A model generated the notes under the pieces. That model was not told the DNA's origin and did not search any database. It saw only the letters and a list, made by a program, of their open reading frames with translations. A stretch of DNA of 49,656 nt from Klebsiella phage vbKpUKJ_2. The translations under genes were made by a program, and so were the position numbers. Shown piece by piece: positions 1 to 49,656 of the stretch. Every line of letters starts with the position of its first letter. Position 1 is the first letter of the stretch. Location of the stretch: the sequence record PQ505130.1; one strand, written 5' to 3'.

Positions 1-672
1 CTTGGTCAGAAGACGGCGCTTGGACGGCGGGATCACGATGTTCGTTGCGTGATGGCGGCCCAGCGTTGTTTCTTCGATCAGGTTTAGCAGGTCTTCCAGA
101 TCTTCGAACGCCTGTTCAGCCGCTGCTGCATCATCGCCCCAAGCCGCGCTGGCGGTCATGCGGTTAATGTTCGGATGGTCGAAAACGCTCACGATACCAT
201 GAGGAGCGGAGCCTTTGAACACCAGATCGTTTACGAGCGTCTCATGACCTTCGCGGGCAAGAGTTGCTTTGCGATCGCTCAGGCTGGAACCCAGCGCCGC
301 GCCAGTTTTAATTTCGTCGATGGAAATAAACCACGCGTTACCCAGGCGGAAAACTTTCCCTGACTTCTCTTTCGCCATCGCTTCAACGGTCGGAAGATCG
401 TCGGTGTAATCGGCGATAATTTTCGCAGAAGTTACGCCATCGAATTCGAGCCACTCAAAGCGGCGGGCGGTCGGTGAGATCTCGGTAGTTACCGGGAAAA
501 GCTCAAGTGCGCTGGTCTGCGGGTATGCCTGCTCATACTGGCGATTCAGTAATTGAGTCATCTGCTTAACAGTCCAGATACCGTAAGCATCCAGTTTTGC
601 GGCGTCGACGCCCATGCCCTGCATTGCGACCTTAATGGCACTCTGTTCGAATGCATCTAATTTCATAGTCAT
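1..672 (-). CDS. major capsid protein, N-terminal part (gene continues across the window end if the molecule is circular)
   Basis: Minus-strand ORF reaching the window edge. Reverse translation begins MTMKLDAFEQSAIKVAMQGMGVD, with RBS GGAG upstream of the ATG at 672. It follows the scaffold and decoration-like genes, as an HK97-fold capsid gene would. The frame is contiguous with ORF 49381..49656. Confidence 0.55.
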   Translation of the reverse strand, partial: MTMKLDAFEQSAIKVAMQGMGVDAAKLDAYGIWTVKQMTQLLNRQYEQAYPQTSALELFPVTTEISPTARRFEWLEFDGVTSAKIIADYTDDLPTVEAMAKEKSGKVFRLGNAWFISIDEIKTGAALGSSLSDRKATLAREGHETLVNDLVFKGSAPHGIVSVFDHPNINRMTASAAWGDDAAAAEQAFEDLEDLLNLIEETTLGRHHATNIVIPPSKRRLLTK

Positions 673-750
673 CTGAAAAACTCCTGTTTGTGTATTTGGC
701 TTAACGAGATGAAGAATATCACGAATCGTTAAGCCGTCAAAGGTTTTTTT

Positions 751-777
751 CTGGTGCAAAAATGGGGCCGAAGCCCC
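751..777 (-). terminator. rho-independent terminator after decoration-like gene
   Basis: Hairpin GGGGCCGAAGCCCC (764-777) followed on the minus strand by ATTTTTG. Confidence 0.5.
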
Positions 778-782
778 TTATT

Positions 783-1301
783 TTATACGCCAGCTTCGCC
801 AGTTGCAGCCGCTGGAGCAACGGCGCCCTGAAGCACCTGCACTTTCACCAGAACGGTGCCATCTGCGTTCTTGGTGTATTCGCCAGTGTGTTTGTAGCCA
901 GTTTTGATAACCCCGGCATCCCCCTTCGCTACGGCTCCGTTTGCGGTAAAGGTGGCGAAGGAACCAAAGGCGCAATCTGCTTCAGTAACAGTGTCGTCCG
1001 CTAGCGCCCAAATGCGGCCATGAGTCATAACGTTAACTGCGCTCTCATCGTCATACTTGCCTTCAGGCGAGTAGGCTTGCGAGAACTGCGCGATGCCTAC
1101 AATGACGTCGCTCGCTGCGGTTGCTGGCTTAACGACCTTGTGGCCATTGGAAACTGCGCCAGTGGAAGCCACCAGTACGCCAGCTTTGATATCGCCTTCA
1201 GCAACACAAGTGCCGTCGATATTGTAAAGTGACGTATCAGCGATCTGCCCCGCTACGGCAATATCACGCTTGCGGGAATAAGAAGCTGGAATCTGTGCCA
1301 T
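783..1301 (-). CDS. putative capsid decoration / head structural protein
   Basis: 172-aa ORF between scaffold and capsid, Gly/Ala/Val-rich beta-type composition. Call is by position only. Confidence 0.35.
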   Translation of the reverse strand: MAQIPASYSRKRDIAVAGQIADTSLYNIDGTCVAEGDIKAGVLVASTGAVSNGHKVVKPATAASDVIVGIAQFSQAYSPEGKYDDESAVNVMTHGRIWALADDTVTEADCAFGSFATFTANGAVAKGDAGVIKTGYKHTGEYTKNADGTVLVKVQVLQGAVAPAAATGEAGV

Positions 1302-1352
1302 TTTGAATCTCCTGTTTATTTTGTCTGGTAGCGGCCCGAAGGCCGCAAATTA

Positions 1353-2486
1353 TTAGCGGCGGAATTTTGCCTGCGGGTCGATGATTTCGGTGCCGTCAAG
1401 TTTCGGTAAGCCGCCTTTATCTTTCTGCTCGCCGTCTTCTTTCTTGCCAAAGACTTTCGAGCGGTTGCCAGCCATCTTATCAGAGTTGGCGATAAAGTCA
1501 AAAGAAGCGTCGATGTACGAATCTTCTTTGTCAGACAGATCACGACCGTCTACCTCTTTGATGTAAGCAACCTTCATCGCCTTAACATCCAGGCCGTCGC
1601 ACTTGACGCCAGCGGCAGAAACCACCGCGATAACTTTCTGTTTTGCGTCTTCGTCGGCTTTGATTTTAGCAACGCGGGCGGCAACTTCATCTTCAATGCC
1701 ATCAACTTTGGCCTGAAGCGCGTCACGCTCTGCGGTGATGCTAGTTACCTGACTGGTTGTCGATGCAACTTGCGCGTCGAGTTTGGCAATGTAAGCGCCT
1801 ACGTTATCGGCCACTTCAACATCTACGCCGTCAATTTTAATGATCATTGTTTTAGCTCCTTTGTGGTTTGAGTCGTCATCATAGGGGAATTCTTGTTCGC
1901 TATCAAGATTTAATTTCGCAATCCCGGCACGCCCACGGAACACAAGCGCCACATGATTTACGCGAATCTTCGTTTGCACCGCATCAAAGCGAACCCAATC
2001 AGAGACGGAATCATTTTTCATCTCTTCGAAGTTTTCCGGAAGGTCTTCATCGAAATAATATTCGCCAGTTGCGTTATTACCCCAACCTTTGCGATCGATA
2101 TCGACCGAAGTGTAGCCCACGGATAACTCAGCCGCTACGCGCTTTTTGGCTTGCTCGATTGACTCGCCGTCGTAAATCATCACCGGAACAAGAACGCCGA
2201 TCCCCTCTTCTTTGCCAGCGCCGGAACACGAGCCGACGACCAGGCCTTTTGCGTTCTGTGCGTTTACCATCTTATGACCCAAAGTGATCGGCTTGCCCTG
2301 GTATGAAGCCAGCGATTCTGCGTCAAACACCTCAGAACGCGGGCGGAACTCGACGCGCGGCCCGGTTGGCGTCTGGTACGTCTGCGCACCGATACGCGCC
2401 ACGATCGGAGTATCAACCAGAAAGCCGTTCTCGTCGAATCGGGCCTTCATCTTTACCGTGTCGAACCTTTGAACTCTTTTCATCAT
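1353..2486 (-). CDS. scaffolding protein (possibly with an N-terminal prohead protease domain)
   Basis: 377 aa. The C-terminal half is a charged coiled coil (AERDALQAKVDGIEDEVAARVAKIKADEDAKQK). It sits between the Mu-F-like gene and capsid, and overlaps upstream gene 2483..3253 by 4 nt. Confidence 0.45.
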   Translation of the reverse strand: MMKRVQRFDTVKMKARFDENGFLVDTPIVARIGAQTYQTPTGPRVEFRPRSEVFDAESLASYQGKPITLGHKMVNAQNAKGLVVGSCSGAGKEEGIGVLVPVMIYDGESIEQAKKRVAAELSVGYTSVDIDRKGWGNNATGEYYFDEDLPENFEEMKNDSVSDWVRFDAVQTKIRVNHVALVFRGRAGIAKLNLDSEQEFPYDDDSNHKGAKTMIIKIDGVDVEVADNVGAYIAKLDAQVASTTSQVTSITAERDALQAKVDGIEDEVAARVAKIKADEDAKQKVIAVVSAAGVKCDGLDVKAMKVAYIKEVDGRDLSDKEDSYIDASFDFIANSDKMAGNRSKVFGKKEDGEQKDKGGLPKLDGTEIIDPQAKFRR

Positions 2487-3253
2487 GATACCTCTACATT
2501 GTTAAAATCTGGAACCGCCCAACAACGGCAACCGTACTCTTCACCGGGGAAAATGCCGTCACCATTAACGGGGCGTCGCTTACCTTCTAGCTTGATATGG
2601 CTCTCGCGCTCGCGGTCGTCCATCATCCCAAACCAAAAGTAATGCGATACTTTAGCATCTTTTAGGCGCTGCATCATCAACATACTGTTAAAAGTTCCGA
2701 TGATTCCGCTTGCCCGGTTGCGCGACCAGCTACCATAGATAGCGTATCGACCTTCGATGATTTCATCGATCTGCTTGCGAGACTTGCCGATGTTGTTGGC
2801 GGTTCTAACTTTCGTCGTCCAGTCAGCAACGATATCGCTTGCTAACTTCCTGATCGACGCTTCGGCGGAATCCTGCCACTTTTTCAGCGATTCCTGATAC
2901 CAGTCTTCATACCCGCCAGCGCCGAATTCTTTAAGGCGCATAACTGATTCGTTGTTCCGCCCGCCAGCCGCGATCGCAATTGCAAGCCACTGTTTCGAAT
3001 TGAATCTATAGATAGTCAACCCAATGGAGGAAAGCGCCGCAATTACGGCGGAAAAGAACACGATGGCAGATTCGCTGATATCATCTTCCGCCTGGCTGAT
3101 TTCCTCCGCCGTGGCGTCAAATTTCAGACGATCTAAGCGATCGCGCATCTCGACGACAAGTTCTGTCACCGCGTCCTGCATTGAGCGGGATAAATCCCGC
3201 TCGCTTGCTTCAGGATAACGCCAGTTTGGGATTCTGCCGTTAACTTTCATCAT
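2483..3253 (-). CDS. head morphogenesis protein (Mu gpF / SPP1 gp7-like)
   Basis: 256 aa with C-terminal EEYGCRCW motif typical of Mu-F-like minor head proteins. Immediately downstream of portal. Confidence 0.5.
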   Translation of the reverse strand: MMKVNGRIPNWRYPEASERDLSRSMQDAVTELVVEMRDRLDRLKFDATAEEISQAEDDISESAIVFFSAVIAALSSIGLTIYRFNSKQWLAIAIAAGGRNNESVMRLKEFGAGGYEDWYQESLKKWQDSAEASIRKLASDIVADWTTKVRTANNIGKSRKQIDEIIEGRYAIYGSWSRNRASGIIGTFNSMLMMQRLKDAKVSHYFWFGMMDDRERESHIKLEGKRRPVNGDGIFPGEEYGCRCWAVPDFNNVEVS

Positions 3254-4550
3254 CCGCCTCCGTGTTGTTTAAGATCTCTGCGCTTTGCGTGCTGCCTGAA
3301 CCAGCGGCGCGATCCGGTAGTTTTTTCTGTTCCGGTGCGTTGCCTTTTAGCTTCAGTTCTGGAATCAACGCCGACAGAGTATCACGCGCTTCGTTGGCGT
3401 CAATAACCTGGTCGGTAACGAGGCCGCGAGCCGCGTTGGCGTTCTTCTGGAAGATATCCGCTTTCTCCGCATCGGTAGGCAGCGACAACGGTTCGAACTC
3501 GACGCTGTATTCCTCCTCCGTTACGATGAACTGTAACAGGAATTCTAACAGCGGCTTGTAATCGTCATTGCGCTTGCGGTCAACCAGTTTGTAGAACGTC
3601 TGTAGCGCCGTGTTCTGGCTTGCGCTTACGCCACCCGTATTTTTGTTTTTTAGCACGATCTCATGAATGCCTGACAGAGCAACAATCCGATCCATTTTAG
3701 CGGAAAGGAATTCAGGGATGCCAGTAATATCGGAGTTGATAACGGTATACTCTTCATCGGTAGCATCAATGCCGATCGTGTTGCCGACGCCGGAATTAGC
3801 GTCAACCTGCGCCATGCGCAACCTGGCAGCGTACTCGCCTTCTTTGTCGTCGCAGATTAGCGCCAGGCCTTTTGCCTTCCAAACGCCCTGCTGCTTGCGC
3901 TTCAGTAGCTGCGTTGCCAGATATTCCGAATAGTCGTAGTCAAGAATCGCTTCAATGAGCGACTTGTTCAGCACCGAACCACCAGCGCCATTATTTAGCT
4001 TGCGCACCTTGTTGGTTACTCGCTCGCCGTCGATGTAGTGCATACGGGTATAATGCACCTTGAACGGTTGCCCGCCGTTTAGCGGCTTCACCTCGTACAT
4101 TTTAGGCTTTCCGAATCGTGGGCTTCGTGGGCTGGTTTCCTCCTCTGCGACGGAAACGGAATCATGGTCGTAAACAACGATCGATTCAAGCGGCTTACCC
4201 CGCTTCGCTGCCGAAGTCAACGCGCGACCATCGTTAACCATCGCCAGGACGTAGGAGCCACCATACAGCCGCGCCCAGCAAAGAGCATCGGTGATTTGCG
4301 GCTCCAGATTTAACCCGTCCCATTCTGATTGAAACTTGGTGTTATCTGAAATGCCGTTTAGCTGGAAGCCGGGAGCGACCATCTCTTCCGGGATCACGTC
4401 AACGATCTTCTTCGCCATGCCGTTTTCATGATAGAACTCTTCAACCTGCGACATTGTTCCAAATCTTGCCGCGATAGACGCGAGGGTTGACGCATAACCA
4501 GCGCCACCATTAAAGATTTGATTATAGTCGTCCATCTTAATGTTATTCAT
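3240..4550 (-). CDS. portal protein
   Basis: 436 aa, directly downstream of terminase large subunit, acidic C-terminus. Position and size. Confidence 0.65.
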   Translation of the reverse strand: MNNIKMDDYNQIFNGGAGYASTLASIAARFGTMSQVEEFYHENGMAKKIVDVIPEEMVAPGFQLNGISDNTKFQSEWDGLNLEPQITDALCWARLYGGSYVLAMVNDGRALTSAAKRGKPLESIVVYDHDSVSVAEEETSPRSPRFGKPKMYEVKPLNGGQPFKVHYTRMHYIDGERVTNKVRKLNNGAGGSVLNKSLIEAILDYDYSEYLATQLLKRKQQGVWKAKGLALICDDKEGEYAARLRMAQVDANSGVGNTIGIDATDEEYTVINSDITGIPEFLSAKMDRIVALSGIHEIVLKNKNTGGVSASQNTALQTFYKLVDRKRNDDYKPLLEFLLQFIVTEEEYSVEFEPLSLPTDAEKADIFQKNANAARGLVTDQVIDANEARDTLSALIPELKLKGNAPEQKKLPDRAAGSGSTQSAEILNNTEADDES

Positions 4551-4595
4551 ATTTCAACCTTGTTTAAGTGTGGGCCGTCAGGCCCACATTATGTA

Positions 4596-6197
4596 TTAGC
4601 GACCCAGCTTTTTCAATCCCGCAAGGCGTTTCATTCGCTCCACAGGATCATCGCTAAGGTTCATTTCCAGGTTTGCGGCGTCAAACACGTTGTCGCAAAT
4701 GTCATCGTGTGGATGAGAATCGTCATATGTAAACGCGCTCATCTCCGCCTCAAGCTCTGCAACGAATGGGTGATTGTCCGGCAGCACGACACGCCCACCC
4801 TTGATGATTGGTTGCGCATCCATAGCGCGAGTGACCTTATCTTTATCGCGCTGCACCGGGACGATCTCGCCCATGCCGTTTACCGCCTTCGTTAAATCCT
4901 GGATTAGACCCGTACCGCTCGCCTTGTCTTCGATGTAGATCCGGCGAAGGTTTCCGCACTCCTTGTTTCGACGCCAGCACTGCTTGATGAATGCTTCGGC
5001 CTGCACGCGGAGATCTGGCGCTTCCCACTTGCCGCGAATACCGTCAATGAAGTAGACGCGATCCCGGTACTTGCCCCAATAGCACATTACGGAGTAGTCG
5101 TTTAGCTCCTTTACCTTCTGCGCGGTGTCCGCCGTGATGAACGTATATTCGAACTTGTCCGGGCGCGGCTCGTGAGCCTTGTCGGAATCGCCGTAATAGC
5201 GCCACCACTCCGACTTGAACACGTTTCCACCCAGGGCGATCGGCTCCTGCTGATACTGCGAAAGGAACGTATAAAGATCGGCTTCGCGTAGCGCAACCAG
5301 GTTCTCGATCGATTCGTTCTCCTCCCAAAATGACCAGTATTCCACGCCGTCAATGACCACCGACGGGCCGGAAAGCACGTCGCGTTCGAACTCAGGTCGC
5401 AACCAGTCAGGGAGTGATTCGCCATATTCCCGCGTTACCATCGCCGGGATAACAATCCGATCGAAGTCGATGGCCATCCCTCCGCTCATCATGAACCAGG
5501 TGGCATCCTGCGCGTGCAATCGCTGCTGCACGGAAAGGATTGGCGTTTCGTCGCCCTTCTTCTTCTTCGCTCGACGGGATCGAATGGTGTTCTTCAGCAG
5601 AACGTGGTTTTTCTCACGCTTCACCTTCGAGAACATGTCATCGGGTTTGTCGATATCATCCAGCGCGATGAGGCCGCTAAACCCAGGCGTCATGTACCCG
5701 CCACGCTTACCGACGATTTGTCCGCCGGACGAACGGGAGACCATTTCAAGCCTTACGCGGTCGTTATCGTCCATCACCTGGAATTCATCGATCTGCTTAC
5801 GCCCGAACTTTGATGGCCATAGCTCCTGCCACTCGCTTGATGAGAAGATCTTAATCACGCGATCCGAGTTGCCTTTTGACAGGGCGTCACCCTGCGAGAT
5901 CTGAAGGTTTCGAACCTTCCGGCATTTAAGATACGCATACGGCGCGAGGTGGATTGAAAACACCTCCGTCTTTGTGGAGCCTGGCGCAACGTTAACGATC
6001 GTGCTCTTGCGCTTCCCGGCGATAATTTCATCAACCGTGTGGCAAAAGTAGGAGTGATGCCAGTTCCACATTAGCTTTTCGCCCTGGATGATCTGGAACC
6101 AGATCTTCAGGAATAGCGAAAAGTTGCGCGTACTCAGCGCCTTAATTGCCAGCTTATCGGCTGGCGACAGGTCTTCCCAAATGATCATTTCGTTCAT
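4596..6197 (-). CDS. terminase large subunit
   Basis: 533 aa. Walker A-like VNVAPGSTKT near the N-terminus, a C-terminal nuclease-like region with acidic motifs, and start overlapping the terminase small subunit stop. Confidence 0.8.
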   Translation of the reverse strand: MNEMIIWEDLSPADKLAIKALSTRNFSLFLKIWFQIIQGEKLMWNWHHSYFCHTVDEIIAGKRKSTIVNVAPGSTKTEVFSIHLAPYAYLKCRKVRNLQISQGDALSKGNSDRVIKIFSSSEWQELWPSKFGRKQIDEFQVMDDNDRVRLEMVSRSSGGQIVGKRGGYMTPGFSGLIALDDIDKPDDMFSKVKREKNHVLLKNTIRSRRAKKKKGDETPILSVQQRLHAQDATWFMMSGGMAIDFDRIVIPAMVTREYGESLPDWLRPEFERDVLSGPSVVIDGVEYWSFWEENESIENLVALREADLYTFLSQYQQEPIALGGNVFKSEWWRYYGDSDKAHEPRPDKFEYTFITADTAQKVKELNDYSVMCYWGKYRDRVYFIDGIRGKWEAPDLRVQAEAFIKQCWRRNKECGNLRRIYIEDKASGTGLIQDLTKAVNGMGEIVPVQRDKDKVTRAMDAQPIIKGGRVVLPDNHPFVAELEAEMSAFTYDDSHPHDDICDNVFDAANLEMNLSDDPVERMKRLAGLKKLGR

Positions 6198-6206
6198 ATC
6201 TGACCC

Positions 6207-6731
6207 TTACAGCTTATCAAGAATATTGGTCACTGCCTTCTCCAGCTTCTCTTCGGTGATCTCGTTCTTATCCCCGGCGATAGCGTCGATGTTCAGCACT
6301 GGCGGCTTATCGATCCCCATCTCTTTACCGACGAAAGAAGCGTTAATCATGCCGACGGCAGCAAGCTGAAATTTCTGCTCATAGATCACGGAGTCGATGA
6401 ACTCCATGACAGGAGCGTAGTTAGGATCGTGGCGATAGCGTGTAAGCGTTGACTGGTTCACGCCGCAAAACAGACTTAACCCTGTTAGCGTAAAAATGCG
6501 CGGCTTATTCACGCCCCACTCGTTAACGTCGCCCTGAAACGTTGCCGTCTCCGCCGCCTTAATTGCGTTCTCTTCGGCCCACTGGAAGTAACGCTTTGCG
6601 ATATCAAAAAATTGTTCCGGCGTCATCTCTGCCGTGCGCCCTAGTACCACGCCGAACTCCTTTTCATATAGCGCTTTAAAGTTGCCTGCAAAGTGCGATT
6701 TCGTTACACGTTTTCTACGTTCTTCAGACAT
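6207..6731 (-). CDS. terminase small subunit
   Basis: 174 aa. HTH-like segment RIFTLTGLSLFCGVNQSTLTRY. Immediately upstream of and overlapping terminase large subunit. Confidence 0.5.
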   Translation of the reverse strand: MSEERRKRVTKSHFAGNFKALYEKEFGVVLGRTAEMTPEQFFDIAKRYFQWAEENAIKAAETATFQGDVNEWGVNKPRIFTLTGLSLFCGVNQSTLTRYRHDPNYAPVMEFIDSVIYEQKFQLAAVGMINASFVGKEMGIDKPPVLNIDAIAGDKNEITEEKLEKAVTNILDKL

Positions 6732-6781
6732 TTTATATCCTCCTTCTATGTTGATTTGCGAGTATATCAGATCGCGGGCAT

Positions 6782-6810
6782 AAAAAAACCCGCCGAAGCG
6801 GGTTCTTTTG
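6782..6810. terminator. bidirectional rho-independent terminator
   Basis: A7 then hairpin ACCCGCCGAAGCGGGT then TCTTTTG. Separates the early block from the packaging genes. Confidence 0.55.
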
Positions 6811-7074
6811 TCATATCAGTTTGTTTCGCCGATTCAGCGTCTTCTGGAGTTTCACGAAAGGCTCGCAGTCAACATACGGAAGCGGCGAAAAAGCTATTCG
6901 TTTTGCGACACCATCCGGGTCGCCAATTTTTTCCCAACGTGCTGTTTTCTTGTTGTAGAACATGGCAGCAAAAGTGCCTTCATGCACCCGCCTTGAAAGG
7001 CGCTCGACAAGATGAGCCGCGCCAACGTGATAGCCTATGAACAGCATTAAAAAAGCAATAATCAGAGTTAACAT
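6811..7074 (-). CDS. hypothetical membrane protein
   Basis: 87 aa with N-terminal hydrophobic helix MLTLIIAFLMLFIGY. Confidence 0.3.
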   Translation of the reverse strand: MLTLIIAFLMLFIGYHVGAAHLVERLSRRVHEGTFAAMFYNKKTARWEKIGDPDGVAKRIAFSPLPYVDCEPFVKLQKTLNRRNKLI

Positions 7075-7259
7075 TGATTGACTTCCCTTATGTAGTTTAT
7101 GTTGATTTTGTGCGTATCCAGATTGACGCCGGATTGCTTTTTTGCTTTCTCCACCGCGTCGGCGGTGTTGTTCGCTTCAATCGTCATGCTAAACTCTTGA
7201 ATGCAGGACTTGCAAAAGCCGCCCATTTTTCTGGCCGTGAGTATGATTTTGTACTGCAT
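7068..7259 (-). CDS. hypothetical protein
   Basis: ATG at 7259 with RBS AAGGGG. A sigma70-like promoter lies upstream. Confidence 0.35.
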   Translation of the reverse strand: MQYKIILTARKMGGFCKSCIQEFSMTIEANNTADAVEKAKKQSGVNLDTHKININYIREVNQC

Positions 7260-7335
7260 CACAACCCCTTTTGTAAATGCCCCTAACCGGGGCCAGGCTT
7301 GCGGATGTTTGCCGCCTCTTGTGTCTACGTGGTTC

Positions 7336-7364
7336 AAGTTACCCGGTCAGCGCGATTGCGTCAA
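7336..7364 (-). promoter_or_regulatory. sigma70-like promoter TTGACG-17-TAACTT
   Basis: Read on the minus strand: TTGACG (7359-7364), 17-nt spacer, TAACTT (7336-7341). Confidence 0.4.
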
Positions 7365-7391
7365 TAGGTCTCTGAATCGTTTGGCTGTTTT

Positions 7392-7649
7392 TTATTCATA
7401 CTCGCCATCCCTGCGACCGAATCGGCCTTCCAGGTAGCCAGCTATCCAGATAAACTGGCCGCGAGTAACCAGCGTGTTGATTTGCGCCCAATGTTTATCG
7501 ATCATCTTCGCGGCGACCTGATCGTAGGTCTTCTTGTCCTTCTTGATGGCGTCTTTTGTTTCTGCGGCCATCTGCTTTGCTATGCGCTTCACGGCGTTGT
7601 ACTGCGCTTCATTCAGTCCGAACATTTGGCCTTCTCCCATTCCACCCAA
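7392..7649 (-). CDS. hypothetical protein
   Basis: 85-aa ORF in the early block. Confidence 0.3.
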   Translation of the reverse strand: MGGMGEGQMFGLNEAQYNAVKRIAKQMAAETKDAIKKDKKTYDQVAAKMIDKHWAQINTLVTRGQFIWIAGYLEGRFGRRDGEYE

Positions 7650-7849
7650 GTGCCGCGAGCGATGAACACTTCAACCCGCAGCGGACTATTGAAGTTTTTG
7701 TAGATGAAGATGAACCCTTTTCTGCTATCCGTCTCCACCTGCGTAACCGGGAACGCCAGCGGCTTGATTGCGTCGACAGACTCACTCATACAGATACCCG
7801 TAATCGTTGCGCCAATCGGCATATCTTCGACTTTTGAGTATTCAGGCAT
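7613..7849 (-). CDS. hypothetical protein
   Basis: 78-aa ORF in the early block. Confidence 0.3.
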   Translation of the reverse strand: MPEYSKVEDMPIGATITGICMSESVDAIKPLAFPVTQVETDSRKGFIFIYKNFNSPLRVEVFIARGTWVEWEKAKCSD

Positions 7850-7918
7850 ATAATCGCACTCCTTAAATTTGCGCCCGCCAGAATGGCTTACAGGCGCTTT
7901 AAACGGTATTCGATTTCG

Positions 7919-8494
7919 TTAATTTTTTACGTGGTGGCAAGGTTCGCCATCTTTGACCTCACCCCACGCCCGGCGCTTGTTCCGCTCCAGCTTTTCCGCC
8001 ACCGCTTCAGCCAACTGCTCATCACTGAACCCGGCGCGGCGCGTTGCGTCCCATACCAACATGAGGATATCGGCGAACTCGCTAATGTCATCCGGCGCTT
8101 CGGCGGCCTCAATCGCTTCTTTCGCCAGGTGTTTGAGCGGCCCGACTGGCCCAACGTTGCCAAACTGGCGATCCGACCACTCCGCGTGCTGCGCCCGAAT
8201 ATTGGTGAACGGGTCGGCCTTCACTTCCGGCTCCGCCCGCAGGCATTGAAAGTCACTCCACGTCTTCGGGTTGTGCTGCATCTCACGCAGGCTCGCTAAA
8301 GCTCCGTTGATATCCATACCTTCCGGCCAGTTCACCTTGAACGCTTCAGGCTTGCGGAGATACTCGACAAGATCACCACCAAGAACGGTTTGCTGCCTAA
8401 TTGCTCGCTCTTTGGTGTCGCAGATGAGGCGGCGCGATTTGCGCCCCTCGTTGGTTCCAATTGTGTAAGTCAGTACCCAAATTTTGTTGCTCAT
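7919..8494 (-). CDS. MazG-like nucleotide pyrophosphohydrolase (dATP/dGTP diphosphohydrolase-like)
   Basis: C-terminal region EWSDRQFGNVGPVGPLKHLAKEAIEAAEAPDDISEFADILMLVWDATRRAGFSDEQLAEAV resembles all-alpha MazG/DUF550-type NTP pyrophosphatases. ATG at 8494 is ATGA-coupled to the upstream gene. Confidence 0.4.
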   Translation of the reverse strand: MSNKIWVLTYTIGTNEGRKSRRLICDTKERAIRQQTVLGGDLVEYLRKPEAFKVNWPEGMDINGALASLREMQHNPKTWSDFQCLRAEPEVKADPFTNIRAQHAEWSDRQFGNVGPVGPLKHLAKEAIEAAEAPDDISEFADILMLVWDATRRAGFSDEQLAEAVAEKLERNKRRAWGEVKDGEPCHHVKN

Positions 8495-8703
8495 TCTTCC
8501 ATAACCTCGCATTCGTCTTTGCTCACGCTGATATTGTCACCAGCCTGGATAAACTCGCTATTGCGCGGAGCGATCACACAGTAGGAGCCGTCATTGAAGT
8601 GGCCGTCGACCTCAAGAACGTCGCCGATTTTGAGGCCGCATTCTTCCAGGGTAATTGAGCCGTCGCCGTTGGTGGTGTCGATTTTGGTGATTTTGATTTT
8701 CAT
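8491..8703 (-). CDS. hypothetical protein
   Basis: 70 aa, RBS GGAG, preceded by dyad promoter cassette. Confidence 0.35.
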   Translation of the reverse strand: MKIKITKIDTTNGDGSITLEECGLKIGDVLEVDGHFNDGSYCVIAPRNSEFIQAGDNISVSKDECEVMEE

Positions 8704-8734
8704 TGCTGTAACTCCGTTTCGTTTCGATGGGGTA

Positions 8735-8778
8735 ACTATACCAGCTTACCCCTGATCGGTTTTAGCAATTCGTGCTAT
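8735..8778 (-). promoter_or_regulatory. dyad promoter cassette (TAGCA-N5-TGCTA / TTGCTA, 22-nt spacer, TATAGT)
   Basis: Minus strand reads ATAGCACGAATTGCTAAAAC, then hairpin GGGGTAA..TTACCCC, then TATAGT, then TTACCCCATCGAAAC. It is 32 nt upstream of the ATG at 8703. Confidence 0.5.
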
Positions 8779-8974
8779 TTGGCAGGCCATCCATTACTTT
8801 CAGTTTGACCCACTCGACGCGCCCCTCCATTTCTGCGATCTTGCGCTCGAATTGTGCGCTTTCCTGATACGGCCTTACCCGCCAGCGCTTACCACCTTCA
8901 TCGCACCAGTAATAGAATTTACCCCTGAATTGCACGTTGTAGGTGAAGCCGTTGTGCCACATTTTGATGTTCAT
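8762..8974 (-). CDS. hypothetical protein
   Basis: ATG at 8974 with RBS GGTGAGG. Confidence 0.35.
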   Translation of the reverse strand: MNIKMWHNGFTYNVQFRGKFYYWCDEGGKRWRVRPYQESAQFERKIAEMEGRVEWVKLKVMDGLPNSTNC

Positions 8975-8982
8975 GCGTCGCC

Positions 8983-9207
8983 TCACCACTTAAAATTTCC
9001 GGAAATGATGATGCCACCAACGGCGGAAAGTGTAATCCAGGGCCAGCAAAGCACAGGATAAAGATCTTCTTTGTCGGTAGAATCCGCAGATTTCAGGAAG
9101 GCCCGCATGAGGAAACAGCCGCACGCATACAGGGCCAGAATAAGAACCGCCAGGGCAATAACTGCGTAAATCATGATGTTTTTCCTTGTCTTTGATTGGG
9201 TTGCCAT
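8983..9207 (-). CDS. hypothetical membrane protein (two TM segments)
   Basis: Hydrophobic stretches IMIYAVIALAVLILALYACG and ITLSAVGGIIISG. Confidence 0.35.
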   Translation of the reverse strand: MATQSKTRKNIMIYAVIALAVLILALYACGCFLMRAFLKSADSTDKEDLYPVLCWPWITLSAVGGIIISGNFKW

Positions 9208-9239
9208 GAAGCAACCCCGATTCGTGTTTGTGGTTCGTG

Positions 9240-9560
9240 CTATTGCTGGAGCTTTGCAAAAGCGTCGGCCATCATGCGCAAAACTCGCGCGTGATCTTCA
9301 ACGTCATAGCCAGGTTCGGTGCGCATGATTTCCCGAACATTCTCGATCGTGGCGATAGCCGCCTGAAGTTCACCAGTCAGGAGCGCAACCTGCTTTTCAA
9401 GCTCCGCGATTCGTGAGAATGGTTCGCGCATAAATGATTCGCACGAGGCATCACTAAGCGCCCAGCCGATCCCGGCGCGAATAACGGCGGCTAACAGCGG
9501 GTCGTCGTCTTTGGCGAAGTTGTCGGACGGGATCAGGTGTATGATTTGTGTGGTGTTCAT
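9240..9560 (-). CDS. hypothetical protein
   Basis: ATG at 9560 (MNTTQIIHL) downstream of dyad cassette. The longer ORF upstream merely translates the promoter cassette. Confidence 0.35.
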   Translation of the reverse strand: MNTTQIIHLIPSDNFAKDDDPLLAAVIRAGIGWALSDASCESFMREPFSRIAELEKQVALLTGELQAAIATIENVREIMRTEPGYDVEDHARVLRMMADAFAKLQQ

Positions 9561-9592
9561 GGTTAGGCTCCATCTCTTGTTAGTGTGGGGAT

Positions 9593-9636
9593 AGTATGCA
9601 CCATCCCCGGACGTTCGTTTTAGCAATTCGTGCTAT
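9593..9636 (-). promoter_or_regulatory. dyad promoter cassette
   Basis: ATAGCACGAATTGCTAAAAC, 22 nt, CATACT, with hairpin GGGGATGGTGCATACTATCCCC. Confidence 0.45.
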
Positions 9637-10124
9637 CAAAGGGCGTCTAATTCCGCCTCAATGAATTCGTACCACTCGTGGCCGTTAACTGGATCGTGTT
9701 CGGTGCCATGCAGCCAGTCCGTGTGGGTGGAACAGAATTCGCCGGATTTGTTGAAATAAAAGTCGGCCCATGACCGCGCCCAATCGCCTACGCCAGCGAA
9801 CGTGCCGAACTTGCGGATGTATGCGTCTGTATAACCGCGCTCCTTCGCAATGCGCTTCAGTGCGCGAACCAGCAACTTGCGCGGAGACGCCTTTGACACT
9901 TTCCGCAGGTGGAACAGAATGTGATCGTCATCCGGCCCCACGCGGATTGTTAGATCTTCGTCGATATCTATCGGGTTGACGATGTATTCGTTCAGGTATC
10001 CGCCCTGGATTACGTGAATCTTGCCGCAAGATCCTTTAACCTCGACGGCATCGAATACGCTCCCGATAAGATGCCGCTCTCTTCCGCGTGCCGCATTTAC
10101 TACCATGAGTTTTACGGTTTTCAT
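9636..10124 (-). CDS. hypothetical protein
   Basis: 162-aa ORF with consistent coding frame. Confidence 0.4.
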   Translation of the reverse strand: MKTVKLMVVNAARGRERHLIGSVFDAVEVKGSCGKIHVIQGGYLNEYIVNPIDIDEDLTIRVGPDDDHILFHLRKVSKASPRKLLVRALKRIAKERGYTDAYIRKFGTFAGVGDWARSWADFYFNKSGEFCSTHTDWLHGTEHDPVNGHEWYEFIEAELDAL

Positions 10125-10342
10125 TAGCGGATCTCCTTCACCTGGTGGGATTCGAGAAGGTTGGTTACTTCACGGATGCCGCAGTCCTCGAATTCCTCTT
10201 CGGCCCCTGCCGCCACTCTTAACCTGGTGAACCCGGCGTCATCGTCGATTGCGACTTCGATAACCTGCTCGCTCGAAAGCTCGATGTATGCACAGCCGTA
10301 GGAATTCAGTTCTTCCAGCAGTGCGATTAAATTATCGTTCAT
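10124..10342 (-). CDS. hypothetical acidic protein
   Basis: 72 aa, highly acidic. Preceded by dyad cassette. Confidence 0.35.
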   Translation of the reverse strand: MNDNLIALLEELNSYGCAYIELSSEQVIEVAIDDDAGFTRLRVAAGAEEEFEDCGIREVTNLLESHQVKEIR

Positions 10343-10382
10343 TGCGTTGCTCCTGATTGGATTGTTTCACTTCAGTAACGCC

Positions 10383-10426
10383 ACTTTATCAAATGACGTT
10401 ACGGCAGTTTTAACAAAAAGTGCTAT
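10383..10426 (-). promoter_or_regulatory. dyad promoter cassette
   Basis: ATAGCACTTTTTGTTAAAAC, 22 nt, TAAAGT. Inverted repeat GTAACG..CGTTAC brackets the -10. Confidence 0.45.
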
Positions 10427-10608
10427 TCTTTTTCGCCGCTGAACGCTGCCCGATACCCACGGCGGAACCCGTTAATCTCAGAAAGGCGGCATACGCCAAT
10501 GATGATGCAAATCATGCCGATCGCCTGCCAGCCTACGTGGTCATGCAGTGCCAGGCCGCCCAGGAAGAAGGCCCAATACAGCGCGAGTTTCTTTTTGCTT
10601 GCTTTCAT
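10423..10608 (-). CDS. small membrane protein
   Basis: 61 aa with hydrophobic core LALYWAFFLGGLAL. Confidence 0.3.
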   Translation of the reverse strand: MKASKKKLALYWAFFLGGLALHDHVGWQAIGMICIIIGVCRLSEINGFRRGYRAAFSGEKE

Positions 10609-10850
10609 ACTTTCACCTCAAATAGAACGTTGTTTTCATATGGTCTATTGGCGTACATTGCGATCTTTTCGTCCGGCATACGGCAGGCTGGCCAGAATTC
10701 GCCCTCTTCCGTGGTTCCCTGGTCGTCCTGCAAAATCCATACTTCATCAAGGCCGGGGCCGAACCTGGCGTCATACTCGCGGCCAGGTGTGAAATAGGTG
10801 GATAGCGGCGAATAGCCAGCGTGCGTACAAATTACTTTTACCGTTTCCAT
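10605..10850 (-). CDS. hypothetical protein
   Basis: 81 aa, start and stop overlap neighbouring genes. Confidence 0.35.
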   Translation of the reverse strand: METVKVICTHAGYSPLSTYFTPGREYDARFGPGLDEVWILQDDQGTTEEGEFWPACRMPDEKIAMYANRPYENNVLFEVKV

Positions 10851-11152
10851 TAGTAGATCCCGTTAGTCCAAACATAGCCGCATTCGATTATCTCGCGCGG
10901 ACTAACCTTTTTCGGCGTTGGGTTAATCCCGTCACCGCCAGTGTGGAACCCTGCCCCATACGCAAAATGAACCTGCTTTGCGAACAGGTCGCCGCGTGCC
11001 TGGATGTAAAGGCGGTTGCGCATAGCTAGGCCTCTAAGCGTGTTAACCTGATCGATGTGGTCGCCTTTGACCTTCGAGATCTTGCACATCACTGGCTTTT
11101 CGCCGAATTGCCCGGTTAAGCAGTGGCGATCGAAGTCTGATAAACGTATCAT
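10850..11152 (-). CDS. hypothetical protein
   Basis: 100-aa ORF, overlaps neighbouring genes. Confidence 0.35.
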   Translation of the reverse strand: MIRLSDFDRHCLTGQFGEKPVMCKISKVKGDHIDQVNTLRGLAMRNRLYIQARGDLFAKQVHFAYGAGFHTGGDGINPTPKKVSPREIIECGYVWTNGIY

Positions 11153-11475
11153 CCAACTACCTCCATGCAGGAATCATAACCGAAGAGATCCGTCACCATC
11201 TTCCAGGCGTCGTCGTCGCTCAGTGCTTTGGCGTCGAAGTTCTTGACGTGCTTAACGTGCGTCCAGTGGTAAGAGCCATCCGCCCAATGGGAATGGGTTT
11301 GTGAGTTGCCATTAAAGCGCCCGAATCTTTCAATGCTCAGGCCAACACCGCTTGAGTGGCGCTTGAACCACAAGATAGCCACGTTGCCAACTTCGTTGAC
11401 GTGAATAAGTCTCACCGCGCGAACCCCAATCGTGGCGTACAGGTTATTGGGTAGCGGCCTGGTCGTGCGAATCAT
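11149..11475 (-). CDS. hypothetical protein
   Basis: ATG at 11475 with RBS GAGGTGA. Confidence 0.35.
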   Translation of the reverse strand: MIRTTRPLPNNLYATIGVRAVRLIHVNEVGNVAILWFKRHSSGVGLSIERFGRFNGNSQTHSHWADGSYHWTHVKHVKNFDAKALSDDDAWKMVTDLFGYDSCMEVVG

Positions 11476-11485
11476 ATTTATCACC

Positions 11486-11857
11486 TCAAAGTTGATTTGC
11501 GAAAATATGCCAAACATGATCTTTTGGCGTGCGCTTCATGAGCTTGTGCGCCTTGCGTGCCATGCGCTTATAGTCGCGGGCGGTAAGTTTCGTTGGGTCG
11601 GCAACGAATGATTCGACAATCAACCCCTCGTAATGGTATTCCGGCTGCCATTCCCGATGGGTTCGCCACTCGTTGAAAGTGGTTAGCGGGAGGACGGAAT
11701 GCAAGTCACTGTGAAGGTGCTCCCCTCGCTCGCCGTAATGGAAAGCTCCGCGCATTTTGCCATCATTGCCTACGTGCAAAAGGTGAATGCGGCTTTTCTT
11801 GCCTTCGAAGTTGGTTCCGACGATGGCGACAACTGCGTTTTTGACGACCTGTTTCAT
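11486..11857 (-). CDS. hypothetical protein
   Basis: 123 aa. Dyad cassette 30 nt upstream. Confidence 0.4.
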   Translation of the reverse strand: MKQVVKNAVVAIVGTNFEGKKSRIHLLHVGNDGKMRGAFHYGERGEHLHSDLHSVLPLTTFNEWRTHREWQPEYHYEGLIVESFVADPTKLTARDYKRMARKAHKLMKRTPKDHVWHIFANQL

Positions 11858-11886
11858 TGTGAATCTCCGTTGTTTGGTGTATGGCT

Positions 11887-11930
11887 ATTATGCCCGATCT
11901 GCTGACCGGGCGTTTAGCAAAAAGTGCTAT
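11887..11930 (-). promoter_or_regulatory. dyad promoter cassette
   Basis: ATAGCACTTTTTGCTAAAC, 22 nt containing hairpin GCCCGGTCAGCAGATCGGGC, then CATAAT. Confidence 0.45.
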
Positions 11931-12128
11931 TCAGAAACCGAGCGCCTCACGCTCCAGGTTGGCCAGTGACGGAAAGCTGAATTTTGTAACGTGGTACGAG
12001 CCGCCCACATAGCCGGAAATGCTGATATTGTTGAACTCAACCTCAACACTGATAATCTTCATGTTCTTGCTGAAGGCGTACATTGCAAGCGCACGGTGCG
12101 CCCGCGCCAGGAATTCGAATTGGTTCAT
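11931..12128 (-). CDS. hypothetical protein
   Basis: 65-aa ORF. Confidence 0.3.
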   Translation of the reverse strand: MNQFEFLARAHRALAMYAFSKNMKIISVEVEFNNISISGYVGGSYHVTKFSFPSLANLEREALGF

Positions 12129-12382
12129 TTAAAGATCGCCCCTTTGATTTTGTTCCAGAAAGCGAAAGGATTGCGCTTCGGTTTCAGTTCCACGATATCA
12201 TGATCGAAGAATCCGCGATGCTTGCCGCAAAGCAAAGGCTTAACGCCATCCGTCACGAGGTCGCCAATGAAGAACCATTTGCCGCCATCCATGAAGTAAA
12301 GGCCGACGCATACGCCGGGCGCGGCATGAGTTGCGGTATCTGGCAGGCTGTATACCCTGCCGCGAGATTTGAATTGCTGCAT
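12125..12382 (-). CDS. hypothetical protein
   Basis: ATG at 12382 with RBS AAGGAGA. Confidence 0.4.
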   Translation of the reverse strand: MQQFKSRGRVYSLPDTATHAAPGVCVGLYFMDGGKWFFIGDLVTDGVKPLLCGKHRGFFDHDIVELKPKRNPFAFWNKIKGAIFK

Positions 12383-12428
12383 TATCCTGTCTCCTTGCAT
12401 AATTTGGTCGTTAATCGACCTCGTGATA

Positions 12429-12472
12429 ATTATGCCCGATCCTCTGACCGGGCGTTTAGCAATGCGTGCTAT
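12429..12472 (-). promoter_or_regulatory. dyad promoter cassette
   Basis: ATAGCACGCATTGCTAAAC, 22 nt with hairpin GCCCGGTCAGAGGATCGGGC, then CATAAT. Confidence 0.45.
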
Positions 12473-12789
12473 TTCAGGCCGCGAAGGTCAATCTTCGACT
12501 TTTCCCAATCAGGGAAGCGAGGCATTTCGCCCACCTGAACCATTTTGTTTCCGCCCGGCCCCTTATCCACCCATGAATCAGGCGAGTAGCTCAGTAGGCG
12601 AACATTTTCGGCGGTCGACTCATAGGCCCAAATTGAGCCGTCGGCATCAATGGCAACCGTGTTGGCCCAAACTGGCACGTCAAGCGACTGCATATCGAAC
12701 GTGCCAGGGATGTTAATCTGGAAGGCTACAACGTGGCGCTGCGTGATGGTAGCCACTACTTGCTCGCCGGATTTAACTTCGTGAATCAT
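12469..12789 (-). CDS. hypothetical protein
   Basis: ATG at 12789 with RBS AAGGAGAAC. Confidence 0.4.
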   Translation of the reverse strand: MIHEVKSGEQVVATITQRHVVAFQINIPGTFDMQSLDVPVWANTVAIDADGSIWAYESTAENVRLLSYSPDSWVDKGPGGNKMVQVGEMPRFPDWEKSKIDLRGLK

Positions 12790-12799
12790 TGCGTTCTCC

Positions 12800-13012
12800 T
12801 TACAGGAACATTCCGGCCAGGCGCAGGCGGTTAATGATATCATCACGCTTGACGCGCAGGCCATCATAGTAATCTTCCAGTTGTGCATCCCATGACGGCA
12901 GGTCAAGCATAAGATTCATCTCGTTGCACACCACCTTCAGCGCGTGGAAGTGTTGCTCAACCGCGCGACGGTGAAATGCTGCATTGAGTGGGTTGTTGTG
13001 GTTGCCGATCAT
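12800..13012 (-). CDS. hypothetical protein
   Basis: 70 aa, RBS AGAGGAG. Dyad cassette upstream. Confidence 0.4.
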   Translation of the reverse strand: MIGNHNNPLNAAFHRRAVEQHFHALKVVCNEMNLMLDLPSWDAQLEDYYDGLRVKRDDIINRLRLAGMFL

Positions 13013-13040
13013 GTTTATGCTCCTCTGTTTCGATGGGGTA

Positions 13041-13084
13041 ATAATACCGCATTACCCCGATCGGGTTTTAGCAAAAAGTGCTAT
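13041..13084 (-). promoter_or_regulatory. dyad promoter cassette
   Basis: ATAGCACTTTTTGCTAAAAC, 22 nt, TATTAT, TTACCCCATCGAAAC. Hairpins CCCGATCGGG and GGGGTAAT..ATTACCCC. Confidence 0.5.
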
Positions 13085-13290
13085 CTTTCCACCTCGCGCA
13101 TCTCGCCAACCGAAAGATAATAAGCGATATCCAGGCGGCTCATTGTGGGGTGGGGCCAGCCGCACTCATGCCAGATAACATCGCCCTCGCCTTTAGTCCA
13201 CATGGTTTCGCCGTCCCAGCGCCAAAGTCGGTTATTGAGGCGCGATCCGTAGACCGCACCAGGTTTTACATCGCTCGCCTTAAAATTCAT
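13081..13290 (-). CDS. hypothetical protein
   Basis: ATG at 13290. An alternative GTG start at 13338. Confidence 0.3.
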   Translation of the reverse strand: MNFKASDVKPGAVYGSRLNNRLWRWDGETMWTKGEGDVIWHECGWPHPTMSRLDIAYYLSVGEMREVER

Positions 13291-13432
13291 AGTCGACAAC
13301 CCCGAACTCGTTAACAATCTGCGCCTTGTAAAAGCCACCGTTTGCCGCCAGGTTGTAGCAAGCCGCCACGGTCTCGAACTCGCGCACTTCTGGCTTGCTG
13401 TTTTCGTGTTCCCAGGTGATCAGAGTAATCAT
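13280..13432 (-). CDS. hypothetical small protein
   Basis: ATG at 13432 with RBS GAGGAAAG, downstream of dyad cassette. Confidence 0.3.
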   Translation of the reverse strand: MITLITWEHENSKPEVREFETVAACYNLAANGGFYKAQIVNEFGVVDYEF

Positions 13433-13464
13433 TTCGCTTTCCTCGGTTCGTTGTCGATGAAGAG

Positions 13465-13508
13465 ATAATACCCGATCTCCCTGACCGGGTTTTAACAAAA
13501 AGTGCTAC
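13465..13508 (-). promoter_or_regulatory. dyad promoter cassette
   Basis: GTAGCACTTTTTGTTAAAAC, 22 nt with hairpin CCCGGTCAGGGAGATCGGG, then TATTAT. Confidence 0.45.
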
Positions 13509-13584
13509 TTGTTGCTCAGGTGGATGATAAACGCCGCCAGGAGCAATCCGCAATTGACACCGATGGAAAACAGGATAAAGGCGT

Positions 13585-13890
13585 TCATTGTGGATAATCC
13601 AGGCTAATGATGTTGTCGGCTTCATCGGCCATCATCTCCAGGACGTTCGACGCGCCGATGAACTCCGGCTTCGTCACCGCCTGGCCCGTCTCGGTGATAT
13701 GTTGAATATACGATTCAGAATTTGGAAGAAACGCCATCAAAAGCAAGTCACCTGTAACGCATTCCAGGGCGGTTGGATTTTCGTCGTCCGATGCACTGGC
13801 GACGGCGTCGATAACTTCCTGTTCGTCGATTAGCGTGCTGCCCAGGCGCATCGGTGCGGCGGGGTCGTTTTGGTCTGGATATAGTTTCAT
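13585..13890 (-). CDS. hypothetical highly acidic protein
   Basis: 101 aa with many D/E and few basic residues. Second gene of the leftward early operon. Confidence 0.4.
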   Translation of the reverse strand: MKLYPDQNDPAAPMRLGSTLIDEQEVIDAVASASDDENPTALECVTGDLLLMAFLPNSESYIQHITETGQAVTKPEFIGASNVLEMMADEADNIISLDYPQ

Positions 13891-14426
13891 GATTGTGCTC
13901 CTGTGATTCTGGCTTTCAGCGCCATTGTGTAACCGTTGTAAAGCAGGCCTTTTGGCATCACTTCGTCAATAATGGCAAGGATTTTTTCCCGTTCAGAGAT
14001 AGCGCCCTGCCGCCTGTATGCTTCCGCCTCCAGGTGTGAGCCAGTCCTTTCGTCGAACTCAGTAAAGACGGAGATTAACCCCGCCCCCAGGCTCACGCGC
14101 AACACCTCGCCCGGCTCCAGTAGTCTCAGTAACGGCCTGCGGAAATGGTTGTCGACCGGATTAACGCCGAACTTCTCCACGAACTCCTCCGCCGTCATCT
14201 GGATACGCCGCCCGCCATCCAGGAACATGCGCCGGATCTCGGAAGAGCGGTTGCCAGTGAATGTGCCTTCCGTCTTCGCTGCTTCCTGGCTCCGTCCGGC
14301 TGGCCTGGCGGCGTCGCCAAACGTGATGGATTGCAGCCATTCATGGTAAGCGGCTTGCTTTTCTGCGTCGTACCGCATCCACTCGGACACGTCGACTTCT
14401 TCGAACTCATAGCCTTTATATTGCAT
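13887..14426 (-). CDS. hypothetical early protein
   Basis: First gene of the leftward early operon. ATG at 14426, or GTG at 14441. Confidence 0.4.
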   Translation of the reverse strand: MQYKGYEFEEVDVSEWMRYDAEKQAAYHEWLQSITFGDAARPAGRSQEAAKTEGTFTGNRSSEIRRMFLDGGRRIQMTAEEFVEKFGVNPVDNHFRRPLLRLLEPGEVLRVSLGAGLISVFTEFDERTGSHLEAEAYRRQGAISEREKILAIIDEVMPKGLLYNGYTMALKARITGAQS

Positions 14427-14473
14427 TTGTGTTTCCCCCACATTTACGGCGTTTGGTAATGTTTCGGAAGGTG

Positions 14474-14502
14474 ATAATACAGGCCGCAGGCCGCGCCGTC
14501 AA
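14474..14502 (-). promoter_or_regulatory. sigma70-like early promoter TTGACG-17-TATTAT (leftward)
   Basis: Minus strand TTGACG (14497-14502), 17-nt GC-rich spacer with palindrome GGCCTGCGGCC, then TATTAT (14474-14479). About 40 nt upstream of the ATG at 14426. Confidence 0.5.
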
Positions 14503-14514
14503 AGGGTTTCGGCG

Positions 14515-14752
14515 TGTTTGGTAAGATTTGCTGTCATCCCCTATATATCCCTATATACATTTTTCGCGGCGGAACATCTAAAAATTATGGCTTGCGCAAG
14601 GAGAATCCATAACCCACCCGGAGAAATCTTACCAAACATATATAAAGATAAAGAGTAATAATAATAATATTGTTATTTATCATATACTTACTATCTATAT
14701 ATGGGCTTATATTGGTCATTTTTTGCGCAATTTTTAGGTAAGATTATTCCCC
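14515..14752. repeat. AT-rich region with GGTAAGAT iterons and left copy of 85-bp inverted repeat
   Basis: TTTGGTAAGATTT at 14517-14529. Its inverse is at 14626-14638. TTAGGTAAGATT at 14736-14747. Segment 14617-14703 is the reverse complement of 29767-29853 at about 90% identity. Confidence 0.6.
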
Positions 14753-14962
14753 CCCCACACTCCCACACGCCGCAAGTGTTGGTGAAACACAGCTCCAGTT
14801 CTGCCAGCTTCGATCGGCAAATTGCGTGCATGGTGCATACATTTATGCAATTCGTTGCAAATCCCTAAACACTCCCACAAGTCATTGCACAAAATGAAAC
14901 AATCAAAAGTAATCATGATTCGTCAAAACTAATCACCAGGGAATCAAGTGCAATCACCATCT

Positions 14963-14988
14963 ATTCCACCATTCCGAATCGGTGGAAT
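14963..14988. promoter_or_regulatory. perfect 8-bp inverted repeat ATTCCACC-N10-GGTGGAAT in the early rightward control region
   Basis: Seen directly. Flanked by seven AATCA pentamers within 14900-15000. Confidence 0.35.
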
Positions 14989-15005
14989 AATCAGCAATCG
15001 CAGGA

Positions 15006-15049
15006 ATAGCATTTTTTGTTAAAAGCCATCCGATCGACTTTGCTATGAT
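15006..15049 (+). promoter_or_regulatory. dyad promoter cassette (rightward)
   Basis: ATAGCATTTTTTGTTAAAAG, 22 nt, TATGAT. Drives 15089. Confidence 0.45.
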
Positions 15050-15088
15050 GACTTCAACGAAACGAATTGAGCCAAAGGAGCTAAAGCT

Positions 15089-15370
15089 ATGAAACTTCAA
15101 CGCGAATCAATCAACCTGGGCAGCGAGTATAACGGCAAGTGGAACTTCGTTATCATGGATAGCGACGCCGACAAGATCGAAGCGGTTGAGGAAGCGTTAT
15201 GCGAAATGGCCACTGACTTCTCTGTCGGCGGAGAAGAGAAAACCTGGGGCGACTACTGCGACCAATGCCCTTGCTATGATGATGGGTATGGCTCCGGCTT
15301 CTGGATTCCGGTCGAAGATGTTCCGGCCTTCAAAGAGGCGTACAAGGCAGCGAAGAAAGCAGTGAAATAA
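15089..15370 (+). CDS. hypothetical protein
   Basis: 93 aa, RBS AAGGAG. Confidence 0.45.
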   Translation: MKLQRESINLGSEYNGKWNFVIMDSDADKIEAVEEALCEMATDFSVGGEEKTWGDYCDQCPCYDDGYGSGFWIPVEDVPAFKEAYKAAKKAVK

Positions 15371-15411
15371 GCACGAATTGCTAAACGCCGGGCCGAAAGG
15401 CCTGGTATAGT
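15368..15411 (+). promoter_or_regulatory. dyad promoter cassette
   Basis: AAGCACGAATTGCTAAAC, 22 nt with GAAA-loop hairpin GGCCGAAAGGCC, then TATAGT, then TAACCCATCGAAACC. Confidence 0.5.
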
Positions 15412-15442
15412 TAACCCATCGAAACCAGTCAGGAGATTAACC

Positions 15443-15631
15443 ATGAAAGCATTTGCGGATGTAGTCGTCGGGGATAAAATTCAATATGGCGCAAGCGATT
15501 TGTTCCGTACCGTAACCGATATCGAGAAGGGTCGCGGCGTCAACGGGTTTACTGTCTTCGTGGTGCTCGACGGCGTTGCACGCTTTGCGGTTGACGCTCG
15601 TGATTGGGTTTTCTGCATCGAGAAGGGCTAG
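15443..15631 (+). CDS. hypothetical protein
   Basis: 62 aa, RBS AGGAG. Confidence 0.4.
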   Translation: MKAFADVVVGDKIQYGASDLFRTVTDIEKGRGVNGFTVFVVLDGVARFAVDARDWVFCIEKG

Positions 15632-15633
15632 GT

Positions 15634-15873
15634 ATGAGGAAACGGCGGGCCGGGGAGGTGGTTTGCACCTGCGATGCTTACCACTTCCCTCATCGAATGT
15701 TCGGCGGTTCATGCAACGGGATCGCCATTGTCATTGCCAGCGTTGGCGGCGCGGAGTGCCAGCATTGCCAGCTACTGAATAACGGTCGCTGCGAGGTGCT
15801 GGCGGGTATCGAGAACCCGATCGAATGCCATTACGTCGCCGACTTTATCCAACGAAACGAGGTTAAAATATAA
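15634..15873 (+). CDS. hypothetical Cys-rich protein (possible zinc binding)
   Basis: CTCDAYHFPH...CNG...ECQHCQ...RCE. Confidence 0.35.
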   Translation: MRKRRAGEVVCTCDAYHFPHRMFGGSCNGIAIVIASVGGAECQHCQLLNNGRCEVLAGIENPIECHYVADFIQRNEVKI

Positions 15874-16250
15874 TGCGAACAGTTACCATTTCGAACAGCT
15901 TTTCCTACATCATCGGATCGCCTGAAGAGCGTATCAGGGTCATCCGCGACAAGGCGACCAATGACGTTACCGATGCCTTCAGCGCTGCGGCTAAAGCTGC
16001 GATCACGCATTACTACGGTCGTGGCCCGGAAGAGTTCAGCGCAGACAGCGCGCCTTTCTTGGTTGTCAAAAAGGAAGGTGGTAATGTATGGCAAATCAAC
16101 GACAAGCAGACTGGCGAGTTTATTTTCGGATCGGTTCCGTGCCGGGTCGGTAGCAACGATGTTACCATTCAGGAACTCGGCGAAAAAGAACCTCTCGTTC
16201 AGCGCACGATCTACATCAGCCAGGATTACACGACCTGCGTTCCGGCATAG
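15873..16250 (+). CDS. hypothetical protein
   Basis: 125-aa ORF, start overlaps the previous stop. Confidence 0.4.
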   Translation: MRTVTISNSFSYIIGSPEERIRVIRDKATNDVTDAFSAAAKAAITHYYGRGPEEFSADSAPFLVVKKEGGNVWQINDKQTGEFIFGSVPCRVGSNDVTIQELGEKEPLVQRTIYISQDYTTCVPA

Positions 16251-16290
16251 CACGTTTTGCTAAAACAACATTGCGGGATAGTGGCATACT
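16247..16290 (+). promoter_or_regulatory. dyad promoter cassette
   Basis: ATAGCACGTTTTGCTAAAAC, 22 nt, CATACT inside hairpin GGGATAGTGGCATACTGTCCC. Near copy of the 9593-9636 cassette. Confidence 0.45.
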
Positions 16291-16322
16291 GTCCCCACAC
16301 CAACAAGCGAAGGAGTTACACA

Positions 16323-16556
16323 ATGAACAAACCAAAAACAAACCTTATTCTTGCTGCGCTGGAGAAGAACGGCTCTGTAGTTATGCGCCTGAATCGTGAA
16401 TGCGGTTATTCGCAGATCACGATCACGAAGGCTGTCAATGGCGGTTATGTTGTTGGTACTGTTCCTGGCGGCGTGTTAAAACGCGCTCAGATTGATAGCG
16501 TAACTGCAACAATCAACCTTTACTGCATGTTTATTGAAAAATGGTGGACGGCATGA
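16323..16556 (+). CDS. small HTH-like protein (candidate transcription regulator)
   Basis: 77 aa, RBS AAGGAG. Segment VMRLNRECGYSQITITKAVNG has a helix-turn-helix-like pattern. Confidence 0.35.
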   Translation: MNKPKTNLILAALEKNGSVVMRLNRECGYSQITITKAVNGGYVVGTVPGGVLKRAQIDSVTATINLYCMFIEKWWTA

Positions 16557-17245
16557 CAGACAAGGTTATTTACTGCATGTTCGACGGCTCCGGCATCATG
16601 GGCCTGCCGTGGGCTATCAAGGGATGCAAGGTGTACTGTTTCAATGCCGACTCCGGCGACCACGGAGAATATAGCATCCGAATGGTTCACCCCAATATCC
16701 AGTATGTTAACATTTGGATTGACAAGGATTTTGACGTGAAGCGATCTATTCTAGGCATTCCAGATCCCGACTTCATTTTCGCTTTCCCGTCATGCACGCT
16801 GTTAGCGCATAGCGGAATCAAGCACGTAAGGCAAGATAATGACGTTCTATCAGCCGCAGATGACGCGAAGATGGTCGAACGCCTGGGCAACGAGTATGGT
16901 TGCCCCTGGATGGTCGAAAACCCGGTCGGAAAATTGTCGACACTATGGCGCAAGCCTGACTTCTATTTTCACCCGCGCGACTTCGGCGGCTATGTTTCTC
17001 CGAACGAGCCTGTGTGGCATCCCAAAATGCCCCACTGTGACAATTACACGAAGAAAACGTGCATATGGCACGGAAACGGTTTTGTCGAACCGAAACGGCT
17101 CCCGCCGCCGGATGGAGTAGAAGGCGTGAATTTCTTTTGGGCCTGGAAGTTTTTGGGCGGAAGGTCAGAAAGGACTAAAATGCTGCGCTCCATTACTCCG
17201 CGAGGTTTTGCCCGCGCCGTGTTCCAGGCGAATTATCGAGAATAG
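16541..17245 (+). CDS. minimal DNA cytosine-C5 methyltransferase-like protein
   Basis: Motifs in canonical C5-MTase order: CMFDGSGIMG (motif I, FxGxG), FAFPSCTLLAHSG (motif IV, PC), WMVENPVG (motif VI, ENV). At 234 aa it is short for the family. Start at 16541, or at 16553 which is ATGA-coupled. Confidence 0.4.
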   Translation: MVDGMTDKVIYCMFDGSGIMGLPWAIKGCKVYCFNADSGDHGEYSIRMVHPNIQYVNIWIDKDFDVKRSILGIPDPDFIFAFPSCTLLAHSGIKHVRQDNDVLSAADDAKMVERLGNEYGCPWMVENPVGKLSTLWRKPDFYFHPRDFGGYVSPNEPVWHPKMPHCDNYTKKTCIWHGNGFVEPKRLPPPDGVEGVNFFWAWKFLGGRSERTKMLRSITPRGFARAVFQANYRE

Positions 17246-17285
17246 CACGAATTGCTAAAACTACCCGGCGAAAGTCGGGTAGCAT
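17242..17285 (+). promoter_or_regulatory. dyad promoter cassette
   Basis: ATAGCACGAATTGCTAAAAC, 22 nt with hairpin CTACCCGGCGAAAGTCGGGTAG, then TAGCAT, then TACCCCATCGAAACG. Confidence 0.45.
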
Positions 17286-17317
17286 TACCCCATCGAAACG
17301 CAACGGAGTAAACGGAA

Positions 17318-17521
17318 ATGAAATTTATTATCTTGATGATGTTAACTATTTTGTGTATGTCCGGGCCTGGTGGTTTTATCTTTGCCGTCATGCTGTTAGT
17401 TGTTGCAGGGATTATTGATGTTCGCCATCATCATGTAATGACCGATTTAAGACTTAACCGCCTGATTAATGATCTTAAAATTGCTTGCGAGAACATAGAA
17501 ATAAAGGTGGTGAAGAAATGA
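17318..17521 (+). CDS. small membrane protein (AT-rich island gene 1)
   Basis: 67 aa with two hydrophobic helices LMMLTILCMSGPGGFIFAVMLLVVAGII. Local GC clearly below genome average. Confidence 0.4.
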   Translation: MKFIILMMLTILCMSGPGGFIFAVMLLVVAGIIDVRHHHVMTDLRLNRLINDLKIACENIEIKVVKK

Positions 17522-17700
17522 TATCTCAAAAACTCGCCGAAGTATGCCGCGAAGTTCTCAGGATGAATAATGGCGGCGCAACCCTGGCTGCGATGCAAAA
17601 TAAAATTGAGTCGCACGTTGGCTTTAAATTGAGTTGCAGAAATAAAGCTGACTTTCTGGATCTGGTTAACCTGTATATCGAGATAGGAGAAGGAAAATAA
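17518..17700 (+). CDS. hypothetical small protein (AT-rich island gene 2)
   Basis: 60 aa, ATGA overlap with gene 1. Confidence 0.35.
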   Translation: MISQKLAEVCREVLRMNNGGATLAAMQNKIESHVGFKLSCRNKADFLDLVNLYIEIGEGK

Positions 17701-18138
17701 ATGGCGAAGTCAATCAAGATTAAATGCACGTCAAGCCGCGCTGTTAATATCCACGAAAATAACCTTTATTCCGCCCGCGTCGACGATGAAGGAAATGTGT
17801 CAATGATGGTATATGACAGCGTCGAACTGAAGAAGAAGCGCGTTATTTTGTCGGTAGGCGTTAGCGGCGAGTTGTTTATTGCTGGCGACGGCGGAGCGGC
17901 GATTGCGACGTTCATCGAACTCAAAACCAAAACGCTAAAATGCGTAGGCCTTGACCATAGCAACCCGATGAAAAAATCCTTCAGCGTCGGCAAGCGCTAC
18001 CAGGTAGAAAGCGGTCGTGCGCTCGGTGCGGTTGCTGGATATATCTTCGATCGTGATGGATGCCGCTGGACGCTGTACCGCGAGGAAGTTGGCTTCAGTG
18101 TATCGGACGGAACGACTTTCGAAGCTAAATACCTGTGA
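17701..18138 (+). CDS. hypothetical protein (AT-rich island gene 3)
   Basis: 145 aa. TAAATG junction with gene 2. Confidence 0.4.
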   Translation: MAKSIKIKCTSSRAVNIHENNLYSARVDDEGNVSMMVYDSVELKKKRVILSVGVSGELFIAGDGGAAIATFIELKTKTLKCVGLDHSNPMKKSFSVGKRYQVESGRALGAVAGYIFDRDGCRWTLYREEVGFSVSDGTTFEAKYL

Positions 18139-18263
18139 CGGGTTCGGGGCCATGCGCCCCGATAATCCAAGCGCGTTTTTCAAGCGTGTTTAGATTATCA
18201 CTGGATCTCGGATTTAATACGGCATATGATTAGCCGAACGATTAACCAATCAGGAGCAAGGGC

Positions 18264-19832
18264 ATGTTTTTAAATGACCGCGTATCGCCGCAAGATATTA
18301 TCGCCATCGCAGAAAGGGAGGGGATCAGTCCCCTGCGCGTTGCGATTCGTGCGAACGGGTATCGTGACTCCGTTTCATTCTGGCCAAAGCCCAAAGATAT
18401 CGACGTAAACGCGGATAAATACCCAACAATCTCGATCGCAAATGATTACGATGTGGTCGGCAAGCTGGCGCTCAATGCCGCCCGATCTGTTCAGTTCCCG
18501 GAATCATCCGCTTACATGCACTTTCTCGGAACCGTATCCGCCGCGATGATGGGTCGCTTTTGGGTCGAGTACCACGGCAGCGAGCAACCGACAACACTTT
18601 ACGTCATCACGTCGCAGCCGCCTTCCGCTGGTAAGTCTGCCATTAACTCGCTGGCCATCGATCCGATCGTGGCCGAAGTCGAGCGCATTAACGAGTCGCG
18701 CAAGAAGGAGCGTAAGAAAATCATGGCGAAGCTGTCCGCCAACAAGCAGGCGCTAAAAGGGGAGTTATCGCAATCTGATATGGTGAAACTTTTCGAAGAT
18801 CGTGACGAACTGGAAGAGAAACTTGAAAAATTATGTGATCTAACTTTCCCGGTATCCGATACAACGCCAGAAGGCCTGGCGAAGATTAACAACCGCCAGG
18901 GAAACTTTGCCGTTATCTCGGATGAGGCGACGGCGGTTAACAGCCTGTTAGGGATCACGTATGGCAACGACGGCGGCAAGAAGACGAACAGCGAACTGGT
19001 GCTCAAAGCATGGGATAAAGGCCACGTATCGATCGCTCGTGCCGACGTTAGCAATAATATGTCATTCGTGGCTTTGGGCTGCATTTGCGTAATTGCACAG
19101 GATGAAACCATCGACGCCATCATGCAGGCTGGTTCTCGCGGGATCGGTGTCTCGGAGCGTTTCCTTTTGGTTCGTGAGCAAACCCGTTTGGGTGAGCGCG
19201 TGTTCATCGACGAAAACGGGAATTCAACATATGAGCCAATCGACCAGTCACTGAAGGCAGATTACTTCCGGCTGATTCATGACATTATGAGCGAATCAAA
19301 CGTTAAGTTGCAGGTTACGGATGCAGCCATGCGGAGACTGAATAAGGCCCGCCAGGAGTTAGAACCGGAGTTAGGCGACGGCGGCAAGTATTCGCATACA
19401 ATGCTTCGCGGTGCGATGGGTAAGTTTGATAAGCAGGTTATGCGTCTAGCGTCCGTGATTCACACGATCCGGAACTGGCAACCAGGCGGGAAGCGCTCGA
19501 AGAAGATCGACACGGCGACCATTGACGAAGCGATCATCATGTTCCATGAATTGAGCAAAACGTATTTGTCGTCGGCTGACTCTTCCGGCTTTGCTGGTGA
19601 GGGAGCGGAAATTAAAGCGCTGTATGACGTTATCGCCAGTCGTTGCAAACAGGCAAAAGGTGTTATGACCGTCCAGGGCATTTATAACGCCTGCCGCAAC
19701 CTGAAGATCTTCAAAGGCCAGGCCGGGGTGAGCAAAAAGATTAAGGAACGCTTATTGCCGAAGATGGAGGAATTAGGCTTTATCTGCGTGATGGATTCCG
19801 AAGTCTTTATCAACCCGTCGTTCATGAGGTAA
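18264..19832 (+). CDS. large hypothetical protein with deviant P-loop (possibly YfjI/DUF3987-like)
   Basis: 522 aa, RBS AGGAG. Motif YVITSQPPSAGKSAINSLAIDPI resembles a degenerate Walker A. Family name is recalled, not verified. Confidence 0.4.
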   Translation: MFLNDRVSPQDIIAIAEREGISPLRVAIRANGYRDSVSFWPKPKDIDVNADKYPTISIANDYDVVGKLALNAARSVQFPESSAYMHFLGTVSAAMMGRFWVEYHGSEQPTTLYVITSQPPSAGKSAINSLAIDPIVAEVERINESRKKERKKIMAKLSANKQALKGELSQSDMVKLFEDRDELEEKLEKLCDLTFPVSDTTPEGLAKINNRQGNFAVISDEATAVNSLLGITYGNDGGKKTNSELVLKAWDKGHVSIARADVSNNMSFVALGCICVIAQDETIDAIMQAGSRGIGVSERFLLVREQTRLGERVFIDENGNSTYEPIDQSLKADYFRLIHDIMSESNVKLQVTDAAMRRLNKARQELEPELGDGGKYSHTMLRGAMGKFDKQVMRLASVIHTIRNWQPGGKRSKKIDTATIDEAIIMFHELSKTYLSSADSSGFAGEGAEIKALYDVIASRCKQAKGVMTVQGIYNACRNLKIFKGQAGVSKKIKERLLPKMEELGFICVMDSEVFINPSFMR

Positions 19833-20297
19833 TTGATGTTCATTCTTGACATTTACAAGTTCTGCGAATCTCGCCGGGAGTTCACCCGGCAGGATTTTGC
19901 GAAGTTCGTTTACACGCACCGCGAAGCGCCTCGCCTGGCAAAAGCCGCCAACGTGTCGCAACGCATGTTCGCCTCAATGGTCTCTAAGGAGTTTTTAGCG
20001 CGAAGCTATACGAATGGATACCTTGACGGAAAAAACGGCGCTGTGTGGTGTACGGGGCCGGATAACAGGGAGATAGGCTTTGATTTCCGGTCGTTCGATG
20101 GGATGGATAACCGATATATGTGGGAGATGATGCACCTTGACCAACTCAGTGATGAACAGCTTTTCGGGAAACCAGGTGGAAGATCTGATAACGGAAGTTC
20201 ACAGGCTTGTTTGCGTGAAACAGATCACACCAGAAAATTACTTGCGTGCCGCGCTCATCTTGCTCTATCAAGGAATGGCCGCAACCAACACGGTTGA
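19833..20297 (+). CDS. hypothetical protein (5' part of a possibly frameshifted gene)
   Basis: The frame degenerates into R/H-rich low-complexity sequence after about residue 105. Confidence 0.3.
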   Translation: MMFILDIYKFCESRREFTRQDFAKFVYTHREAPRLAKAANVSQRMFASMVSKEFLARSYTNGYLDGKNGAVWCTGPDNREIGFDFRSFDGMDNRYMWEMMHLDQLSDEQLFGKPGGRSDNGSSQACLRETDHTRKLLACRAHLALSRNGRNQHG

Positions 20298-20355
20298 ACA
20301 TGGTCTTAACGATGAAGATGGAGTAGCGCTATTGCACGTCAAGCGGTACATATAG
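20137..20355 (+). CDS. hypothetical protein (3' part, or independent overlapping gene)
   Basis: Ends 3 nt before the bidirectional terminator. Overlaps 19833..20297 in another frame. Confidence 0.3.
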   Translation: MTNSVMNSFSGNQVEDLITEVHRLVCVKQITPENYLRAALILLYQGMAATNTVEHGLNDEDGVALLHVKRYI

Positions 20356-20386
20356 AAAAAGGGGCATTACGCCCCTTTGTTTTTTC
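20356..20386. terminator. bidirectional rho-independent terminator
   Basis: A5 then GGGGCATTACGCCCC then T-rich run. Sits between the convergent blocks. Confidence 0.6.
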
Positions 20387-20792
20387 GTTCCCGCCAAAGA
20401 CCGAACACCCCGATCGCCAGAATTACCACCCCAACACCACCAATCAGCCACGGAATCAGGCTTCCGCTTTCATCGTTACGAATCTCGATCTTGTCCGCCG
20501 TAATCTGGTTGGCGTGAATGCTGGAGGTCGTTACAGATTTCTTGTTCGACGTGTCAACCTTCCCTACCGCAGACTCTTTGAACGTGGTCTCCTGTTTGCT
20601 TGAGGTGTCAGTTTTGTTCGTCACGCCAACCGCCTGTTTCACGTTCTCCGCGCCGACTTGCGCCGTCATATCCGGCTTGCTGCCCACCAGATCGGAAAGG
20701 ATCGGGACGCTGGAAGCGCAACCGGAAACGACGGCAGCCGCCCACACGATAAAGCCGATGGCCAGCGCTCGTTGAAAGTTTAATGTGCTCAT
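20367..20792 (-). CDS. unimolecular spanin (u-spanin)
   Basis: 141 aa. N-terminal lipoprotein signal with lipobox VVSGC, and a C-terminal TM helix [22 protein letters not shown]. Immediately downstream of endolysin. Confidence 0.5.
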
Positions 20793-21271
20793 TTCAGATC
20801 CTTAATGCATAGTTGATATTCCTGAACCCGGCGATTATGCAAGCCTTTCGACTTCTCCATCTTTCCCGTTTTCGGGTTGCGGTAGTACGTCCAGCGATAT
20901 AGCTGCTCGCACGCCTCGCGCAATCGGCCCTGGTTCGTTAATTTCAGCATGGTGCTGCCAGAATATGCGCCGCCGCCAGCGTTGAACGTAAAGCTGTACA
21001 TCGACGCCCTGAAGGTGTCCGGAACATCGACTTTGATTTTGCTGTCAACGGTTCGCTTCGCCACCTGGATATGCTTGGTTAAAAGCGCGTCGCACTCTGA
21101 CCGGGTATAGGTTTTCCCCTTGATAACGTCCGGGCCTGTGATGCCTTCGCATACAGTTGGAACGCCAGCGATATCCGTATAAACCTTGTATTTCGTGTCC
21201 TCCACTTTGGGGAGGAACGCGACCGCGATCGCCACCGCCGCCGCGAATGTAACCCGCGTTTTAATCCCCAT
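20789..21271 (-). CDS. endolysin (lysozyme-like glycoside hydrolase)
   Basis: 160 aa. Motif [24 protein letters not shown] and conserved lysozyme-fold features. Between holin and spanin. Confidence 0.6.
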
Positions 21272-21272
21272 G

Positions 21273-21497
21273 TTATTTACTCCTGATCTTCACCGCCGTT
21301 TTGATATCCCCGGCTTCCAGCGCTTCACGAAGCGCCTTTGAATCTCGCCAGCGCAACCACGCGCCGAAGGAGCCGAATAGAATCATGAAAAATAAGCCAA
21401 TGGCAGCAATGATTAATTGCCCGGTTGCAGATCCCGCGAGGGCAACGCCACCGCTGCTATTGGTTGCCGCGTTGATGAACTCTCGCATGATATGCAA
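21273..21497 (-). CDS. holin
   Basis: 74 aa. TM segment [21 protein letters not shown] with charged C-terminus. RBS AGAGG. Confidence 0.5.
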
Positions 21498-21552
21498 CCT
21501 CTGTTAGTTAAATGGTAAGGTGATGATATATGCATTAGGCCAAATTAAGAAC

Positions 21553-21578
21553 AAAAAAAAGGAACCCATCAAGGTTCC
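21553..21578 (-). terminator. rho-independent terminator upstream of lysis cassette
   Basis: Minus-strand hairpin GGAACCTTGATGGGTTCC followed by T8. Confidence 0.5.
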
Positions 21579-21613
21579 CAATAGTTAAGGTGATGATAAT
21601 AAAGGCATTAACT

Positions 21614-22195
21614 TTATAATTTTAATGCAACATCCGACACCATATCAAGGATTTTTTGCGCGTCATCTTCCGGCTCGCCAGTGGTCATATCAAAATCGAG
21701 TTCATGGTAAGTGTCGCAAATAAGATCCGGGCGTCGAATATGCTTGCGGCTATCACCCTCAAAGGTCATGCCGTCACGATGAAGGCGGACGACAAATACG
21801 TTAAGCGCCTCATGCGCTGCTACGTGCTCGACCTCCTCATCAAAACCGCCGTCGCTGACGATGCAGTTAAACGGCGAGGTTAGCGCTGAATCGCAAAGCA
21901 ACTTGCCGAACTGATTTTTGCCCAGGGTCGGCTTGACGAAGTTTTCGCTAATGTGAATCATGAATTCACGCGGAGAACGGTCGCCCAAAAAATCGCATTT
22001 CACTTCTTTGTGCTTGCGGTCGTGGTATCGGGCAGTAAAGCGTGCAAAATCAGCAGATCCCAGCACAGCACGAGCAACGGCAAACATCGGCTGTTTGAAG
22101 CTAAGGTTCTTGTATTCCCACTTCCGCGAGATGATTTCCGCGATAGTGTCCTTTCCGATGCCCGGCGCTCCGTTGAGGATAATTACATTTTTCAT
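21614..22195 (-). CDS. P-loop polynucleotide 5'-kinase-like protein
   Basis: Walker A GAPGIGKDT at residues 9-17. ATGA-coupled to the upstream HAD phosphatase. Confidence 0.5.
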   Translation of the reverse strand: MKNVIILNGAPGIGKDTIAEIISRKWEYKNLSFKQPMFAVARAVLGSADFARFTARYHDRKHKEVKCDFLGDRSPREFMIHISENFVKPTLGKNQFGKLLCDSALTSPFNCIVSDGGFDEEVEHVAAHEALNVFVVRLHRDGMTFEGDSRKHIRRPDLICDTYHELDFDMTTGEPEDDAQKILDMVSDVALKL

Positions 22196-22680
22196 TTGTC
22201 TACTCCGTGAGATTTCAAGTGCTCGTGAAGATTTTCGCCGTAGTCGCAGACCTGGTAAGTCGTGATACCCAGGCCGCGCAAGTGCGCAATAACATTGGGA
22301 GAATCATCCCATGCCGCAACAATGCGATCAAGTCCGATTTTGCGTAACTCCTCCTCCTTGATTACCGTGTCTTTACGGTTATCGCTGGCGCGGCGCATGA
22401 TTAGACTGTCATATTTTACCCCGTAGCGGTCAAGCCAAATCATTGTTTCGGTCTTCACCTCATCGGATCGCCCGGTCAGGATGATAACGGTCATTCCGGA
22501 TCGATAAAGCGCATTCGCCACGTCAATAGTGCTTTGGATTGGGCTGTCTCCAATTGACGCGCCATTAAATTCGCTCCAACTTTCTGTAAGGTGGAGATCT
22601 TTTTTCGGCAGCAGGTGCAAGCGGTGGGTTCCGTCGGAAAGCGTGCCATCGAGATCGAAAATACAGATATTTCTATTCAT
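22192..22680 (-). CDS. HAD-family phosphatase (polynucleotide 3'-phosphatase-like)
   Basis: DxDGT motif ICIFDLDGTLSD at the N-terminus. ATG at 22680 with RBS AGGAAAA. Confidence 0.5.
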   Translation of the reverse strand: MNRNICIFDLDGTLSDGTHRLHLLPKKDLHLTESWSEFNGASIGDSPIQSTIDVANALYRSGMTVIILTGRSDEVKTETMIWLDRYGVKYDSLIMRRASDNRKDTVIKEEELRKIGLDRIVAAWDDSPNVIAHLRGLGITTYQVCDYGENLHEHLKSHGVDK

Positions 22681-22717
22681 CGGTTTTCCTTGTTGGCCCC
22701 TCGCGGGGCCGTTGTGG

Positions 22718-23848
22718 TTACATGTTAGGACGGTAGATAAAGCGACCGACCTCGCCATAGTCTTTGCTGTACAGAATCACCGCAGCCTGCCGATAGGAGC
22801 GCCAACCACCGCGAGCGGCGTAAGCGTCTTTGGCCCCTAACTGGCCATGCACTTCGTCAATGCCTAACGAGTGTTCCGTTACAGTCTGGTGATGCCAGTG
22901 GCCGGAATGCGTGTAAATGTAGTCGCACTGTCCGAACTCCTTACGGAAGTCGGTAGCCATCGCAGCAAGGCGCGTTTCTGGCTTTTTCATCGTGTGGCCA
23001 TGCGTATAGCCCAGCATGGTTTTGCCCCACAAGGTGCGATGCAGGATCGCCGGGCTAACATCAACGAAAACGCGAGGCTCATTCTCATAGAACGCCGCCA
23101 GCGCTGCGCGTAGCCAAATCATCCCGGCCTGGTCGTGGTTGCCTTCAATCACCTGCACTTCAACTTCTGCATGATTGTTAAGCAGTAGCGACACTGCGCG
23201 ACGCAGCGAACGAATGGCAACATAAACAAGTTTTGCGTATCGGCTATCCTGATCGAGAACGTGACCGCTTGCCGGGGTTACTGCGTCCAGGCCGTCACTG
23301 TGAAGGAAGTCACCGCCGACCAACAAAACCGCCTTTTGTGATTGCGGAGCCACCGAAACGGAATAATCAAAGAAGCGGTTTAGAACCTTCTCAGCCGTGC
23401 TGGTGTCATAGTTCTCGCCGCATTCGTGCTTGTGCGCCATCGCCCCGATATGCAAGTCGAAGATCGGGTACAGGGCAAGCTGATCTTCAATGTAGAACTT
23501 CGATTCATCCAGCGGTTGCGGTTCGGCTCGCGGAAGGTCTTCGCAGAAAGCCGCCTGCGCCGCCTCCATAAGCGCAACCATGCGATCGCGGTCTACTTCC
23601 GACTTAACCCACCGAACGACCTCGGAGCCGTCCGCGCGAATCATCGTCGACGTGCCTTTGACGCCGAAGCCGTCCGGGATATGCTTCGCAACGTGGGCGT
23701 TTCCGTGTAGGTGTCCTTGTCGTGCAAGTCGAACGCCGCGACGTTCAACGCTTCGAATGTTCATGCCGAACTCTTCCGCGATCTCGCGGTATGTTTTGCC
23801 CTCTTCGCGGGCGGCAAGGAATTCTTCATCTGTGATCTTAGGTGACAT
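22718..23848 (-). CDS. metallophosphoesterase (calcineurin-like) with N-terminal HTH domain
   Basis: N-terminal DEEFLAAREEGKTYREIAEEFGMNIRSVER is HTH-like. Phosphoesterase motifs GGDFLHSDG and IEGNHDQAG. Confidence 0.5.
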   Translation of the reverse strand: MSPKITDEEFLAAREEGKTYREIAEEFGMNIRSVERRGVRLARQGHLHGNAHVAKHIPDGFGVKGTSTMIRADGSEVVRWVKSEVDRDRMVALMEAAQAAFCEDLPRAEPQPLDESKFYIEDQLALYPIFDLHIGAMAHKHECGENYDTSTAEKVLNRFFDYSVSVAPQSQKAVLLVGGDFLHSDGLDAVTPASGHVLDQDSRYAKLVYVAIRSLRRAVSLLLNNHAEVEVQVIEGNHDQAGMIWLRAALAAFYENEPRVFVDVSPAILHRTLWGKTMLGYTHGHTMKKPETRLAAMATDFRKEFGQCDYIYTHSGHWHHQTVTEHSLGIDEVHGQLGAKDAYAARGGWRSYRQAAVILYSKDYGEVGRFIYRPNM

Positions 23849-23943
23849 AATTTATCCCAATTGAATTGCATAGTTAATGATTGCGATCGTAAACAGAATC
23901 GCCGTAAATAAGATCGCAATATATCGCATTCTTCACGCCCTCG

Positions 23944-24195
23944 CTACTTGTAATATTTCTTCTGCTGCTTCGACTCGTGGATGAACATCTTCAGCGCGTC
24001 TGCCTCCGCTCGCGTTGCCACTGCTATTCGCGTGCGCTTCACCGGGCGCTCGTGTAGATAGGTGAGCTTCCCACCAAAAATAATTGATATATCTTTGATA
24101 TCGAAATACTTTGCGATCTTCACGATATCATCACTTATTCCAGCTTCTTTTGCGTGCTGCCATACGGCAGCGCGACCAGTCTCGACAATCATCAT
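23944..24195 (-). CDS. hypothetical protein
   Basis: 83-aa ORF. Confidence 0.3.
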   Translation of the reverse strand: MMIVETGRAAVWQHAKEAGISDDIVKIAKYFDIKDISIIFGGKLTYLHERPVKRTRIAVATRAEADALKMFIHESKQQKKYYK

Positions 24196-24428
24196 TCGTC
24201 ACCGTAAATGCAAAAACCTTCGGCCATTTGCTCATACATGGACACACTTTCAAGGCCGTACCCGGCGCGAAGATAAATCTCACCTACCACACCATCAAGG
24301 CCATTCTCTGAAGGGTTCGCCATGTAGTCGGCCATGCACAGGCGAGAAAGGTTAACCAGGTGGCGCGATACTACTTGCGCTTTTACTGGTACGATCTTGA
24401 TGGTGTCTGCAATGGTTTTGGTTTTCAT
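24192..24428 (-). CDS. hypothetical protein
   Basis: 78 aa, downstream of dyad cassette. Confidence 0.35.
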   Translation of the reverse strand: MKTKTIADTIKIVPVKAQVVSRHLVNLSRLCMADYMANPSENGLDGVVGEIYLRAGYGLESVSMYEQMAEGFCIYGDE

Positions 24429-24458
24429 GGCGTTTGCTCCTGATTGGTTGATGGCGTA

Positions 24459-24502
24459 ATAATACCCGCACGCGGCGGGTATTGTTTAGCAATTAGTGCT
24501 GT
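24459..24502 (-). promoter_or_regulatory. dyad promoter cassette
   Basis: ACAGCACTAATTGCTAAAC, 22 nt with hairpin CCCGCCGCGTGCGGG, then TATTAT. Confidence 0.45.
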
Positions 24503-24729
24503 TTTGCGAAATACTCCGCGCCTTCATGCGATTTAAACTCAATCAATTCTCGTTCAAGAATTTCTGGCCAGTCAGCGACCGGGGTTCCGTTGTCCATGAA
24601 CTCCATGTAGGTTCCGTCGATGGTGTCAGCAAAGGCTAACTTTTCCTCATCCGTCCCAATGAAGCCGTATTTGTCCAGCAATTCAACCACGATCCGAAGA
24701 TACTCGGTGAAAGATTCTATCTGTTCCAT
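24493..24729 (-). CDS. hypothetical acidic protein
   Basis: 78 aa, rich in Glu and Asp. Confidence 0.35.
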   Translation of the reverse strand: MEQIESFTEYLRIVVELLDKYGFIGTDEEKLAFADTIDGTYMEFMDNGTPVADWPEILERELIEFKSHEGAEYFAKQH

Positions 24730-24732
24730 TTT

Positions 24733-25461
24733 TCAGATCCCACGTTTGCGCATACGCTTTTTAGCTAATGACGGGCAAATCTCGCTTACCGGAATGTAAA
24801 GCGTCTTTTGCTCCTCTCCCGGCTTGAGCTTGCGCATGATGAAAATAACACTTCCTTTATTGTTGTTGTCGACTGGCTTCCCGCTTAATCCATTGATGAA
24901 TGCGAGGCGACCGGATCGGCTTAACTGGTTCCCGTCATCATCCTCTTCAACATCGGCAACAATCCAGATAATTTCGGCTGCCATTTTCTGCGCGTCACGG
25001 AACCAGGCAGTAGAATTGTCGCCGGGTAGCAGAATGTCGATCTGGTTGTCGTGCTCCATTTGCTCAATGGCCTTGAGAATAAACGGATCTGGAAACGAGT
25101 AAGGCGGATTCAGCCAAACGTGCTTGTTTTTTCCCCACCAGCGTTTAAGGCAATCTGTTTTTTCGTCGTAGAACTTCGGGCAAACTGCGTTGCTTTGGTC
25201 TGCGGCGGCGTCGAGGTCGTAAGGGCCATAACGCTCTTCCATGTATGCTATCAGGCTGCGATCGGTCGCCCACTTATCGCGCACGATATCAGGCGTTTTA
25301 CTCCCGGCGTATCGGTTGCCTGTTACCTGGTAAAACTTGTCGGGCCTGACAGCCTGATAGTGTCCGCCAGTAGCAAGGGCATTACCAATAAACGTTTCGC
25401 GCTCCAATTGCTCAAACGTGATGAATGCGTCACGAGTGTCTTTGTCTGCTATATCTTTCAT
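24733..25461 (-). CDS. DNA N6-adenine methyltransferase (phage Dam family)
   Basis: Catalytic NPPY motif within WLNPPYSFPDPF. 242 aa. Confidence 0.65.
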   Translation of the reverse strand: MKDIADKDTRDAFITFEQLERETFIGNALATGGHYQAVRPDKFYQVTGNRYAGSKTPDIVRDKWATDRSLIAYMEERYGPYDLDAAADQSNAVCPKFYDEKTDCLKRWWGKNKHVWLNPPYSFPDPFILKAIEQMEHDNQIDILLPGDNSTAWFRDAQKMAAEIIWIVADVEEDDDGNQLSRSGRLAFINGLSGKPVDNNNKGSVIFIMRKLKPGEEQKTLYIPVSEICPSLAKKRMRKRGI

Positions 25462-25462
25462 T

Positions 25463-25567
25463 TAGAAGCCCTTAAAATGACCAGCAAGAGTAATTACCCA
25501 AAGGCCGAAGCCAGTGGCCACAATACCAAAACCGATTGATGCGATTACCCACAAGAAGTTTTTCATG
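25463..25567 (-). CDS. small hydrophobic peptide (34 aa)
   Basis: MKNFLWVIASIGFGIVATGFGLWVITLAGHFKGF. RBS GGAGAAAC. Stop overlaps the Dam ATG. Confidence 0.3.
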
Positions 25568-25597
25568 ATGTTTCTCCGTTCTTCGTTTCGATGGGGT

Positions 25598-25642
25598 AAT
25601 AATACCCGGCTTTCGCCGGGCGGTTTTAACAAAAAGTGCTAT
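25598..25642 (-). promoter_or_regulatory. dyad promoter cassette
   Basis: ATAGCACTTTTTGTTAAAAC, 23 nt with GAAA-loop hairpin CCCGGCGAAAGCCGGG, then TATTAT, then TTACCCCATCGAAAC. Confidence 0.5.
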
Positions 25643-26046
25643 TTGATGGCGTCGCAGAAAGCGATCTTGAATTGCTCGAAGCCATAGGCCACGGCGGCGA
25701 ATCCGCCGCGACGGCGAACGGCAGCAAGGAATTCCCTTTGCTCCTTGCTCACTGGTGACGCCTGCGCCTTGCCCTGGCGCTTTAGCTCGATGGCCGCGAA
25801 CGGGTATTTGCCGCCGAACCCAATCAGGATCAGGATGTCGCTAACGCCCTTCAGCAACCCCATTTGATGATCGATAACCGCGCTCGCCTTGTGCTTACTC
25901 CCTTCGTTAACCGTATGCCAGAACAGATAATCAGGGTATTCGTGCCGCAGCCACGAAACGCTATTCATCTGATCGATTTTCTCAAGCGGGCAAGCCTTTA
26001 CAGGCCCGCCGTAGTATTCGAGATAATCACCTTTATCAGTAATCAC
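25639..26046 (-). CDS. VRR-NUC domain nuclease
   Basis: Motifs GFGGKYPFAAIELKRQG...REFLAAVRRRGGFAAVAYGFE, typical of VRR-NUC PD-(D/E)XK nucleases. Confidence 0.5.
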   Translation of the reverse strand: MITDKGDYLEYYGGPVKACPLEKIDQMNSVSWLRHEYPDYLFWHTVNEGSKHKASAVIDHQMGLLKGVSDILILIGFGGKYPFAAIELKRQGKAQASPVSKEQREFLAAVRRRGGFAAVAYGFEQFKIAFCDAIK

Positions 26047-28080
26047 TATTCGTCTCCAAAATCTTTGCGTGAAATAATATCTTCCTTCTTACCGTTAACG
26101 CGATGCGTTACGCGCTTCGGCGCTCGGAAGTAATGCGCATTCTCAAGGATTTTTCGCGCATTTTTCATCCCGCCCAGCTTGCCGCGCATTACCGCGTCGC
26201 TAACGTGCTGGAAGACTGCCTTTTGCCGCCACAACTTGCCGCAAATCTGATTCTCTGATTCCGGGAAGAACTTTTCCCTTGCGGTGAATCGCTCGCCGTC
26301 ATGGTTCAGCAACACGTAATTGAAGATGATCCCGGACTGATTGCGAGTCAAGCCGATATCGAACCCGACAACATCATACCAGTCATTTTGCGTATAGTGC
26401 TTCCCGGTGAGATTGTCATTGGGGTCTTTAAGCTGCACCCCGCAGCATCTGCACTGGCGAGCAACAATATCGTTTTCAGCGTAACACCCTTTTACTTTAA
26501 TCTTCCCTGTTCGCGGGTCTTTCTGGTCTTCGCAGCGCTGCGAGATCCAGAAGTATTCGCAACGATTACCGTTGCTGTCTTTGTGGATGCATCGGCGGGC
26601 GTACTCGCTATTTTCTCCCTTGCATACCGGGCAAATTTTCGGGCCGTTCTTGCTGCTCTTGCGTCTTTGGTATTGCGCCTGCTCAAGAATCGGATCGAAA
26701 TATAGCTGGCCCAAATCGTCCATAGTCCCGGCGAAGTCCCAAACTAAATGGTCTTCCTTCACCCACGAGTAAGGCGGCTGTTTTTGCCAGTCCTTTAGAA
26801 GTCGCATTCCACGCCCCAAAAGCTGAATAAGCAACGTAAGCGATCCGATCTTGCGCAATATCACCGAAAAATCCCAAAACGGAACGTTAACGCCAGTGGT
26901 TAGGGCCATCACCTGGAAGATGTATTTAATCTCCCCGCGATTCGCCTTATCCAAAATTTCTCCGCGTTTCTTTGAGTTGGTCTTCTCGGTGATGATCGCG
27001 TATGTGGCGTCCGGCGGTAAGTAGCTTGCCGCTTCCTTGCAATGCCGCTGGCCAGCGCAAGTAATAAGAACGCCGTTTCGGGTTTTCGCACGCTCCACGA
27101 CCTTTTGCATAATCAGCTTCGTCATTTCGCCGGATTCATGGATTTTCTTTTCCATCTTGCGCAATTCTTCCGCGCTAAAATCCTGCGTACCGTCCTGACT
27201 GGAACCGTGGAATTCTGACAGGTCATACCCTAAACCTTCCGCCTCGGTGTCACCGAAGATGGTGGGGACTACCGAACCGAACTCGACAAGATAGTTTGTG
27301 TTAATATCGGTGATCTGCTCGCGCCAGAATCCCGGCTGCGTCTTGTCTTCCTGCAAGATGGGAACCACCCCGCGAAACTCCGACCCCGTATAGCCGACGA
27401 TGCGAAGTTCTCGCCCTGTCTTCTCAAGGCACCTCCGCATTAACTCACAAATGACGATGGTGTACTGCGTGCGACCGCCGCCGAATTCTACGTCGTCGAA
27501 TTTTTCGTCGTATGGGTGGTCGGCATCGACCAGTTCCCCGTTCACGCGATACGGCTTATCCTTCGGTCTGCTCATGTACTCGAACGATTCATTGTTGGCG
27601 ATCGCTTCCGCCAGATCTTGCCAGTCAACCTGGTGGCATTCGTCAATGGCCAGAACTGAAGGCACGTAGTCGCCCAGCATTTTAAACAGGCCATTAACCA
27701 CCGTCCCTTCAGATCCGACGACAATCGGGAAGTATGCGGCCTTCGTGCCTAACCCGGCGCAATAAACGGAGTTGGGAACATCGAGGTTACTGATCTCCTC
27801 GGAGTCCTGCTTCACGATCTCGGCCTGGCGAGCAAGAACCATCATGGGTAAGTTCATTGCCTTGCACTGCGCCGCGAGCATGGCGATCATGATGGTTTTC
27901 CCGGCGGAAACAGAAGCCTTAATGTAAAAAGGATGTTCATATTTTGCGATCCGCTTCGCGGTCTCAATATACGCAACCGCCTGATACGGGTAAGGAACGA
28001 TATTTCCGACGGTGAACCGCTTTTGTATTAACGGGATCTTGTCTGCGTAGGCTTCAATTTGTTGTTCAATTGTGAGCATG
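26046..28080 (-). CDS. DNA helicase (SF2, DEAD/SNF2-like) with C-terminal zinc finger
   Basis: Walker A ASVSAGKT and DECH box AIDECHQ. CxxC..CxxC cluster CPVCKGENSEYARRC. The first ATG with an RBS is at 28080. The TTG at 28148 lies inside the promoter. Confidence 0.6.
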
Positions 28081-28092
28081 GGCAATCCTAAT

Positions 28093-28120
28093 TTGTCATT
28101 CGCATAGTTGCGTGTATAAT
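28093..28120 (+). promoter_or_regulatory. sigma70-like promoter TTGTCA-16-TATAAT for the HTH gene
   Basis: TTGTCA at 28093-28098 and TATAAT at 28115-28120. Confidence 0.45.
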
Positions 28121-28158
28121 ACATGGAACATTTTATCAGGTTTAACAAAAAATGCTAT
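28116..28158 (-). promoter_or_regulatory. dyad promoter cassette for helicase, overlapping the divergent sigma70 promoter
   Basis: Minus strand ATAGCATTTTTTGTTAAAC, 21 nt, TATTAT (28116-28121). The -10 hexamers of the two divergent promoters overlap. Confidence 0.45.
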
Positions 28159-28170
28159 GAGGGTTAAATT

Positions 28171-28572
28171 ATGGAACAAATGGCAAAGATTGATAAGAGA
28201 ACCTTGAACGGCAATAACGGAACATCGCGCGGGAAAGATAAGAAGAAACGCAAGCGACCGACTGGTTACTACGTGCTGAAGGATGAGGTTCGCGCCGGGT
28301 TGACTGCGCGGATGGAGCTGGTTATTGATGCCTTCGGTGGTATCGCGGGAACGGCAAAAGAGTTGGGGGTTAGCATCCAGGTTGTTCAGCAGTGGCGTAA
28401 GCGCGGCATGATCTCAGCCGATGGCGCTTATCTCGTACATAAGAGCTACAGACGGAACAATTGCAAAGGTTTCCGCGCCTCATTCTGCCGACCAGATTTA
28501 AGGTTTGACAGCAACGGCAAGCCAGTTACGCGACGATGCGACCGCCGGGAAATGCTCCGCGTAGTCCGATAG
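28171..28572 (+). CDS. XRE/Cro-like HTH transcriptional regulator
   Basis: Classic HTH segment TAKELGVSIQVVQQWRKRGMI. 133 aa. Has its own sigma70 promoter. Confidence 0.5.
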   Translation: MEQMAKIDKRTLNGNNGTSRGKDKKKRKRPTGYYVLKDEVRAGLTARMELVIDAFGGIAGTAKELGVSIQVVQQWRKRGMISADGAYLVHKSYRRNNCKGFRASFCRPDLRFDSNGKPVTRRCDRREMLRVVR

Positions 28573-28592
28573 CACAATTTGTCTAAACACTA

Positions 28593-28635
28593 AACGCCTG
28601 CCGGGTTATCATTCTCGTGTAGGCGTTTTTTATTT
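28593..28635 (+). terminator. rho-independent terminator
   Basis: AACGCCT...AGGCGTT hairpin followed by TTTTTTATTT. A degenerate dyad copy GATAGCACAATTTGTCTAAAC sits just upstream at 28568-28588. Confidence 0.45.
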
Positions 28636-28647
28636 GGGGGTTACGAC

Positions 28648-29607
28648 GTGGATTTTTACGATGAAAAAGAGGTTTTGCCGTACATGGCTGGCATGTGGCG
28701 CGAGGCGTTGCAGAACATTTGCGGCATCCACTCTCGATACTTCAACGGCAAGCACCAGGACTGCCCGAACTGCGGCGGCAAAGACCGATTCCGCTGGACT
28801 GACAAGTTAGAAACGCGCGGCGACGGCGGCGCATACTGTGGCGGCTGCGGTGCTGATAAGGGGATCGGCTGGTTAATGAAGTTAAGCGGCCAGCCGTATA
28901 GCGAATGCATCAACATTCTTGGACGCTATCTCGGAAAGGTTCCGCAAGAATACGTGGTCAAGAGAAACAAGCAGGTAGCTCGTGATAACGGGTATGACTA
29001 CGGAAAGATGGCAGATCATGAAAGAGTGCTGGCAGTTTTAAACAGAACGGAGGCCGTCGATAGCACGCCTGTAACGCTGTATGAGGGTATCGAAAACGAG
29101 CACATCAAATCATATCAGGTAGGCATAAAAACCCACGAAAACGGCAGGCAGGAGCTAATTCACGCGCTACCGATGCAACTCGTGCATGAAGATGGGCTAG
29201 ATGATGAGTATTGCAATATCCTGTTCATTGATGAGGAAGGCAGGGAGAAGATGTTAGCTGGAGATCTGACCTTCGGATCGGTGATAGTGACCAATCAGAG
29301 CGACGACGGTAACGGGCCGATTTACCTTGCTCGATCCTGGATTGAGGCGATGCACTTCAATATTGCCAGTTCGTTCAAGTGCGACGTTTGGGCCTGCATC
29401 ATACCTTCAAACGTCGAGATCGTGGCGTACAGGTATAAAGGCAAGGGAGTGGAAGGAAAGCGGGAAATGCGGGTGGTTTGCCGTCGTGGAGATCGGGATA
29501 TGCTGGCGGCTGCCGACGATCGGGATCTTAAAGTTATCGTTCCGAACGGTGACAACTTCAAGCTCGGCTTTGAGCGTAAGTTATACAAGGCATCATCTCT
29601 TCTCTGA
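28648..29607 (+). CDS. DNA primase (zinc-binding N-terminus)
   Basis: CPNCGGKDRFRW...YCGGCGAD zinc ribbon. GTG start. Adjacent to the helicase and the iteron region. Confidence 0.55.
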   Translation: MDFYDEKEVLPYMAGMWREALQNICGIHSRYFNGKHQDCPNCGGKDRFRWTDKLETRGDGGAYCGGCGADKGIGWLMKLSGQPYSECINILGRYLGKVPQEYVVKRNKQVARDNGYDYGKMADHERVLAVLNRTEAVDSTPVTLYEGIENEHIKSYQVGIKTHENGRQELIHALPMQLVHEDGLDDEYCNILFIDEEGREKMLAGDLTFGSVIVTNQSDDGNGPIYLARSWIEAMHFNIASSFKCDVWACIIPSNVEIVAYRYKGKGVEGKREMRVVCRRGDRDMLAAADDRDLKVIVPNGDNFKLGFERKLYKASSLL

Positions 29608-29634
29608 TTAAATATTGACCAGAATTTAGGTAAG

Positions 29635-30012
29635 ATTGAGAAAATCAGTCTTACCTTTTTTTATGCCTGAAATTCAGTGGCTTGCAACTGGTCGAACCAC
29701 TTTAGGTAAGATTTAGTAAGATGAATCTTACGTAAATTTCGCGCAAAATTTAACCAATTATCCGCCATATATAGATAGTAAGTATATGATAAATAATAAT
29801 ATTATTATTATTACTCTATCTCTCTATACTTATCTTGGTAAGATTTCTCCGGGGTACGTATCTTTTTTCGCTGGATTTCGCGCCAGAATTTTCATGGATA
29901 TTTACCTATAGGGATCTTACCATCTTACCGATTTGCATTAACTCGATGAAATATATAGGAAAAATCACGTAAGATGCATCTTACTAAATCTTACGTAAAT
30001 TTCGCTCATTTT
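29635..30012. repeat. AT-rich non-coding region with at least 8 GTAAGAT/ATCTTAC iterons, a 31-bp direct repeat and right copy of 85-bp inverted repeat; candidate replication origin
   Basis: TTTAGGTAAGATTGAG, TAGGTAAGATTTAGTAAGATGAATCTTACG, TTGGTAAGATTT, GATCTTACCATCTTACC and GTAAGATGCATCTTACTAAATCTTACG. CTTACGTAAATTTCGC occurs at 29738 and 29990. Confidence 0.55.
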
Positions 30013-30026
30013 TTGACCAACTGCGG

Positions 30027-30069
30027 ATAGCACTTTTTGACTTGCGCCGGGAATCGTCATGCGTATACT
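30027..30069 (+). promoter_or_regulatory. dyad promoter cassette (TTGACT variant)
   Basis: ATAGCACTTTTTGACTTG, 21 nt, TATACT, TAACGCAACGAAACC. Confidence 0.45.
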
Positions 30070-30102
30070 TAACGCAACGAAACCACAAATGGAGCAATAT
30101 CA

Positions 30103-31149
30103 ATGGCTGAAGCAATTTTCAGGGCATACACCAGCAGTGAATTGACTAACGAGCAATATCACGATCCTAACTCCTGGTGCGCGGAATACGTTAGCGGCTC
30201 AAGCCTCGGCGAGATTTACGCAACATCCCCGGCGCACTGGAAATTCAAGGTGCGCGAGGAAACAGCCGCGCTGGCGTTCGGCACTTGCTCGCATACCTGT
30301 ATGCTTGAGACCGCAAAATTTAATGGCGAGTATCTGCGGGCGACTTCTCCGGGCGAGGTTAAGGATCTGATTACGTCTAAGTCGGCATTGTCTGCGAAGC
30401 TGAAAGCGTGTGGCCTGATTGGGACGTCCAACAAGGATTACCCGGAACTTCTGGAAATGGCATATCGCGCCGGGATTGACGTAAATGTTTGGTGGGCGAT
30501 TGAACTTTGCGACGAAAGCGCCGCTATGAACTCCGGGCGCAAGCTGGTTAAGGATGTTGATTTCGATGCCGTTGTTCAAATGCGAAGCGTGATGTTGGCC
30601 AACCCGCGACACGCCGCCTGTATCGAATCACCTACCGCACAGCGTGAATTGTCAATCTTCGGTGAGATCTTCGGCGTCAAGGTTAAGGTTCGACTCGATC
30701 ATGTTGACGTAGTTTCCGATCCCGAACTCATCAAAGAGTGGGGGTTTAACCCGGATGAAGTTTTCGAGGTTGTGGTGATCACAGATTACAAAACCACGCA
30801 ATCATCCAAGCCGGACGAATTCGGGCGACTCGCTTTCAATTTGGGCTACTATCTCAAGATGGCATTGCAGCGTGATCTGTTCGTGAAGACCTACAACGAA
30901 AAACGCCCGGTAGTTGTCAGACTGCTAACGCAGGAGAAAAAATCACCGTTTGCTCCGCTGGCGTTCACCCTGACCAGCCAGCAGATCGAGATTGGTCGCA
31001 AGCAGTATCAAAGCGTGATTCATCAGTATGCGGAATGCGTGAAGCATGATTCATGGCCATCATATGAGTCAAACGCGGCGGAAGTTGTTTTGCCTACTCC
31101 GCAGTTTGTGAAATACATGTTCCCGGACGTATACGGCACAAATAGCTAA
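30103..31149 (+). CDS. PD-(D/E)XK recombination exonuclease
   Basis: Motif ITDYKTT...K typical of RecB/Cas4/YqaJ-type nucleases. Immediately upstream of ERF. Confidence 0.45.
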   Translation: MAEAIFRAYTSSELTNEQYHDPNSWCAEYVSGSSLGEIYATSPAHWKFKVREETAALAFGTCSHTCMLETAKFNGEYLRATSPGEVKDLITSKSALSAKLKACGLIGTSNKDYPELLEMAYRAGIDVNVWWAIELCDESAAMNSGRKLVKDVDFDAVVQMRSVMLANPRHAACIESPTAQRELSIFGEIFGVKVKVRLDHVDVVSDPELIKEWGFNPDEVFEVVVITDYKTTQSSKPDEFGRLAFNLGYYLKMALQRDLFVKTYNEKRPVVVRLLTQEKKSPFAPLAFTLTSQQIEIGRKQYQSVIHQYAECVKHDSWPSYESNAAEVVLPTPQFVKYMFPDVYGTNS

Positions 31150-31208
31150 ACACTGGTGCGCACTTGTGATATAGTGCGCATTACCAATCAGGAAAAGGAA
31201 ACTTTATC

Positions 31209-31865
31209 ATGCGTACATCTGAAAAATTTACCACCATCGCAGCCGCATTAATCAAGGCAAAATCTGGCTTCGTGGCCGCGAAGAAAAGCGGGAAGAATAA
31301 CCATCTTGGGAACACCTATGCGAATCTTGGGGATATCCTCGACGCGATTTCCCCGGCGCTGGAGAAGAACAAAATCATGGTCATTCAATCCATGATGGAT
31401 ACCAGCACCGAAAAGGTCATGCATCTCGAAACTATGTTCTTGCATGAAAGCGGCGAGTTCATGGCGTTTCAGTACAATATGCCGATCAGTAAAACCGTCG
31501 AACAAGCATACGGCTCAACAACATCTTACGCCCGCCGCTATGCACTGGCCGCAGCACTCGGCATCAAGCAGGCGGATGATGATGCAGAAATTACGAAGAT
31601 GACGCCGAAAGACTTCAAAAAACGAATTGACGCGTGCGAAGATCTCGAATCGCTTCGTGAGATCTATAAGCTGGCGAAACAAACGTTAACGCCTGCCGAA
31701 TGGAAAATGACGGAAGACGATATCACCAAACGCCAGGCTGAACTGAAAGTCACCCCAGCGAACGGCTTCAATCCTGGTAAGCCGCAAGAGGTTGCGAAAC
31801 GTGAGACGGAAAAGGTAGAATCAAAACCTGAACCAGAAGCACAAGATATTTCATCTTTCAACTAA
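31209..31865 (+). CDS. ERF-family single-strand annealing protein
   Basis: N-terminal region GKNNHLGNTYANLGDILDAISPALEKNKIMV is typical of ERF. 218 aa. Confidence 0.5.
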   Translation: MRTSEKFTTIAAALIKAKSGFVAAKKSGKNNHLGNTYANLGDILDAISPALEKNKIMVIQSMMDTSTEKVMHLETMFLHESGEFMAFQYNMPISKTVEQAYGSTTSYARRYALAAALGIKQADDDAEITKMTPKDFKKRIDACEDLESLREIYKLAKQTLTPAEWKMTEDDITKRQAELKVTPANGFNPGKPQEVAKRETEKVESKPEPEAQDISSFN

Positions 31866-31901
31866 TTTAACCGGGCGGGAAACCGCCCCATAGGAACGAC
31901 A

Positions 31902-32363
31902 ATGCATGTTGTAACAGGTGTTATCCGAAAGGAACCGTATGTCAAGGAAGGAAGCAACAATAACGGGCCGTGGAAAATGTACGCCGTAGACCTGTCGGAG
32001 CGAATGAAGATCCGCAATCGTGATGGCGAGGACGAAACAGTTTACACGAACTACCGCGCTGTTTTCTTTGCCAAAGAAAGCATGATTAAGTGGTACGATG
32101 AAGCGCTGCAAATGGGCAAGGTGATTAGCGTAACCTGCCGAACGCTTCAGATCGTGAACCGCGAGCACAACGGCACAATTTACAGCCACAATGAAATGAT
32201 TATGCCGCAACTCGAATTCAGCCAGCGCGAACCGACTCAAAACGGGAGCAATCAGCAATCGGGGTGGGGGCAGCCTCAACAACCGAAGCCGCAGCAAGCG
32301 CCCAAGCCGCAAAACAGCGGTGGGAATCCAGGTATGGATTTCGATGACGATATCCCGTTTTAG
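31902..32363 (+). CDS. ssb: single-stranded DNA-binding protein
   Basis: C-terminal acidic tail GMDFDDDIPF preceded by a Gly/Gln/Pro-rich linker. Confidence 0.65.
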   Translation: MHVVTGVIRKEPYVKEGSNNNGPWKMYAVDLSERMKIRNRDGEDETVYTNYRAVFFAKESMIKWYDEALQMGKVISVTCRTLQIVNREHNGTIYSHNEMIMPQLEFSQREPTQNGSNQQSGWGQPQQPKPQQAPKPQNSGGNPGMDFDDDIPF

Positions 32364-32455
32364 TTTGACAACTAAAGGAGCCGAAAGGCTCCTTTTTTTA
32401 TCGGTTCATTGATGCTATTATCTGCGTTACTCAACCAACATAAGAGGCTTTTAAA

Positions 32456-35137
32456 ATGGCACTATACAGAGAAGGCAAGGCGGCTATGGCCGCAGACGGA
32501 ACCGTTACCGGGACTGGCACAAAATGGCAATCATCGCTTTCGCTGATTCGCCCTGGCGCGACGATTATGTTTTTGTCGTCGCCGATTCAAATGGCCGTCG
32601 TAAACAAGGTGGTCAGTGATACGGAAATTAAAGCAATTACCACAAACGGCGCTGTCGTAGCGTCTACTGACTACGCGATCCTGTTAAGCGACTCGCTGAC
32701 CGTTGATGGCCTGGCGCAAGATGTTGCGGAAACTCTGCGCTACTACCAGTCGCAAGAAACTGAAATTGCGGATGCTGTCGACTTCTTTAAGAATTTCGAT
32801 TTCGAATCGCTGCAAAATCTTGCCAACCAAGTTAAGGCAGACTCTGAAGCTGCTGACGCAAGCGCTGCGGCGGCTGCGGCGTCAGAAGGGGCGGCGAAAA
32901 CTTCAGAAACGAACGCTAAGACTTCGGAGCAAGCGGCGCTAACAGCACGACAACAAGCCGGGTCGGCAAGGGATCAGACTCAAAGCCTTTACAACCAGAC
33001 TGTAGATCTTGTGGCTGGCGCTCAAGCGCCGGATAAGCTGCCTGTCTCTCCGGGTGGCTCTCGTGCGTGGATGAAGATTGCCAACGTCAAGAACGCTGGC
33101 CAGTCAAATTGTTTTGTACAATTTATTATTGGTGGCGGCGCTAACTTTGGTTCTGCGAATCTCCCGATCGATATTTTTTCGATTTCTGGCCGTGGTCTTC
33201 CTGATACGCTAACCACTAATAATATTGATGAAAACTTTACTCAATGCGCACTGATTGCCGCAACCAGTAGCACATCACGTTTGAAGCTGGGGGTTGTGAA
33301 AAACACTGACGGATCTTTTGATGTTTATTTGCTGTGTCCTAACGGTTATTTTCCCGTTATGTGGTTAAACCGTTTGAACGTGCAATCTAATAATGGGTTG
33401 ATTACCGGGCCGATCATCGATCGCACTGGTTATTCGTGGATTACCACGGAGCCAGCCGGGATTGTATATAATTCACCGTCTGATTATTTGATGGCTAACG
33501 ATAGCACGATCCCGCGAACCAATGTGGCCAACACGTTCAGCCAGCCACAAGCGATCAGTGTACCCGGCGGAAACGCTACGCTGACCCTGAACGGTGCAAT
33601 CGTTAGGGCTAACCCAAACAATGCGATCGTTTATTCTATCCCTGAAGGCTCTCAGGGCATGTACTTTCGCCCGAATGGTGACACCAATAGCACGAAGCAA
33701 GTTGTTTTCGATCCTACAAACTTTACCGTTACCGGATTGAGTGCCAGCTTTAGCAATGACGTTACAATGTCAAGCTCGCTGCGTGTTAATGGTTCTGCCA
33801 ACCTTCGCGGCGGTGTGGATGTTACCGCTTCTCAGGGCTTGCCATTGAAGGAAACGACCGCAACAACTGGGATTGGTGTTAACTTTATCGGCGACAACGC
33901 AACGGAATGCTCTTTCGGGATTGAGAATACTGCTGGCGGATCGGCTGTATTCCATAACTATGCGCGAGGTGCATCTAACAGCGCCACGAAGAACAACCAG
34001 CTTTTAGGTGGTTACGGATCTCGACCGTGGTTAGGATCTTACTACACGGAGCACAGTAACGCGGCGTTGCATTTCCTGGGGGCTGGTGATGCATCCGAAA
34101 CAAATCACGGAGGCTGGATTCGTCTACTGGTTACGCCGAATGGTAAAAATATTGGGTGGCGATCTCCAGTTATGCGAATTTCTGACAATGGTGATACATG
34201 GTTAGTCACTGCTGGTAGTATGGTGTCGCCGGATCTTGATGAAGTTCGTAGTTATGAAACGCTTAACGCGGCTGTTTCTGGTTTTAATGCGCCGACCAAT
34301 CAGGATGGTCGCGGGTTGAAGATTGTGGCGGATGGTGCGCCAGAAATTAACATGATTGCCCCTCGCGCTTCTGGTACATCATCGCCTGCTGTAAGGGCAA
34401 TGTGGTGCGATGGTAGCTTGTCGAACTCGGATAAATATGTCGGCGCTGTACAGGCATGGTCTACTTTCTTCATTGGGGCGTCCGGCCACGACGGGGAGAA
34501 ATTCGACTCAATGCGCGGCGCTGTTAGTATTCAGAGTACGGAAGGATGGGGTAAAACATCAACTCCAACGCGAATCGTGTTCGAAACATGCTCGTCAGGA
34601 TCTACTACACGAACTTCTCGCTGGTGCGTTGACCACAACGGAACTCTAACGCCGCTGGCTGATAACACCTATGATATCGGTTGGGGCAGCGGTCGAGTTA
34701 GGAACATTTTCGCAGCCAATGGGACAATCAACACCTCCGACGCCCGGTTGAAGAATGATGTTCGAACCATGAGCGATCCTGAAACCGAAGCGGCAAAAGC
34801 CATTGCGAAGGAGATTGGGTTTTGGACGTGGAAAGAGCAAGCCGATATGAACGACGTTCGTGAGCACTGCGGTTTGACCGTTCAGCGAGCGATGGAGATC
34901 ATGGAAAGTTTTGGGCTTGAACCGTTCAAATATGGCTTTATCTGTTATGACAAGTGGGATGAACACACGGTTGTTTCAGAATACGGGCCAGCAAATGAAG
35001 ACGGAACCGAAAACCCGATTTACAAAACCATCCCGGCTGGCGACCGTTATTCGTTCCGACTCGATGAATTAAACATGTTTATCGCAAAAGGATTTGAAGC
35101 GCGGTTATCCGCACTTGAGGATAAATTAGGGATGTAA
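32456..35137 (+). CDS. tail fibre protein with C-terminal intramolecular chaperone (peptidase S74-like) domain
   Basis: 893 aa. Motif DARLKNDVR...[12 protein letters not shown] at the C-terminus is characteristic of self-cleaving chaperone domains. Confidence 0.6.
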
Positions 35138-35166
35138 AAAAGGGGCCGTATGGCCCCTTTATTTTT
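35135..35166. terminator. bidirectional rho-independent terminator
   Basis: A6 then GGGGCCGTATGGCCCC then TTTATTTTT. Lies between convergent genes. Confidence 0.6.
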
Positions 35167-35833
35167 AATCATACCTTGCGCAATCAATAGCGATGCAGGT
35201 GTTTTTCATATCTACGTAGGTGAGATCGCTGGCTGTTCCGCCAGGAGCCTGCGTTAGGTATGCGGTAAGTTGCGTGCTGGAGCCGTTGAAAAATGCCGCC
35301 GCTCCATAGTCTCCCTGGAATGGTCTTGGGTAGGGATCTCGAATAACGCCAACTATCGCACCAAGCTGAACAGGACTAACGGCCCACTTTCCGCCGTTGG
35401 TGACGTTTAGATTAAATCCAGTCCCGTAGGTCTGTACGTCTGAAAGCGTCCTGGTCTCATTGGTCAAAATCAGCGTGCCGTTTTCATCCCAAATCGCAAG
35501 GCCATAACCAGGATTTGATTGTGGGAACACGGAGAAAAAATAAACTTCCGCATATGTGTTTTGCGTGCCAAAAGAAAAAACAACGCTGCAAGTGTTCCCT
35601 TCGTACTTTATTTTTGTGAATGCACCTTTTGGTGATGAGCCATGAAAGACAACGAACGGCACGCATGGGTGGTTAGTGTCGTAAGTTACCGTTCTCACCT
35701 CATCGGAATTGGTTCCACCTCTCAGGGTGATGCTTTGCTTTGATAGCAGTGCCAGTGGGATGCTTTGAGGAGAAACCCAAACATTGCCGCTATCATTGGT
35801 AAGTAAAATCCCGTAATCTGCCATAATCTTCAA
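35165..35833 (-). CDS. hypothetical tail-associated protein
   Basis: 222 aa. Last gene of the tail operon after the J-like gene. Confidence 0.3.
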   Translation of the reverse strand: MKIMADYGILLTNDSGNVWVSPQSIPLALLSKQSITLRGGTNSDEVRTVTYDTNHPCVPFVVFHGSSPKGAFTKIKYEGNTCSVVFSFGTQNTYAEVYFFSVFPQSNPGYGLAIWDENGTLILTNETRTLSDVQTYGTGFNLNVTNGGKWAVSPVQLGAIVGVIRDPYPRPFQGDYGAAAFFNGSSTQLTAYLTQAPGGTASDLTYVDMKNTCIAIDCARYD

Positions 35834-36138
35834 CTCATAATTTGAACGACAATAAAACCTTGCGTCGCCGGGTAGACACCTGATTCCAGCGCATCATCTG
35901 GTGCATCCGAAACAACGATCTGATTTCCGTTAACTGTAATCCTTCTCTTTGATGTGCCGTATTGGTCTTGGTTTGCGACCCAAAAGAAACCCAACCTTAA
36001 ACCAGGTGGAACGTTGTAAGACCATGTTCCGCTTTTCTGACCTTGCGCTAAAGCAATATATCCAGCAACCGAAACAGGGACGATCCCATAGTTGTTGGGG
36101 TTCCCGTTTGCATCCCAGGATTGGAAGCCATAAGCCAT
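35830..36138 (-). CDS. hypothetical tail-associated protein
   Basis: 102 aa. Follows the J-like gene. Confidence 0.3.
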   Translation of the reverse strand: MAYGFQSWDANGNPNNYGIVPVSVAGYIALAQGQKSGTWSYNVPPGLRLGFFWVANQDQYGTSKRRITVNGNQIVVSDAPDDALESGVYPATQGFIVVQIMS

Positions 36139-36183
36139 AAAATATCTCCTTTGGTTAAGCCGGGATTTCTCCCGGCGTTAATT

Positions 36184-39100
36184 TTACCATGTTCCAGTGA
36201 TTCTCCCCAACTGACAACGAACGCGGTTGTTACCATCTCTAACCGTGATGTTCTGGTTAGTTTGCTTGATGGAACCTTCGCCAGATGTTGAACCATAGTT
36301 GACAAAGACGCCATTTTTATCAAGCTGCCAGCCTGCAACGTTCTCTTGAAAGTTGTTGGACTGAATAACGTTACCGATCTTCGCGTTAGTGATTGAGCCA
36401 TCCTGAATAAGAGCGTTATTCATGAACACCTGGTCATTCTGCACAACGAACGGCAATGTGTAAGATCCCGACGCCGCATTGCGGATGATAGCAAATCTAT
36501 CAGCAATGAACAGCACCTGCGAAACAATGCTGCTCCCTTGCGCTGTAAGCTGTAGCGCCATCCCGGAGCTATACTCTTGGCCGTTGTACTTCAAGCCCAG
36601 CTTCATCGTGTACATGGAACCGACGCCATTAACATTTGCCCACGAGTCGAGTTTCTGATCTAGCGCTGCGGAGTTTTGCCCGATTCTGGCATCTAGTGCC
36701 GCCTCGGAGTTTGCCCGCGCCTCGCTCTCGTTTGCAATGGCCTGATTAACCTGTGTAAACCCTGCGGCCATATCCTCGCCGAATTGGGTTTGCAATTGGT
36801 CAATTTGCGTTGCTCTCGTTTCGCTTTCCGTTGCCAGGGCTTGATTAAGAGTCGTGATCTGCGACGTGATATCATCATCAATCTGCGCTCTAAGCTGCGT
36901 AATTTCAGCCGCCCGCGCTTCTGATTCGTTGGCAATCAGCACCGTAGTATGCGCGATCTCTGCCTTCCGCTTACCGTTCTCCTTCGTCATTCTCCTAACG
37001 TCTGCATCATTCGCCAGCGCATTCTGAATGATGCTGTTCGCGTAGTCATTGAGTTTTGCCGCGCTATCCTGTGCGCTTTCCTGTAGCTCCTTCATCGCGT
37101 CACTGTCCAGGATCTCATCCAGGATCGCATCCGTGATGATGTTAACGTCAGTAGACGCCATGCCGCGAGCGTAATCAGTCCATTCTGAAACGTTGCCGAT
37201 CCGGTCTACGCTTCTGGCTTTGTAGAAGTTCACGTAGCCAGCGGGCAAAATTGAATGCCAGTATTCAGCCGCCGGGTAAGGAATCAGTGTAAGCAGGCTT
37301 GCATCCTGATCGGTTCCGCTTTGCGACTGGTAAAGCTCAATGTATGCCGTGTCTTCCGCTCCTTCGGGCATGGCCCACTTAACGCGAATGCCGAAGATCT
37401 CATTGTCCGACGCAAAAAGGTTAATCGGGCCTTTTGGCGCTCCGACTTTCCCGGTCAGTGTGGCGGTTGCCAATGCAGACCACGGAGACGCTACATTCCC
37501 ACCGCTAATGCACCTCACGCGGGCCTGATACTCGCCAGCATAGATGCCTTCGATATCAACCTGCGTTGTCGCAGTGCGAGGAACGTTGTTCCAGTTACCG
37601 CCATCCTTACGCCATTGCACCTCGTACATTTTTGCGTATTGCACGGCAGACCAGCCGATCACCATCGTTTCGACGCTCATTCCCTGAACAATGCGAGAAA
37701 ACGAGCTAATCGTTAAGTCTTTCGGAGCACCCATTGAATCCGGGTCGACAACCGAAGTTGGTCGGCCATCGGTAATTACCCCATTGTCGATCGCGTCATA
37801 CTTGTTCGGGTCGTACTGCGTAGCCGTGATGGCAAATGTGAACTCGTCATCATCGCTGCCTTTTTCGATTCTGGTTACTACATACTGTTCCGCTGCAAGC
37901 TGATCACTTTCGATCAGGAACACGCTGTCAGGCGCAACGTCAAAGTTATACCCAACGTTTAGCGTGAGGGTCTTACCGTCCGCCGAAACGCTGGCGATTG
38001 TGCGTCGCACAGGCTTGCCGTCGTCGGTATTCAGGATCAGAGTGTCGCCAGCCTTCGCGTCGCAGCGGTAGGCCAGGAACACCTGCACGCCAGATACTTC
38101 CATAACGCGGCCTGATAGCACCAGGTTAAAGGCCGATTGCCAGTGCGGATCTGCAACGTAAATTACATCGCCGCAAGAAGGAATCATACCTTCCAGACCA
38201 GTAGAAAACGAAACGGTTGTGGCGCTTAGGTTCGTTTGCAGAATCCAACGCCCACGGCGGTTCGCCTCCGTCCTTCTGGTGCATCCGATCGCTGTAATGC
38301 TGGTCGGGTTGTGTCCGAACCGCATAGCTGCGTCCGGGTTGAATACTGGTTCAACATCCTGCTCGTACTGGTTTTCTTCGTCGTCGAACATGACGTTGCA
38401 CGAAGTGTACATTGTCTTTTCGCTTGGGAACGTCCTAACGAACACGCCATCAACGACGTTATCAGCCGTAAACAGGTACACCGGATCGCGCGGCTTATCG
38501 ACGATAATCGAAAGGCTTTCCCCGTTGTAGAACGTCATTCCACGGAACGCGGAACAAATATCCCTTACCAACTGGAACGCCTCAACCTGCGACTGAACAA
38601 TTACATCCATCAAATAGCGCGGTTCCATCCCGCCGCGATTGTCCGGCACAAGCTCATCACAGTATTGCGCCACCTCGTACAGCGACCACTTATCAACCGG
38701 AATTCCTAGCTCGCGCTGGTCTAAGCCATAGCGCTGATTCATGATCAGATCATAAAGAACCCAGGCCGGGTTGTTGCTCCACGCCCACTTAAAAACACCG
38801 TCCCACGTCCCGGAGTATGTGCGATTAATCGGATCGTAATTACTCGGAACCTGAATAATTTTCCATTTCTTTTTGAGTGAGATTGTGGGGATCTGGTTCT
38901 GGAACAGATCGCTATCAAACTCAACGTAAAGCATGGCCGTTAACGGGTAGCGGAATTTTGCGTCAATGACTTCAGCGTAGGATTGAACCTGGAAGGCATC
39001 GACAACCTTCACCCCGTCAGCGTCCGGAGTTACTCGGCTTACGCGGATAAGCACCTGCGACGTGAAGTTTTGCGGCAGGTTAACGCGGATGCTCCGATCG

Positions 39101-39609
39101 TAACCGCCAGTCGTGTTCTTGCCGTCAATTTTGCCCGTTAGGTAGGTCTGATAACTTGCGCCGTCTACCGCCATCTCGATCTTGTACTCAACAACCGATC
39201 CGACCATATCGCCGTTATCTTTTTGCGTAAGCACGCGCGGCCATAACAGGCGAAAGCGAATAGCGGAAAGATTCTTGTTCGATACGGTGAGCGTGTAAGG
39301 CGTATTGTAAGTAACGTCACGAGCAACCTGGAATTCAGCGCTTGATTCGCTGAAACCCTGGATGTAGTCCTGCGTTTGCGTGCCGGGGCGGAACTCGGCA
39401 ATCACGCCTTCATAGTTGTAAGTTCCATCCTCGTTCTGAACCGGAACTCCGCCAAAATGCAACTGCTTTAAGCTGAAGTCATTAACCACTTCACCATCCG
39501 AAACAGCAAGCAACAATTTAACCTTATCTTTTGAGATCAGGTTATCTGGCATTTCTACCGGGGTACGCGGCGAACTTGAGCCACCCTTACGGGCCTTGAT
39601 ATTAGTCAT
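36184..39609 (-). CDS. central tail tip / host specificity protein (lambda gpJ-like)
   Basis: 1141 aa, downstream of the I/K/L/M homologues. Confidence 0.65.
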   Translation of the reverse strand: MTNIKARKGGSSSPRTPVEMPDNLISKDKVKLLLAVSDGEVVNDFSLKQLHFGGVPVQNEDGTYNYEGVIAEFRPGTQTQDYIQGFSESSAEFQVARDVTYNTPYTLTVSNKNLSAIRFRLLWPRVLTQKDNGDMVGSVVEYKIEMAVDGASYQTYLTGKIDGKNTTGGYDRSIRVNLPQNFTSQVLIRVSRVTPDADGVKVVDAFQVQSYAEVIDAKFRYPLTAMLYVEFDSDLFQNQIPTISLKKKWKIIQVPSNYDPINRTYSGTWDGVFKWAWSNNPAWVLYDLIMNQRYGLDQRELGIPVDKWSLYEVAQYCDELVPDNRGGMEPRYLMDVIVQSQVEAFQLVRDICSAFRGMTFYNGESLSIIVDKPRDPVYLFTADNVVDGVFVRTFPSEKTMYTSCNVMFDDEENQYEQDVEPVFNPDAAMRFGHNPTSITAIGCTRRTEANRRGRWILQTNLSATTVSFSTGLEGMIPSCGDVIYVADPHWQSAFNLVLSGRVMEVSGVQVFLAYRCDAKAGDTLILNTDDGKPVRRTIASVSADGKTLTLNVGYNFDVAPDSVFLIESDQLAAEQYVVTRIEKGSDDDEFTFAITATQYDPNKYDAIDNGVITDGRPTSVVDPDSMGAPKDLTISSFSRIVQGMSVETMVIGWSAVQYAKMYEVQWRKDGGNWNNVPRTATTQVDIEGIYAGEYQARVRCISGGNVASPWSALATATLTGKVGAPKGPINLFASDNEIFGIRVKWAMPEGAEDTAYIELYQSQSGTDQDASLLTLIPYPAAEYWHSILPAGYVNFYKARSVDRIGNVSEWTDYARGMASTDVNIITDAILDEILDSDAMKELQESAQDSAAKLNDYANSIIQNALANDADVRRMTKENGKRKAEIAHTTVLIANESEARAAEITQLRAQIDDDITSQITTLNQALATESETRATQIDQLQTQFGEDMAAGFTQVNQAIANESEARANSEAALDARIGQNSAALDQKLDSWANVNGVGSMYTMKLGLKYNGQEYSSGMALQLTAQGSSIVSQVLFIADRFAIIRNAASGSYTLPFVVQNDQVFMNNALIQDGSITNAKIGNVIQSNNFQENVAGWQLDKNGVFVNYGSTSGEGSIKQTNQNITVRDGNNRVRCQLGRITGTW

Positions 39610-39696
39610 CGTTTAGCCTCCTGTTAATAGTCTCGCAATTGTACACGACAAAAAGCCCGGAGGCTATGCCCCCAGGCTAAAAAGCGAATCGCTTAA

Positions 39697-40299
39697 TTAG
39701 TTGTTGTCTTCAGCGTAAGATCCCGAACCGAACAATGCGCCGCCAGCCAATCTGTAACCGTATGGCAATTGGATTGGATACCCAGCCGCCGTGGTGTTAA
39801 TCGGCCCGCCGAACGCATAAGATGGCTTGTTCTCAGGTGATTCGCTAGCCCGCATGTTGCCGCCCATCTGCGGAGCGATCATCTGCATTACGCCACCTAA
39901 AACCATCGAGCCGCCAGCCATAAAGGCCGCCGATGAAAAAGCGCCCATAGCCGCCAGAGAGCCGCCGCCAGTAAAGAAGGCCGCAACCATAATCGCTGCG
40001 CCGATAACGACCTGTAACAACCCGCCATTCTTTCTGGCTTTTGGGATCGGGATGATTCTGATCTCCCTCGCCACGGCAAAAGTCGCAAGGTCGTTCGCGC
40101 TGATTGGTTTTCCGTCGGCGACAACGCCAAAGCGCATATTTAAACCAACCTTGCTCTGCATGAAGGGCTTAAACCCCTCAACCTGGTAAGACAGCGCCCG
40201 GATACATTCAGTAACCGAATCAACCGCAAGCCTGTGGAATACGCCGAACCGACGCCCCAGGGAACCAGAAAGTTTAATCGTCTTTGTATGTGATGCCAT
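39697..40299 (-). CDS. tail assembly protein (lambda gpI-like)
   Basis: 200 aa with Gly/Ala-rich hydrophobic C-terminus. Positioned between K and J. Confidence 0.45.
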   Translation of the reverse strand: MASHTKTIKLSGSLGRRFGVFHRLAVDSVTECIRALSYQVEGFKPFMQSKVGLNMRFGVVADGKPISANDLATFAVAREIRIIPIPKARKNGGLLQVVIGAAIMVAAFFTGGGSLAAMGAFSSAAFMAGGSMVLGGVMQMIAPQMGGNMRASESPENKPSYAFGGPINTTAAGYPIQLPYGYRLAGGALFGSGSYAEDNN

Positions 40300-41023
40300 G
40301 TTTAAGCTCCTTGTGCCTGCAAATTAAAACCTTATGCTGCTCGTACCATCCAGAATAGATATCCCGGCGAGACAGCTTGCCATATGCGTGATGAAGGATG
40401 TTGTTATTTCCAACGTAAATCCCCGCGTGATTCCACTTCTCCGCCTGAAGCTGGAAGATGATCATATCGCCAACTTCAGGCTCGCCAGTGTTTTCAATGA
40501 ATCCGTCCTCTTGCCAGTAATCCTGGTAAAGATTCTCTTTGTATTCCGGCTTCCACCATTCGAACGGTACTCGCCGATCTTTTAGTGTGACGCCGTGGCG
40601 CTTGTGAAAATCCATGATGAGGCCATAGCAATCGTAAGCGCCCAACGCCCAGGGGCGACCAATCAGCGGACGGCGCTTAGGCTCAATAATTCGCATATCA
40701 CCTTCCGGGATGGATACGATAACCCACGACAAGCCAGATTCATCACAAAAGCACAAATCAGTGGCGCTTGGGGTCGTGGTTGCCCCGTCGCCAGTATGAG
40801 AATGAACGAATGCGATCGGCTCGCCATCCATTGCCGCCAGCGCATACTGCGTTTCGTCCGGCATTGATTCGTTCTCAGGATCTGGAGAAACGTTGTCTAG
40901 TCGGTGATATTTTTGCACGCGTGATTTTTGCGTTACCAGCCCAGCGCATTCGTGCGGGTAGACTTCCTTCGCGTGCTGCATGATCTGCATTTTGATTTTC
41001 GGAGTTAACATATTAGCTACCAC
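40274..41023 (-). CDS. tail assembly protein (lambda gpK-like, MPN/JAB + NlpC/P60)
   Basis: JAMM-like HSHTGDGATTTPSATD, followed by a Cys/His peptidase-like region. Confidence 0.55.
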   Translation of the reverse strand: MVANMLTPKIKMQIMQHAKEVYPHECAGLVTQKSRVQKYHRLDNVSPDPENESMPDETQYALAAMDGEPIAFVHSHTGDGATTTPSATDLCFCDESGLSWVIVSIPEGDMRIIEPKRRPLIGRPWALGAYDCYGLIMDFHKRHGVTLKDRRVPFEWWKPEYKENLYQDYWQEDGFIENTGEPEVGDMIIFQLQAEKWNHAGIYVGNNNILHHAYGKLSRRDIYSGWYEQHKVLICRHKELKHGITYKDD

Positions 41024-41804
41024 TCTTTAACGTTGCTGTCGCACAACCGCCAAAACTCAACGGTTCATCTCCAAAACGAAGCCTGCAAGAAGACACCAGG
41101 CCGCCGCAAACATCTTGCGCCGGGTCGTCAACCCTGTTCCCTAACTTGTCGAAATATCCGTTCTGCCCGTTGTAGTCGCAGCCGTTGCCTGACTTATACC
41201 ACCCGCGCTGCGCCCAATAACAAACGGTTTGCGTTAGGCGGGCCGGGATCATCAATCCATCCATATCAAACACGGATGTTAATTCGAAGGTTGCCTTTTG
41301 CGGGTCGACTTGTTTTGGGCGCTCGATGTAGTAAATGAATCGCCTAAAATCGCCGTCATTAACGCTGCCGTCGACGTTTAGCAAATCCTTGACCAAAACC
41401 CATACCGTAACTTTGGCTTGCATAAGGCCGTTGTAGGCGCGAATAAGAGCACTCGCTTGCGCATCAATATTGCTAACCGTCAGCGTCGGCTTTTCCACCG
41501 TGCCATCACTCGACATTGCGATCCCGCCCAGGCCGAACGGGCGCGGGCCGTACTGCTCGCCGCGAAACGTGATCATCTTGGGCTGAAGCGTCCCGCCGTT
41601 CACCGCCGCTAAAAGCTCCTCGGTTGTATAGGCGACGTTCTCATTATGGAATCGGTAGACCTGCCCGCCGAACTTTGTGGCGTCGATATCAATCAGCGTT
41701 AGGATCTCGCCGGGGAAAAGTTTTTGTAAGCAGTTCGCAAACTCTTTTGAAACACTGGCTGTCATTGTAAGCCCTCCTTTAGTTGACTCCAGATCATAGG
41801 CCAA
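41013..41804 (-). CDS. minor tail protein (lambda gpL-like)
   Basis: 263 aa with C-terminal Cys cluster CGGLVSSCRLRFGDEPLSFGGC. Confidence 0.5.
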   Translation of the reverse strand: MAYDLESTKGGLTMTASVSKEFANCLQKLFPGEILTLIDIDATKFGGQVYRFHNENVAYTTEELLAAVNGGTLQPKMITFRGEQYGPRPFGLGGIAMSSDGTVEKPTLTVSNIDAQASALIRAYNGLMQAKVTVWVLVKDLLNVDGSVNDGDFRRFIYYIERPKQVDPQKATFELTSVFDMDGLMIPARLTQTVCYWAQRGWYKSGNGCDYNGQNGYFDKLGNRVDDPAQDVCGGLVSSCRLRFGDEPLSFGGCATATLKSGS

Positions 41805-41828
41805 AAAAAAGCACCCGTAAAGGGCGCT
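41803..41828 (-). terminator. terminator-like hairpin inside tail operon
   Basis: Minus-strand AGCGCCCTTTACGGGTGCT followed by T8, between the M-like and L-like genes. Confidence 0.35.
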
Positions 41829-41834
41829 TTTGGA

Positions 41835-42179
41835 TTATCCGGCTGAAGTGAAGCGTTCGGCAAACTCCGCCGTTACCTCAAACACCCCGCCACCCTGCGG
41901 AGCAAGGTTAACGGAGTCGGCAGTTACGACAAATACGCCCGCCCTTCCATCCGGGGCCGTCCATACAAACGGCTTAGTTACGTGCTCCTGGCAGAAGTCA
42001 TAAACCTCCGCCCAATCCGAACCACCATAAACGATCGGAACCGTCCGGCGCTTTGTGTTAATGCCGCTCGACGCTGTTTGGATGTAGCCATTTCCGAAGC
42101 TGATCGAGCGAATGTTGTTGGAGATGGCGACTTTTGCCGCCCCTCCTTGAATTTGAGTACACCAGTTAAAAGAATCCAC
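41835..42179 (-). CDS. minor tail protein (lambda gpM-like)
   Basis: 114 aa, immediately after the tape measure gene. Confidence 0.45.
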   Translation of the reverse strand: MDSFNWCTQIQGGAAKVAISNNIRSISFGNGYIQTASSGINTKRRTVPIVYGGSDWAEVYDFCQEHVTKPFVWTAPDGRAGVFVVTADSVNLAPQGGGVFEVTAEFAERFTSAG

Positions 42180-42181
42180 TG

Positions 42182-45148
42182 TTACCCCCTCACTTTCTCA
42201 TTTACGAACTTCGCAATGCGCCCGTTTTGGCTCAAAGCCTCGGTGAACATATCGTTAACGATCTGCCTTACGCCCTGCTCTAACCCCTTGCTATCCTGAC
42301 CGGAACCCATCGTGATGTTAATATCACCGATAGTGAACACCATCGCCGCCGATGCCGCAACGTTGCCGCCGTTGGTAATTCCAGATCCTGAACTTGCGTT
42401 ACCGCCAACCAAGCCGCCACTTGCATAGCCGCGCATTAGTCGGTACAGGTTTTCCGGGCCTAACCTTTGCGTCGCCTCCTTCGTGAACACGAACTCCCCG
42501 CCGTGAACAACGCCTTTTGGCTCATACTTCCCGCCGTCGCCAGTGTAACCACCGCCGGAAAATCCCTTGCTGAACATGTTGGCGAAGCTGAACGTGCCGC
42601 CACCACCAAACGCGGCAGAAAGCGAGTTAAACAGCGCCATCTTGATAAGCATGTTGGTAATGTCAGTGATCACGCTCTTTGCAAAGTCGCTAAAGCTGGC
42701 CTTACCAGTCATGACAAAATCAGTCAGCACGCTCGCCATTCCGCTAAATGCGTTTTGGGTGATATCCCCGATGTTGCCGTATACGTTGTTAACTTCGTCG
42801 CCAATATCAGCCCACGCATGAGTGAACCCGGCCTTCCAGTTCAGCATCTGCGCATCTTGCTGTGCGTAGAATTTATTGCTTGCATCCTGCATGGCTTTAA
42901 ATCCAGGGTCACTTAAAGATCCGCCGTTGTTTTTCCAGTCAGCCGCCATCTGCGCATTGGCCCGGTATCTCTCCTGCTCCTTGCTACCCATTCCGGCGGT
43001 ATCCTGTAGCGCTTTGGTTTTCTCCGCCATCTGGTTTTGATACTTGGTCGACTTGTCAAGCAATGCGTTCAGTCGCTGCTGCTGAACAATCTGATCTCCC
43101 ACAATGGCCTTTTGCTCTGCCATGTACAGGATATTCTTTTTGTTAGCCAGCATCTGCTGTTCGCTTTGGGTCAGTTTTCGCTTCTGGCTCGCCTCCTCCA
43201 AAACCTGGAATTTAGCAACCGTCTCGAAGTAGTCCTTGCGCTGCTGGCTGATCTTGTCGTCAAGACCTTTGTGCTGCTGCAAAACCTTCAACTGCGCCTG
43301 GAGCGATAGCAGTTCAGCCTGATACTGTTCATCAATTTTTACGCCCGCGTCTGCCTGCTGCTTCCTTGCGTTGCGGTTTTTCAGGATGTTCTGTTCTTCC
43401 TGATTTACGCGTTCCTTCGTTTTGCTGCTGTACCCGCCAGAAAGGGTTTTGTCCTTCGCGGCATCAATGTAACCCATCTCGCCTTTTGCGATCCTTGTCT
43501 GCTGTTCCGCAATGGTTTTTGCAAGCTCGGCGGATTTGGCTTTCGAGTCCTTGATTAACTGCTCCTGCTGCGCCAGAAAGTCATTCCCAAAGTCTCCCAT
43601 GCCGGGAATTTTCTGTAGCTGTCGGCCAGCGTCAACGATGAACTGCGCGATCATGGCGTCTCCGTCGGCAATCAACTTCCTGATCGTGTTGATGATCGCC
43701 GAAACCGTGTCAACGATAAGGTTTAGCGCCCCGACCGTGTGATCACCTACCCACTTCCATGAGTCAGCCGCCCATTTTTTAATATCCGTCCACATCGTTT
43801 CGAGCGGCGTTGCGCTGTCCGCGATATCTTTAAGGCGCTTGTCCATAGTATCAGCAAACAGTTTTGTCGCCGCATCTGCTGCTGCCGTCTCGCCTTTGGT
43901 TTTACGCAAAGATTCGATGTAGGTTAGCTGGCCCTCTTTCAGAAAATTAAAACGCTCATTGAGATCGGCAAGCCCCTTAACAGGGTCTTTTACGATCGAA
44001 TCAAAATACCCTGTGATCGTCTTCTCGCTCTCACCCGTCTGCGCCGACCATTCCGCCGTAGTTTTCGTGATCTGCTTAATCTGGTTAATGGTGTACTTAC
44101 CAGAACTGGCGAGCGATGTTGCGATTTCCTGAATGCTGCCAATCGTGGCCGATGAGTTTTTGTTAATCTCTTCGGTTAAGGCTGTGATCTGCCCGGTGGT
44201 GGTCGAAGCATAGCCACCAGTCAGCACCAGCGCATTCGCCAGTTCTCGTTGCGCACGCCATGAGTCATAACCAGCTTTAGCGATTGCCGCCAGGGCGATA
44301 CCCAACGACGCAGCACCAACCGTTAGCGGGTTGATGTAGCTCAACAACACCTTAAACGTATTGCTCAAGCCGCCGAAGCTATCCTTGATTTGCCCGCCCT
44401 GCTGCACCGCAACCAGCCAGATTGGCATACCTGAAGCGAGCGACGTTACAATGTCAGTGATCTGCATCGGTAACTGGCGCATGGCCATTTTATATTGCCC
44501 GGCAGAAATGCCAGCCAGGCCCATAGCGTTTTGCTGTCGCTTTAACGCCTGTTCTTGCTGTTTCAGCGCGTTAATGAACGGGGCAGCTTCTGCCGACACG
44601 CCCAATTGCGCCGCCTTCATTTCCAGCAGTTCGGCGCGTGTTTTCCCGATGGAGTCAACCTGCTGTTTCAGACTGGCGACAAAATCACGCCCGGCGTTTG
44701 CCGCCTTCTGCTTTGCCTCCGCCTCTGCGATTGCTGCGCGACCTTCTTCGGTTAGCGCCGCCTGCTGCCGCCGGAGTTGGTTGGTGGTAGATTCGATGAT
44801 AGCGCCCAGGCGGAAAAATTCCTTATCTGGAACAAGCCCCAAAGCCCATGCTTTATCAAGTTCTTCTGTCGCTTTGCGCAAGTTGGCCATTTTTGAGATC
44901 GTGGGATCGATGGCGCTTGCGATCCTGCTAAAGCTGGTTTTTGATTTGTCAGTCTCTTGCTTCTGGCGCTGCAACGCGCGGTTCATTTCCTCGGTCTGTG
45001 CCGTGGCCCGCCTTTCAGCGTCCGCAAGTGACTGTAGGCCAGCGCCCGTTTGCTGGCTTTGGTTTTTCAGTTCTGCGAGTGATCGTACCGCTTTGTCAAC
45101 CTGCGAAACGTCAACGCCAAACGTCAACCCAGCTACTTTATCAGCCAT
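42182..45148 (-). CDS. tail tape measure protein
   Basis: 988 aa with long coiled-coil and Gln/Ala-rich segments. Downstream of the G/GT chaperone genes. Confidence 0.7.
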   Translation of the reverse strand: MADKVAGLTFGVDVSQVDKAVRSLAELKNQSQQTGAGLQSLADAERRATAQTEEMNRALQRQKQETDKSKTSFSRIASAIDPTISKMANLRKATEELDKAWALGLVPDKEFFRLGAIIESTTNQLRRQQAALTEEGRAAIAEAEAKQKAANAGRDFVASLKQQVDSIGKTRAELLEMKAAQLGVSAEAAPFINALKQQEQALKRQQNAMGLAGISAGQYKMAMRQLPMQITDIVTSLASGMPIWLVAVQQGGQIKDSFGGLSNTFKVLLSYINPLTVGAASLGIALAAIAKAGYDSWRAQRELANALVLTGGYASTTTGQITALTEEINKNSSATIGSIQEIATSLASSGKYTINQIKQITKTTAEWSAQTGESEKTITGYFDSIVKDPVKGLADLNERFNFLKEGQLTYIESLRKTKGETAAADAATKLFADTMDKRLKDIADSATPLETMWTDIKKWAADSWKWVGDHTVGALNLIVDTVSAIINTIRKLIADGDAMIAQFIVDAGRQLQKIPGMGDFGNDFLAQQEQLIKDSKAKSAELAKTIAEQQTRIAKGEMGYIDAAKDKTLSGGYSSKTKERVNQEEQNILKNRNARKQQADAGVKIDEQYQAELLSLQAQLKVLQQHKGLDDKISQQRKDYFETVAKFQVLEEASQKRKLTQSEQQMLANKKNILYMAEQKAIVGDQIVQQQRLNALLDKSTKYQNQMAEKTKALQDTAGMGSKEQERYRANAQMAADWKNNGGSLSDPGFKAMQDASNKFYAQQDAQMLNWKAGFTHAWADIGDEVNNVYGNIGDITQNAFSGMASVLTDFVMTGKASFSDFAKSVITDITNMLIKMALFNSLSAAFGGGGTFSFANMFSKGFSGGGYTGDGGKYEPKGVVHGGEFVFTKEATQRLGPENLYRLMRGYASGGLVGGNASSGSGITNGGNVAASAAMVFTIGDINITMGSGQDSKGLEQGVRQIVNDMFTEALSQNGRIAKFVNEKVRG

Positions 45149-45164
45149 GTTTAGCCCCCATATG

Positions 45165-45186
45165 AAAAAAGCGCCCGTAGGCGCTT
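45165..45186 (-). terminator. terminator-like hairpin between chaperone and tape measure genes
   Basis: Minus-strand AAGCGCCTACGGGCGCTT followed by T6. Nearly identical to the hairpin at 49359-49376. Confidence 0.35.
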
Positions 45187-45580
45187 ATTTGGATTTCTTG
45201 TAAATCTCCTTCAGGTATTCACCCTCCAGGATTTGCAAGTCAAGTAATGCCGCTTCTCGATTGTCGATTTTATACAATTCGAACAGCAGTGGCAACGTAT
45301 TATAGTCAAGCCCCGTCGGGCCATTCATCCCGATTCGCCATTGCGTTTGCATGGCCTGGAATAGCTGCCAGCTTTGGGCGGTCTGCTCATCAAAATATAT
45401 CGTTTCAAGATCTGCTTCATAGTCCGATCGCCTTAACCCGTACTCCGCAAGCTGGCGATCGGTTAGCTCAGGCTGAAGCGTGAGATAAACAGCCCGCCTT
45501 AAACTTTTGCACGGTGGCCCGCAAGTGCGGCCATGTAGGTTTGTGGCAGCGCCATGACAAACGCCGGGAAGTGTGAGCAA
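45185..45580 (-). CDS. tail assembly chaperone, -1 frameshift extension (gpT-like part)
   Basis: Overlaps the 3' end of the G-like ORF in the -1 frame. That frame opens just after a TGA inside G. A candidate A_AAA_G slippery site lies just before the G stop. Confidence 0.4.
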   Translation of the reverse strand: MLTLPGVCHGAATNLHGRTCGPPCKSLRRAVYLTLQPELTDRQLAEYGLRRSDYEADLETIYFDEQTAQSWQLFQAMQTQWRIGMNGPTGLDYNTLPLLFELYKIDNREAALLDLQILEGEYLKEIYKKSK

Positions 45581-45897
45581 AGCCAGGAAATGTTTTCGTC
45601 GCTGAACTCATCCTCAAGATCCCAGCCTTCGGCCATGAAGCGGATAAACTCGGCGTTACCCTTTGGCGCTTTATCTTCGCTCTCATAAAAGTCTTTCATC
45701 TCATCGGTGGAGCGGTGTTTTACGGTCATGGTGATGGTTGCTTCTTTGCCATCCGGGCAAGTGAAGGTTACGGGCAGTTTGAAAGAAGGGAGGTTGCCGC
45801 CGATTTGAATTTTGAACTTAGCCATTTTGTTAACTCCTGATTGGTTTTGGTTATTTGCTATTATGCACAAAAAAAGGCGAGGCACAAGCCCCGCCAT
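45499..45897 (-). CDS. tail assembly chaperone (gpG-like)
   Basis: 132 aa between major tail and tape measure. RBS AGGAG. Confidence 0.5.
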   Translation of the reverse strand: MAGLVPRLFLCIIANNQNQSGVNKMAKFKIQIGGNLPSFKLPVTFTCPDGKEATITMTVKHRSTDEMKDFYESEDKAPKGNAEFIRFMAEGWDLEDEFSDENISWLCSHFPAFVMALPQTYMAALAGHRAKV

Positions 45898-45901
45898 TTA
45901 A

Positions 45902-46555
45902 TTACGCGACAACCGGAAGGAAGACGTGCGTACCCTTGAGCGCAATATCAAGCGTTACCGTTTCCATCTCGTTGACAGCCGTGGAAGGAATGTCATCGAA
46001 TGATGCAGCACCAGACCAATAACGAACTTCGGACGCTCGCGGGATATACATGTACATCGCTTTCGCCTCTTTGCTGGCGTCCGCTGCACGCAACACCGGG
46101 TAGATTGCGTTATCGTACTCGTGCGCAAACGTGTAGTTAAGCGTCACCGCCGACTTATAGGTAGGCTCGGACTGTTCGCGCTCATCGCTCAGGCACTGGT
46201 AATTATAATACTGCTGCTCGTTGCCGTCTTTGCCTAAATCCTGAATACAAGGCAACTCGATCCAGTCAGAGATAACACTCACGCTTCCGGTTGCAGCCGT
46301 AGGATATTTGTTGGTGTCGGAGGTATCGAACTCTTCCAGAGTTGCCACACCAGCCGATACCGACTTGACGCGAGCCACCTTGTTAACAAAGTCGCTCCAG
46401 GTGCAATCGGTAAAGATTACGATATCGTTAACTTCGAGCGCACCAGATGCCACTGTGATTGCTGGGTTTTTCGCGTTGTTGGTCATTGCGGTAAACGGGA
46501 TCTCCGTACCGCGTGCCTTCTCAAAGAAGACCTTAGCACCGTTTGGTAAATGCAT
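45902..46555 (-). CDS. major tail protein (paralog A)
   Basis: 217 aa. Paralogous to 46611..47318 (for example WSGAASFDDIPSTAVNEMETVTL versus WSGNVSFDDIPSTTVNEMETVTL). Confidence 0.5.
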   Translation of the reverse strand: MHLPNGAKVFFEKARGTEIPFTAMTNNAKNPAITVASGALEVNDIVIFTDCTWSDFVNKVARVKSVSAGVATLEEFDTSDTNKYPTAATGSVSVISDWIELPCIQDLGKDGNEQQYYNYQCLSDEREQSEPTYKSAVTLNYTFAHEYDNAIYPVLRAADASKEAKAMYMYIPRASEVRYWSGAASFDDIPSTAVNEMETVTLDIALKGTHVFLPVVA

Positions 46556-46610
46556 GTTGAATACTCCTGTTTTGATGAAAGTTTAACAACGCCATTATGC
46601 CTTTATATTT

Positions 46611-47318
46611 CTATGCTGGCAAGAAATTATAAGCACCACGAATCGCCATTCGTAGCGTCACCGTCTCCATCTCGTTTACCGTCGTTGACGGAATGTCATC
46701 GAACGAGACGTTACCAGACCAATAGCGGTTTTCCTTTGCTCTTGGGATATGCATATACATAGCCATTAATGACTTATCTCGCTCGTGTGCTTTCATGATA
46801 TCATACGCCGGATTTCCAGGATCGTGAGCCATTGTATAAGACATAAACAGCGCTGATTTTGTCGTCTTCTGCCGCTCCTCCCTTCCGCTGTCAAGGCACT
46901 GGTAAGTATACCAGTTTTGCTCGTTTCCTTCCTTGTCGATTGACTGCACGCAAGGCAGTTCCGCCCATGATGAAATGCGACGAACCTTTCCGGGCGATGA
47001 AATATAATTACCAACTGGCAAATCATTTGATCGATACTCAGGCCATACCCTAACCCTCGAAACATCCCCATTAACAGAGCGGATCGAGTATACATTACCC
47101 TCGATCAGCTTGTTGTCGCACTCGGTGATTACTACGATATCGCCAACACCAAAAGCGCTAACACCAGCCGCCTGATTAAACACGAGAACATAAGTGTTTG
47201 GGATGCCAACATCAGTTGTGTCAAGCCACTTAAAATCGTACTCCCTATTGTTGCTGGCCTCAATAAAAATCTTGCTCCCATTAGGTAAGTGCATACCCGC
47301 TCGCCTCCATTTGTTCAC
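46611..47318 (-). CDS. major tail protein (paralog B)
   Basis: 235 aa. N-terminus MHLPNGSKIF matches MHLPNGAKVF of paralog A. Confidence 0.5.
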   Translation of the reverse strand: MNKWRRAGMHLPNGSKIFIEASNNREYDFKWLDTTDVGIPNTYVLVFNQAAGVSAFGVGDIVVITECDNKLIEGNVYSIRSVNGDVSRVRVWPEYRSNDLPVGNYISSPGKVRRISSWAELPCVQSIDKEGNEQNWYTYQCLDSGREERQKTTKSALFMSYTMAHDPGNPAYDIMKAHERDKSLMAMYMHIPRAKENRYWSGNVSFDDIPSTTVNEMETVTLRMAIRGAYNFLPA

Positions 47319-47829
47319 ATCTTACCGTAAAGCGAACCGGGAAGAACCAACCCGTTTCGTGCTTCTGCACGCCGGAAACTTCCGCCCACTCGCTCACATA
47401 AACTTTATTAACAGAATCAATAATTCTACCTTCAGGGAAGGATTTTGCAACGTTTTGCGCAATGAGCCTCGCGCGGTCGGTTCCGATCCCCGGCTTAAAG
47501 ATAACGTCGATCTGAACCATCGCCAGATAGACTCGGCATTTCCTTGACAGGTCAACCGATCTTGAATCCGCTTCGACGTAGGAGACTTTAAGGTAGGTTT
47601 CCCCGCCTTTTGGGGGGATAAAGTCAACGTTATCTCCCGCGACCTTTAACCCGTTGTCGGCGGCAAATTTAGCCACTGCCGCCTTGCATTTTAACGCCAT
47701 CTCATAGTGCATTTTTCGCCCTCGCTCGCTTGATTGCTTCAGTAACATAAACGCCCAGCCGGATCGCAACAACGCCCATAACGCCATTGGGAGCCTGTCT
47801 TGAATGGCCGTATTCCAGCGCGTTCGCAT
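47281..47829 (-). CDS. tail completion / terminator-like protein
   Basis: 182-aa ORF immediately upstream of the major tail genes. Call is by position only. Confidence 0.3.
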   Translation of the reverse strand: MRTRWNTAIQDRLPMALWALLRSGWAFMLLKQSSERGRKMHYEMALKCKAAVAKFAADNGLKVAGDNVDFIPPKGGETYLKVSYVEADSRSVDLSRKCRVYLAMVQIDVIFKPGIGTDRARLIAQNVAKSFPEGRIIDSVNKVYVSEWAEVSGVQKHETGWFFPVRFTVRCEQMEASGYALT

Positions 47830-48178
47830 AGATTAGCATGTTACTGAACCAGATCGAAGTGATCCCAGCCCCTTTTGCGAATAGTGCAATGTTGGCGTTA
47901 CCGTTCTGGATTGTCTTCTCGCCCGTTTGGTCGTATGCGTTAATCGCGTATAGCGGGGCGCGGTTAAAGGTGATTTGCCAGTTACCACGGAAGCGCCCTG
48001 TATCCACCGGAGAACGCATTACAAGGTCGCGGTGAATATCTTCACACGTAAACCTTACAACGTCCTCCAGCGCATCGCCAGCGGCCTTACACCATGCATC
48101 AATAGCCCCTGTGAACTCCCGGATCGTATAATTAGCCATAAGTCGCCACCCTGCGTAAAACTGGACGGTAGGCGACAA
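47702..48178 (-). CDS. head-tail joining protein
   Basis: 158-aa ORF in the connector region. Call is by position only. Confidence 0.3.
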   Translation of the reverse strand: MSPTVQFYAGWRLMANYTIREFTGAIDAWCKAAGDALEDVVRFTCEDIHRDLVMRSPVDTGRFRGNWQITFNRAPLYAINAYDQTGEKTIQNGNANIALFAKGAGITSIWFSNMLIYANALEYGHSRQAPNGVMGVVAIRLGVYVTEAIKRARAKNAL

Positions 48179-48611
48179 CGGTTCCCGTTGGTTTTACCGG
48201 ACGGGCATTAACCACGCGGTAGCGCTCGCCGTCTACTTCGATTTCGTCACCCTCCATGATTGGCACATCATGAGTGAAAAACCCGCGCTTGTCGCCAGCA
48301 AGGATGGTCTCGCCGTTGATATCACGATCATTTACATCCCTGATCGCCCCCTTGATTGTCGTCACCACCTCGCCGGGAATGATATCCTCCCCGGTTTCCG
48401 GGTCGATGCCACCGCCAGCGCCTTTCGTGTACTTGTTGAACACGCCGTCAGCGTCGCTGAAGAACTTAATGCCCGCGCTTGCTCGTGCCTGGATTGCTTT
48501 GTAGTTCATTGCTATTACCTCCCAACCCCGCAGCGCCGAACGTTGCCAGCGGTAAGCAGGCCGAAGCCACCGCCGCGCATTTTGAGCATACGCCAGTACA
48601 TTTTGCCCCAC
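48132..48611 (-). CDS. head-tail joining protein
   Basis: 159-aa ORF. Call is by position only. Confidence 0.3.
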
Positions 48612-48931
48612 GGCGTAGAAAGCATTTCGTTATCGCTTGACGCCGACACGCGATCGAAGGTTTGGGAAAACTCCCCGGTCAGGGTGAACGATGCCACTCG
48701 CTGCGTGTAAGACTCCAGGCTTTCGCCTTCTTGCTTCATTGCGCCATCCAAAAACATTAGATGCATGGTCATAAGTGCGATCGCTGTAACAATGGAATCT
48801 CCGAACCTTGACTTGCAAACGAATTCCTCGGCAAGCACGACCCATGCTGTTAGCAGTTCGTCGGGTACTTCTTTAAGCGGAGGCGCAAGGCTGCGCATCT
48901 TGTCGGTCACATCTTGAATTGTGTAATTCAT
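48515..48931 (-). CDS. head-tail connector protein
   Basis: 138-aa ORF following the repeat-containing gene. Call is by position only. Confidence 0.3.
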
Positions 48932-48984
48932 GGTCGTTCTCCAGATATAAAAAAGGACGCCGTAGCGCCCTTTATTGTTTTATT

Positions 48985-49290
48985 TTACTCCGCGCTCTTC
49001 GGCTGCACGATCTCTTTCGCTTTCGCCTTCACCGCTGCGATGTATTCGCGCGTGCGTTTCGGATTGTCGTAGAACTCGACGCGGCCTTTGAAGATTTCAT
49101 GGCGGAAGCGGTCGATCTCGCTTTCTGGCACTTCGAAAACCTGCTCATAAACGTAATTTGTGCCTTTATAGCGAATTGCACATGCACCAACGTTTTGCAG
49201 TTGAACAACCTGCTGCGCCTGTTCTGCGCTGGTGATTTCTGCGGTTTCTGCGGTTTCTGCGGTTTCTACGGTTTCTTTTTTACTGGCCAT
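48985..49290 (-). CDS. hypothetical protein with N-terminal (ETA)n repeat
   Basis: Begins MASKKETVETAETAETAEITSAEQ, encoded by a 9-bp tandem DNA repeat. Lies between capsid and connector genes. Confidence 0.35.
   Translation of the reverse strand: MASKKETVETAETAETAEITSAEQAQQVVQLQNVGACAIRYKGTNYVYEQVFEVPESEIDRFRHEIFKGRVEFYDNPKRTREYIAAVKAKAKEIVQPKSAE
49237..49280. repeat. tandem 9-bp repeat GCGGTTTCT x4-5
   Basis: gtttctgcggtttctgcggtttctgcggtttctacggtttct, seen directly. In frame within gene 48985..49290. Confidence 0.7.
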
Positions 49291-49354
49291 TGTTAATGCT
49301 CCATTGGTTTACTTTAGGTTTCAAATTAAAGCACATTGCAGAAAACAATGCAAT

Positions 49355-49378
49355 AAAAAAGCGCCCGAAGGCGCTTTT
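49355..49378. terminator. bidirectional rho-independent terminator after capsid gene
   Basis: A6 then GCGCCCGAAGGCGC then TTTTG. 3 nt after the capsid stop on the minus strand. Confidence 0.6.
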
Positions 49379-49380
49379 GA

Positions 49381-49656
49381 TTAAATCCCGGTGAGGATCG
49401 CAATAGTCAGCGGGCGATACACGATGAGACCAGTGCATTTGGAGGTGCACGGAACTTTGAAATGCAGGTCTTTCGGCTGCATCGGCAGCATGTTGAACCG
49501 CTCAGGGATCTCGATGCTCATGTTCATTGGGTCTTTTTCGTATGCCAGCACGCCTTTGGTGCCTGCGCCGTCAATATCCTCCAGTTCCGCCATCGCCGTG
49601 ATGGTGATGTTCGGGTGGTTCTTGGTGAACCATGTCAGATATGAGTCGCCGCTAGT
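49381..49656 (-). CDS. major capsid protein, C-terminal part (stop at 49381)
   Basis: Open to the window edge and 276 nt long (92 codons exactly). The codon boundary at position 1 of ORF 1..672 matches, so the two pieces join into one protein of about 316 aa. A rho-independent terminator follows immediately. Confidence 0.45.
   Translation of the reverse strand, partial: TSGDSYLTWFTKNHPNITITAMAELEDIDGAGTKGVLAYEKDPMNMSIEIPERFNMLPMQPKDLHFKVPCTSKCTGLIVYRPLTIAILTGI

What the first reader, a model, noticed from the sequence alone, without database searches (positions are those of the whole stretch)
8735..8778. Phage-wide family of at least 15 activator-type promoter cassettes: dyad TAGCA-N5-TGCTA, 21-23 nt spacer, -10 hexamer
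The same composite element recurs at fixed distance (about 55-80 bp) upstream of start codons. On the minus strand it occurs at 8735-8778, 9593-9636, 10383-10426, 11887-11930, 12429-12472, 13041-13084, 13465-13508, 24459-24502, 25598-25642 and 28116-28158. On the plus strand it occurs at 15006-15049, 15368-15411, 16247-16290, 17242-17285 and 30027-30069. A degenerate copy lies at 28568-28588. Read in the direction of the gene, each copy is ATAGCAC-N5-TGCTAAAAC. The invariant half-sites TAGCA/TGCTA form a 15-bp dyad; the central 5 nt vary (AAAAG, ATTCG, ATGCG, ATTAG). Its right half is a TTG(C/T)TA box. A 21-23 nt spacer follows, then a good -10 hexamer (TATAGT, TATTAT, CATAAT, CATACT, TATGAT, TATACT, TAAAGT or TAGCAT). 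A 22-nt spacing is too long for a sigma70 -35/-10 pair. It instead places the dyad centre near -43, the geometry of class-II activator-dependent promoters. The orientation is always fixed relative to the downstream gene, which argues against transposon ends or random repeats. This looks like a regulon of middle promoters controlled by one dimeric phage-encoded (or host) DNA-binding protein. I cannot tell from the sequence whether this has been described for T1-like phages.
Basis: seen in the sequence. Interest (0 to 1): 0.8.

Follow-up and report, generated by a model that had tools for sequence, protein, structure and literature searches.

The report
Phage promoters built on host marboxes
The repeated element is real and marks about 16 promoters of this T1-like Klebsiella phage, but its conserved box is not a dimer-binding dyad: it is a near-perfect copy of the "marbox" that the host's antibiotic- and stress-response activators (MarA, SoxS, Rob, RamA) bind, placed exactly as in the classic micF promoter, so the phage appears to wire most of its non-structural genes to those host regulators.

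Summary
Observation confirmed. All 15 cassettes and the degenerate copy lie at the stated coordinates, and I found a 16th full copy at 31133. Chance expects fewer than one.

The window is a Webervirus (Drexlerviridae). The same 21-nt repeat was published for phage TLS in 2024, and noted there for T1 and Rtp, with function unknown.

New reading: the box is a consensus marbox.

The layout is a 20-bp box, an 18-bp gap and a -10 hexamer. It is identical to E. coli micF, the archetypal class II marbox promoter. An anchored logo over 176 cassettes adds G-14, TATAAT and C-1/A+1.

The "dyad" is incidental: G4 is invariant, but its partner is C or T.

No MarA-like gene exists in T1-like phages. A Pantoea myovirus with the same cassettes encodes one.

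About 86% of cassettes also carry an RNA hairpin in the gap or around the -10.

No binding or transcription was tested. The dimer/dyad and phage-HTH parts lack support.

The parts
8728..8778 (-). Cassette 1. Marbox ATAGCACGAATTGCTAAAAC, 18-nt gap, TG-extended -10 TATAGT, predicted +1. A hairpin GGGGTAA/TTACCCC encloses the -10. Start codon 75 nt from the first base of the box.
   Evidence: (host matrix 17.4)
9586..9636 (-). Cassette 2. Marbox ATAGCACGAATTGCTAAAAC, 18-nt gap, -10 CATACT. Hairpin GGGGAT/ATCCCC around the -10.
   Evidence: (17.4)
10376..10426 (-). Cassette 3. Marbox ATAGCACTTTTTGTTAAAAC, 18-nt gap, TG-extended -10 TAAAGT. Hairpin GTAACGTC/GGCGTTAC (with a G-U pair) around the -10.
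   Evidence: (16.3)
11880..11930 (-). Cassette 4. Marbox ATAGCACTTTTTGCTAAACG, 18-nt gap holding the hairpin CCCGGTC-AGCA-GATCGGG, -10 CATAAT.
   Evidence: (17.7)
12422..12472 (-). Cassette 5. Marbox ATAGCACGCATTGCTAAACG, gap hairpin, -10 CATAAT. Start codon 90 nt from the box.
   Evidence: (16.1)
13034..13084 (-). Cassette 6. Marbox ATAGCACTTTTTGCTAAAAC, -10 TATTAT, with a hairpin around the -10. The 671-nt insertion in the relative KpKT21phi1 is bounded by two copies of this cassette.
   Evidence: (17.7)
13458..13508 (-). Cassette 7. Marbox GTAGCACTTTTTGTTAAAAC, gap hairpin followed by TATTAT. The terminator scan also calls this site terminator-like.
   Evidence: (16.3)
15006..15056 (+). Cassette 8. 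Marbox ATAGCATTTTTTGTTAAAAG, TG-extended -10 TATGAT, no hairpin. First gene of the rightward arm (DUF5417).
   Evidence: (15.2)
15368..15418 (+). Cassette 9. Marbox TAAGCACGAATTGCTAAACG, gap hairpin CCGGGCC-GAAA-GGCCTGG, TG-extended -10 TATAGT.
   Evidence: (17.4)
16247..16297 (+). Cassette 10. Marbox ATAGCACGTTTTGCTAAAAC, TG-extended -10 CATACT, with a hairpin around the -10.
   Evidence: (16.5)
17242..17292 (+). Cassette 11. Marbox ATAGCACGAATTGCTAAAAC, gap hairpin with a GAAA loop, -10 TAGCAT.
   Evidence: (17.4)
24452..24502 (-). Cassette 12. Marbox ACAGCACTAATTGCTAAACA, whose 15-nt core equals the host consensus exactly. Gap hairpin, -10 TATTAT.
   Evidence: (18.6, above every host site)
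25592..25642 (-). Cassette 13. Marbox ATAGCACTTTTTGTTAAAAC, gap hairpin CCCGGC-GAAA-GCCGGG, -10 TATTAT.
   Evidence: (16.3)
28109..28158 (-). Cassette 14 (helicase gene). Marbox ATAGCATTTTTTGTTAAACC, 17-nt gap, -10 TATTAT at 28116-28121. The box lies inverted in the 5' leader of the divergent pir gene.
   Evidence: (15.2)
28093..28120 (+). Canonical sigma-70 promoter of the pir regulator gene, TTGTCA-N16-TATAAT. Its -10 overlaps, on the other strand, the -10 of cassette 14. The two promoters face each other.
   Evidence: the same layout in T1
28569..28619 (+). Degenerate cassette before the primase gene. The marbox has a one-base insertion (ATAGCACAATTTGTCTAAAC). The -10 TATCAT lies 18 nt away, inside the loop of a true terminator hairpin followed by TTTTTT.
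   Evidence: host matrix 8.8
30027..30076 (+). Half cassette before recE. Only the left element ATAGCAC is kept; the right element is replaced by TTGACT. -10 TATACT, 17-nt gap.
   Evidence: host matrix -3.4
31133..31182 (+). Marbox ACGGCACAAATAGCTAAACA, 17-nt gap, TG-extended -10 TATAGT, TGCGCA arms around the -10.
   Evidence: (17.0)
716..735 (+). Weak orphan box ATATCACGAATCGTTAAGCC on the strand opposite the late genes, next to the major head gene. T1 has full cassettes in antisense orientation inside its late region.

Best explanation
Each cassette is a sigma-70 promoter of the class II MarA/SoxS/Rob ('marbox') type.

Layout:
- The 20-bp box is an asymmetric, near-consensus marbox in forward orientation.
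- With the predicted start as +1, recognition element 1 (GCAC) lies at about -47..-44.
- An A/T-rich 7-bp spacer follows, then recognition element 2 (TAAA) at about -36..-33. The box centre is at about -41.
- The box takes the place of a -35 element.
- An 18-bp gap follows, then a -10 hexamer usually preceded by G-14 (often TG).
- The start is at a conserved C-1/A+1. An A-rich leader of about 25 nt runs to the Shine-Dalgarno sequence.

Inferred mechanism:
- It recruits RNA polymerase through sigma-70 region 4 and alpha-CTD, as solved for micF with SoxS, RamA and Rob.
- Drexlerviridae encode no such protein, so the host most likely supplies it. Candidates are Rob (constitutively present), MarA, SoxS and, in Klebsiella, RamA.

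Second layer:
- The free positions of the promoter (the gap and the discriminator) encode an RNA hairpin.
- This hairpin acts on read-through transcripts from the upstream gene, as a terminator or 3'-end stabiliser.
- Each cassette is therefore a compact terminator-plus-promoter module. The repeated modules also serve as recombination points for gene gain and loss.

Shown here: the sequence match, the geometry, the distribution, the conservation and the hairpin statistics.

Inferred, not shown: who binds the box, that binding activates, the transcription start sites, and what the hairpins do.
For: 1. Independent matrix. Their scores are 15.2-18.6; host sites reach a maximum of 18.5 with a median of 11.5. 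There are 15 hits at score >=15, against 0.23 in shuffles and 0 in lambda.

2. Published consensus. The E. coli marbox GCAHWWWWTGYYAAA (PMC6900184), allowing up to 1 mismatch, gives 15 matches against 1.06 expected. All 15 are cassettes.

3. Matrix comparison. The frequency matrix of 176 non-redundant phage boxes correlates with the host matrix at r = 0.88 in register. The value is at most 0.23 when shifted and 0.46 when reversed.

4. Geometry. In E. coli micF, the marbox ACAGCACTGAATGTCAAAAC is followed by 18 bp, then -10 TAGAAT, then +1. That is the same 20+18+6 layout as the cassettes. The literature describes class II as a forward marbox overlapping the -35, centred at -41/-41.5, with no -35 consensus (PMC12052159; PMC8811837; PMC10268841; PMC9638938).

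5. Core promoter. The anchored logo shows T-17, T-15, G-14 (81%), TATAAT at a fixed distance and C-1/A+1. Canonical -35/-10 promoters are no more frequent than chance.

6. Distribution. There are 13-20 such sites per genome in T1, Rtp, TLS and Webervirus. The unrelated Pantoea myovirus AAM37 also has them, and there the boxes degenerate along marbox rules.

7. The activator gene. AAM37 encodes a 136-aa stand-alone dual-HTH protein (HTH_18, E = 1.8e-14). Its best solved relative is MarA, followed by RamA, Rob and SoxS further down the list. No such gene is found in the window, T1, Rtp, TLS or any Drexlerviridae record.

8. Hairpins.
- MFE is -11.3 against -4.9 kcal/mol for shuffles.
- Native cassettes fold at -12.0, against -7.6 when the 3' halves are swapped between cassettes. 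128 of 149 cassettes have a hairpin.
- The sense strand folds better than the antisense strand (p = 3e-8).
- G-T pairs outnumber A-C pairs 35 to 9.
- The T1 record annotates several of these hairpins as rho-independent terminators.
Against: - No binding, transcription or 5'-end data exist for any cassette. The start site, and hence the -41 position, is predicted.
- MarA and SoxS are scarce in unstressed cells, and Rob is largely sequestered (PMC10268841). Known class II activation by this family is modest, 2-4 fold for RamA (PMC8811837). It is not obvious how about 20 promoters of a very fast lytic phage would be driven strongly.
- The extended -10 may give substantial activator-independent activity.
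- Published reporters show that the phage protein Pir raises expression from T1 Pdam, a box promoter (PMC6737242). My model does not explain this.
- The MarA-like protein of AAM37 does not keep the MarA base-contacting residues of helix 3. It cannot be assumed to read the box.
- The sequence match could reflect a phage factor that evolved to the same site.
Confidence: 0.65

Rival explanations
1. A dimer of the phage Cro-like HTH protein Pir (window 28171-28572) binds the TAGCA-N5-TGCTA dyad at -42 and activates a middle-gene regulon. The resemblance to the marbox is coincidental.
For: - The half-site centres are 10 bp apart, and 7 copies carry the perfect dyad.
- Pir is conserved in all 830 T1-like records.
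- Pir has a P22-Cro-like HTH.
- The pir gene sits next to a box that lies in its own 5' leader. This fits the published negative autoregulation (PMC6737242).
- Pir raises expression from T1 Pdam, which holds a box.
- pir has one of the few canonical promoters, as expected for the first gene of a cascade.
Against: - Conservation is not symmetric: G4 is 100% conserved, while position 14 is C or T.
- Conserved positions (C7, T11, T12, A17-A19) lie outside any dyad but are all marbox positions.
- The boxes in AAM37 lose the dyad yet keep GCAC..RYYAAA.
- Pir's predicted recognition helix varies between genera: IQVVQQW, NQTVQGW, PQAVEEW and LKTVWGW. AAM37 has FSGVRSW at only 33% identity. The box stays the same throughout.
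- Pir also changes the T1 hol and recE promoters, which have no box.
- In AAM37 the helicase/pir-like intergenic region has no box.
Confidence: 0.15
2. An unidentified phage protein reads the box. It is neither AraC-like nor Pir. It could be a small early protein or an injected virion protein, possibly one that remodels RNA polymerase as T4 MotA/AsiA do. The marbox likeness would then reflect convergence on, or competition for, the same DNA surface.
For: - Most early ORFs have no known function.
- Box conservation is far tighter than in host regulon sites: the host median score is 11.5, the phage boxes score 15-18.6. This would suit a dedicated factor.
- The T4 MotA box is a precedent for a phage-specific element that replaces the -35 (own knowledge).
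Against: - No candidate is shared by Drexlerviridae and AAM37, apart from replication and packaging proteins, the Pir-like protein and two small proteins without DNA-binding signatures.
- The match to the host motif holds at every informative position, and in orientation and spacing as well. Convergence would have to be complete.
Confidence: 0.1
3. The repeats are not activator sites. The TLS paper offered three alternatives: repressor 'stoperators', generic enhancer sites, or UP-like elements read by alpha-CTD. A further possibility is that the cassettes exist mainly as terminators and recombination linkers.
For: - PMC11447400 proposes these options.
- The boxes carry A/T tracts.
- Hairpins are common.
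- An indel is bounded by two cassettes.
- One T1 box (8362) sits directly before the terS ribosome-binding site, with no -10.
Against: - The distance to a -10 with G-14 and C-1/A+1 is fixed. This is a promoter architecture, not a roadblock placed inside a transcription unit.
- The invariant G/C positions (GCAC, G13) are not UP-element features.
- About 14% of cassettes lack any hairpin but keep the box.
- The linker and terminator roles are compatible add-ons. They do not explain the box sequence.
Confidence: 0.05

Closest known systems
Class II marbox promoters of the mar/sox/rob regulon; archetype E. coli and Klebsiella micF (also lpxC P2, lpxL P1, rfaY P1)
   Same: - A 20-bp asymmetric box with GCAC and YAAA elements 7 bp apart, in forward orientation.
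- The box centre is at about -41 and there is no -35 consensus.
- An 18-bp gap precedes the -10, read directly from micF.
- The core sequence is within the best host sites.
   Different: - There are 13-20 copies in a 49-kb virulent phage genome, all near-consensus. Host sites are degenerate and scattered.
- The gap usually carries an RNA hairpin.
- The leader and start-site sequence are also conserved.
- Binding and activation have not been tested for the phage copies.
The 21-nt direct repeats aaATAGCACnnnTTGnTAAAA of phage TLS; the authors note similar repeats in T1, Rtp and Rogue1 (PMC11447400, 2024)
   Same: It is the same element, with the same orientation and the same distance of about 76 nt to start codons.
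   Different: - That paper left the function open (stoperator, enhancer site or UP-like element).
- It did not link the repeat to a -10, a start site, hairpins or the marbox.
- This window is a Klebsiella Webervirus, which that paper did not cover.
T4-type PeSL cassettes (promoter-early stem-loops) that flank small early ORFs and mediate modular shuffling (Arbiol et al. 2010; recalled from my own knowledge, not re-read here)
   Same: - Repeated promoter-plus-stem-loop modules lie between small early genes of unknown function.
- An indel is bounded by two cassettes.
   Different: - PeSLs are plain sigma-70 early promoters with a -35.
- Here the -35 is replaced by a host-activator site.
- The hairpin lies inside the promoter, not upstream of it.
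T4 middle promoters (MotA box at -30, read with the help of AsiA; own knowledge)
   Same: A conserved box replaces the -35 upstream of a sigma-70 -10.
   Different: - The MotA box is centred at -30, 11-13 bp from the -10. Here the centre is at -41 and the gap is 18 bp.
- No MotA or AsiA homologue was found.
Host master-regulator sites in phage promoters, for example CtrA boxes in phages of Alphaproteobacteria (PMC9437464; seen only as title and abstract)
   Same: A phage places binding sites for a host global regulator in front of its own genes, and so ties its development to the state of the host.
   Different: The regulator family and the host clade differ. In that case the proposed effect is deferment of lysis.

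Membership tests
Class II MarA/SoxS/Rob (marbox) promoter | An asymmetric box of about 20 bp, with recognition element GCAC and recognition element YAAA separated by a 7-bp A/T-rich spacer (consensus GCAHWWWWTGYYAAA) | tested here: met
The published consensus with up to 1 mismatch gives 15 matches against 1.06 expected, all of them cassettes. The matrix correlation is 0.88 in register.
Class II MarA/SoxS/Rob (marbox) promoter | Forward orientation, overlapping the -35 position, centred near -41.5; same spacing to the -10 as micF | tested here: met
   The gap is 18 nt in 14 copies and 17 nt in 3 copies. micF has an 18-nt gap. All copies are forward with respect to the downstream gene. The position relative to +1 rests on a predicted start (C-1/A+1).
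Class II MarA/SoxS/Rob (marbox) promoter | A sigma-70 -10 element with little or no -35 consensus | tested here: met
   The logo shows TATAAT with A2 at 89% and T6 at 87%, and G-14 at 81%. Positions -35..-30 read AAAACn. Canonical promoters are at chance level.
Class II MarA/SoxS/Rob (marbox) promoter | Bound by a monomer of MarA, SoxS, Rob or RamA | not testable with these tools
   Needs EMSA, footprinting or ChIP. The only support is indirect: no AraC-type gene in Drexlerviridae and a MarA-like gene in AAM37.
Class II MarA/SoxS/Rob (marbox) promoter | Transcription depends on, or is stimulated by, the activator | not testable with these tools
   No in vitro transcription or reporter data in activator-deficient hosts were found.
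   G4 is 100% conserved, while its partner at position 14 is C 60% / T 39%. C7 and T11 are conserved but not complementary to each other. The AAM37 boxes break the dyad.
Sigma-54 (-24/-12) promoter | GG and GC elements with the strict TGGCAC-N5-TTGC spacing | tested here: not met
   The box reads TAGCAC-N3-TTGC. The spacing is 2 bp too short and GG is replaced by AG (read). The strong -10 and the C-1/A+1 lie 18 nt further down.
Stoperator (mycobacteriophage L5 type) | Many oriented repressor sites inside transcription units, with no fixed relation to a promoter | tested here: not met
   Every strong copy lies at a fixed 17-18 nt from a -10 and about 76 nt from a start codon.
UP element | An A/T-rich sequence without invariant G/C, read by alpha-CTD at -38 to -59 | tested here: not met
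   G4, C5, C7 and G13 are invariant.
PeSL-like mobile promoter/stem-loop cassette | A repeated promoter plus stem-loop flanking small ORFs, with indel breakpoints inside the repeats | tested here: inconclusive
   Hairpins occur in 86% of cassettes. There is one clear cassette-bounded 671-nt indel against KpKT21phi1. Other indels (8794-8981, 11163-11482) are not cleanly cassette-bounded.

The most novel reading that the evidence does not exclude
T1-like phages (Drexlerviridae) and Dibbivirus run most of their non-structural transcription through the host's Mar/Sox/Rob system.

- Rob, MarA, SoxS or RamA would be the required activator of 13-20 super-consensus marbox promoters per genome.
- Phage development would then be tuned by the host's antibiotic, bile or oxidative-stress state. 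Multidrug-resistant Klebsiella that over-express RamA or MarA would express phage genes better.
- The replicating phage DNA would soak up these regulators and blunt the host's efflux and stress response.
- Dibbivirus would have made itself independent by carrying its own MarA-like gene.
Probability: 0.35. Interest if true: 0.85.

Novelty: new member of a known kind. Interest (0 to 1): 0.7.

Why it matters
**An open problem.** T1-like phages have no RNA polymerase or sigma factor of their own and almost no canonical sigma-70 promoters (PMC11447400). How they are transcribed has stayed open since the T1 genome was sequenced. Reading their main repeat as a class II marbox gives a concrete mechanism that can be tested at once. 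It also names the proteins to test.

**Practical links.** If the reading is right, the gene expression of a very common group of E. coli and Klebsiella phages is tied to the regulators behind multidrug efflux and porin loss. The group includes many therapy candidates and the notorious laboratory contaminants. This bears on three things:
- phage-antibiotic synergy;
- host range among MarA/RamA-overexpressing clinical strains;
- possible titration of these regulators by phage DNA.

**A tool set.** The cassettes also form a compact, naturally diversified set of activator-dependent promoter-plus-terminator modules.

Tried and rejected
Readings considered and dropped:
- **TTGCTA as a -35 element.** The spacer is 22 nt. 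The hexamer that sits 17 nt upstream of the -10 is AAAACn.
- **Sigma-54.** TAGCAC-N3-TTGC is 2 bp short of TGGCAC-N5-TTGC, and GG is replaced by AG.
- **Sigma-32.** CCCCAT occurs after the -10, but no CTTGAAA partner lies at the right spacing.
- **Other host factors recalled from memory** (Fis, IHF, OxyR/LysR T-N11-A, SlyA TTAGCAAGCTAA, ArcA, CRP). None fits in register.
- **DNA cruciform or N4-like promoter hairpin.** Wobble pairs are G-T on the sense strand (35, against 9 A-C), and the sense RNA folds better. The structure therefore acts in RNA.
- **The dyad itself as an RNA hairpin.** The AAM37 variants break it.

Tests that gave little:
- A fixed-register test of pairs 29-36/43-50 gave only a weak signal (3.92 against 3.50), because the stems sit in variable registers. 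The half-swap test was the informative one.
- The search for related loci with Pir returned only T1-like contigs.
These were useful only as a source of cassettes.

Literature:
- Searches by sequence string found nothing relevant.
- The Rtp genome paper is not held.
- No TSS map of a Drexlerviridae phage turned up.
- No paper linking the marbox, Rob, MarA or SoxS to T1-like phages turned up.

I did not model Pir or search its fold, because the result would not decide who reads the box.
Full report
**What the window is.** The window is a complete or nearly complete genome of a T1-like Klebsiella phage (Webervirus, Drexlerviridae). Over 8000-18000 it is about 93% identical to KpKT21phi1 and to hundreds of relatives (annotation of KpKT21phi1).

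- The exact dyad TAGCA-N5-TGCTA occurs 7 times; 0.03 are expected.
- The 20-mer ATAGCACNNNTTGCTAAAAC, with up to 3 mismatches, occurs 14 times; 0.14 are expected.
- A matrix scan separates 14 strong copies from everything else. It also recovers the half copy at 30027 and the degenerate copy at 28569.
- All copies are intergenic or overlap the preceding stop codon.
- All point toward the next gene. They lie 72-90 nt (median 76) upstream of a start codon with a Shine-Dalgarno sequence.
- The gap from the 20-nt box to a -10 hexamer is 18 nt in 14 copies and 17 nt in 3 copies.

**The repeat is already in the literature, with no function assigned.**
- The 2024 re-annotation of phage TLS reports a 21-nt direct repeat, aaATAGCACnnnTTGnTAAAA, at 21 places.
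- That repeat is oriented with transcription and lies about 76 nt upstream of start codons. The authors note, as an unpublished observation, that similar repeats occur in T1, Rtp and Rogue1.
- They found only three canonical sigma-70 promoters. They suggested stoperators, enhancer sites or UP-like elements as possible functions (PMC11447400).
- I confirmed the family-wide spread directly: T1, Rtp and TLS carry 13-20 strong copies each.
- The T1 GenBank record annotates terminators but no promoters. Several of its 'terminators' are the hairpins that sit inside these cassettes.

**The cassette is a promoter.**
- I collected cassettes from the window, from five complete genomes and from 120 viral-contig fragments. 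I reduced them to 176 non-redundant copies and aligned them on the box without gaps.
- Beyond the box (positions 0-20), information content reappears at fixed positions. These are T at 34, T at 36 and G at 37 (81%).
- TATAAT follows at 39-44, with A2 at 89% and T6 at 87%. C is at 50 (74%) and A at 51 (82%).
- An A-rich leader follows, then a purine-rich Shine-Dalgarno region at about 64-70 and the start codon at about 76.
- This is an extended -10 promoter with a textbook C-1/A+1 start 7 nt after the hexamer. The -35 position reads AAAACn.
- Canonical -35/-10 pairs in the early regions are no more frequent than in shuffles.
- There are two good canonical promoters. One is the pir promoter at 28093-28120. 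The other is at 14502-14474, before the first gene of the leftward arm.

**The box is a marbox.**
- The conserved pattern is not symmetric. G4 is invariant, while its dyad partner at position 14 is C (60%) or T (39%). C7, T11, T12 and A17-A19 are conserved with no symmetric counterpart.
- The pattern ATAGCAC-nnW-TTG-Y-T-AAA-AC coincides with the binding site of the monomeric dual-HTH activators MarA, SoxS, Rob and RamA.
- I tested this with data that owe nothing to phages. A 15-column matrix built from the 87 Salmonella ChIP-seq sites in Table 1 of PMC10268841 was run over both strands of the window.
Their scores are 15.2-18.6. The host sites themselves peak at 18.5, with a median of 11.5.
- One phage box, GCACTAATTGCTAAA at 24499, equals the host consensus.
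- Shuffled windows give 0.23 hits at score >=15. Phage lambda gives none.
- The published E. coli consensus GCAHWWWWTGYYAAA (PMC6900184), with up to one mismatch, matches 15 times against 1.06 expected. It matches only at cassettes.
- The phage and host frequency matrices correlate at 0.88 in register. The value is at most 0.23 at any shift and 0.46 in reverse.
- The variable centre (AAA, TTT, GAA), which the TLS authors used to define subgroups, is the A/T-rich spacer between the two recognition elements, GCAC and YAAA (PMC9638938; PMC8811837).

**The geometry is that of micF.**
- The literature defines class II marbox promoters by three traits. The marbox is in forward orientation, it overlaps the -35 position, and it is centred at about -41/-41.5 with no -35 consensus.
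- I read the E. coli K-12 micF promoter directly. The marbox ACAGCACTGAATGTCAAAAC is at 134-153, an 18-bp gap follows, the -10 TAGAAT is at 172-177, and the annotated micF 5' end is at 185.
- The phage cassettes have the same 20+18+6 layout and the same AAAAC tail.
- With the predicted start, the box spans -50 to -31, centre -40.5. It would be -41.5 if the start lies one base further, as it does in micF.

**Who reads the box.**
- A profile built from MarA, SoxS and the AAM37 protein finds nothing in six-frame translations of the window, T1, Rtp or TLS.
- Pfam scans of 51 small and medium window proteins show no AraC-type domain. The only DNA-binding signature is the Cro/YdaS-like HTH of the Pir homologue.
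- tblastn searches with MarA, and with the AAM37 protein, against 50,697 phage records find no Drexlerviridae hit.
- The host is therefore the likeliest supplier. Candidates are Rob, which is constitutively made but largely sequestered (PMC10268841), MarA, SoxS and, in Klebsiella, RamA.
- The Pantoea myovirus AAM37 (Dibbivirus) is instructive. It shares a T1-like replication module.
- It has about 9-11 cassettes of the same build. Their boxes degenerate along marbox rules.
- It also encodes a 136-aa stand-alone dual-HTH protein (HTH_18, E = 1.8e-14). That protein's best solved relative is MarA, and RamA, Rob and SoxS are also on the list.
- Its helix-3 residues differ from those of MarA, so I do not claim that it reads the box.

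**The Pir alternative.**
In GFP reporters Pir activates Pdam and Phol, and represses its own promoter and PrecE (PMC6737242).
- I mapped those T1 fragments. Pdam and Porf65 carry a full box. Phol and PrecE carry none.
- The pir fragment carries the box inverted in the 5' leader, downstream of a canonical TTGAAT-N17-TATAAT promoter.
- The window has the same arrangement. The pir -10 (28115-28120, + strand) overlaps the helicase cassette's -10 (28116-28121, - strand), and the inverted box lies in the pir leader.
- Whichever protein sits on the box would favour the helicase promoter and hinder pir. The layout therefore does not discriminate between the models.
Its predicted recognition helix varies between genera while the box is constant. 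It also acts on box-less promoters.
- Its activation of Pdam remains unexplained by my model.

**A second layer: hairpins.**
- The region from the end of the box to just past the start is strongly structured. Mean MFE is -11.3, against -4.9 kcal/mol for shuffles.
- Two forms occur. The first is a GC-rich hairpin, often with a GAAA loop, inside the 18-nt gap and followed by the T-rich -10. The second has arms at about -22..-15 and -8..-1, which enclose the -10.
- Arm sequences differ between cassettes but stay complementary.
- Swapping the 3' halves between cassettes raises the mean MFE from -12.0 to -7.6. In all, 128 of 149 cassettes have one form or the other.
- The sense strand folds better than the antisense strand (120 against 51 cassettes, p = 3e-8).
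- Non-Watson-Crick pairs in the helices are G-T rather than A-C (35 against 9). The structure therefore acts in sense RNA, which means in read-through transcripts from the upstream gene.
- I infer a terminator or 3'-stabiliser role. The hairpins use the promoter positions that RNA polymerase and the activator leave unconstrained. This role is not shown.

**Cassettes as recombination points.** Relative to the window, KpKT21phi1 has a 671-nt insertion made of one gene plus one cassette. Window 13030-13084 aligns to both flanking cassettes. This fits gene gain and loss by recombination between repeats, as proposed for T4 PeSLs (own knowledge). It is a single clear case.

**Verdict.**
These are class II activator-type promoters. 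The box, however, is an asymmetric marbox for a monomeric MarA/SoxS/Rob-type activator, most likely supplied by the host. It is not a dyad for a dimeric phage protein.
- The repeat is known. To the extent the held literature shows, its identity as a marbox regulon is not.
- Nothing about binding, activation, start sites or timing has been measured. The modest strength and low basal level of the known activators is the main reason for caution.

Noticed in passing
window 28093-28158: Face-to-face promoters. The canonical pir promoter (TTGTCA-N16-TATAAT, + strand) and the helicase cassette (- strand) have -10 hexamers that overlap on opposite strands (28115-28120 and 28116-28121). The marbox lies inverted in the pir 5' leader. 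T1 has the same arrangement. This looks like a switch between pir and helicase expression.
   Followed up: partly
window 14474-14502 (-) and the non-coding stretch 14460-15005: One of only two good canonical sigma-70 promoters in the early regions (TTGACG-N17-TATTAT) precedes the first gene of the leftward arm (13887-14441, 184 aa, no known domain). The divergent arms are separated by about 550 nt without convincing ORFs. By synteny with the ends of the T1 record, this stretch probably holds the packaging start.
   Followed up: no
L001 (KpKT21phi1) 33724-34394 against window 13030-13084: A 671-nt insertion (one small gene plus one cassette) is bounded by two copies of the cassette. Other differences from this relative are whole small genes (window 8794-8981 and 11163-11482).
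   Followed up: partly
L002 (T1) 15086 and 18850 on the minus strand; window 716-735 (+): T1 carries box copies in antisense orientation inside its late (head and tail) gene block. The copy at 18850 has a -10 (TAAGAT) 18 nt after the box; I did not confirm a -10 for the copy at 15086. Webervirus keeps only a decayed copy at the equivalent place, next to the major head gene. These could drive antisense transcripts against late genes.
   Followed up: no
L002 (T1) 8362-8381 (+): A box lies directly in front of the ribosome-binding site of the small terminase gene. It has no -10 at the usual distance, so it does not fit the promoter layout.
   Followed up: no
L205 (Pantoea phage AAM37) 32329-47247 and 36758-37168: A myovirus outside Drexlerviridae has about 9-11 cassettes of the same build. 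It also has a 136-aa MarA-like stand-alone dual-HTH gene (gp49). Its Pir-like gene is truncated to the HTH domain. Its helicase promoter region has no box. Instead it has a palindrome, CTATCCAGATAG, in a canonical promoter spacer.
   Followed up: partly
window 28593-28636 (+): At the pir-primase junction, the -10 of the degenerate cassette lies in the loop of a strong intrinsic terminator (AAACGCCT...AGGCGTTT followed by TTTTT). T1 and TLS have the same design. A terminator and a promoter are literally superimposed here.
   Followed up: partly
window 20358-20378, 32374-32395, 35139-35160: Strong hairpins sit at points where transcription converges, for example AAAGGGGC..GCCCCTTT, which is called on both strands. 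They are flanked by A and T runs and are likely bidirectional terminators.
   Followed up: no
window 28171-28572 (Pir homologue), alignment A1: The most conserved parts of Pir are not the HTH. They are an N-terminal basic stretch (DKRTxNGNNGTxRGKDKK) and a C-terminal stretch (GFRAxxCRPDxxFDxNGKP..RC). Both are absent or altered in the AAM37 relative. Their function is unknown.
   Followed up: no
literature (PMC11447400; own knowledge of the mar regulon): Phage TLS uses TolC as its receptor, and tolC belongs to the mar/sox/rob regulon. For that phage, receptor supply and promoter activation would respond to the same host regulators.
   Followed up: no

What the first reader, a model, noticed from the sequence alone, without database searches (positions are those of the whole stretch)
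13027..13068. Structured spacer and conserved initial transcribed sequence in the cassettes: covarying hairpins plus TTACCCCATCGAAAC
Within the 22-nt spacer, or bracketing the -10, most cassettes carry an inverted repeat. Its sequence differs between copies while position and stem length are kept. Examples: GGCCGAAAGGCC, CCCGGCGAAAGCCGGG, CTACCCGGCGAAAGTCGGGTAG, GCCCGGTCAGCAGATCGGGC, CCCGCCGCGTGCGGG, GGGGTAAT..ATTACCCC, GGGGAT..ATCCCC and GTAACG..CGTTAC. Several have GAAA loops. This compensatory variation implies selection for structure in DNA or RNA rather than for a protein site. Immediately after the -10, a near-invariant TTACCCCATCGAAAC is found at 8716-8729, 13027-13040, 25583-25597, 15412-15426 and 17286-17300. 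Weaker variants occur elsewhere. It would form the first nucleotides of the transcripts. It could be a discriminator or initial-transcribed element, an RNase processing site, or a leader that sets mRNA stability or translation. Read-through transcripts from the upstream gene would contain the complete hairpin. Such hairpins could also act as 3' stabilisers or partial terminators of the preceding cistron.
Basis: seen in the sequence. Interest (0 to 1): 0.6.

Follow-up and report, generated by a model that had tools for sequence, protein, structure and literature searches.

The report
Phage promoter cassettes with built-in hairpins
The hairpins and the conserved 15-mer are real parts of about 16 repeated promoter cassettes in a T1-like Klebsiella phage. 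The cassettes look like host MarA/SoxS/Rob-type ("marbox") promoters, and their hairpins act on RNA reading in from the upstream gene, much like the promoter/stem-loop cassettes known in T4-like phages.

Summary
The window is a Webervirus (Drexlerviridae). It carries 16 cassettes, and 14 fold into stable hairpins between the upstream repeat and the start site. The complementarity is specific to each cassette (permutation p=0.0002). TTACCCCATCGAAAC occurs four times exactly and once with one mismatch.

The interpretation needs revision in three places:
- **The "-35 with a 22-nt spacer".** It is the 3' half of a 20-bp element, ATAGCAC-NNW-TTGYTAAAAC. This fits the marbox consensus and lies 18 bp from the -10, as in E. 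coli micF and inaA. That is a class II MarA/SoxS/Rob/RamA-type promoter.
- **The 15-mer.** It is the family-wide consensus of positions -7 to +8: a TACCCC discriminator, A at +1, then ATCGAAAC.
- **The hairpins.** They lie upstream of, or across, the predicted start, so they form only in read-through RNA. They fold better on the sense strand (71 of 81). They accompany an upstream co-directional gene whose stop codon usually sits in the marbox (p=1e-5). About 44% of the in-spacer type have a U-rich tail.

The closest precedent is the PeSLs of T4-type phages. Like PeSLs, these cassettes mark mosaic junctions, and the cassette at 13027-13084 is itself a recombinant junction.

The hairpin and 15-mer layout is a new variant of a known kind. 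The marbox link appears to be unreported. No function was tested experimentally.

The parts
13065..13084 (-). 20-bp marbox-like element ATAGCACTTTTTGCTAAAAC of the cassette named in the finding. Its TAG (13081-13083) is the stop codon of the upstream ORF 13081-13338.
   Evidence: It matches AYNGCACNNWNNRYYAAAYN with 1 mismatch. The stop codon falls at marbox position 2. The consensus is taken from PMC2064960.
13031..13063 (-). Type B hairpin. CGAU/AUCG plus GGGGUAAUG/UAUUACCCC enclose part of the -10 hexamer and the predicted start site. It can form only in RNA that reads in from upstream.
   Evidence: MFE -16.9 kcal/mol, z=-4.4. Orthologous variants keep the fold at -11 to -15 kcal/mol.
13041..13046 (-). 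-10 hexamer TATTAT, 18 bp downstream of the marbox.
   Evidence: The spacing equals that of E. coli micF and inaA.
13027..13041 (-). The 15-mer TTACCCCATCGAAAC. It comprises T(-7) of the -10 hexamer, the TACCCC discriminator (13035-13040), the predicted +1 A (13034), and ATCGAAAC at +1..+8 (13027-13034).
   Evidence: for the matches. The family-wide logo of -7..+8 is. The start site is inferred, not mapped.
12800..13026 (-). The rest of the 22-nt A-rich leader with GAGGAG (13013-13026) and the downstream 70-aa ORF 12800-13012, whose homologue is annotated as a transcriptional regulator.
   Evidence: Pfam gives no significant family.
8721..8778 (-). Cassette with an exact 15-mer and a type B hairpin at 8725-8758 (GGGGTAA/TTACCCC).
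9579..9636 (-). Cassette with a type B hairpin at 9587-9608 (GGGGAT/ATCCCC).
10369..10426 (-). Cassette with a type B hairpin at 10375-10402 (GTAACG/CGTTAC, 12 pairs including G.U).
11873..11930 (-). Cassette with a type A hairpin at 11892-11911 (CCCGGUC-AGCA-GAUCGGG).
12415..12472 (-). Cassette with a type A hairpin at 12434-12453.
13451..13508 (-). Cassette with a type A hairpin at 13470-13490, followed by AUUAUCUCUU. It passes a simple terminator rule.
15006..15063 (+). Cassette without a hairpin. It is the first rightward promoter in the divergent non-coding region and has no upstream co-directional gene.
15368..15425 (+). Cassette with the 15-mer at one mismatch and a type A hairpin at 15387-15406 (GGCC-GAAA-GGCC core).
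16247..16304 (+). Cassette with a type B hairpin at 16272-16297. Its marbox ATAGCACGTTTTGCTAAAAC is 17/20 identical to the E. coli mar marbox.
17242..17299 (+). Cassette with an exact 15-mer and a type A hairpin at 17261-17282 (CUACCCGGC-GAAA-GUCGGGUAG, with a G.U pair that works on the sense strand only).
24445..24502 (-). Cassette with a type A hairpin at 24461-24483.
25585..25642 (-). Cassette with an exact 15-mer and a type A hairpin at 25604-25621 (CCCGGC-GAAA-GCCGGG), followed by UAUUAUUA.
28102..28158 (-). Cassette without a hairpin. It is the helicase promoter in a divergent intergenic region and has no upstream co-directional gene.
28569..28635 (+). Cassette whose type B hairpin (28596-28624) is followed by TTTTTTATTT. 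This is a canonical intrinsic terminator after the 133-aa regulator gene, with the -10 hexamer in its loop. The arrangement is conserved in T1, ESP2949-1 and Rtp.
30027..30083 (+). Degenerate cassette. RE1 (ATAGCAC) is kept and RE2 is replaced (TTGACTTGCG). It has TATACT and the start region AACGAAAC.
31133..31189 (+). Cassette with a perfect marbox match (ACGGCACAAATAGCTAAACA), a 17-bp spacing and a type B hairpin at 31154-31183.

Best explanation
The finding describes two components of a repeated composite regulatory cassette that precedes most early and DNA-metabolism genes of this T1-like Klebsiella phage.

Each cassette, read 5' to 3', contains:
1. The stop codon of the upstream gene, usually the TAG inside ATAGCAC.
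2. A 20-bp marbox-like activator site at about -50 to -31.
3. An 18-bp stretch that is free to vary.
4. A -10 hexamer, often preceded by G at -14.
5. A discriminator, consensus TACCCC.
6. A predicted start at A.
7. A short, A-rich, unstructured leader beginning ATCGAAAC.
8. A Shine-Dalgarno sequence and the start codon.

The 15-mer is the consensus core-promoter and start region. It is kept by selection on initiation, promoter escape and leader function, and it is spread by recombination between cassettes.

The hairpins use the only positions that promoter function leaves free. Type A has both arms in the 18-bp stretch and ends at the -10. Type B has one arm in that stretch and the other over the discriminator and +1..+4, with the -10 hexamer in the loop.

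Because at least the 5' arm lies upstream of the start site, transcripts made from the cassette's own promoter lack the hairpin. Only RNA reading through from the upstream gene folds it. In that RNA the hairpin attenuates or terminates transcription: clearly where a U-rich tail follows, weakly otherwise. It may also protect the 3' end of the upstream cistron. Each small gene thereby becomes a semi-insulated expression module.

The conserved cassette ends also serve as homology for recombination that inserts or deletes genes.

Shown here: the repeat architecture, the pairing and its covariation, the sense-strand bias, the association with upstream genes, the fit to the marbox consensus and geometry, and the mosaic junctions.

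Inferred: the start-site position, activator binding, termination or stabilisation activity, and the role of the leader.
For: Identity: the window is 93-94% identical to Klebsiella Webervirus genomes.

Architecture:
- There are 16 matches to ATAGCACNNNTTGNTAAA against 0.22 expected.
- All are followed at 17-18 bp by a TAnnnT or CAnnnT hexamer.
- A standard sigma-70 scan finds none of them, with 10 hits against 10.0 in shuffles.

Marbox:
- The consensus AYNGCACNNWNNRYYAAAYN comes from PMC2064960.
- The window has 12 sites at <=1 mismatch against 0.70 in shuffles.
- E. coli micF reads marbox, 18 bp, TAGAAT, 7 nt, +1. inaA reads marbox, 18 bp, TATAGT, and fumC is compatible with 17-19 bp.
- Class II marbox promoters are forward-oriented, centred near -41 and lack a -35 (PMC10268841; PMC12052159; PMC8811837).

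Hairpins:
- 14 of 16 window cassettes fold stably.
- The matched-versus-mismatched permutation test gives p=0.0002 to 0.04 in 8 genomes.
- The sense RNA is more stable than the antisense in 71 of 81 cassettes (p=3e-11), with 98 G.U pairs against 53.
- GAAA is the commonest type A loop, 7 of 27.
- A hairpin is present in 72 of the 85 cassettes that have an upstream ORF of >=50 aa ending at the marbox, and in 9 of the 24 that do not (Fisher p=1.3e-5).
- The stop codon is the marbox TAG in 48 of 115 cassettes.
- The two hairpin-less window cassettes are the two that lack an upstream co-directional gene.
- By my count from the tails listed, 12 of 27 type A tails have >=5 U in 8. Some are textbook terminators, for example T1 ACCCGCGAAAGCGGG-TATTATTGTTTT and ESP2949-1 ...GGG-TATTATTTTTTT.
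- The window cassette at 28569 has a T-run.
- Orthologous variants keep the fold in about 37 of 40 cases, with changes mostly in loops or to G.U.

15-mer:
- It equals the consensus of -7..+8 over 99 non-redundant cassettes from 8 genomes.
- It is present at <=1 mismatch in 16 of 109 cassettes. These have unrelated spacers and both hairpin types.
- Leaders are 46% A, have a median length of 25 nt, and are less structured than shuffles.
- The T7 host-polymerase promoters A1 (TACAGCC-A+1-TCGAGAGG) and A3 (GTACCAC-A+1-TGAAACGA) have similar start regions.

Recombination:
- KpKT21phi1 has two cassettes flanking 616 bp with three ORFs. The window has one hybrid cassette at 13030-13084, with the crossover inside the marbox.
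- 10 of 33 homology breakpoints fall in cassettes against 6.2% expected.

Precedent: PeSLs place stem-loops mostly between -35 and -10 or overlapping the -10, and one stem-loop was shown to terminate transcription (PMC2839356).
Against: - No transcript 5' or 3' ends are available for any T1-like phage in the searched library, so the start site and any termination are inferred.
- Most window hairpins lack a canonical U-tract. In the early region 8000-18500, only the hairpin at 13470-13490 passes a simple terminator rule, and terminator-like hits overall are not enriched (14 against 12.5 in shuffles).
- Type B hairpins are followed by AUCGAAAC, not by U's. For them the choice between termination and mere 3' protection is open.
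- In Rtp, 10 of 18 cassettes have no hairpin, although several have upstream genes. The hairpin is therefore dispensable.
- T-richness of the discriminator after type A hairpins is not significantly above that of hairpin-less cassettes (p=0.12).
- The breakpoint test uses a genome-wide null rather than a gene-boundary null.
- Cassettes within and between genomes are not phylogenetically independent, so the p-values are approximate.
- Binding by MarA, SoxS, Rob or RamA was not tested.
Confidence: 0.62

Rival explanations
1. The hairpins serve the downstream gene. Read-through RNA is cut by RNase E in the A/U-rich marbox RNA (UUUUUGYUAAAA), leaving the hairpin as a protective 5' stem-loop on the downstream message.
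For: The observations that favour the main reading also fit this one: the sense-strand RNA bias and the dependence on an upstream co-directional gene. The marbox RNA is A/U-rich and single-stranded, and it lies immediately 5' of the hairpin (logo). That 5' stem-loops stabilise E. coli mRNAs is established knowledge, recalled and not tested here.
Against: Several type A hairpins, and the 28569 hairpin, are followed by true U-tracts. That points to 3'-end formation. No cleavage data exist.
Confidence: 0.13
2. The inverted repeats act in DNA. Cruciform or hairpin extrusion around the -10, or a GC-rich spacer, tunes melting, supercoiling sensitivity or activator response of the promoter itself.
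For: The arms flank or abut the -10 hexamer. MarA can activate transcription by distorting base pairing next to its site at another promoter (PMC12781870).
Against: There is a strong sense-over-antisense asymmetry and an excess of G.U pairs, which duplex or cruciform DNA would not produce. The hairpins are absent exactly where there is no upstream transcription. Many functional-looking cassettes in Rtp lack them. E. coli micF has no such repeat. Stems of 6-12 bp with loops up to 10 nt are poor cruciform formers (established knowledge).
Confidence: 0.1
3. The 15-mer is a dedicated regulatory element, such as an RNase processing site, a riboregulator target or a sigma-32-type -10 (CCCCATnT), rather than an ordinary core-promoter and leader consensus.
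For: It is near-invariant in five window copies despite unrelated spacers. It is also present in T1, Rtp, BrunoManser, GJL01 and a T4-like Klebsiella phage. CCCCAT resembles the sigma-32 -10, a resemblance I recall from memory.
Against: Conservation decays smoothly, at 0.25-1.1 bits per position, and most cassettes carry variants such as ACACCAAC or ATCAACAA. This fits an optimum rather than a strict site. Rfam finds nothing. No sigma-32-like -35 lies 13-15 bp upstream, and a good sigma-70 -10 sits exactly 6 nt before the A. T7 A1 and A3 have similar start regions.
Confidence: 0.08
4. One reading: sigma-70 promoters with a TTGCTA -35 and an unusual 22-nt structured spacer.
For: TTGCTA resembles TTGACA, and the 22-nt distance is constant.
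Against: A 22-bp spacer lies outside the range sigma-70 holoenzyme uses (established knowledge), and the sigma-70 scan finds none of the cassettes. The conserved block extends 9 bp further upstream (ATAGCAC-NNW). It matches the marbox at every specified position but one. It has the same spacing as micF and inaA.
Confidence: 0.05

Closest known systems
PeSLs (promoter-early stem-loops) of T4-type phages RB49/phi1, PST and nt-1 (Arbiol et al. 2010, PMC2839356; Comeau et al. 2014, PMC4122927)
   Same: Both are repeated intergenic cassettes. Each runs from the upstream stop codon through a promoter and a variable-sequence stem-loop (with G.U pairs) to the SD and start codon. The stem-loop lies mostly between the upstream promoter element and the -10, or overlaps the -10. 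Both precede small early genes of unknown function and coincide with indels and gene replacements between related phages.
   Different: PeSL promoters are near-consensus sigma-70 promoters (TTGACA-N17-TATAAT) with an AT-rich upstream region. Here the -35 is replaced by a 20-bp marbox-like element. The host phage is a T1-like siphovirus. Terminator activity and mini-circles were shown experimentally for PeSLs, and nothing was tested here.
Class II MarA/SoxS/Rob/RamA ('marbox') promoters of enterobacteria, e.g. micF, inaA, fumC
   Same: Both have a 20-bp asymmetric site matching AYNGCACNNWNNRYYAAAYN in forward orientation, overlapping the -35 position and centred near -41, with no -35 hexamer. 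The site lies 18 bp from the -10, as checked on the E. coli K-12 sequence.
   Different: The host promoters are single-copy stress-regulon promoters without spacer hairpins. In the phage the site is repeated about 16-20 times per genome, has fixed T-A at positions 2-3 so that it doubles as a TAG stop codon, and is fused to a conserved start region. Activator dependence is untested.
The 21-nt direct repeat aaATAGCACnnnTTGnTAAAA reported in phage TLS and noted in T1, Rtp and Rogue1 (PMC11447400, 2024)
   Same: It is the same element, with the same orientation and intergenic location.
   Different: That paper left the function open, suggesting stoperator-like, enhancer-binding or UP-like roles. 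It did not report the fixed -10 at 18 bp, the hairpins, the conserved start region or the marbox resemblance.
Intrinsic (Rho-independent) terminators
   Same: Type A hairpins have a GC-rich stem, often a GNRA loop, and an A/U-rich tail. A subset, and the 28569 cassette, have full U-tracts.
   Different: Most window copies have interrupted tails such as UAUUAUUACC. Type B hairpins are followed by AUCGAAAC. Only one hairpin in 8000-18500 passes a simple terminator rule.
Early host-polymerase promoters A1 and A3 of phage T7
   Same: The start regions are alike. A1 reads GATACT-TACAGCC-A(+1)TCGAGAGG and A3 reads TACGAT-GTACCAC-A(+1)TGAAACGACAG, against TATAGT-TACCCC-A(+1)TCGAAAC here.
   Different: The T7 promoters have canonical -35 hexamers and no marbox. 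The resemblance is short and may reflect a common optimum for E. coli-type RNA polymerase rather than shared ancestry.

Membership tests
Class II marbox (MarA/SoxS/Rob/RamA) promoter | A 20-bp site matching AYNGCACNNWNNRYYAAAYN | tested here: met
   The window has 4 sites at 0 mismatches and 12 at <=1, against 0.05 and 0.70 in dinucleotide shuffles. The cassette consensus agrees at every specified position except position 19. The unspecified positions 8-9 vary, and position 10 is always A or T, as the consensus requires.
Class II marbox (MarA/SoxS/Rob/RamA) promoter | Forward orientation, overlapping the -35 position, centred near -41 | tested here: met
   The GCAC end is distal and the AAA end proximal in all cassettes. 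The site spans -50..-31 if +1 is the A located 7 nt after the -10. The start site is inferred.
Class II marbox (MarA/SoxS/Rob/RamA) promoter | The same marbox-to-(-10) distance as validated class II promoters | tested here: met
   The distance is 18 bp in 14 of 16 window cassettes and 17 bp in two. It is 18 bp in micF and in inaA, and fumC is compatible with 17-19 bp.
Class II marbox (MarA/SoxS/Rob/RamA) promoter | No recognisable -35 hexamer at 16-18 bp from the -10 | tested here: met
   Positions -35..-30 read AAA(A/C)NN. The sigma-70 scan detects none of the cassettes.
Class II marbox (MarA/SoxS/Rob/RamA) promoter | Bound by the activator, with transcription dependent on it | not testable with these tools
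   This needs EMSA or footprinting, in vitro transcription, or mutant hosts. The phage itself encodes no MarA/SoxS homologue (best tblastn E=0.36; Pfam on the two annotated regulators).
PeSL-type composite promoter/stem-loop cassette | A repeated intergenic unit of upstream stop codon, promoter, stem-loop, SD and start codon | tested here: met
PeSL-type composite promoter/stem-loop cassette | A stem-loop between the upstream promoter element and the -10, or overlapping the -10, with variable sequence | tested here: met
   There are 7 type A and 7 type B hairpins in the window, and 27 type A and 54 type B among 109 non-redundant cassettes.
PeSL-type composite promoter/stem-loop cassette | A near-consensus sigma-70 -35/-10 promoter with an AT-rich upstream region | tested here: not met
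   The -35 is replaced by the marbox-like element. I therefore call it a variant, not a member.
PeSL-type composite promoter/stem-loop cassette | Association with indels and modular shuffling between related phages | tested here: met
   The cassette at 13030-13084 is a hybrid junction of a 616-bp, three-ORF indel relative to KpKT21phi1. 10 of 33 breakpoints fall in cassettes against 6.2% expected. The caveat is that the null model does not use gene boundaries.
PeSL-type composite promoter/stem-loop cassette | The stem-loop terminates or attenuates upstream transcription | not testable with these tools
   Only indirect support is available: the sense-strand bias, the dependence on an upstream gene, and U-rich tails in a subset.
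Intrinsic terminator | A GC-rich stem-loop directly followed by a U-tract (>=5 U in 8) | tested here: inconclusive
   The criterion is met by 12 of 27 type A hairpins across genomes (my count from the tails) and by window cassettes 13508, 25642 and 28569. It is not met by most window hairpins or by type B hairpins in general.
Sigma-54 promoter (TGGCAC-N5-TTGCW) | GG and GC doublets exactly 10 nt apart | tested here: not met
   The cassette reads TAGCAC-N3-TTGC. The first G is A in 94 of 99 cassettes and the spacing is 2 bp short. The sigma-54 consensus is recalled from established knowledge.
Known RNA family (Rfam) | A match at the gathering threshold | tested here: not met
   There are 0 matches in the whole window.

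The most novel reading that the evidence does not exclude
T1-like phages (Drexlerviridae), and a gene patch in a T4-like Klebsiella phage, drive most early genes from class II marbox promoters. If so, their early expression is wired to the host's MarA/SoxS/Rob/RamA stress and antibiotic-resistance regulators. These phages would replicate better in cells where the regulators are active, for example with bile-activated Rob or in RamA- or MarA-overexpressing multidrug-resistant Klebsiella. Mutants in these regulators would then be partly phage-tolerant.
Probability: 0.45. Interest if true: 0.8.

Novelty: new variant of a known kind. Interest (0 to 1): 0.6.

Why it matters
Weberviruses are among the most commonly isolated candidates for Klebsiella phage therapy, yet their genome papers report almost no recognisable promoters.

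This analysis gives a complete, testable anatomy for about 16 promoters per genome. It explains the "22-nt spacer" puzzle and a repeat that the 2024 TLS paper reported without a function. It also shows that the promoter/stem-loop cassette design known from T4-type phages exists in an unrelated phage family, built on a different promoter type. There it likewise marks the junctions where genes are gained and lost.

If the marbox reading is right, it links phage early gene expression to RamA, MarA, SoxS and Rob. Those are the regulators that raise antibiotic resistance in Klebsiella and E. coli, so the link bears on combined use of phages and antibiotics. The cassettes are also compact, ready-made parts (promoter, insulator and leader) for phage engineering.

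Tried and rejected
- **Sigma-70 scan with 16-18-bp spacers.** It finds none of the cassettes.
- **Rfam at gathering threshold.** Nothing in the window.
- **Sigma-54.** The two hexamers look similar, but the GG is missing and the spacing is 2 bp short.
- **Sigma-32 -10 (CCCCATnT).** Only a minority of cassettes carry CCCC, there is no matching -35, and a good sigma-70 -10 is in register.
- **T4 MotA box.** The element is about 10 bp too far from the -10. The rule is recalled from memory, and PMC4122927 cites only the TGCTT box.
- **A palindromic dimer site TAGCA-N5-TGCTA.** I considered this first. The full 20-bp asymmetric conservation (A at -50, AAAAC at -35..-31) fits a monomeric two-helix marbox better.
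- **A phage-encoded AraC/MarA-like activator.** The two annotated regulators are Cro/HTH-like or match no family.
- **Cassettes being common in the T4-like phage Matisse.** In about 32 kb examined they occur only in one patch of three small genes.
- **GATC enrichment in the spacer as a Dam-methylation signal.** It is about 2-fold. Pairing of spacer CGAUC with the conserved AUCG(A) at +1..+4 explains it more simply.
- **Exact 15-mer scan of IMG/VR.** It returned many chance hits and a sample biased towards the motif, so I used it only for orthologous variants.
- **Literature searches.** Two of them returned nothing relevant.
- **Column-by-column covariation count.** I did not run one because the hairpin register differs between cassettes. 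I used the register-free permutation test instead.
Full report
**What the window is.** Window positions 12000-18000 are 93-94% identical to Klebsiella Webervirus genomes of the T1-like family Drexlerviridae. The annotation of the relative KpKT21phi1 shows where the cassettes lie. They sit in the early and DNA-metabolism parts of the genome, with many small ORFs, methyltransferases, helicases, primase, exonuclease and Erf. They are absent from the structural gene block.

**Checking the observation.**
- The 15-mer TTACCCCATCGAAAC is exact at 8721-8735(-), 13027-13041(-), 17285-17299(+) and 25585-25599(-). It has one mismatch at 15411-15425(+). No shuffle reaches the observed count.
- The upstream repeat ATAGCACNNNTTGNTAAA has 16 matches against 0.22 expected.
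- Extracting all copies gives 16 cassettes with a rigid layout: a 20-bp conserved block, then 18 bp (17 in two cassettes), then a TAnnnT or CAnnnT hexamer, then 6 nt, then A.
- Folding positions -32..+12 gives -12.5 to -16.9 kcal/mol for 14 of 16 cassettes, with z of -2.2 to -5.4.
- The hairpins fall into two geometries:
  - Type A (7 cassettes): both arms lie within the 18-bp stretch and the stem ends at the -10.
  - Type B (7 cassettes): the 5' arm lies in the stretch, the 3' arm lies over the discriminator and the first transcribed bases, and the -10 is in the loop.

**Is the covariation more than chance?** The register differs between cassettes, so I used a register-free test. I took the duplex energy between each cassette's spacer and its own -6..+4 region and compared it with all mismatched pairings within the same genome.
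- Matched pairs are more stable in the window (p=0.0002), in T1 (0.0002), in GJL01 (0.0002) and in BrunoManser (0.0004). The result is <=0.04 in all eight genomes tested.
- T1 gives clear examples: GGGGTA/TACCCC, GGGGTT/AACCCC, AAGGCC/GGCCTT, AAGGGC/GCCCTT and GGGAGTA/TACTCCC.
- Among orthologous copies from metagenomic Webervirus contigs, changes fall mainly in loops or give G.U pairs. About 37 of 40 variants keep a stable fold.

**DNA or RNA, and which strand?**
- Over 81 non-redundant hairpin-bearing cassettes, chosen by either strand's energy, the sense-strand RNA is more stable in 71 (Wilcoxon p=3e-11).
- Sense folds contain 98 G.U pairs against 53 for the antisense folds.
- GAAA is the commonest type A loop, 7 of 27.
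- This points to a sense-strand RNA, not to duplex or cruciform DNA.

**What the "-35 plus 22-nt spacer" really is.**
- The conserved block is A-T-A-G-C-A-C-N-N-W-T-T-G-Y-T-A-A-A-(A/C)-N (logo). This fits the marbox/soxbox consensus AYNGCACNNWNNRYYAAAYN (PMC2064960) at every specified position except position 19.
- The window holds 12 sites at <=1 mismatch against 0.70 in shuffles.
- Class II marbox promoters have the site in forward orientation over the -35 position, centred near -41, and have no recognisable -35.
- I read the E. coli K-12 sequence directly:
  - micF is ACAGCACTGAATGTCAAAAC, 18 bp, TAGAAT, 7 nt, then the annotated +1.
  - inaA is a marbox, 18 bp, then TATAGT. fumC is compatible with 17-19 bp.
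  - The mar marbox ATGCCACGTTTTGCTAAATC is 17/20 identical to the window copy at 16247.
- The phage geometry is therefore that of class II MarA/SoxS/Rob/RamA promoters. A 22-bp sigma-70 spacer is not needed to explain it.
- A plain sigma-70 scan finds none of the cassettes.
- The phage encodes no MarA/SoxS-like protein, so a host factor would be used.
- The same repeat was published in 2024 for phage TLS as a 21-nt direct repeat of unknown function. I found no paper linking it to marboxes.
- Activator binding is inferred, not shown.

**What the 15-mer is.**
- With the -10 at -12..-7, the 15-mer is T(-7), the TACCCC discriminator, A(+1) and TCGAAAC(+2..+8).
- Across 99 non-redundant cassettes from eight genomes, the most frequent base at each of these positions spells the same sequence. 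Information is moderate, 0.25-1.1 bits per position.
- It occurs at <=1 mismatch in 16 of 109 cassettes, in six of the eight genomes compared. These have unrelated spacers and both hairpin types, or no hairpin. It is therefore not a by-product of recent whole-cassette duplication or of the hairpin.
- The leader is short (median 25 nt), 46% A, and slightly less structured than shuffles.
- The T7 promoters A1 and A3 have similar start regions.
- I read the 15-mer as an optimised core-promoter, start and leader consensus.

**What the hairpins do.**
- The 5' arm always lies upstream of the predicted start, so the cassette's own transcripts cannot form the hairpin. Only read-through RNA can.
- The upstream ORF's stop codon is the TAG of ATAGCAC in 48 of 115 cassettes, and lies within or next to the marbox in about 90. 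There is no other room for a 3' structure.
- A hairpin is present in 72 of the 85 cassettes with an upstream ORF of >=50 aa ending at the marbox, and in 9 of the 24 without (p=1.3e-5).
- The two hairpin-less window cassettes, 15006 and 28158, are the two that start divergent transcription units.
- By my count from the tails, 12 of 27 type A stems are followed by >=5 U in 8. Some are canonical terminators in which the -10 and a T-rich discriminator form the U-tract.
- The 28569 cassette is a type B hairpin with a T-run, and this is conserved in four genera.
- Most window copies have weaker tails. Attenuation and/or 3'-end protection is the prudent wording.

**Comparison with known systems.**
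- PeSLs of T4-type phages are the same design. [quoted passage not shown]
- The present cassettes behave alike at the genome level. KpKT21phi1 has two cassettes flanking 616 bp with three ORFs. The window has a single hybrid cassette at 13030-13084, the very copy in the finding, with the crossover inside the marbox.
- 10 of 33 homology breakpoints against four relatives fall in cassettes, against 6.2% expected.
- A perfect cassette, including the hairpin and the 15-mer, sits upstream of an unrelated gene in the T4-like Klebsiella phage Matisse. It lies in a patch of three small genes.
- The difference from PeSLs is the promoter type (marbox rather than -35) and the phage family.

**Verdict.**
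The covariation and the secondary "terminator/3' stabiliser" idea hold up. The promoter model and the claim that the whole 15-mer is transcribed do not.
- The hairpin and start-region layout is a new variant of a known kind.
- The marbox identity of the repeat is the most novel element, and it remains to be tested.

Noticed in passing
window 14442-15088 and 29608-30102: Two long non-coding regions share a ~130-bp AT-rich segment in inverted orientation (14617-14745 against 29724-29854, 85% identity). Both contain several copies of a 12-14-bp motif, TTAGGTAAGATT / AATCTTACCAAA. This looks iteron- or operator-like and could be an origin or binding sites for the Cro-like regulator.
   Followed up: partly
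window 13030-13084 against L001 (KpKT21phi1) 33652-33723 and 34319-34394: The cassette in the finding is a recombinant junction. The relative has two cassettes flanking 616 bp with three small ORFs, and the window has one hybrid cassette with the crossover in the 20-bp marbox.
   Followed up: yes
L124 (Klebsiella phage Matisse, Slopekvirus) 2146-2850: A T4-like phage carries a patch of three small genes with these promoters. One is a perfect cassette with the hairpin and the 15-mer (2501-2565). One has a marbox, then an annotated terminator, then a -10 at 29 bp, which is one helical turn further (2146-2215). One is sigma-70 type, TTGCAT-17-TATAGT, with the same ATCGAAACGAAAC start (2797-2835). 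The genes have no homologues in five Drexlerviridae genomes.
   Followed up: partly
all cassettes, marbox positions 2-4 and 15-17: The marbox doubles as the stop codon of the upstream gene. It is the TAG of ATAGCAC in 48 of 115 cassettes and the TAA of GCTAAA in 15. This explains why positions left free in the host consensus are fixed in the phage.
   Followed up: yes
cassette spacers, e.g. window 13055-13059 and 8752-8756: GATC occurs in 21 of 109 spacers, about twice the expected rate. The likely reason is that spacer CGAUC pairs with the conserved AUCG(A) at +1..+4 and so extends type B stems, rather than Dam methylation control.
   Followed up: partly
window 8794-8981 and 11164-11481: Two further insertions relative to KpKT21phi1 each add one small ORF (8762-8989 and 11149-11517). 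The first abuts the cassette at 8778. The second has gene-boundary junctions without a cassette.
   Followed up: partly
L136 (E. coli K-12) upstream of fumC: The host fumC class II marbox is immediately preceded by the fumA terminator (GCCGCCCTTCGGGGCGGTTTTTTT). This is a host example of a terminator and a marbox promoter packed together, though not overlapping.
   Followed up: no

What the first reader, a model, noticed from the sequence alone, without database searches (positions are those of the whole stretch)
29635..30012. Iteron-rich AT-rich non-coding region next to primase/helicase: candidate origin, sharing iterons with the divergent early control region
About 500 bp without ORFs lie between the primase and the exonuclease gene. 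The region contains at least 8 copies of GTAAGAT/ATCTTAC (often as TTAGGTAAGATT) in both orientations. It also has a 31-bp direct repeat (CTTACGTAAATTTCGC..TTTAACCAA at 29738 and 29990) and a very AT-rich core. The same 8-mer appears three times in the 14515-14752 region between the divergent early operons. Clustered iterons plus an AT-rich unwinding region beside the replication genes is the classic signature of a phage origin. The copies in the early-promoter region suggest the iteron-binding protein also regulates early transcription, or that there is a second origin.
Basis: partly seen in the sequence, partly recalled or inferred. Interest (0 to 1): 0.7.

Follow-up and report, generated by a model that had tools for sequence, protein, structure and literature searches.

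The report
Twin iteron-flanked AT-rich modules, T1-like phage
This Klebsiella T1-like phage carries two copies of a conserved non-coding module, an easily melted AT-rich core ringed by many copies of a short protein-binding word. The same two-module layout recurs across the whole T1 phage family, making it the best candidate yet for that family's unmapped replication origin, although a role in switching early genes cannot be excluded.

Summary
GTAAGAT occurs 18 times in the window against 3.8 expected. Ten exact copies lie in 29630-29994 and three in 14521-14744.

It is a 105-130 nt inverted repeat (14641-14745 vs 29724-29828, 84%). Each copy holds an outward-facing site pair, a Fis-consensus site and an AT core that is at least 80% AT. 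These cores are the only such stretches in the genome.

Across 37 distinct Webervirus sequences, motif columns are invariant in 64 of 70 cases, against 224 of 425 for other columns (p = 7e-11). T1, Sertoctavirus, Eclunavirus and about 40 other Drexlerviridae loci have the same two-site layout. One module lies between the divergent early operons. The other lies about 350 nt upstream of recE, not generally next to primase. Each genus has its own motif: GTAAGAT, TGTAACA, TGTAATC, AATCCTCCG or GAAACA.

There is no sigma-70 promoter, DnaA box, IHF consensus or known RNA in the module. Flanking genes have their own promoters, and sites abut or overlap these.

Best reading (about 0.45): iteron-plus-unwinding-element origin modules whose unidentified phage-encoded binder also regulates neighbouring promoters. 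Main rival (about 0.3): a purely transcriptional early control region. Nothing here is experimentally tested.

The parts
29606..29620 (.). Fis-consensus match GATTAAATATTGACC, just after the primase stop codon
   Evidence: It is one of 9 matches to GNNNAWWWWWTNNNC in the window, and 4 of those 9 lie in the two modules. The consensus is recalled from memory.
29628..29656 (+). Rho-independent terminator of the primase gene. Its stem is an inverted pair of motif copies (GGTAAGATTGA / TCAGTCTTACC) followed by T7.
   Evidence: 12-pair stem. Annotated as a terminator in KP36. Invariant in 5 species.
29701..29739 (.). Left arm with three sites: 29706(+), 29716(+) and 29725(-). Includes the palindrome TAAGAT-GA-ATCTTA.
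   Evidence: I5, 90% complementary to 29961-29999. Invariant motif columns.
29741..29755 (.). Fis-consensus match GCGCAAAATTTAACC, directly between the left site and the AT core. Homologous units occur in module A, BrunoManser and Eclunavirus.
29744..29849 (.). AT-rich core (at least 80% A+T). It contains the invariant 13-mer TAAGTATATGATA (29779-29791), an (ATT)n microsatellite and a CT-rich tract. Candidate DNA-unwinding element.
   Evidence: with 14619-14724, one of the only two such stretches in the window. (conservation). ((ATT)n varies from 2 to 4 units).
29838..29844 (+). Right flanking site (TTGGTAAGATTTCTCCGGG), facing outward from the core. It lies 113 bp from the left flanking site at 29725.
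   Evidence: spacing 107-113 bp in 41 module copies.
29914..29928 (-). Two tandem sites, ATCTTACC ATCTTACC, 8 bp apart.
   Evidence: Invariant.
29961..29999 (.). Right arm with three sites: 29969(+), 29978(-) and 29988(-). Includes the palindrome TAAGAT-GC-ATCTTA.
   Evidence: I5, I19.
30004..30018 (.). Fis-consensus match GCTCATTTTTTGACC. It is part of the 34-nt direct repeat 29987-30020, which copies 29724-29757.
   Evidence: (D11).
30027..30069 (+). Proximal promoter of the recE-erf-ssb operon: ATAGCAC element (30027-30033), TTGACT/TTGCGC, then -10 TATACT (30064-30069). Not part of the module but abutted by it.
   Evidence: Read from the sequence. The ATAGCAC family is (D1-D5) and the TLS paper. 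T1 and BrunoManser have TTGACT-16/17-TATAAT at the same place.
14619..14745 (-). Module A, an inverted copy of the module: site 14626(-), AT core 14619-14724, Fis-consensus 14714-14728 and site 14738(+).
   Evidence: (I1).
14521..14527 (+). Third region-A site. It lies about 20 nt upstream of the -35 of the first early gene's promoter.
14474..14502 (-). Sigma-70-like promoter TTGACG-17-TATTAT of the first early gene. In Domnhall the -10 is TAAGAT, followed by an inverted CCTTAC.
13890..14426 (-). First early gene next to module A (phrog_10392, orphan, 179 aa). A winged-helix-like domain is predicted at residues about 60-125. It is one candidate reader of the motif; this is an inference only.
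28171..28572 (+). Cro/YdaS-like helix-turn-helix protein between helicase and primase, conserved family-wide. It is the other candidate reader, and the evidence for it is weak or negative.

Best explanation
Region 29608-30102 (module B) and its inverted partner at about 14520-14745 (module A) are two copies of a cis-acting nucleoprotein module of the replication-origin type. A phage-encoded, still unidentified sequence-specific protein binds the 7-9 bp sites (TTWGGTAAGATTT). These sites flank the roughly 100-bp AT-rich core on both sides and extend toward the neighbouring promoters. Host Fis probably binds the conserved GNNYAWWWWWTRNNC site beside the core and bends the DNA. The loaded complex then opens the AT core so that the phage helicase and primase, with host Pol III, can start synthesis. 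The two modules would act either as two origins (as in SPP1 oriL/oriR) or as an origin plus a second required or controlling site (as in P4 ori/crr). The same protein, bound at sites that abut or overlap the promoters of recE and of the first early gene, also modulates their transcription, as iteron-plasmid initiators do.

Shown: the site arrays, their enrichment and selective conservation; the duplicated module; the AT-rich extremes; family-wide conservation of the layout with genus-specific motifs; and the absence of promoters in the core.

Inferred: protein binding, Fis binding, unwinding, initiation, two-site cooperation and promoter control.
For: 1. The motif occurs 18 times against 3.8 expected, with 13 copies in the two regions.

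2. Motif columns are invariant in 64 of 70 cases, against 224 of 425 for other columns, across 37 distinct Webervirus sequences (Fisher p = 7e-11). All 10 copies keep their position and orientation in four species only 82-85% identical in this region.

3. The modules hold the only stretches of at least 80% A+T in each genome examined: the window, Domnhall (three), BrunoManser and the first 50 kb of Ec_L1. T1 has one further AT-rich stretch outside its two modules, at 8042-8111.

4. The layout is family-wide. An AT core lies 324-389 nt upstream of recE in 76 of 78 Drexlerviridae loci. A second module lies between the divergent early operons in T1, BrunoManser and Ec_L1.

5. The motif is genus-specific and shared by both modules of a genome. 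In Ec_L1, 7 of 8 ATCCTCCG copies in the first 50 kb lie in region A, and 8-9 more lie upstream of recE. In T1, all 6 TGTAACA copies lie in A plus B. This implies a co-evolving phage-encoded reader, as with initiator/iteron pairs.

6. The Eclunavirus layout resembles an iteron replicon. It has 5-6 direct repeats, a Fis-like site, the AT core, one inverted copy, and 2 copies directly upstream of the promoter.

7. Four of the window's 9 Fis-consensus matches lie in the modules, at homologous positions.

8. The core holds no convincing sigma-70 promoter (1 weak hit against 2.4 expected). The flanking genes have their own promoters outside it.

9. The distance between flanking sites varies from 107 to 113 bp through (ATT)n slippage. 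This is tolerable for a melting region and awkward for a phase-dependent regulatory loop.

10. The phage encodes a primase and helicases but no recognised initiator. The accessible literature reports no origin for T1-like phages.
Against: - There are no replication data of any kind.
- No initiator has been identified. The helicase has no hypervariable domain, and 20 early proteins show no Pfam DNA-binding domain.
- There are no DnaA boxes and no IHF consensus.
- GC skew shows no inflection at 29.8 kb.
- The near-constant distance to recE, the co-movement of [module-recE-erf-ssb] as a block between T1 and Webervirus, and the sites placed directly at promoters fit a transcriptional control region equally well.
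- Region A is also where the packaging (pac) end lies in T1, TLS and SU57.
- The invariant 13-mer in the core shows a sequence-specific constraint beyond mere AT-richness.
Confidence: 0.45

Rival explanations
1. A purely transcriptional early control region. The sites are operators or activator sites for a phage regulator that times expression of the first early gene and the recE-erf-ssb operon. The AT core and Fis site act as an upstream enhancer, UP-like element or bent-DNA element, and there is no role in replication.
For: - Module A sits between the divergent early operons.
- Module B keeps a near-constant distance to recE in 76 of 78 loci. It moves with the recE-erf-ssb block between the T1 and Webervirus arrangements.
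- Sites lie directly upstream of the recE promoter (29969-29994; L230 at -113 and -93). They overlap the -10/+1 of the first early gene's promoter in Domnhall.
- TAAGAT itself serves as the -10 hexamer in Domnhall's TTGACG-17-TAAGAT.
- In Domnhall a second [module + phrog_10392-family gene] cassette is present.
- Fis is a classical activator of strong promoters (from memory).
Against: - Ten to thirteen sites spread over 400 bp around a promoter-less core is far more than operators usually need.
- Each flanking gene already has a proximal promoter outside the module.
- The core's orientation relative to the flanking genes is flipped in Ec_L1 region A.
- The one recognisable regulator (Cro-like HTH) does not track the motif. 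GAAACA goes with helices VTTKVVTGW and VTHQVIQQW, and GAACA goes with VNLKTVWGW and VSQQTVNQW.
- Rapid divergence of site specificity between genera is unexplained for a regulator in a virulent phage.
Confidence: 0.3
2. Packaging recognition. The site arrays are small-terminase binding sites of the pac region.
For: - The T1 record begins (base 1, terminal repeat 1-2800) inside region A.
- The TLS and SU57 papers place pac, or the genome end, in this untranslated region.
- The TLS authors matched 'AGATTT' to the P22 pac sequence AAGATTTATCTG, and GGTAAGATTT contains AAGATTT.
- T1 TerS is annotated as P22 gp3-like.
- pac sites with repeats flanking bent DNA exist in SPP1 and P1 (from memory).
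Against: - T1 base 1 lies about 60 nt beyond the G-run, among separate TTGCA/ATTGC repeats (homologous to window positions about 14800-14890). That places it next to the module, not in it.
- Module B, the richer array, lies far from any mapped end, and in Webervirus it is inverted relative to A.
- A single submolar pac fragment is reported for TLS.
- T1's motif (TGTAACA) lacks the AGATTT word.
Confidence: 0.08
3. A recombination or architectural element: loading or pairing sites for the RecE/Erf system, or a nucleoid-protein (Fis/H-NS) organising centre used for concatemer formation.
For: - Module B is always linked to recE-erf-ssb.
- Module A lies at or near the terminally redundant ends, where concatemer-forming recombination occurs in T1 (from memory).
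- The Fis-consensus sites.
Against: - There is no precedent for sequence-specific arrays used by RecE/Erf-type systems.
- This reading does not explain the genus-specific motif or the sites at promoters.
Confidence: 0.05
4. A non-functional repeat: a decaying miniature mobile element or a recent duplication, with the motif clusters as its terminal repeats.
For: - The 39-nt inverted arms flanking about 220 bp look like terminal inverted repeats (I5).
- There are two copies per genome, and the A and B cores are nearly identical in the KP36 lineage.
Against: - The motif is selectively conserved (p = 7e-11).
- The same two positions are occupied across genera whose recE proteins are only about 50% identical, each with a different motif.
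- No copies occur elsewhere, and none were found in unrelated genomes. The plasmid search gave only a mislabelled phage genome. IMG/VR double hits were all about 50-kb Webervirus contigs.
Confidence: 0.02

Closest known systems
Bacillus phage SPP1 oriL / oriR (from memory)
   Same: A virulent pac-type siphovirus with two separated origins. The origins share repeated initiator-binding boxes next to an AT-rich region. Replication genes are clustered with an exonuclease-annealase-SSB set.
   Different: In SPP1 the initiator (G38P) is known and oriL lies inside its gene. Here no initiator is identified, both modules are intergenic, and the sites are shorter (7-9 bp) and flank the AT core on both sides.
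Satellite phage P4 ori + crr (from memory)
   Same: Two distant clusters of a short octamer (TGTTCACC) in both orientations, both bound by one protein. The T1-type primase is annotated as similar to the P4-family alpha primase.
   Different: P4 alpha fuses primase, helicase and the DNA-binding domain. The T1-like primase here (319 aa) has only a Zn-ribbon plus the primase core, and the helicase shows no variable domain.
Iteron plasmid origins (R6K gamma, pSC101, F, P1) and the SaPI ori (from memory)
   Same: - Arrays of initiator sites beside or around an AT-rich unwinding element.
- Host bending-protein sites.
- Extra site copies at a neighbouring promoter for autoregulation.
- Rapid divergence of specificity between relatives.
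- The SaPI ori has iterons on both sides of an approximately 80-bp AT-rich region.
   Different: Plasmid iterons are 17-22 bp direct repeats next to the rep gene, with DnaA boxes. Here there are no DnaA boxes or IHF consensus. The sites are 7-9 bp in mixed orientation, and the downstream genes are recE and an orphan early gene.
21-nt direct repeat aaATAGCACnnnTTGnTAAAA of T1-like phages (TLS paper PMC11447400)
   Same: Another intergenic repeat family in the same genomes. One half-copy (30027-30042) abuts module B.
   Different: It is a different word, invariant across genera. About 14 copies are spread over the early operons, always in the direction of transcription about 76 nt before start codons. 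It is not clustered around AT cores (D1-D5).
T4 oriF/oriG and the T7 primary origin (promoter plus AT-rich element; from memory)
   Same: Origins of virulent phages built from an unwinding element coupled to a nearby promoter. T4 oriF lies in a recombination gene region.
   Different: Those origins need a promoter reading into the unwinding element. Here the AT core lies about 250 nt upstream of the recE promoter, and no promoter reading into it was found.

Membership tests
Iteron-type replication origin | Cluster of repeated short sites for a sequence-specific initiator | tested here: met
   There are 10 exact plus 1 near copies within about 365 bp (29630-29994) of the 495-bp gap, and 3 in the partner region, against 3.8 expected genome-wide. 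The motif is selectively conserved. Genus-specific arrays occur in T1, BrunoManser and Ec_L1-like phages.
Iteron-type replication origin | Adjacent AT-rich DNA-unwinding element | tested here: met
   Composition only. 29744-29849 and 14619-14724 are the only stretches with at least 80% A+T in the window. Actual unwinding was not tested.
Iteron-type replication origin | A cognate initiator protein that binds the sites | tested here: inconclusive
   There are two candidates only. The orphan phrog_10392 protein has a low-confidence winged-helix-like domain and is absent from that slot in Ec_L1. The Cro-like HTH does not track the motif. The helicase has no variable domain. Twenty early proteins have no DNA-binding Pfam hit.
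Iteron-type replication origin | Host factor sites (DnaA boxes, IHF, Fis) | tested here: inconclusive
   There is no TTWTNCACA and no WATCAANNNNTTR in either region. Four of the 9 Fis-consensus matches in the window fall in the modules. All consensus sequences are from memory, and binding was not tested.
Iteron-type replication origin | Replication initiates there, or the fragment supports phage-dependent replication | not testable with these tools
   This needs marker-frequency sequencing, 2D gels or plasmid amplification assays.
Sigma-70 promoter/operator control region | -35/-10 promoter elements within the repeat-bearing module | tested here: not met
   Only one weak match (TAGATA-17-AATAAT) was found in 29500-30200, against 2.4 expected. 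The real-looking promoters lie outside the module, at 14502-14474 and 30037-30069.
Sigma-70 promoter/operator control region | Regulator sites overlapping or abutting promoters | tested here: met
   - Sites 29969-29994 lie 30-60 nt upstream of the ATAGCAC/-35 of the recE promoter.
- L230 has sites at -113 and -93.
- In Domnhall, TAAGAT is the -10 itself, and three sites follow TATTAT.
- T1 has three GATTAACAC copies just upstream of TTGACA.
pac (terminase recognition) site | Coincides with the start of the packaging series | tested here: inconclusive
   T1 base 1 lies in region A but about 100 nt outside the module. Module B has no known end. Read-level data are unavailable.
ATAGCAC 21-nt direct-repeat family (TLS DR) | Consensus aaATAGCACnnnTTGnTAAAA, about 76 nt upstream of a start codon, in the sense of transcription | tested here: not met
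   The GTAAGAT sites have a different sequence, occur in both orientations, and are clustered. Only the recE promoter element at 30027-30042 belongs to that family.
Known structured RNA | Match to an Rfam covariance model | tested here: not met
   No Rfam family reaches its gathering score anywhere in the window.

The most novel reading that the evidence does not exclude
All Drexlerviridae (T1-like phages) replicate from a conserved two-site system. Two iteron-ringed, Fis-assisted unwinding modules, one at the early/pac junction and one upstream of recE, are read by a fast-evolving, genus-specific phage protein. That protein may be the orphan winged-helix-like first early gene product. It both fires replication and throttles the adjacent early promoters. 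This would locate the origin of phage T1, which the literature held here leaves unidentified, and define a new initiator family.
Probability: 0.3. Interest if true: 0.7.

Novelty: new member of a known kind. Interest (0 to 1): 0.58.

Why it matters
T1 is one of the classical T phages, and its relatives (Webervirus and others) are widely used therapeutic candidates. Yet the accessible literature states that no origin or iterons could be found in them (PMC11447400, PMC7718038).

This analysis gives precise, family-wide coordinates for a pair of cis elements. It also supplies a defined binding word for each genus. The origin question therefore becomes directly testable by marker-frequency sequencing, plasmid amplification or a pull-down with a 13-mer probe.

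If the modules instead prove to be the master early control region, they still define the missing regulator-operator system of the family. Either way they are sites to avoid, or to exploit, when engineering these phages.

Tried and rejected
- **Small RNA or small protein.** No Rfam hit. The 41-codon ORF stays open in most genomes but shows no codon-position bias. Rejected.
- **Promoters inside the module, with TAAGAT as -10.** -35 elements are poor, and the recurrent 21-nt TTGGTY-to-TAAGAT spacing does not fit sigma-70. Not supported as a general reading, although TAAGAT does act as a -10 in one Domnhall promoter.
Its recognition helix varies, but not one-to-one with the motif. Weakened.
- **Helicase N-terminus as an origin-binding domain.** The helicase is uniformly conserved. 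Rejected.
- **Orphan phrog_10392 protein as a Rep-like initiator.**
  - The AF2 model is poor.
  - The top matches are consistently winged-helix proteins but are weak.
  - Only 6 hits appeared among 1.84 billion representatives.
  - hhalign finds no link to T1 ST77.
  - The gene is absent from the Ec_L1 slot.
  - Left as a weak lead.
- **Fixed polarity of the module toward its downstream gene.** It holds for Webervirus, T1 and BrunoManser but is flipped in Ec_L1 region A. Dropped.
- **Concerted evolution of A and B.** Near-identity of the cores occurs only in the KP36 lineage. KpNIH2 and Domnhall have different A and B cores.
- **Satellites or plasmids carrying the array.**
  - IMG/VR double hits were all Webervirus.
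- **GC skew.** It follows gene orientation and is uninformative.
- **Literature searches.** Searches for transcription start sites or origins in Drexlerviridae/Webervirus found nothing. The T1 (2004) paper was not looked up, and the Rtp (2006) paper is not held under the PMC id tried from memory.
Full report
**What the window is.** The window is a Webervirus (a KP36-like, T1-like siphovirus of Klebsiella, family Drexlerviridae). Region 29300-30400 is 97.5% identical to phage KP36 and matches 344 phage records, almost all Klebsiella phages. The finding lies in the 495-bp gap between the primase gene (28648-29607, +; Zn-ribbon primase, phrog_510) and an exonuclease VIII/RecE-like gene (30103-31149, +). 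erf and ssb follow recE.

**Checking the observation.**
- GTAAGAT occurs 18 times in the window. Dinucleotide-preserving shuffles give 3.84 +/- 1.91, and none of 100 shuffles reaches 18.
- Ten exact copies lie between 29630 and 29994, with one 1-mismatch copy at 29648.
- Three copies lie at 14521, 14626 and 14738.
- The extended word is TTWGGTAAGATTT.
- The AT-rich core is real. 29744-29849 and 14619-14724 are the only places in the window with at least 80% A+T over 60 nt.
- The small ORFs in the gap are not genes. The 41-codon ORF 29786-29911 stays open in most relatives, but its variable columns fall 23/19/20 on codon positions 1/2/3.
- No Rfam family matches anywhere in the window.

The two regions do not merely share an 8-mer. 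They share a whole module in inverted orientation: 14641-14745 against 29724-29828, 105 nt at 84%, or about 130 nt when gaps are allowed. Read in the sense of module B, the module has six parts in order:
1. a site on the minus strand (AATCTTACGTAAA);
2. a 15-bp unit, GCGCAAAATTTAACC, that matches the Fis consensus;
3. an AT-rich core with an invariant 13-mer, TAAGTATATGATA;
4. an (ATT)n run;
5. a CT-rich tract;
6. a site on the plus strand (TTGGTAAGATTTCTCCGGG).

The two flanking sites face outward and are 107-113 bp apart.

Module B carries more:
- the primase terminator, whose stem is itself an inverted site pair (29628-29656);
- a three-site left arm (29701-29739);
- two tandem sites (29914-29928);
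- a three-site right arm (29961-29999, 90% complementary to the left arm);
- a second copy of the site-plus-Fis-like unit (29987-30020), which abuts the recE promoter (ATAGCAC 30027-30033, -10 TATACT 30064-30069).

**Conservation within the genus.** The 495-bp gap is conserved at 82-99% identity in about 346 records, all Webervirus-type. In four divergent species (Domnhall, KpNIH2, IMGroot, Call) all ten copies keep their position and orientation while the spacers change. Over 37 distinct sequences, 64 of 70 motif columns are invariant against 224 of 425 other columns (odds ratio 9.6, p = 7e-11). Domnhall has three modules, because it carries a second region-A-type cassette.

**Conservation across the family.** Being next to primase is not general. 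In Sertocta-, Warwick-, Tuna-, Tls- and Jhansiroadvirus, primase is followed within 100-190 bp by a tail-fibre gene. Two other things are conserved.

First, an AT-rich core (82-92% A+T per 60 nt) lies 324-389 nt upstream of the recE start codon in 76 of 78 Drexlerviridae loci fetched with a recE profile.

Second, another AT-rich module sits between the divergent early operons:
- T1: 183-322, alongside 29991-30099 upstream of recE;
- BrunoManser: 40794-40881, alongside 21469-21563;
- Ec_L1: 16240-16368.

Apart from one extra stretch in T1 (8042-8111), these are the only stretches with at least 80% A+T in the sequence examined (which covers the first 50 kb of Ec_L1).

Each genus has its own word, shared by both of its modules and rare elsewhere:
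- Webervirus: GTAAGAT.
- T1: TGTAACA. All 6 genome copies lie in the two regions.
- BrunoManser: TGTAATC and TTGTCTAA.
- Eclunavirus: AATCCTCCG. Seven of 8 ATCCTCCG copies in the first 50 kb lie in region A, and 8-9 more lie upstream of recE.
- Other genera: GAAACA or GAACA.

Read in the same sense, the Webervirus and Eclunavirus sites align as AATC-TTAC-G-TAAA and AATC-CTCC-G-CAAA. They are therefore homologous sites whose specificity has drifted. The Fis-like unit and core words such as ATATATAGATA and TATATGAT recur across genera.

**Relation to promoters.**
- The consensus scan finds only one weak sigma-70-like match in 29500-30200, fewer than in shuffles.
- The flanking genes have their own promoters outside the module. 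The first early gene has TTGACG-17-TATTAT at 14502-14474. The rightward early operon has an ATAGCA element at 15004-15024. recE has the 30027-30069 element, and T1 and BrunoManser have TTGACT-16/17-TATAAT at the same place.
- The ATAGCAC elements belong to a separate repeat family already described for TLS, whose function is unknown.
- Sites do sit at these promoters. There are three just upstream of the recE promoter, and one about 20 nt upstream of the -35 at 14502.
- In Domnhall, the -10 is TAAGAT itself at one promoter, and three sites directly follow the -10 at the other.
- T1 has three tandem GATTAACAC copies just upstream of TTGACA.

Whatever binds the sites very likely affects these promoters.

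**Who reads the sites?**
- The helicase (26046-28148) is evenly conserved, with no variable domain.
- The Cro/YdaS-like HTH protein between helicase and primase (28171-28572) is present family-wide, and its recognition helix varies.
- The gene next to module A (13890-14426, minus strand; phrog_10392) is an orphan:
  - It has no Pfam or PDB match.
  - Its only homologues are in Webervirus.
  - It gives 6 hits among 1.84 billion representatives.
  - Its AlphaFold model is poor overall (mean pLDDT 58). Residues 60-125 (pLDDT 70-81) have the helix-strand-helix-helix-strand-strand order of a winged helix.
  - Domnhall's second cassette carries a remote paralogue (hhalign probability 95%).
  - T1 ST77 shows no detectable similarity.
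  - Ec_L1 has only a 92-aa gene in that slot.
- Twenty other early proteins have no DNA-binding Pfam domain.

**Other features.**
- There is no DnaA box (TTWTNCACA) and no IHF consensus in either region.
- GATC is over-represented in the genome (305 sites) but occurs only once in each module region.
- Four of the nine Fis-consensus matches of the window are in the modules.
- Cumulative GC skew turns where gene orientation turns (about 14.5 and 28 kb), not at 29.8 kb.
- Region A is also where the packaging end lies in T1-like phages. The T1 record starts there with its terminal repeat, and the TLS and SU57 papers agree. But T1 base 1 falls among a separate set of TTGCA/ATTGC repeats beside a G-run (window homologue about 14749-14900). 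That is next to the module rather than in it.

**Interpretation.** The anatomy is that of an origin-type nucleoprotein module, not of an ordinary operator region:
- many copies of a short, orientation-variable, genus-specific site;
- sites on both sides of the most meltable DNA in the genome;
- a conserved bending-protein site;
- no promoter in the core;
- tolerance of 3-6 bp length changes between the flanking sites.

The closest precedents, all recalled from memory, are SPP1 oriL/oriR, P4 ori/crr, the SaPI ori and iteron plasmids. In those plasmids, extra site copies at a promoter give autoregulation. The accessible literature says no origin or iterons have been found in T1-like phages. I therefore rate 'origin module(s) whose binder also regulates adjacent promoters' at about 0.45.

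The main rival, a purely transcriptional early control region, rates about 0.3. It is supported by the constant distance to recE, the co-movement of the module with recE-erf-ssb, and the sites at promoters. Packaging recognition (about 0.08), a recombination or architectural element (about 0.05) and a non-functional repeat (about 0.02) are less likely.

No experiment bears on any of these. The decisive tests are listed in the next-steps field.

Noticed in passing
window 8718-8781, 9593-9637, 10383-10427, 11887-11931, 12429-12473, 13024-13087, 13448-13511, 15004-15024, 15365-15425, 16247-16297, 17241-17324, 24442-24505, 25582-25645, 28137-28158, 30027-30042: A second repeat family: ATAGCAC-N3-5-TTGnTAAAA, then a GC hairpin, then a TATTAT-like hexamer about 21-22 nt after the TTG. 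It is always in the sense of the downstream genes and is confined to the early/replication half of the genome. It matches the 21-nt 'DR' reported for phage TLS, whose function is unknown. The unusual -35 to -10 spacing, with a hairpin in between, is unexplained.
   Followed up: partly
window 14749-14900: A C8 run followed by a cluster of TTGCA/ATTGC repeats. The homologous repeats in T1 contain base 1 of the T1 record (the pac end of the terminal repeat). This is the likely packaging start region, directly beside module A.
   Followed up: partly
window 29786-29911 (+) and 14585-14719 (-): A 41-codon hydrophobic ORF (MINNNIIIITLSLY...) runs through the AT core and stays open in 33 of 37 Webervirus genomes. 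Some records annotate it as a membrane protein. Substitutions are spread evenly over codon positions (23/19/20), so it is probably not a gene.
   Followed up: yes
L002 (Domnhall) 92-1013 and 2653-3501: Domnhall carries two [phrog_10392-family gene + A-type module] cassettes. The two proteins (gp60, gp66) are only 18% identical (hhalign probability 95%), yet both modules use GTAAGAT. The second cassette has three sites directly downstream of its TTGACA-17-TATTAT promoter.
   Followed up: partly
window, whole; modules at 14450-14950 and 29600-30110: GATC is over-represented genome-wide: 305 sites, one per 163 bp. The phage encodes Dam-type methylases. There is only one site in each 500-bp module region.
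   Followed up: no
window 14641-14745 vs 29724-29828; L003 and L002 modules: In the KP36-like lineage the A and B cores are almost identical over about 60 nt. In KpNIH2 and Domnhall the A and B cores differ from each other. KpNIH2's A core is KP36-like while its B core is Domnhall-like. This suggests gene conversion or mosaic exchange between modules and lineages.
   Followed up: partly
window 29897-29912 and 29953-29960; 14540-14560: Invariant words ATATTTACCTATAGGG and ATATATAGG lie about 60-120 nt to the right of the core. Similar CTATAG(G/A)G words occur at the same relative place in BrunoManser, Eclunavirus and L253. Several sites begin ATTTAGGT. These resemble fragments of SP6/T7-type promoters, though the phage has no RNA polymerase gene. 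Probably coincidence.
   Followed up: no
PLSDB record CP124687.1 (H151): A 49,647-bp 'plasmid' of a Paraclostridium bifermentans assembly is 95.9% identical to module B, and the query matches at two places in the record. It is almost certainly a Webervirus genome misfiled as a plasmid.
   Followed up: no
L224 and L231 (IMG/VR loci): These are the two exceptions to the constant 324-389 nt distance between the AT core and recE. In L224 the core is at -161 with only 73% A+T, and no regulator gene lies within the locus. In L231 the core is at -208. They may be rearranged or deleted variants that could show which parts of the module are dispensable.
   Followed up: no
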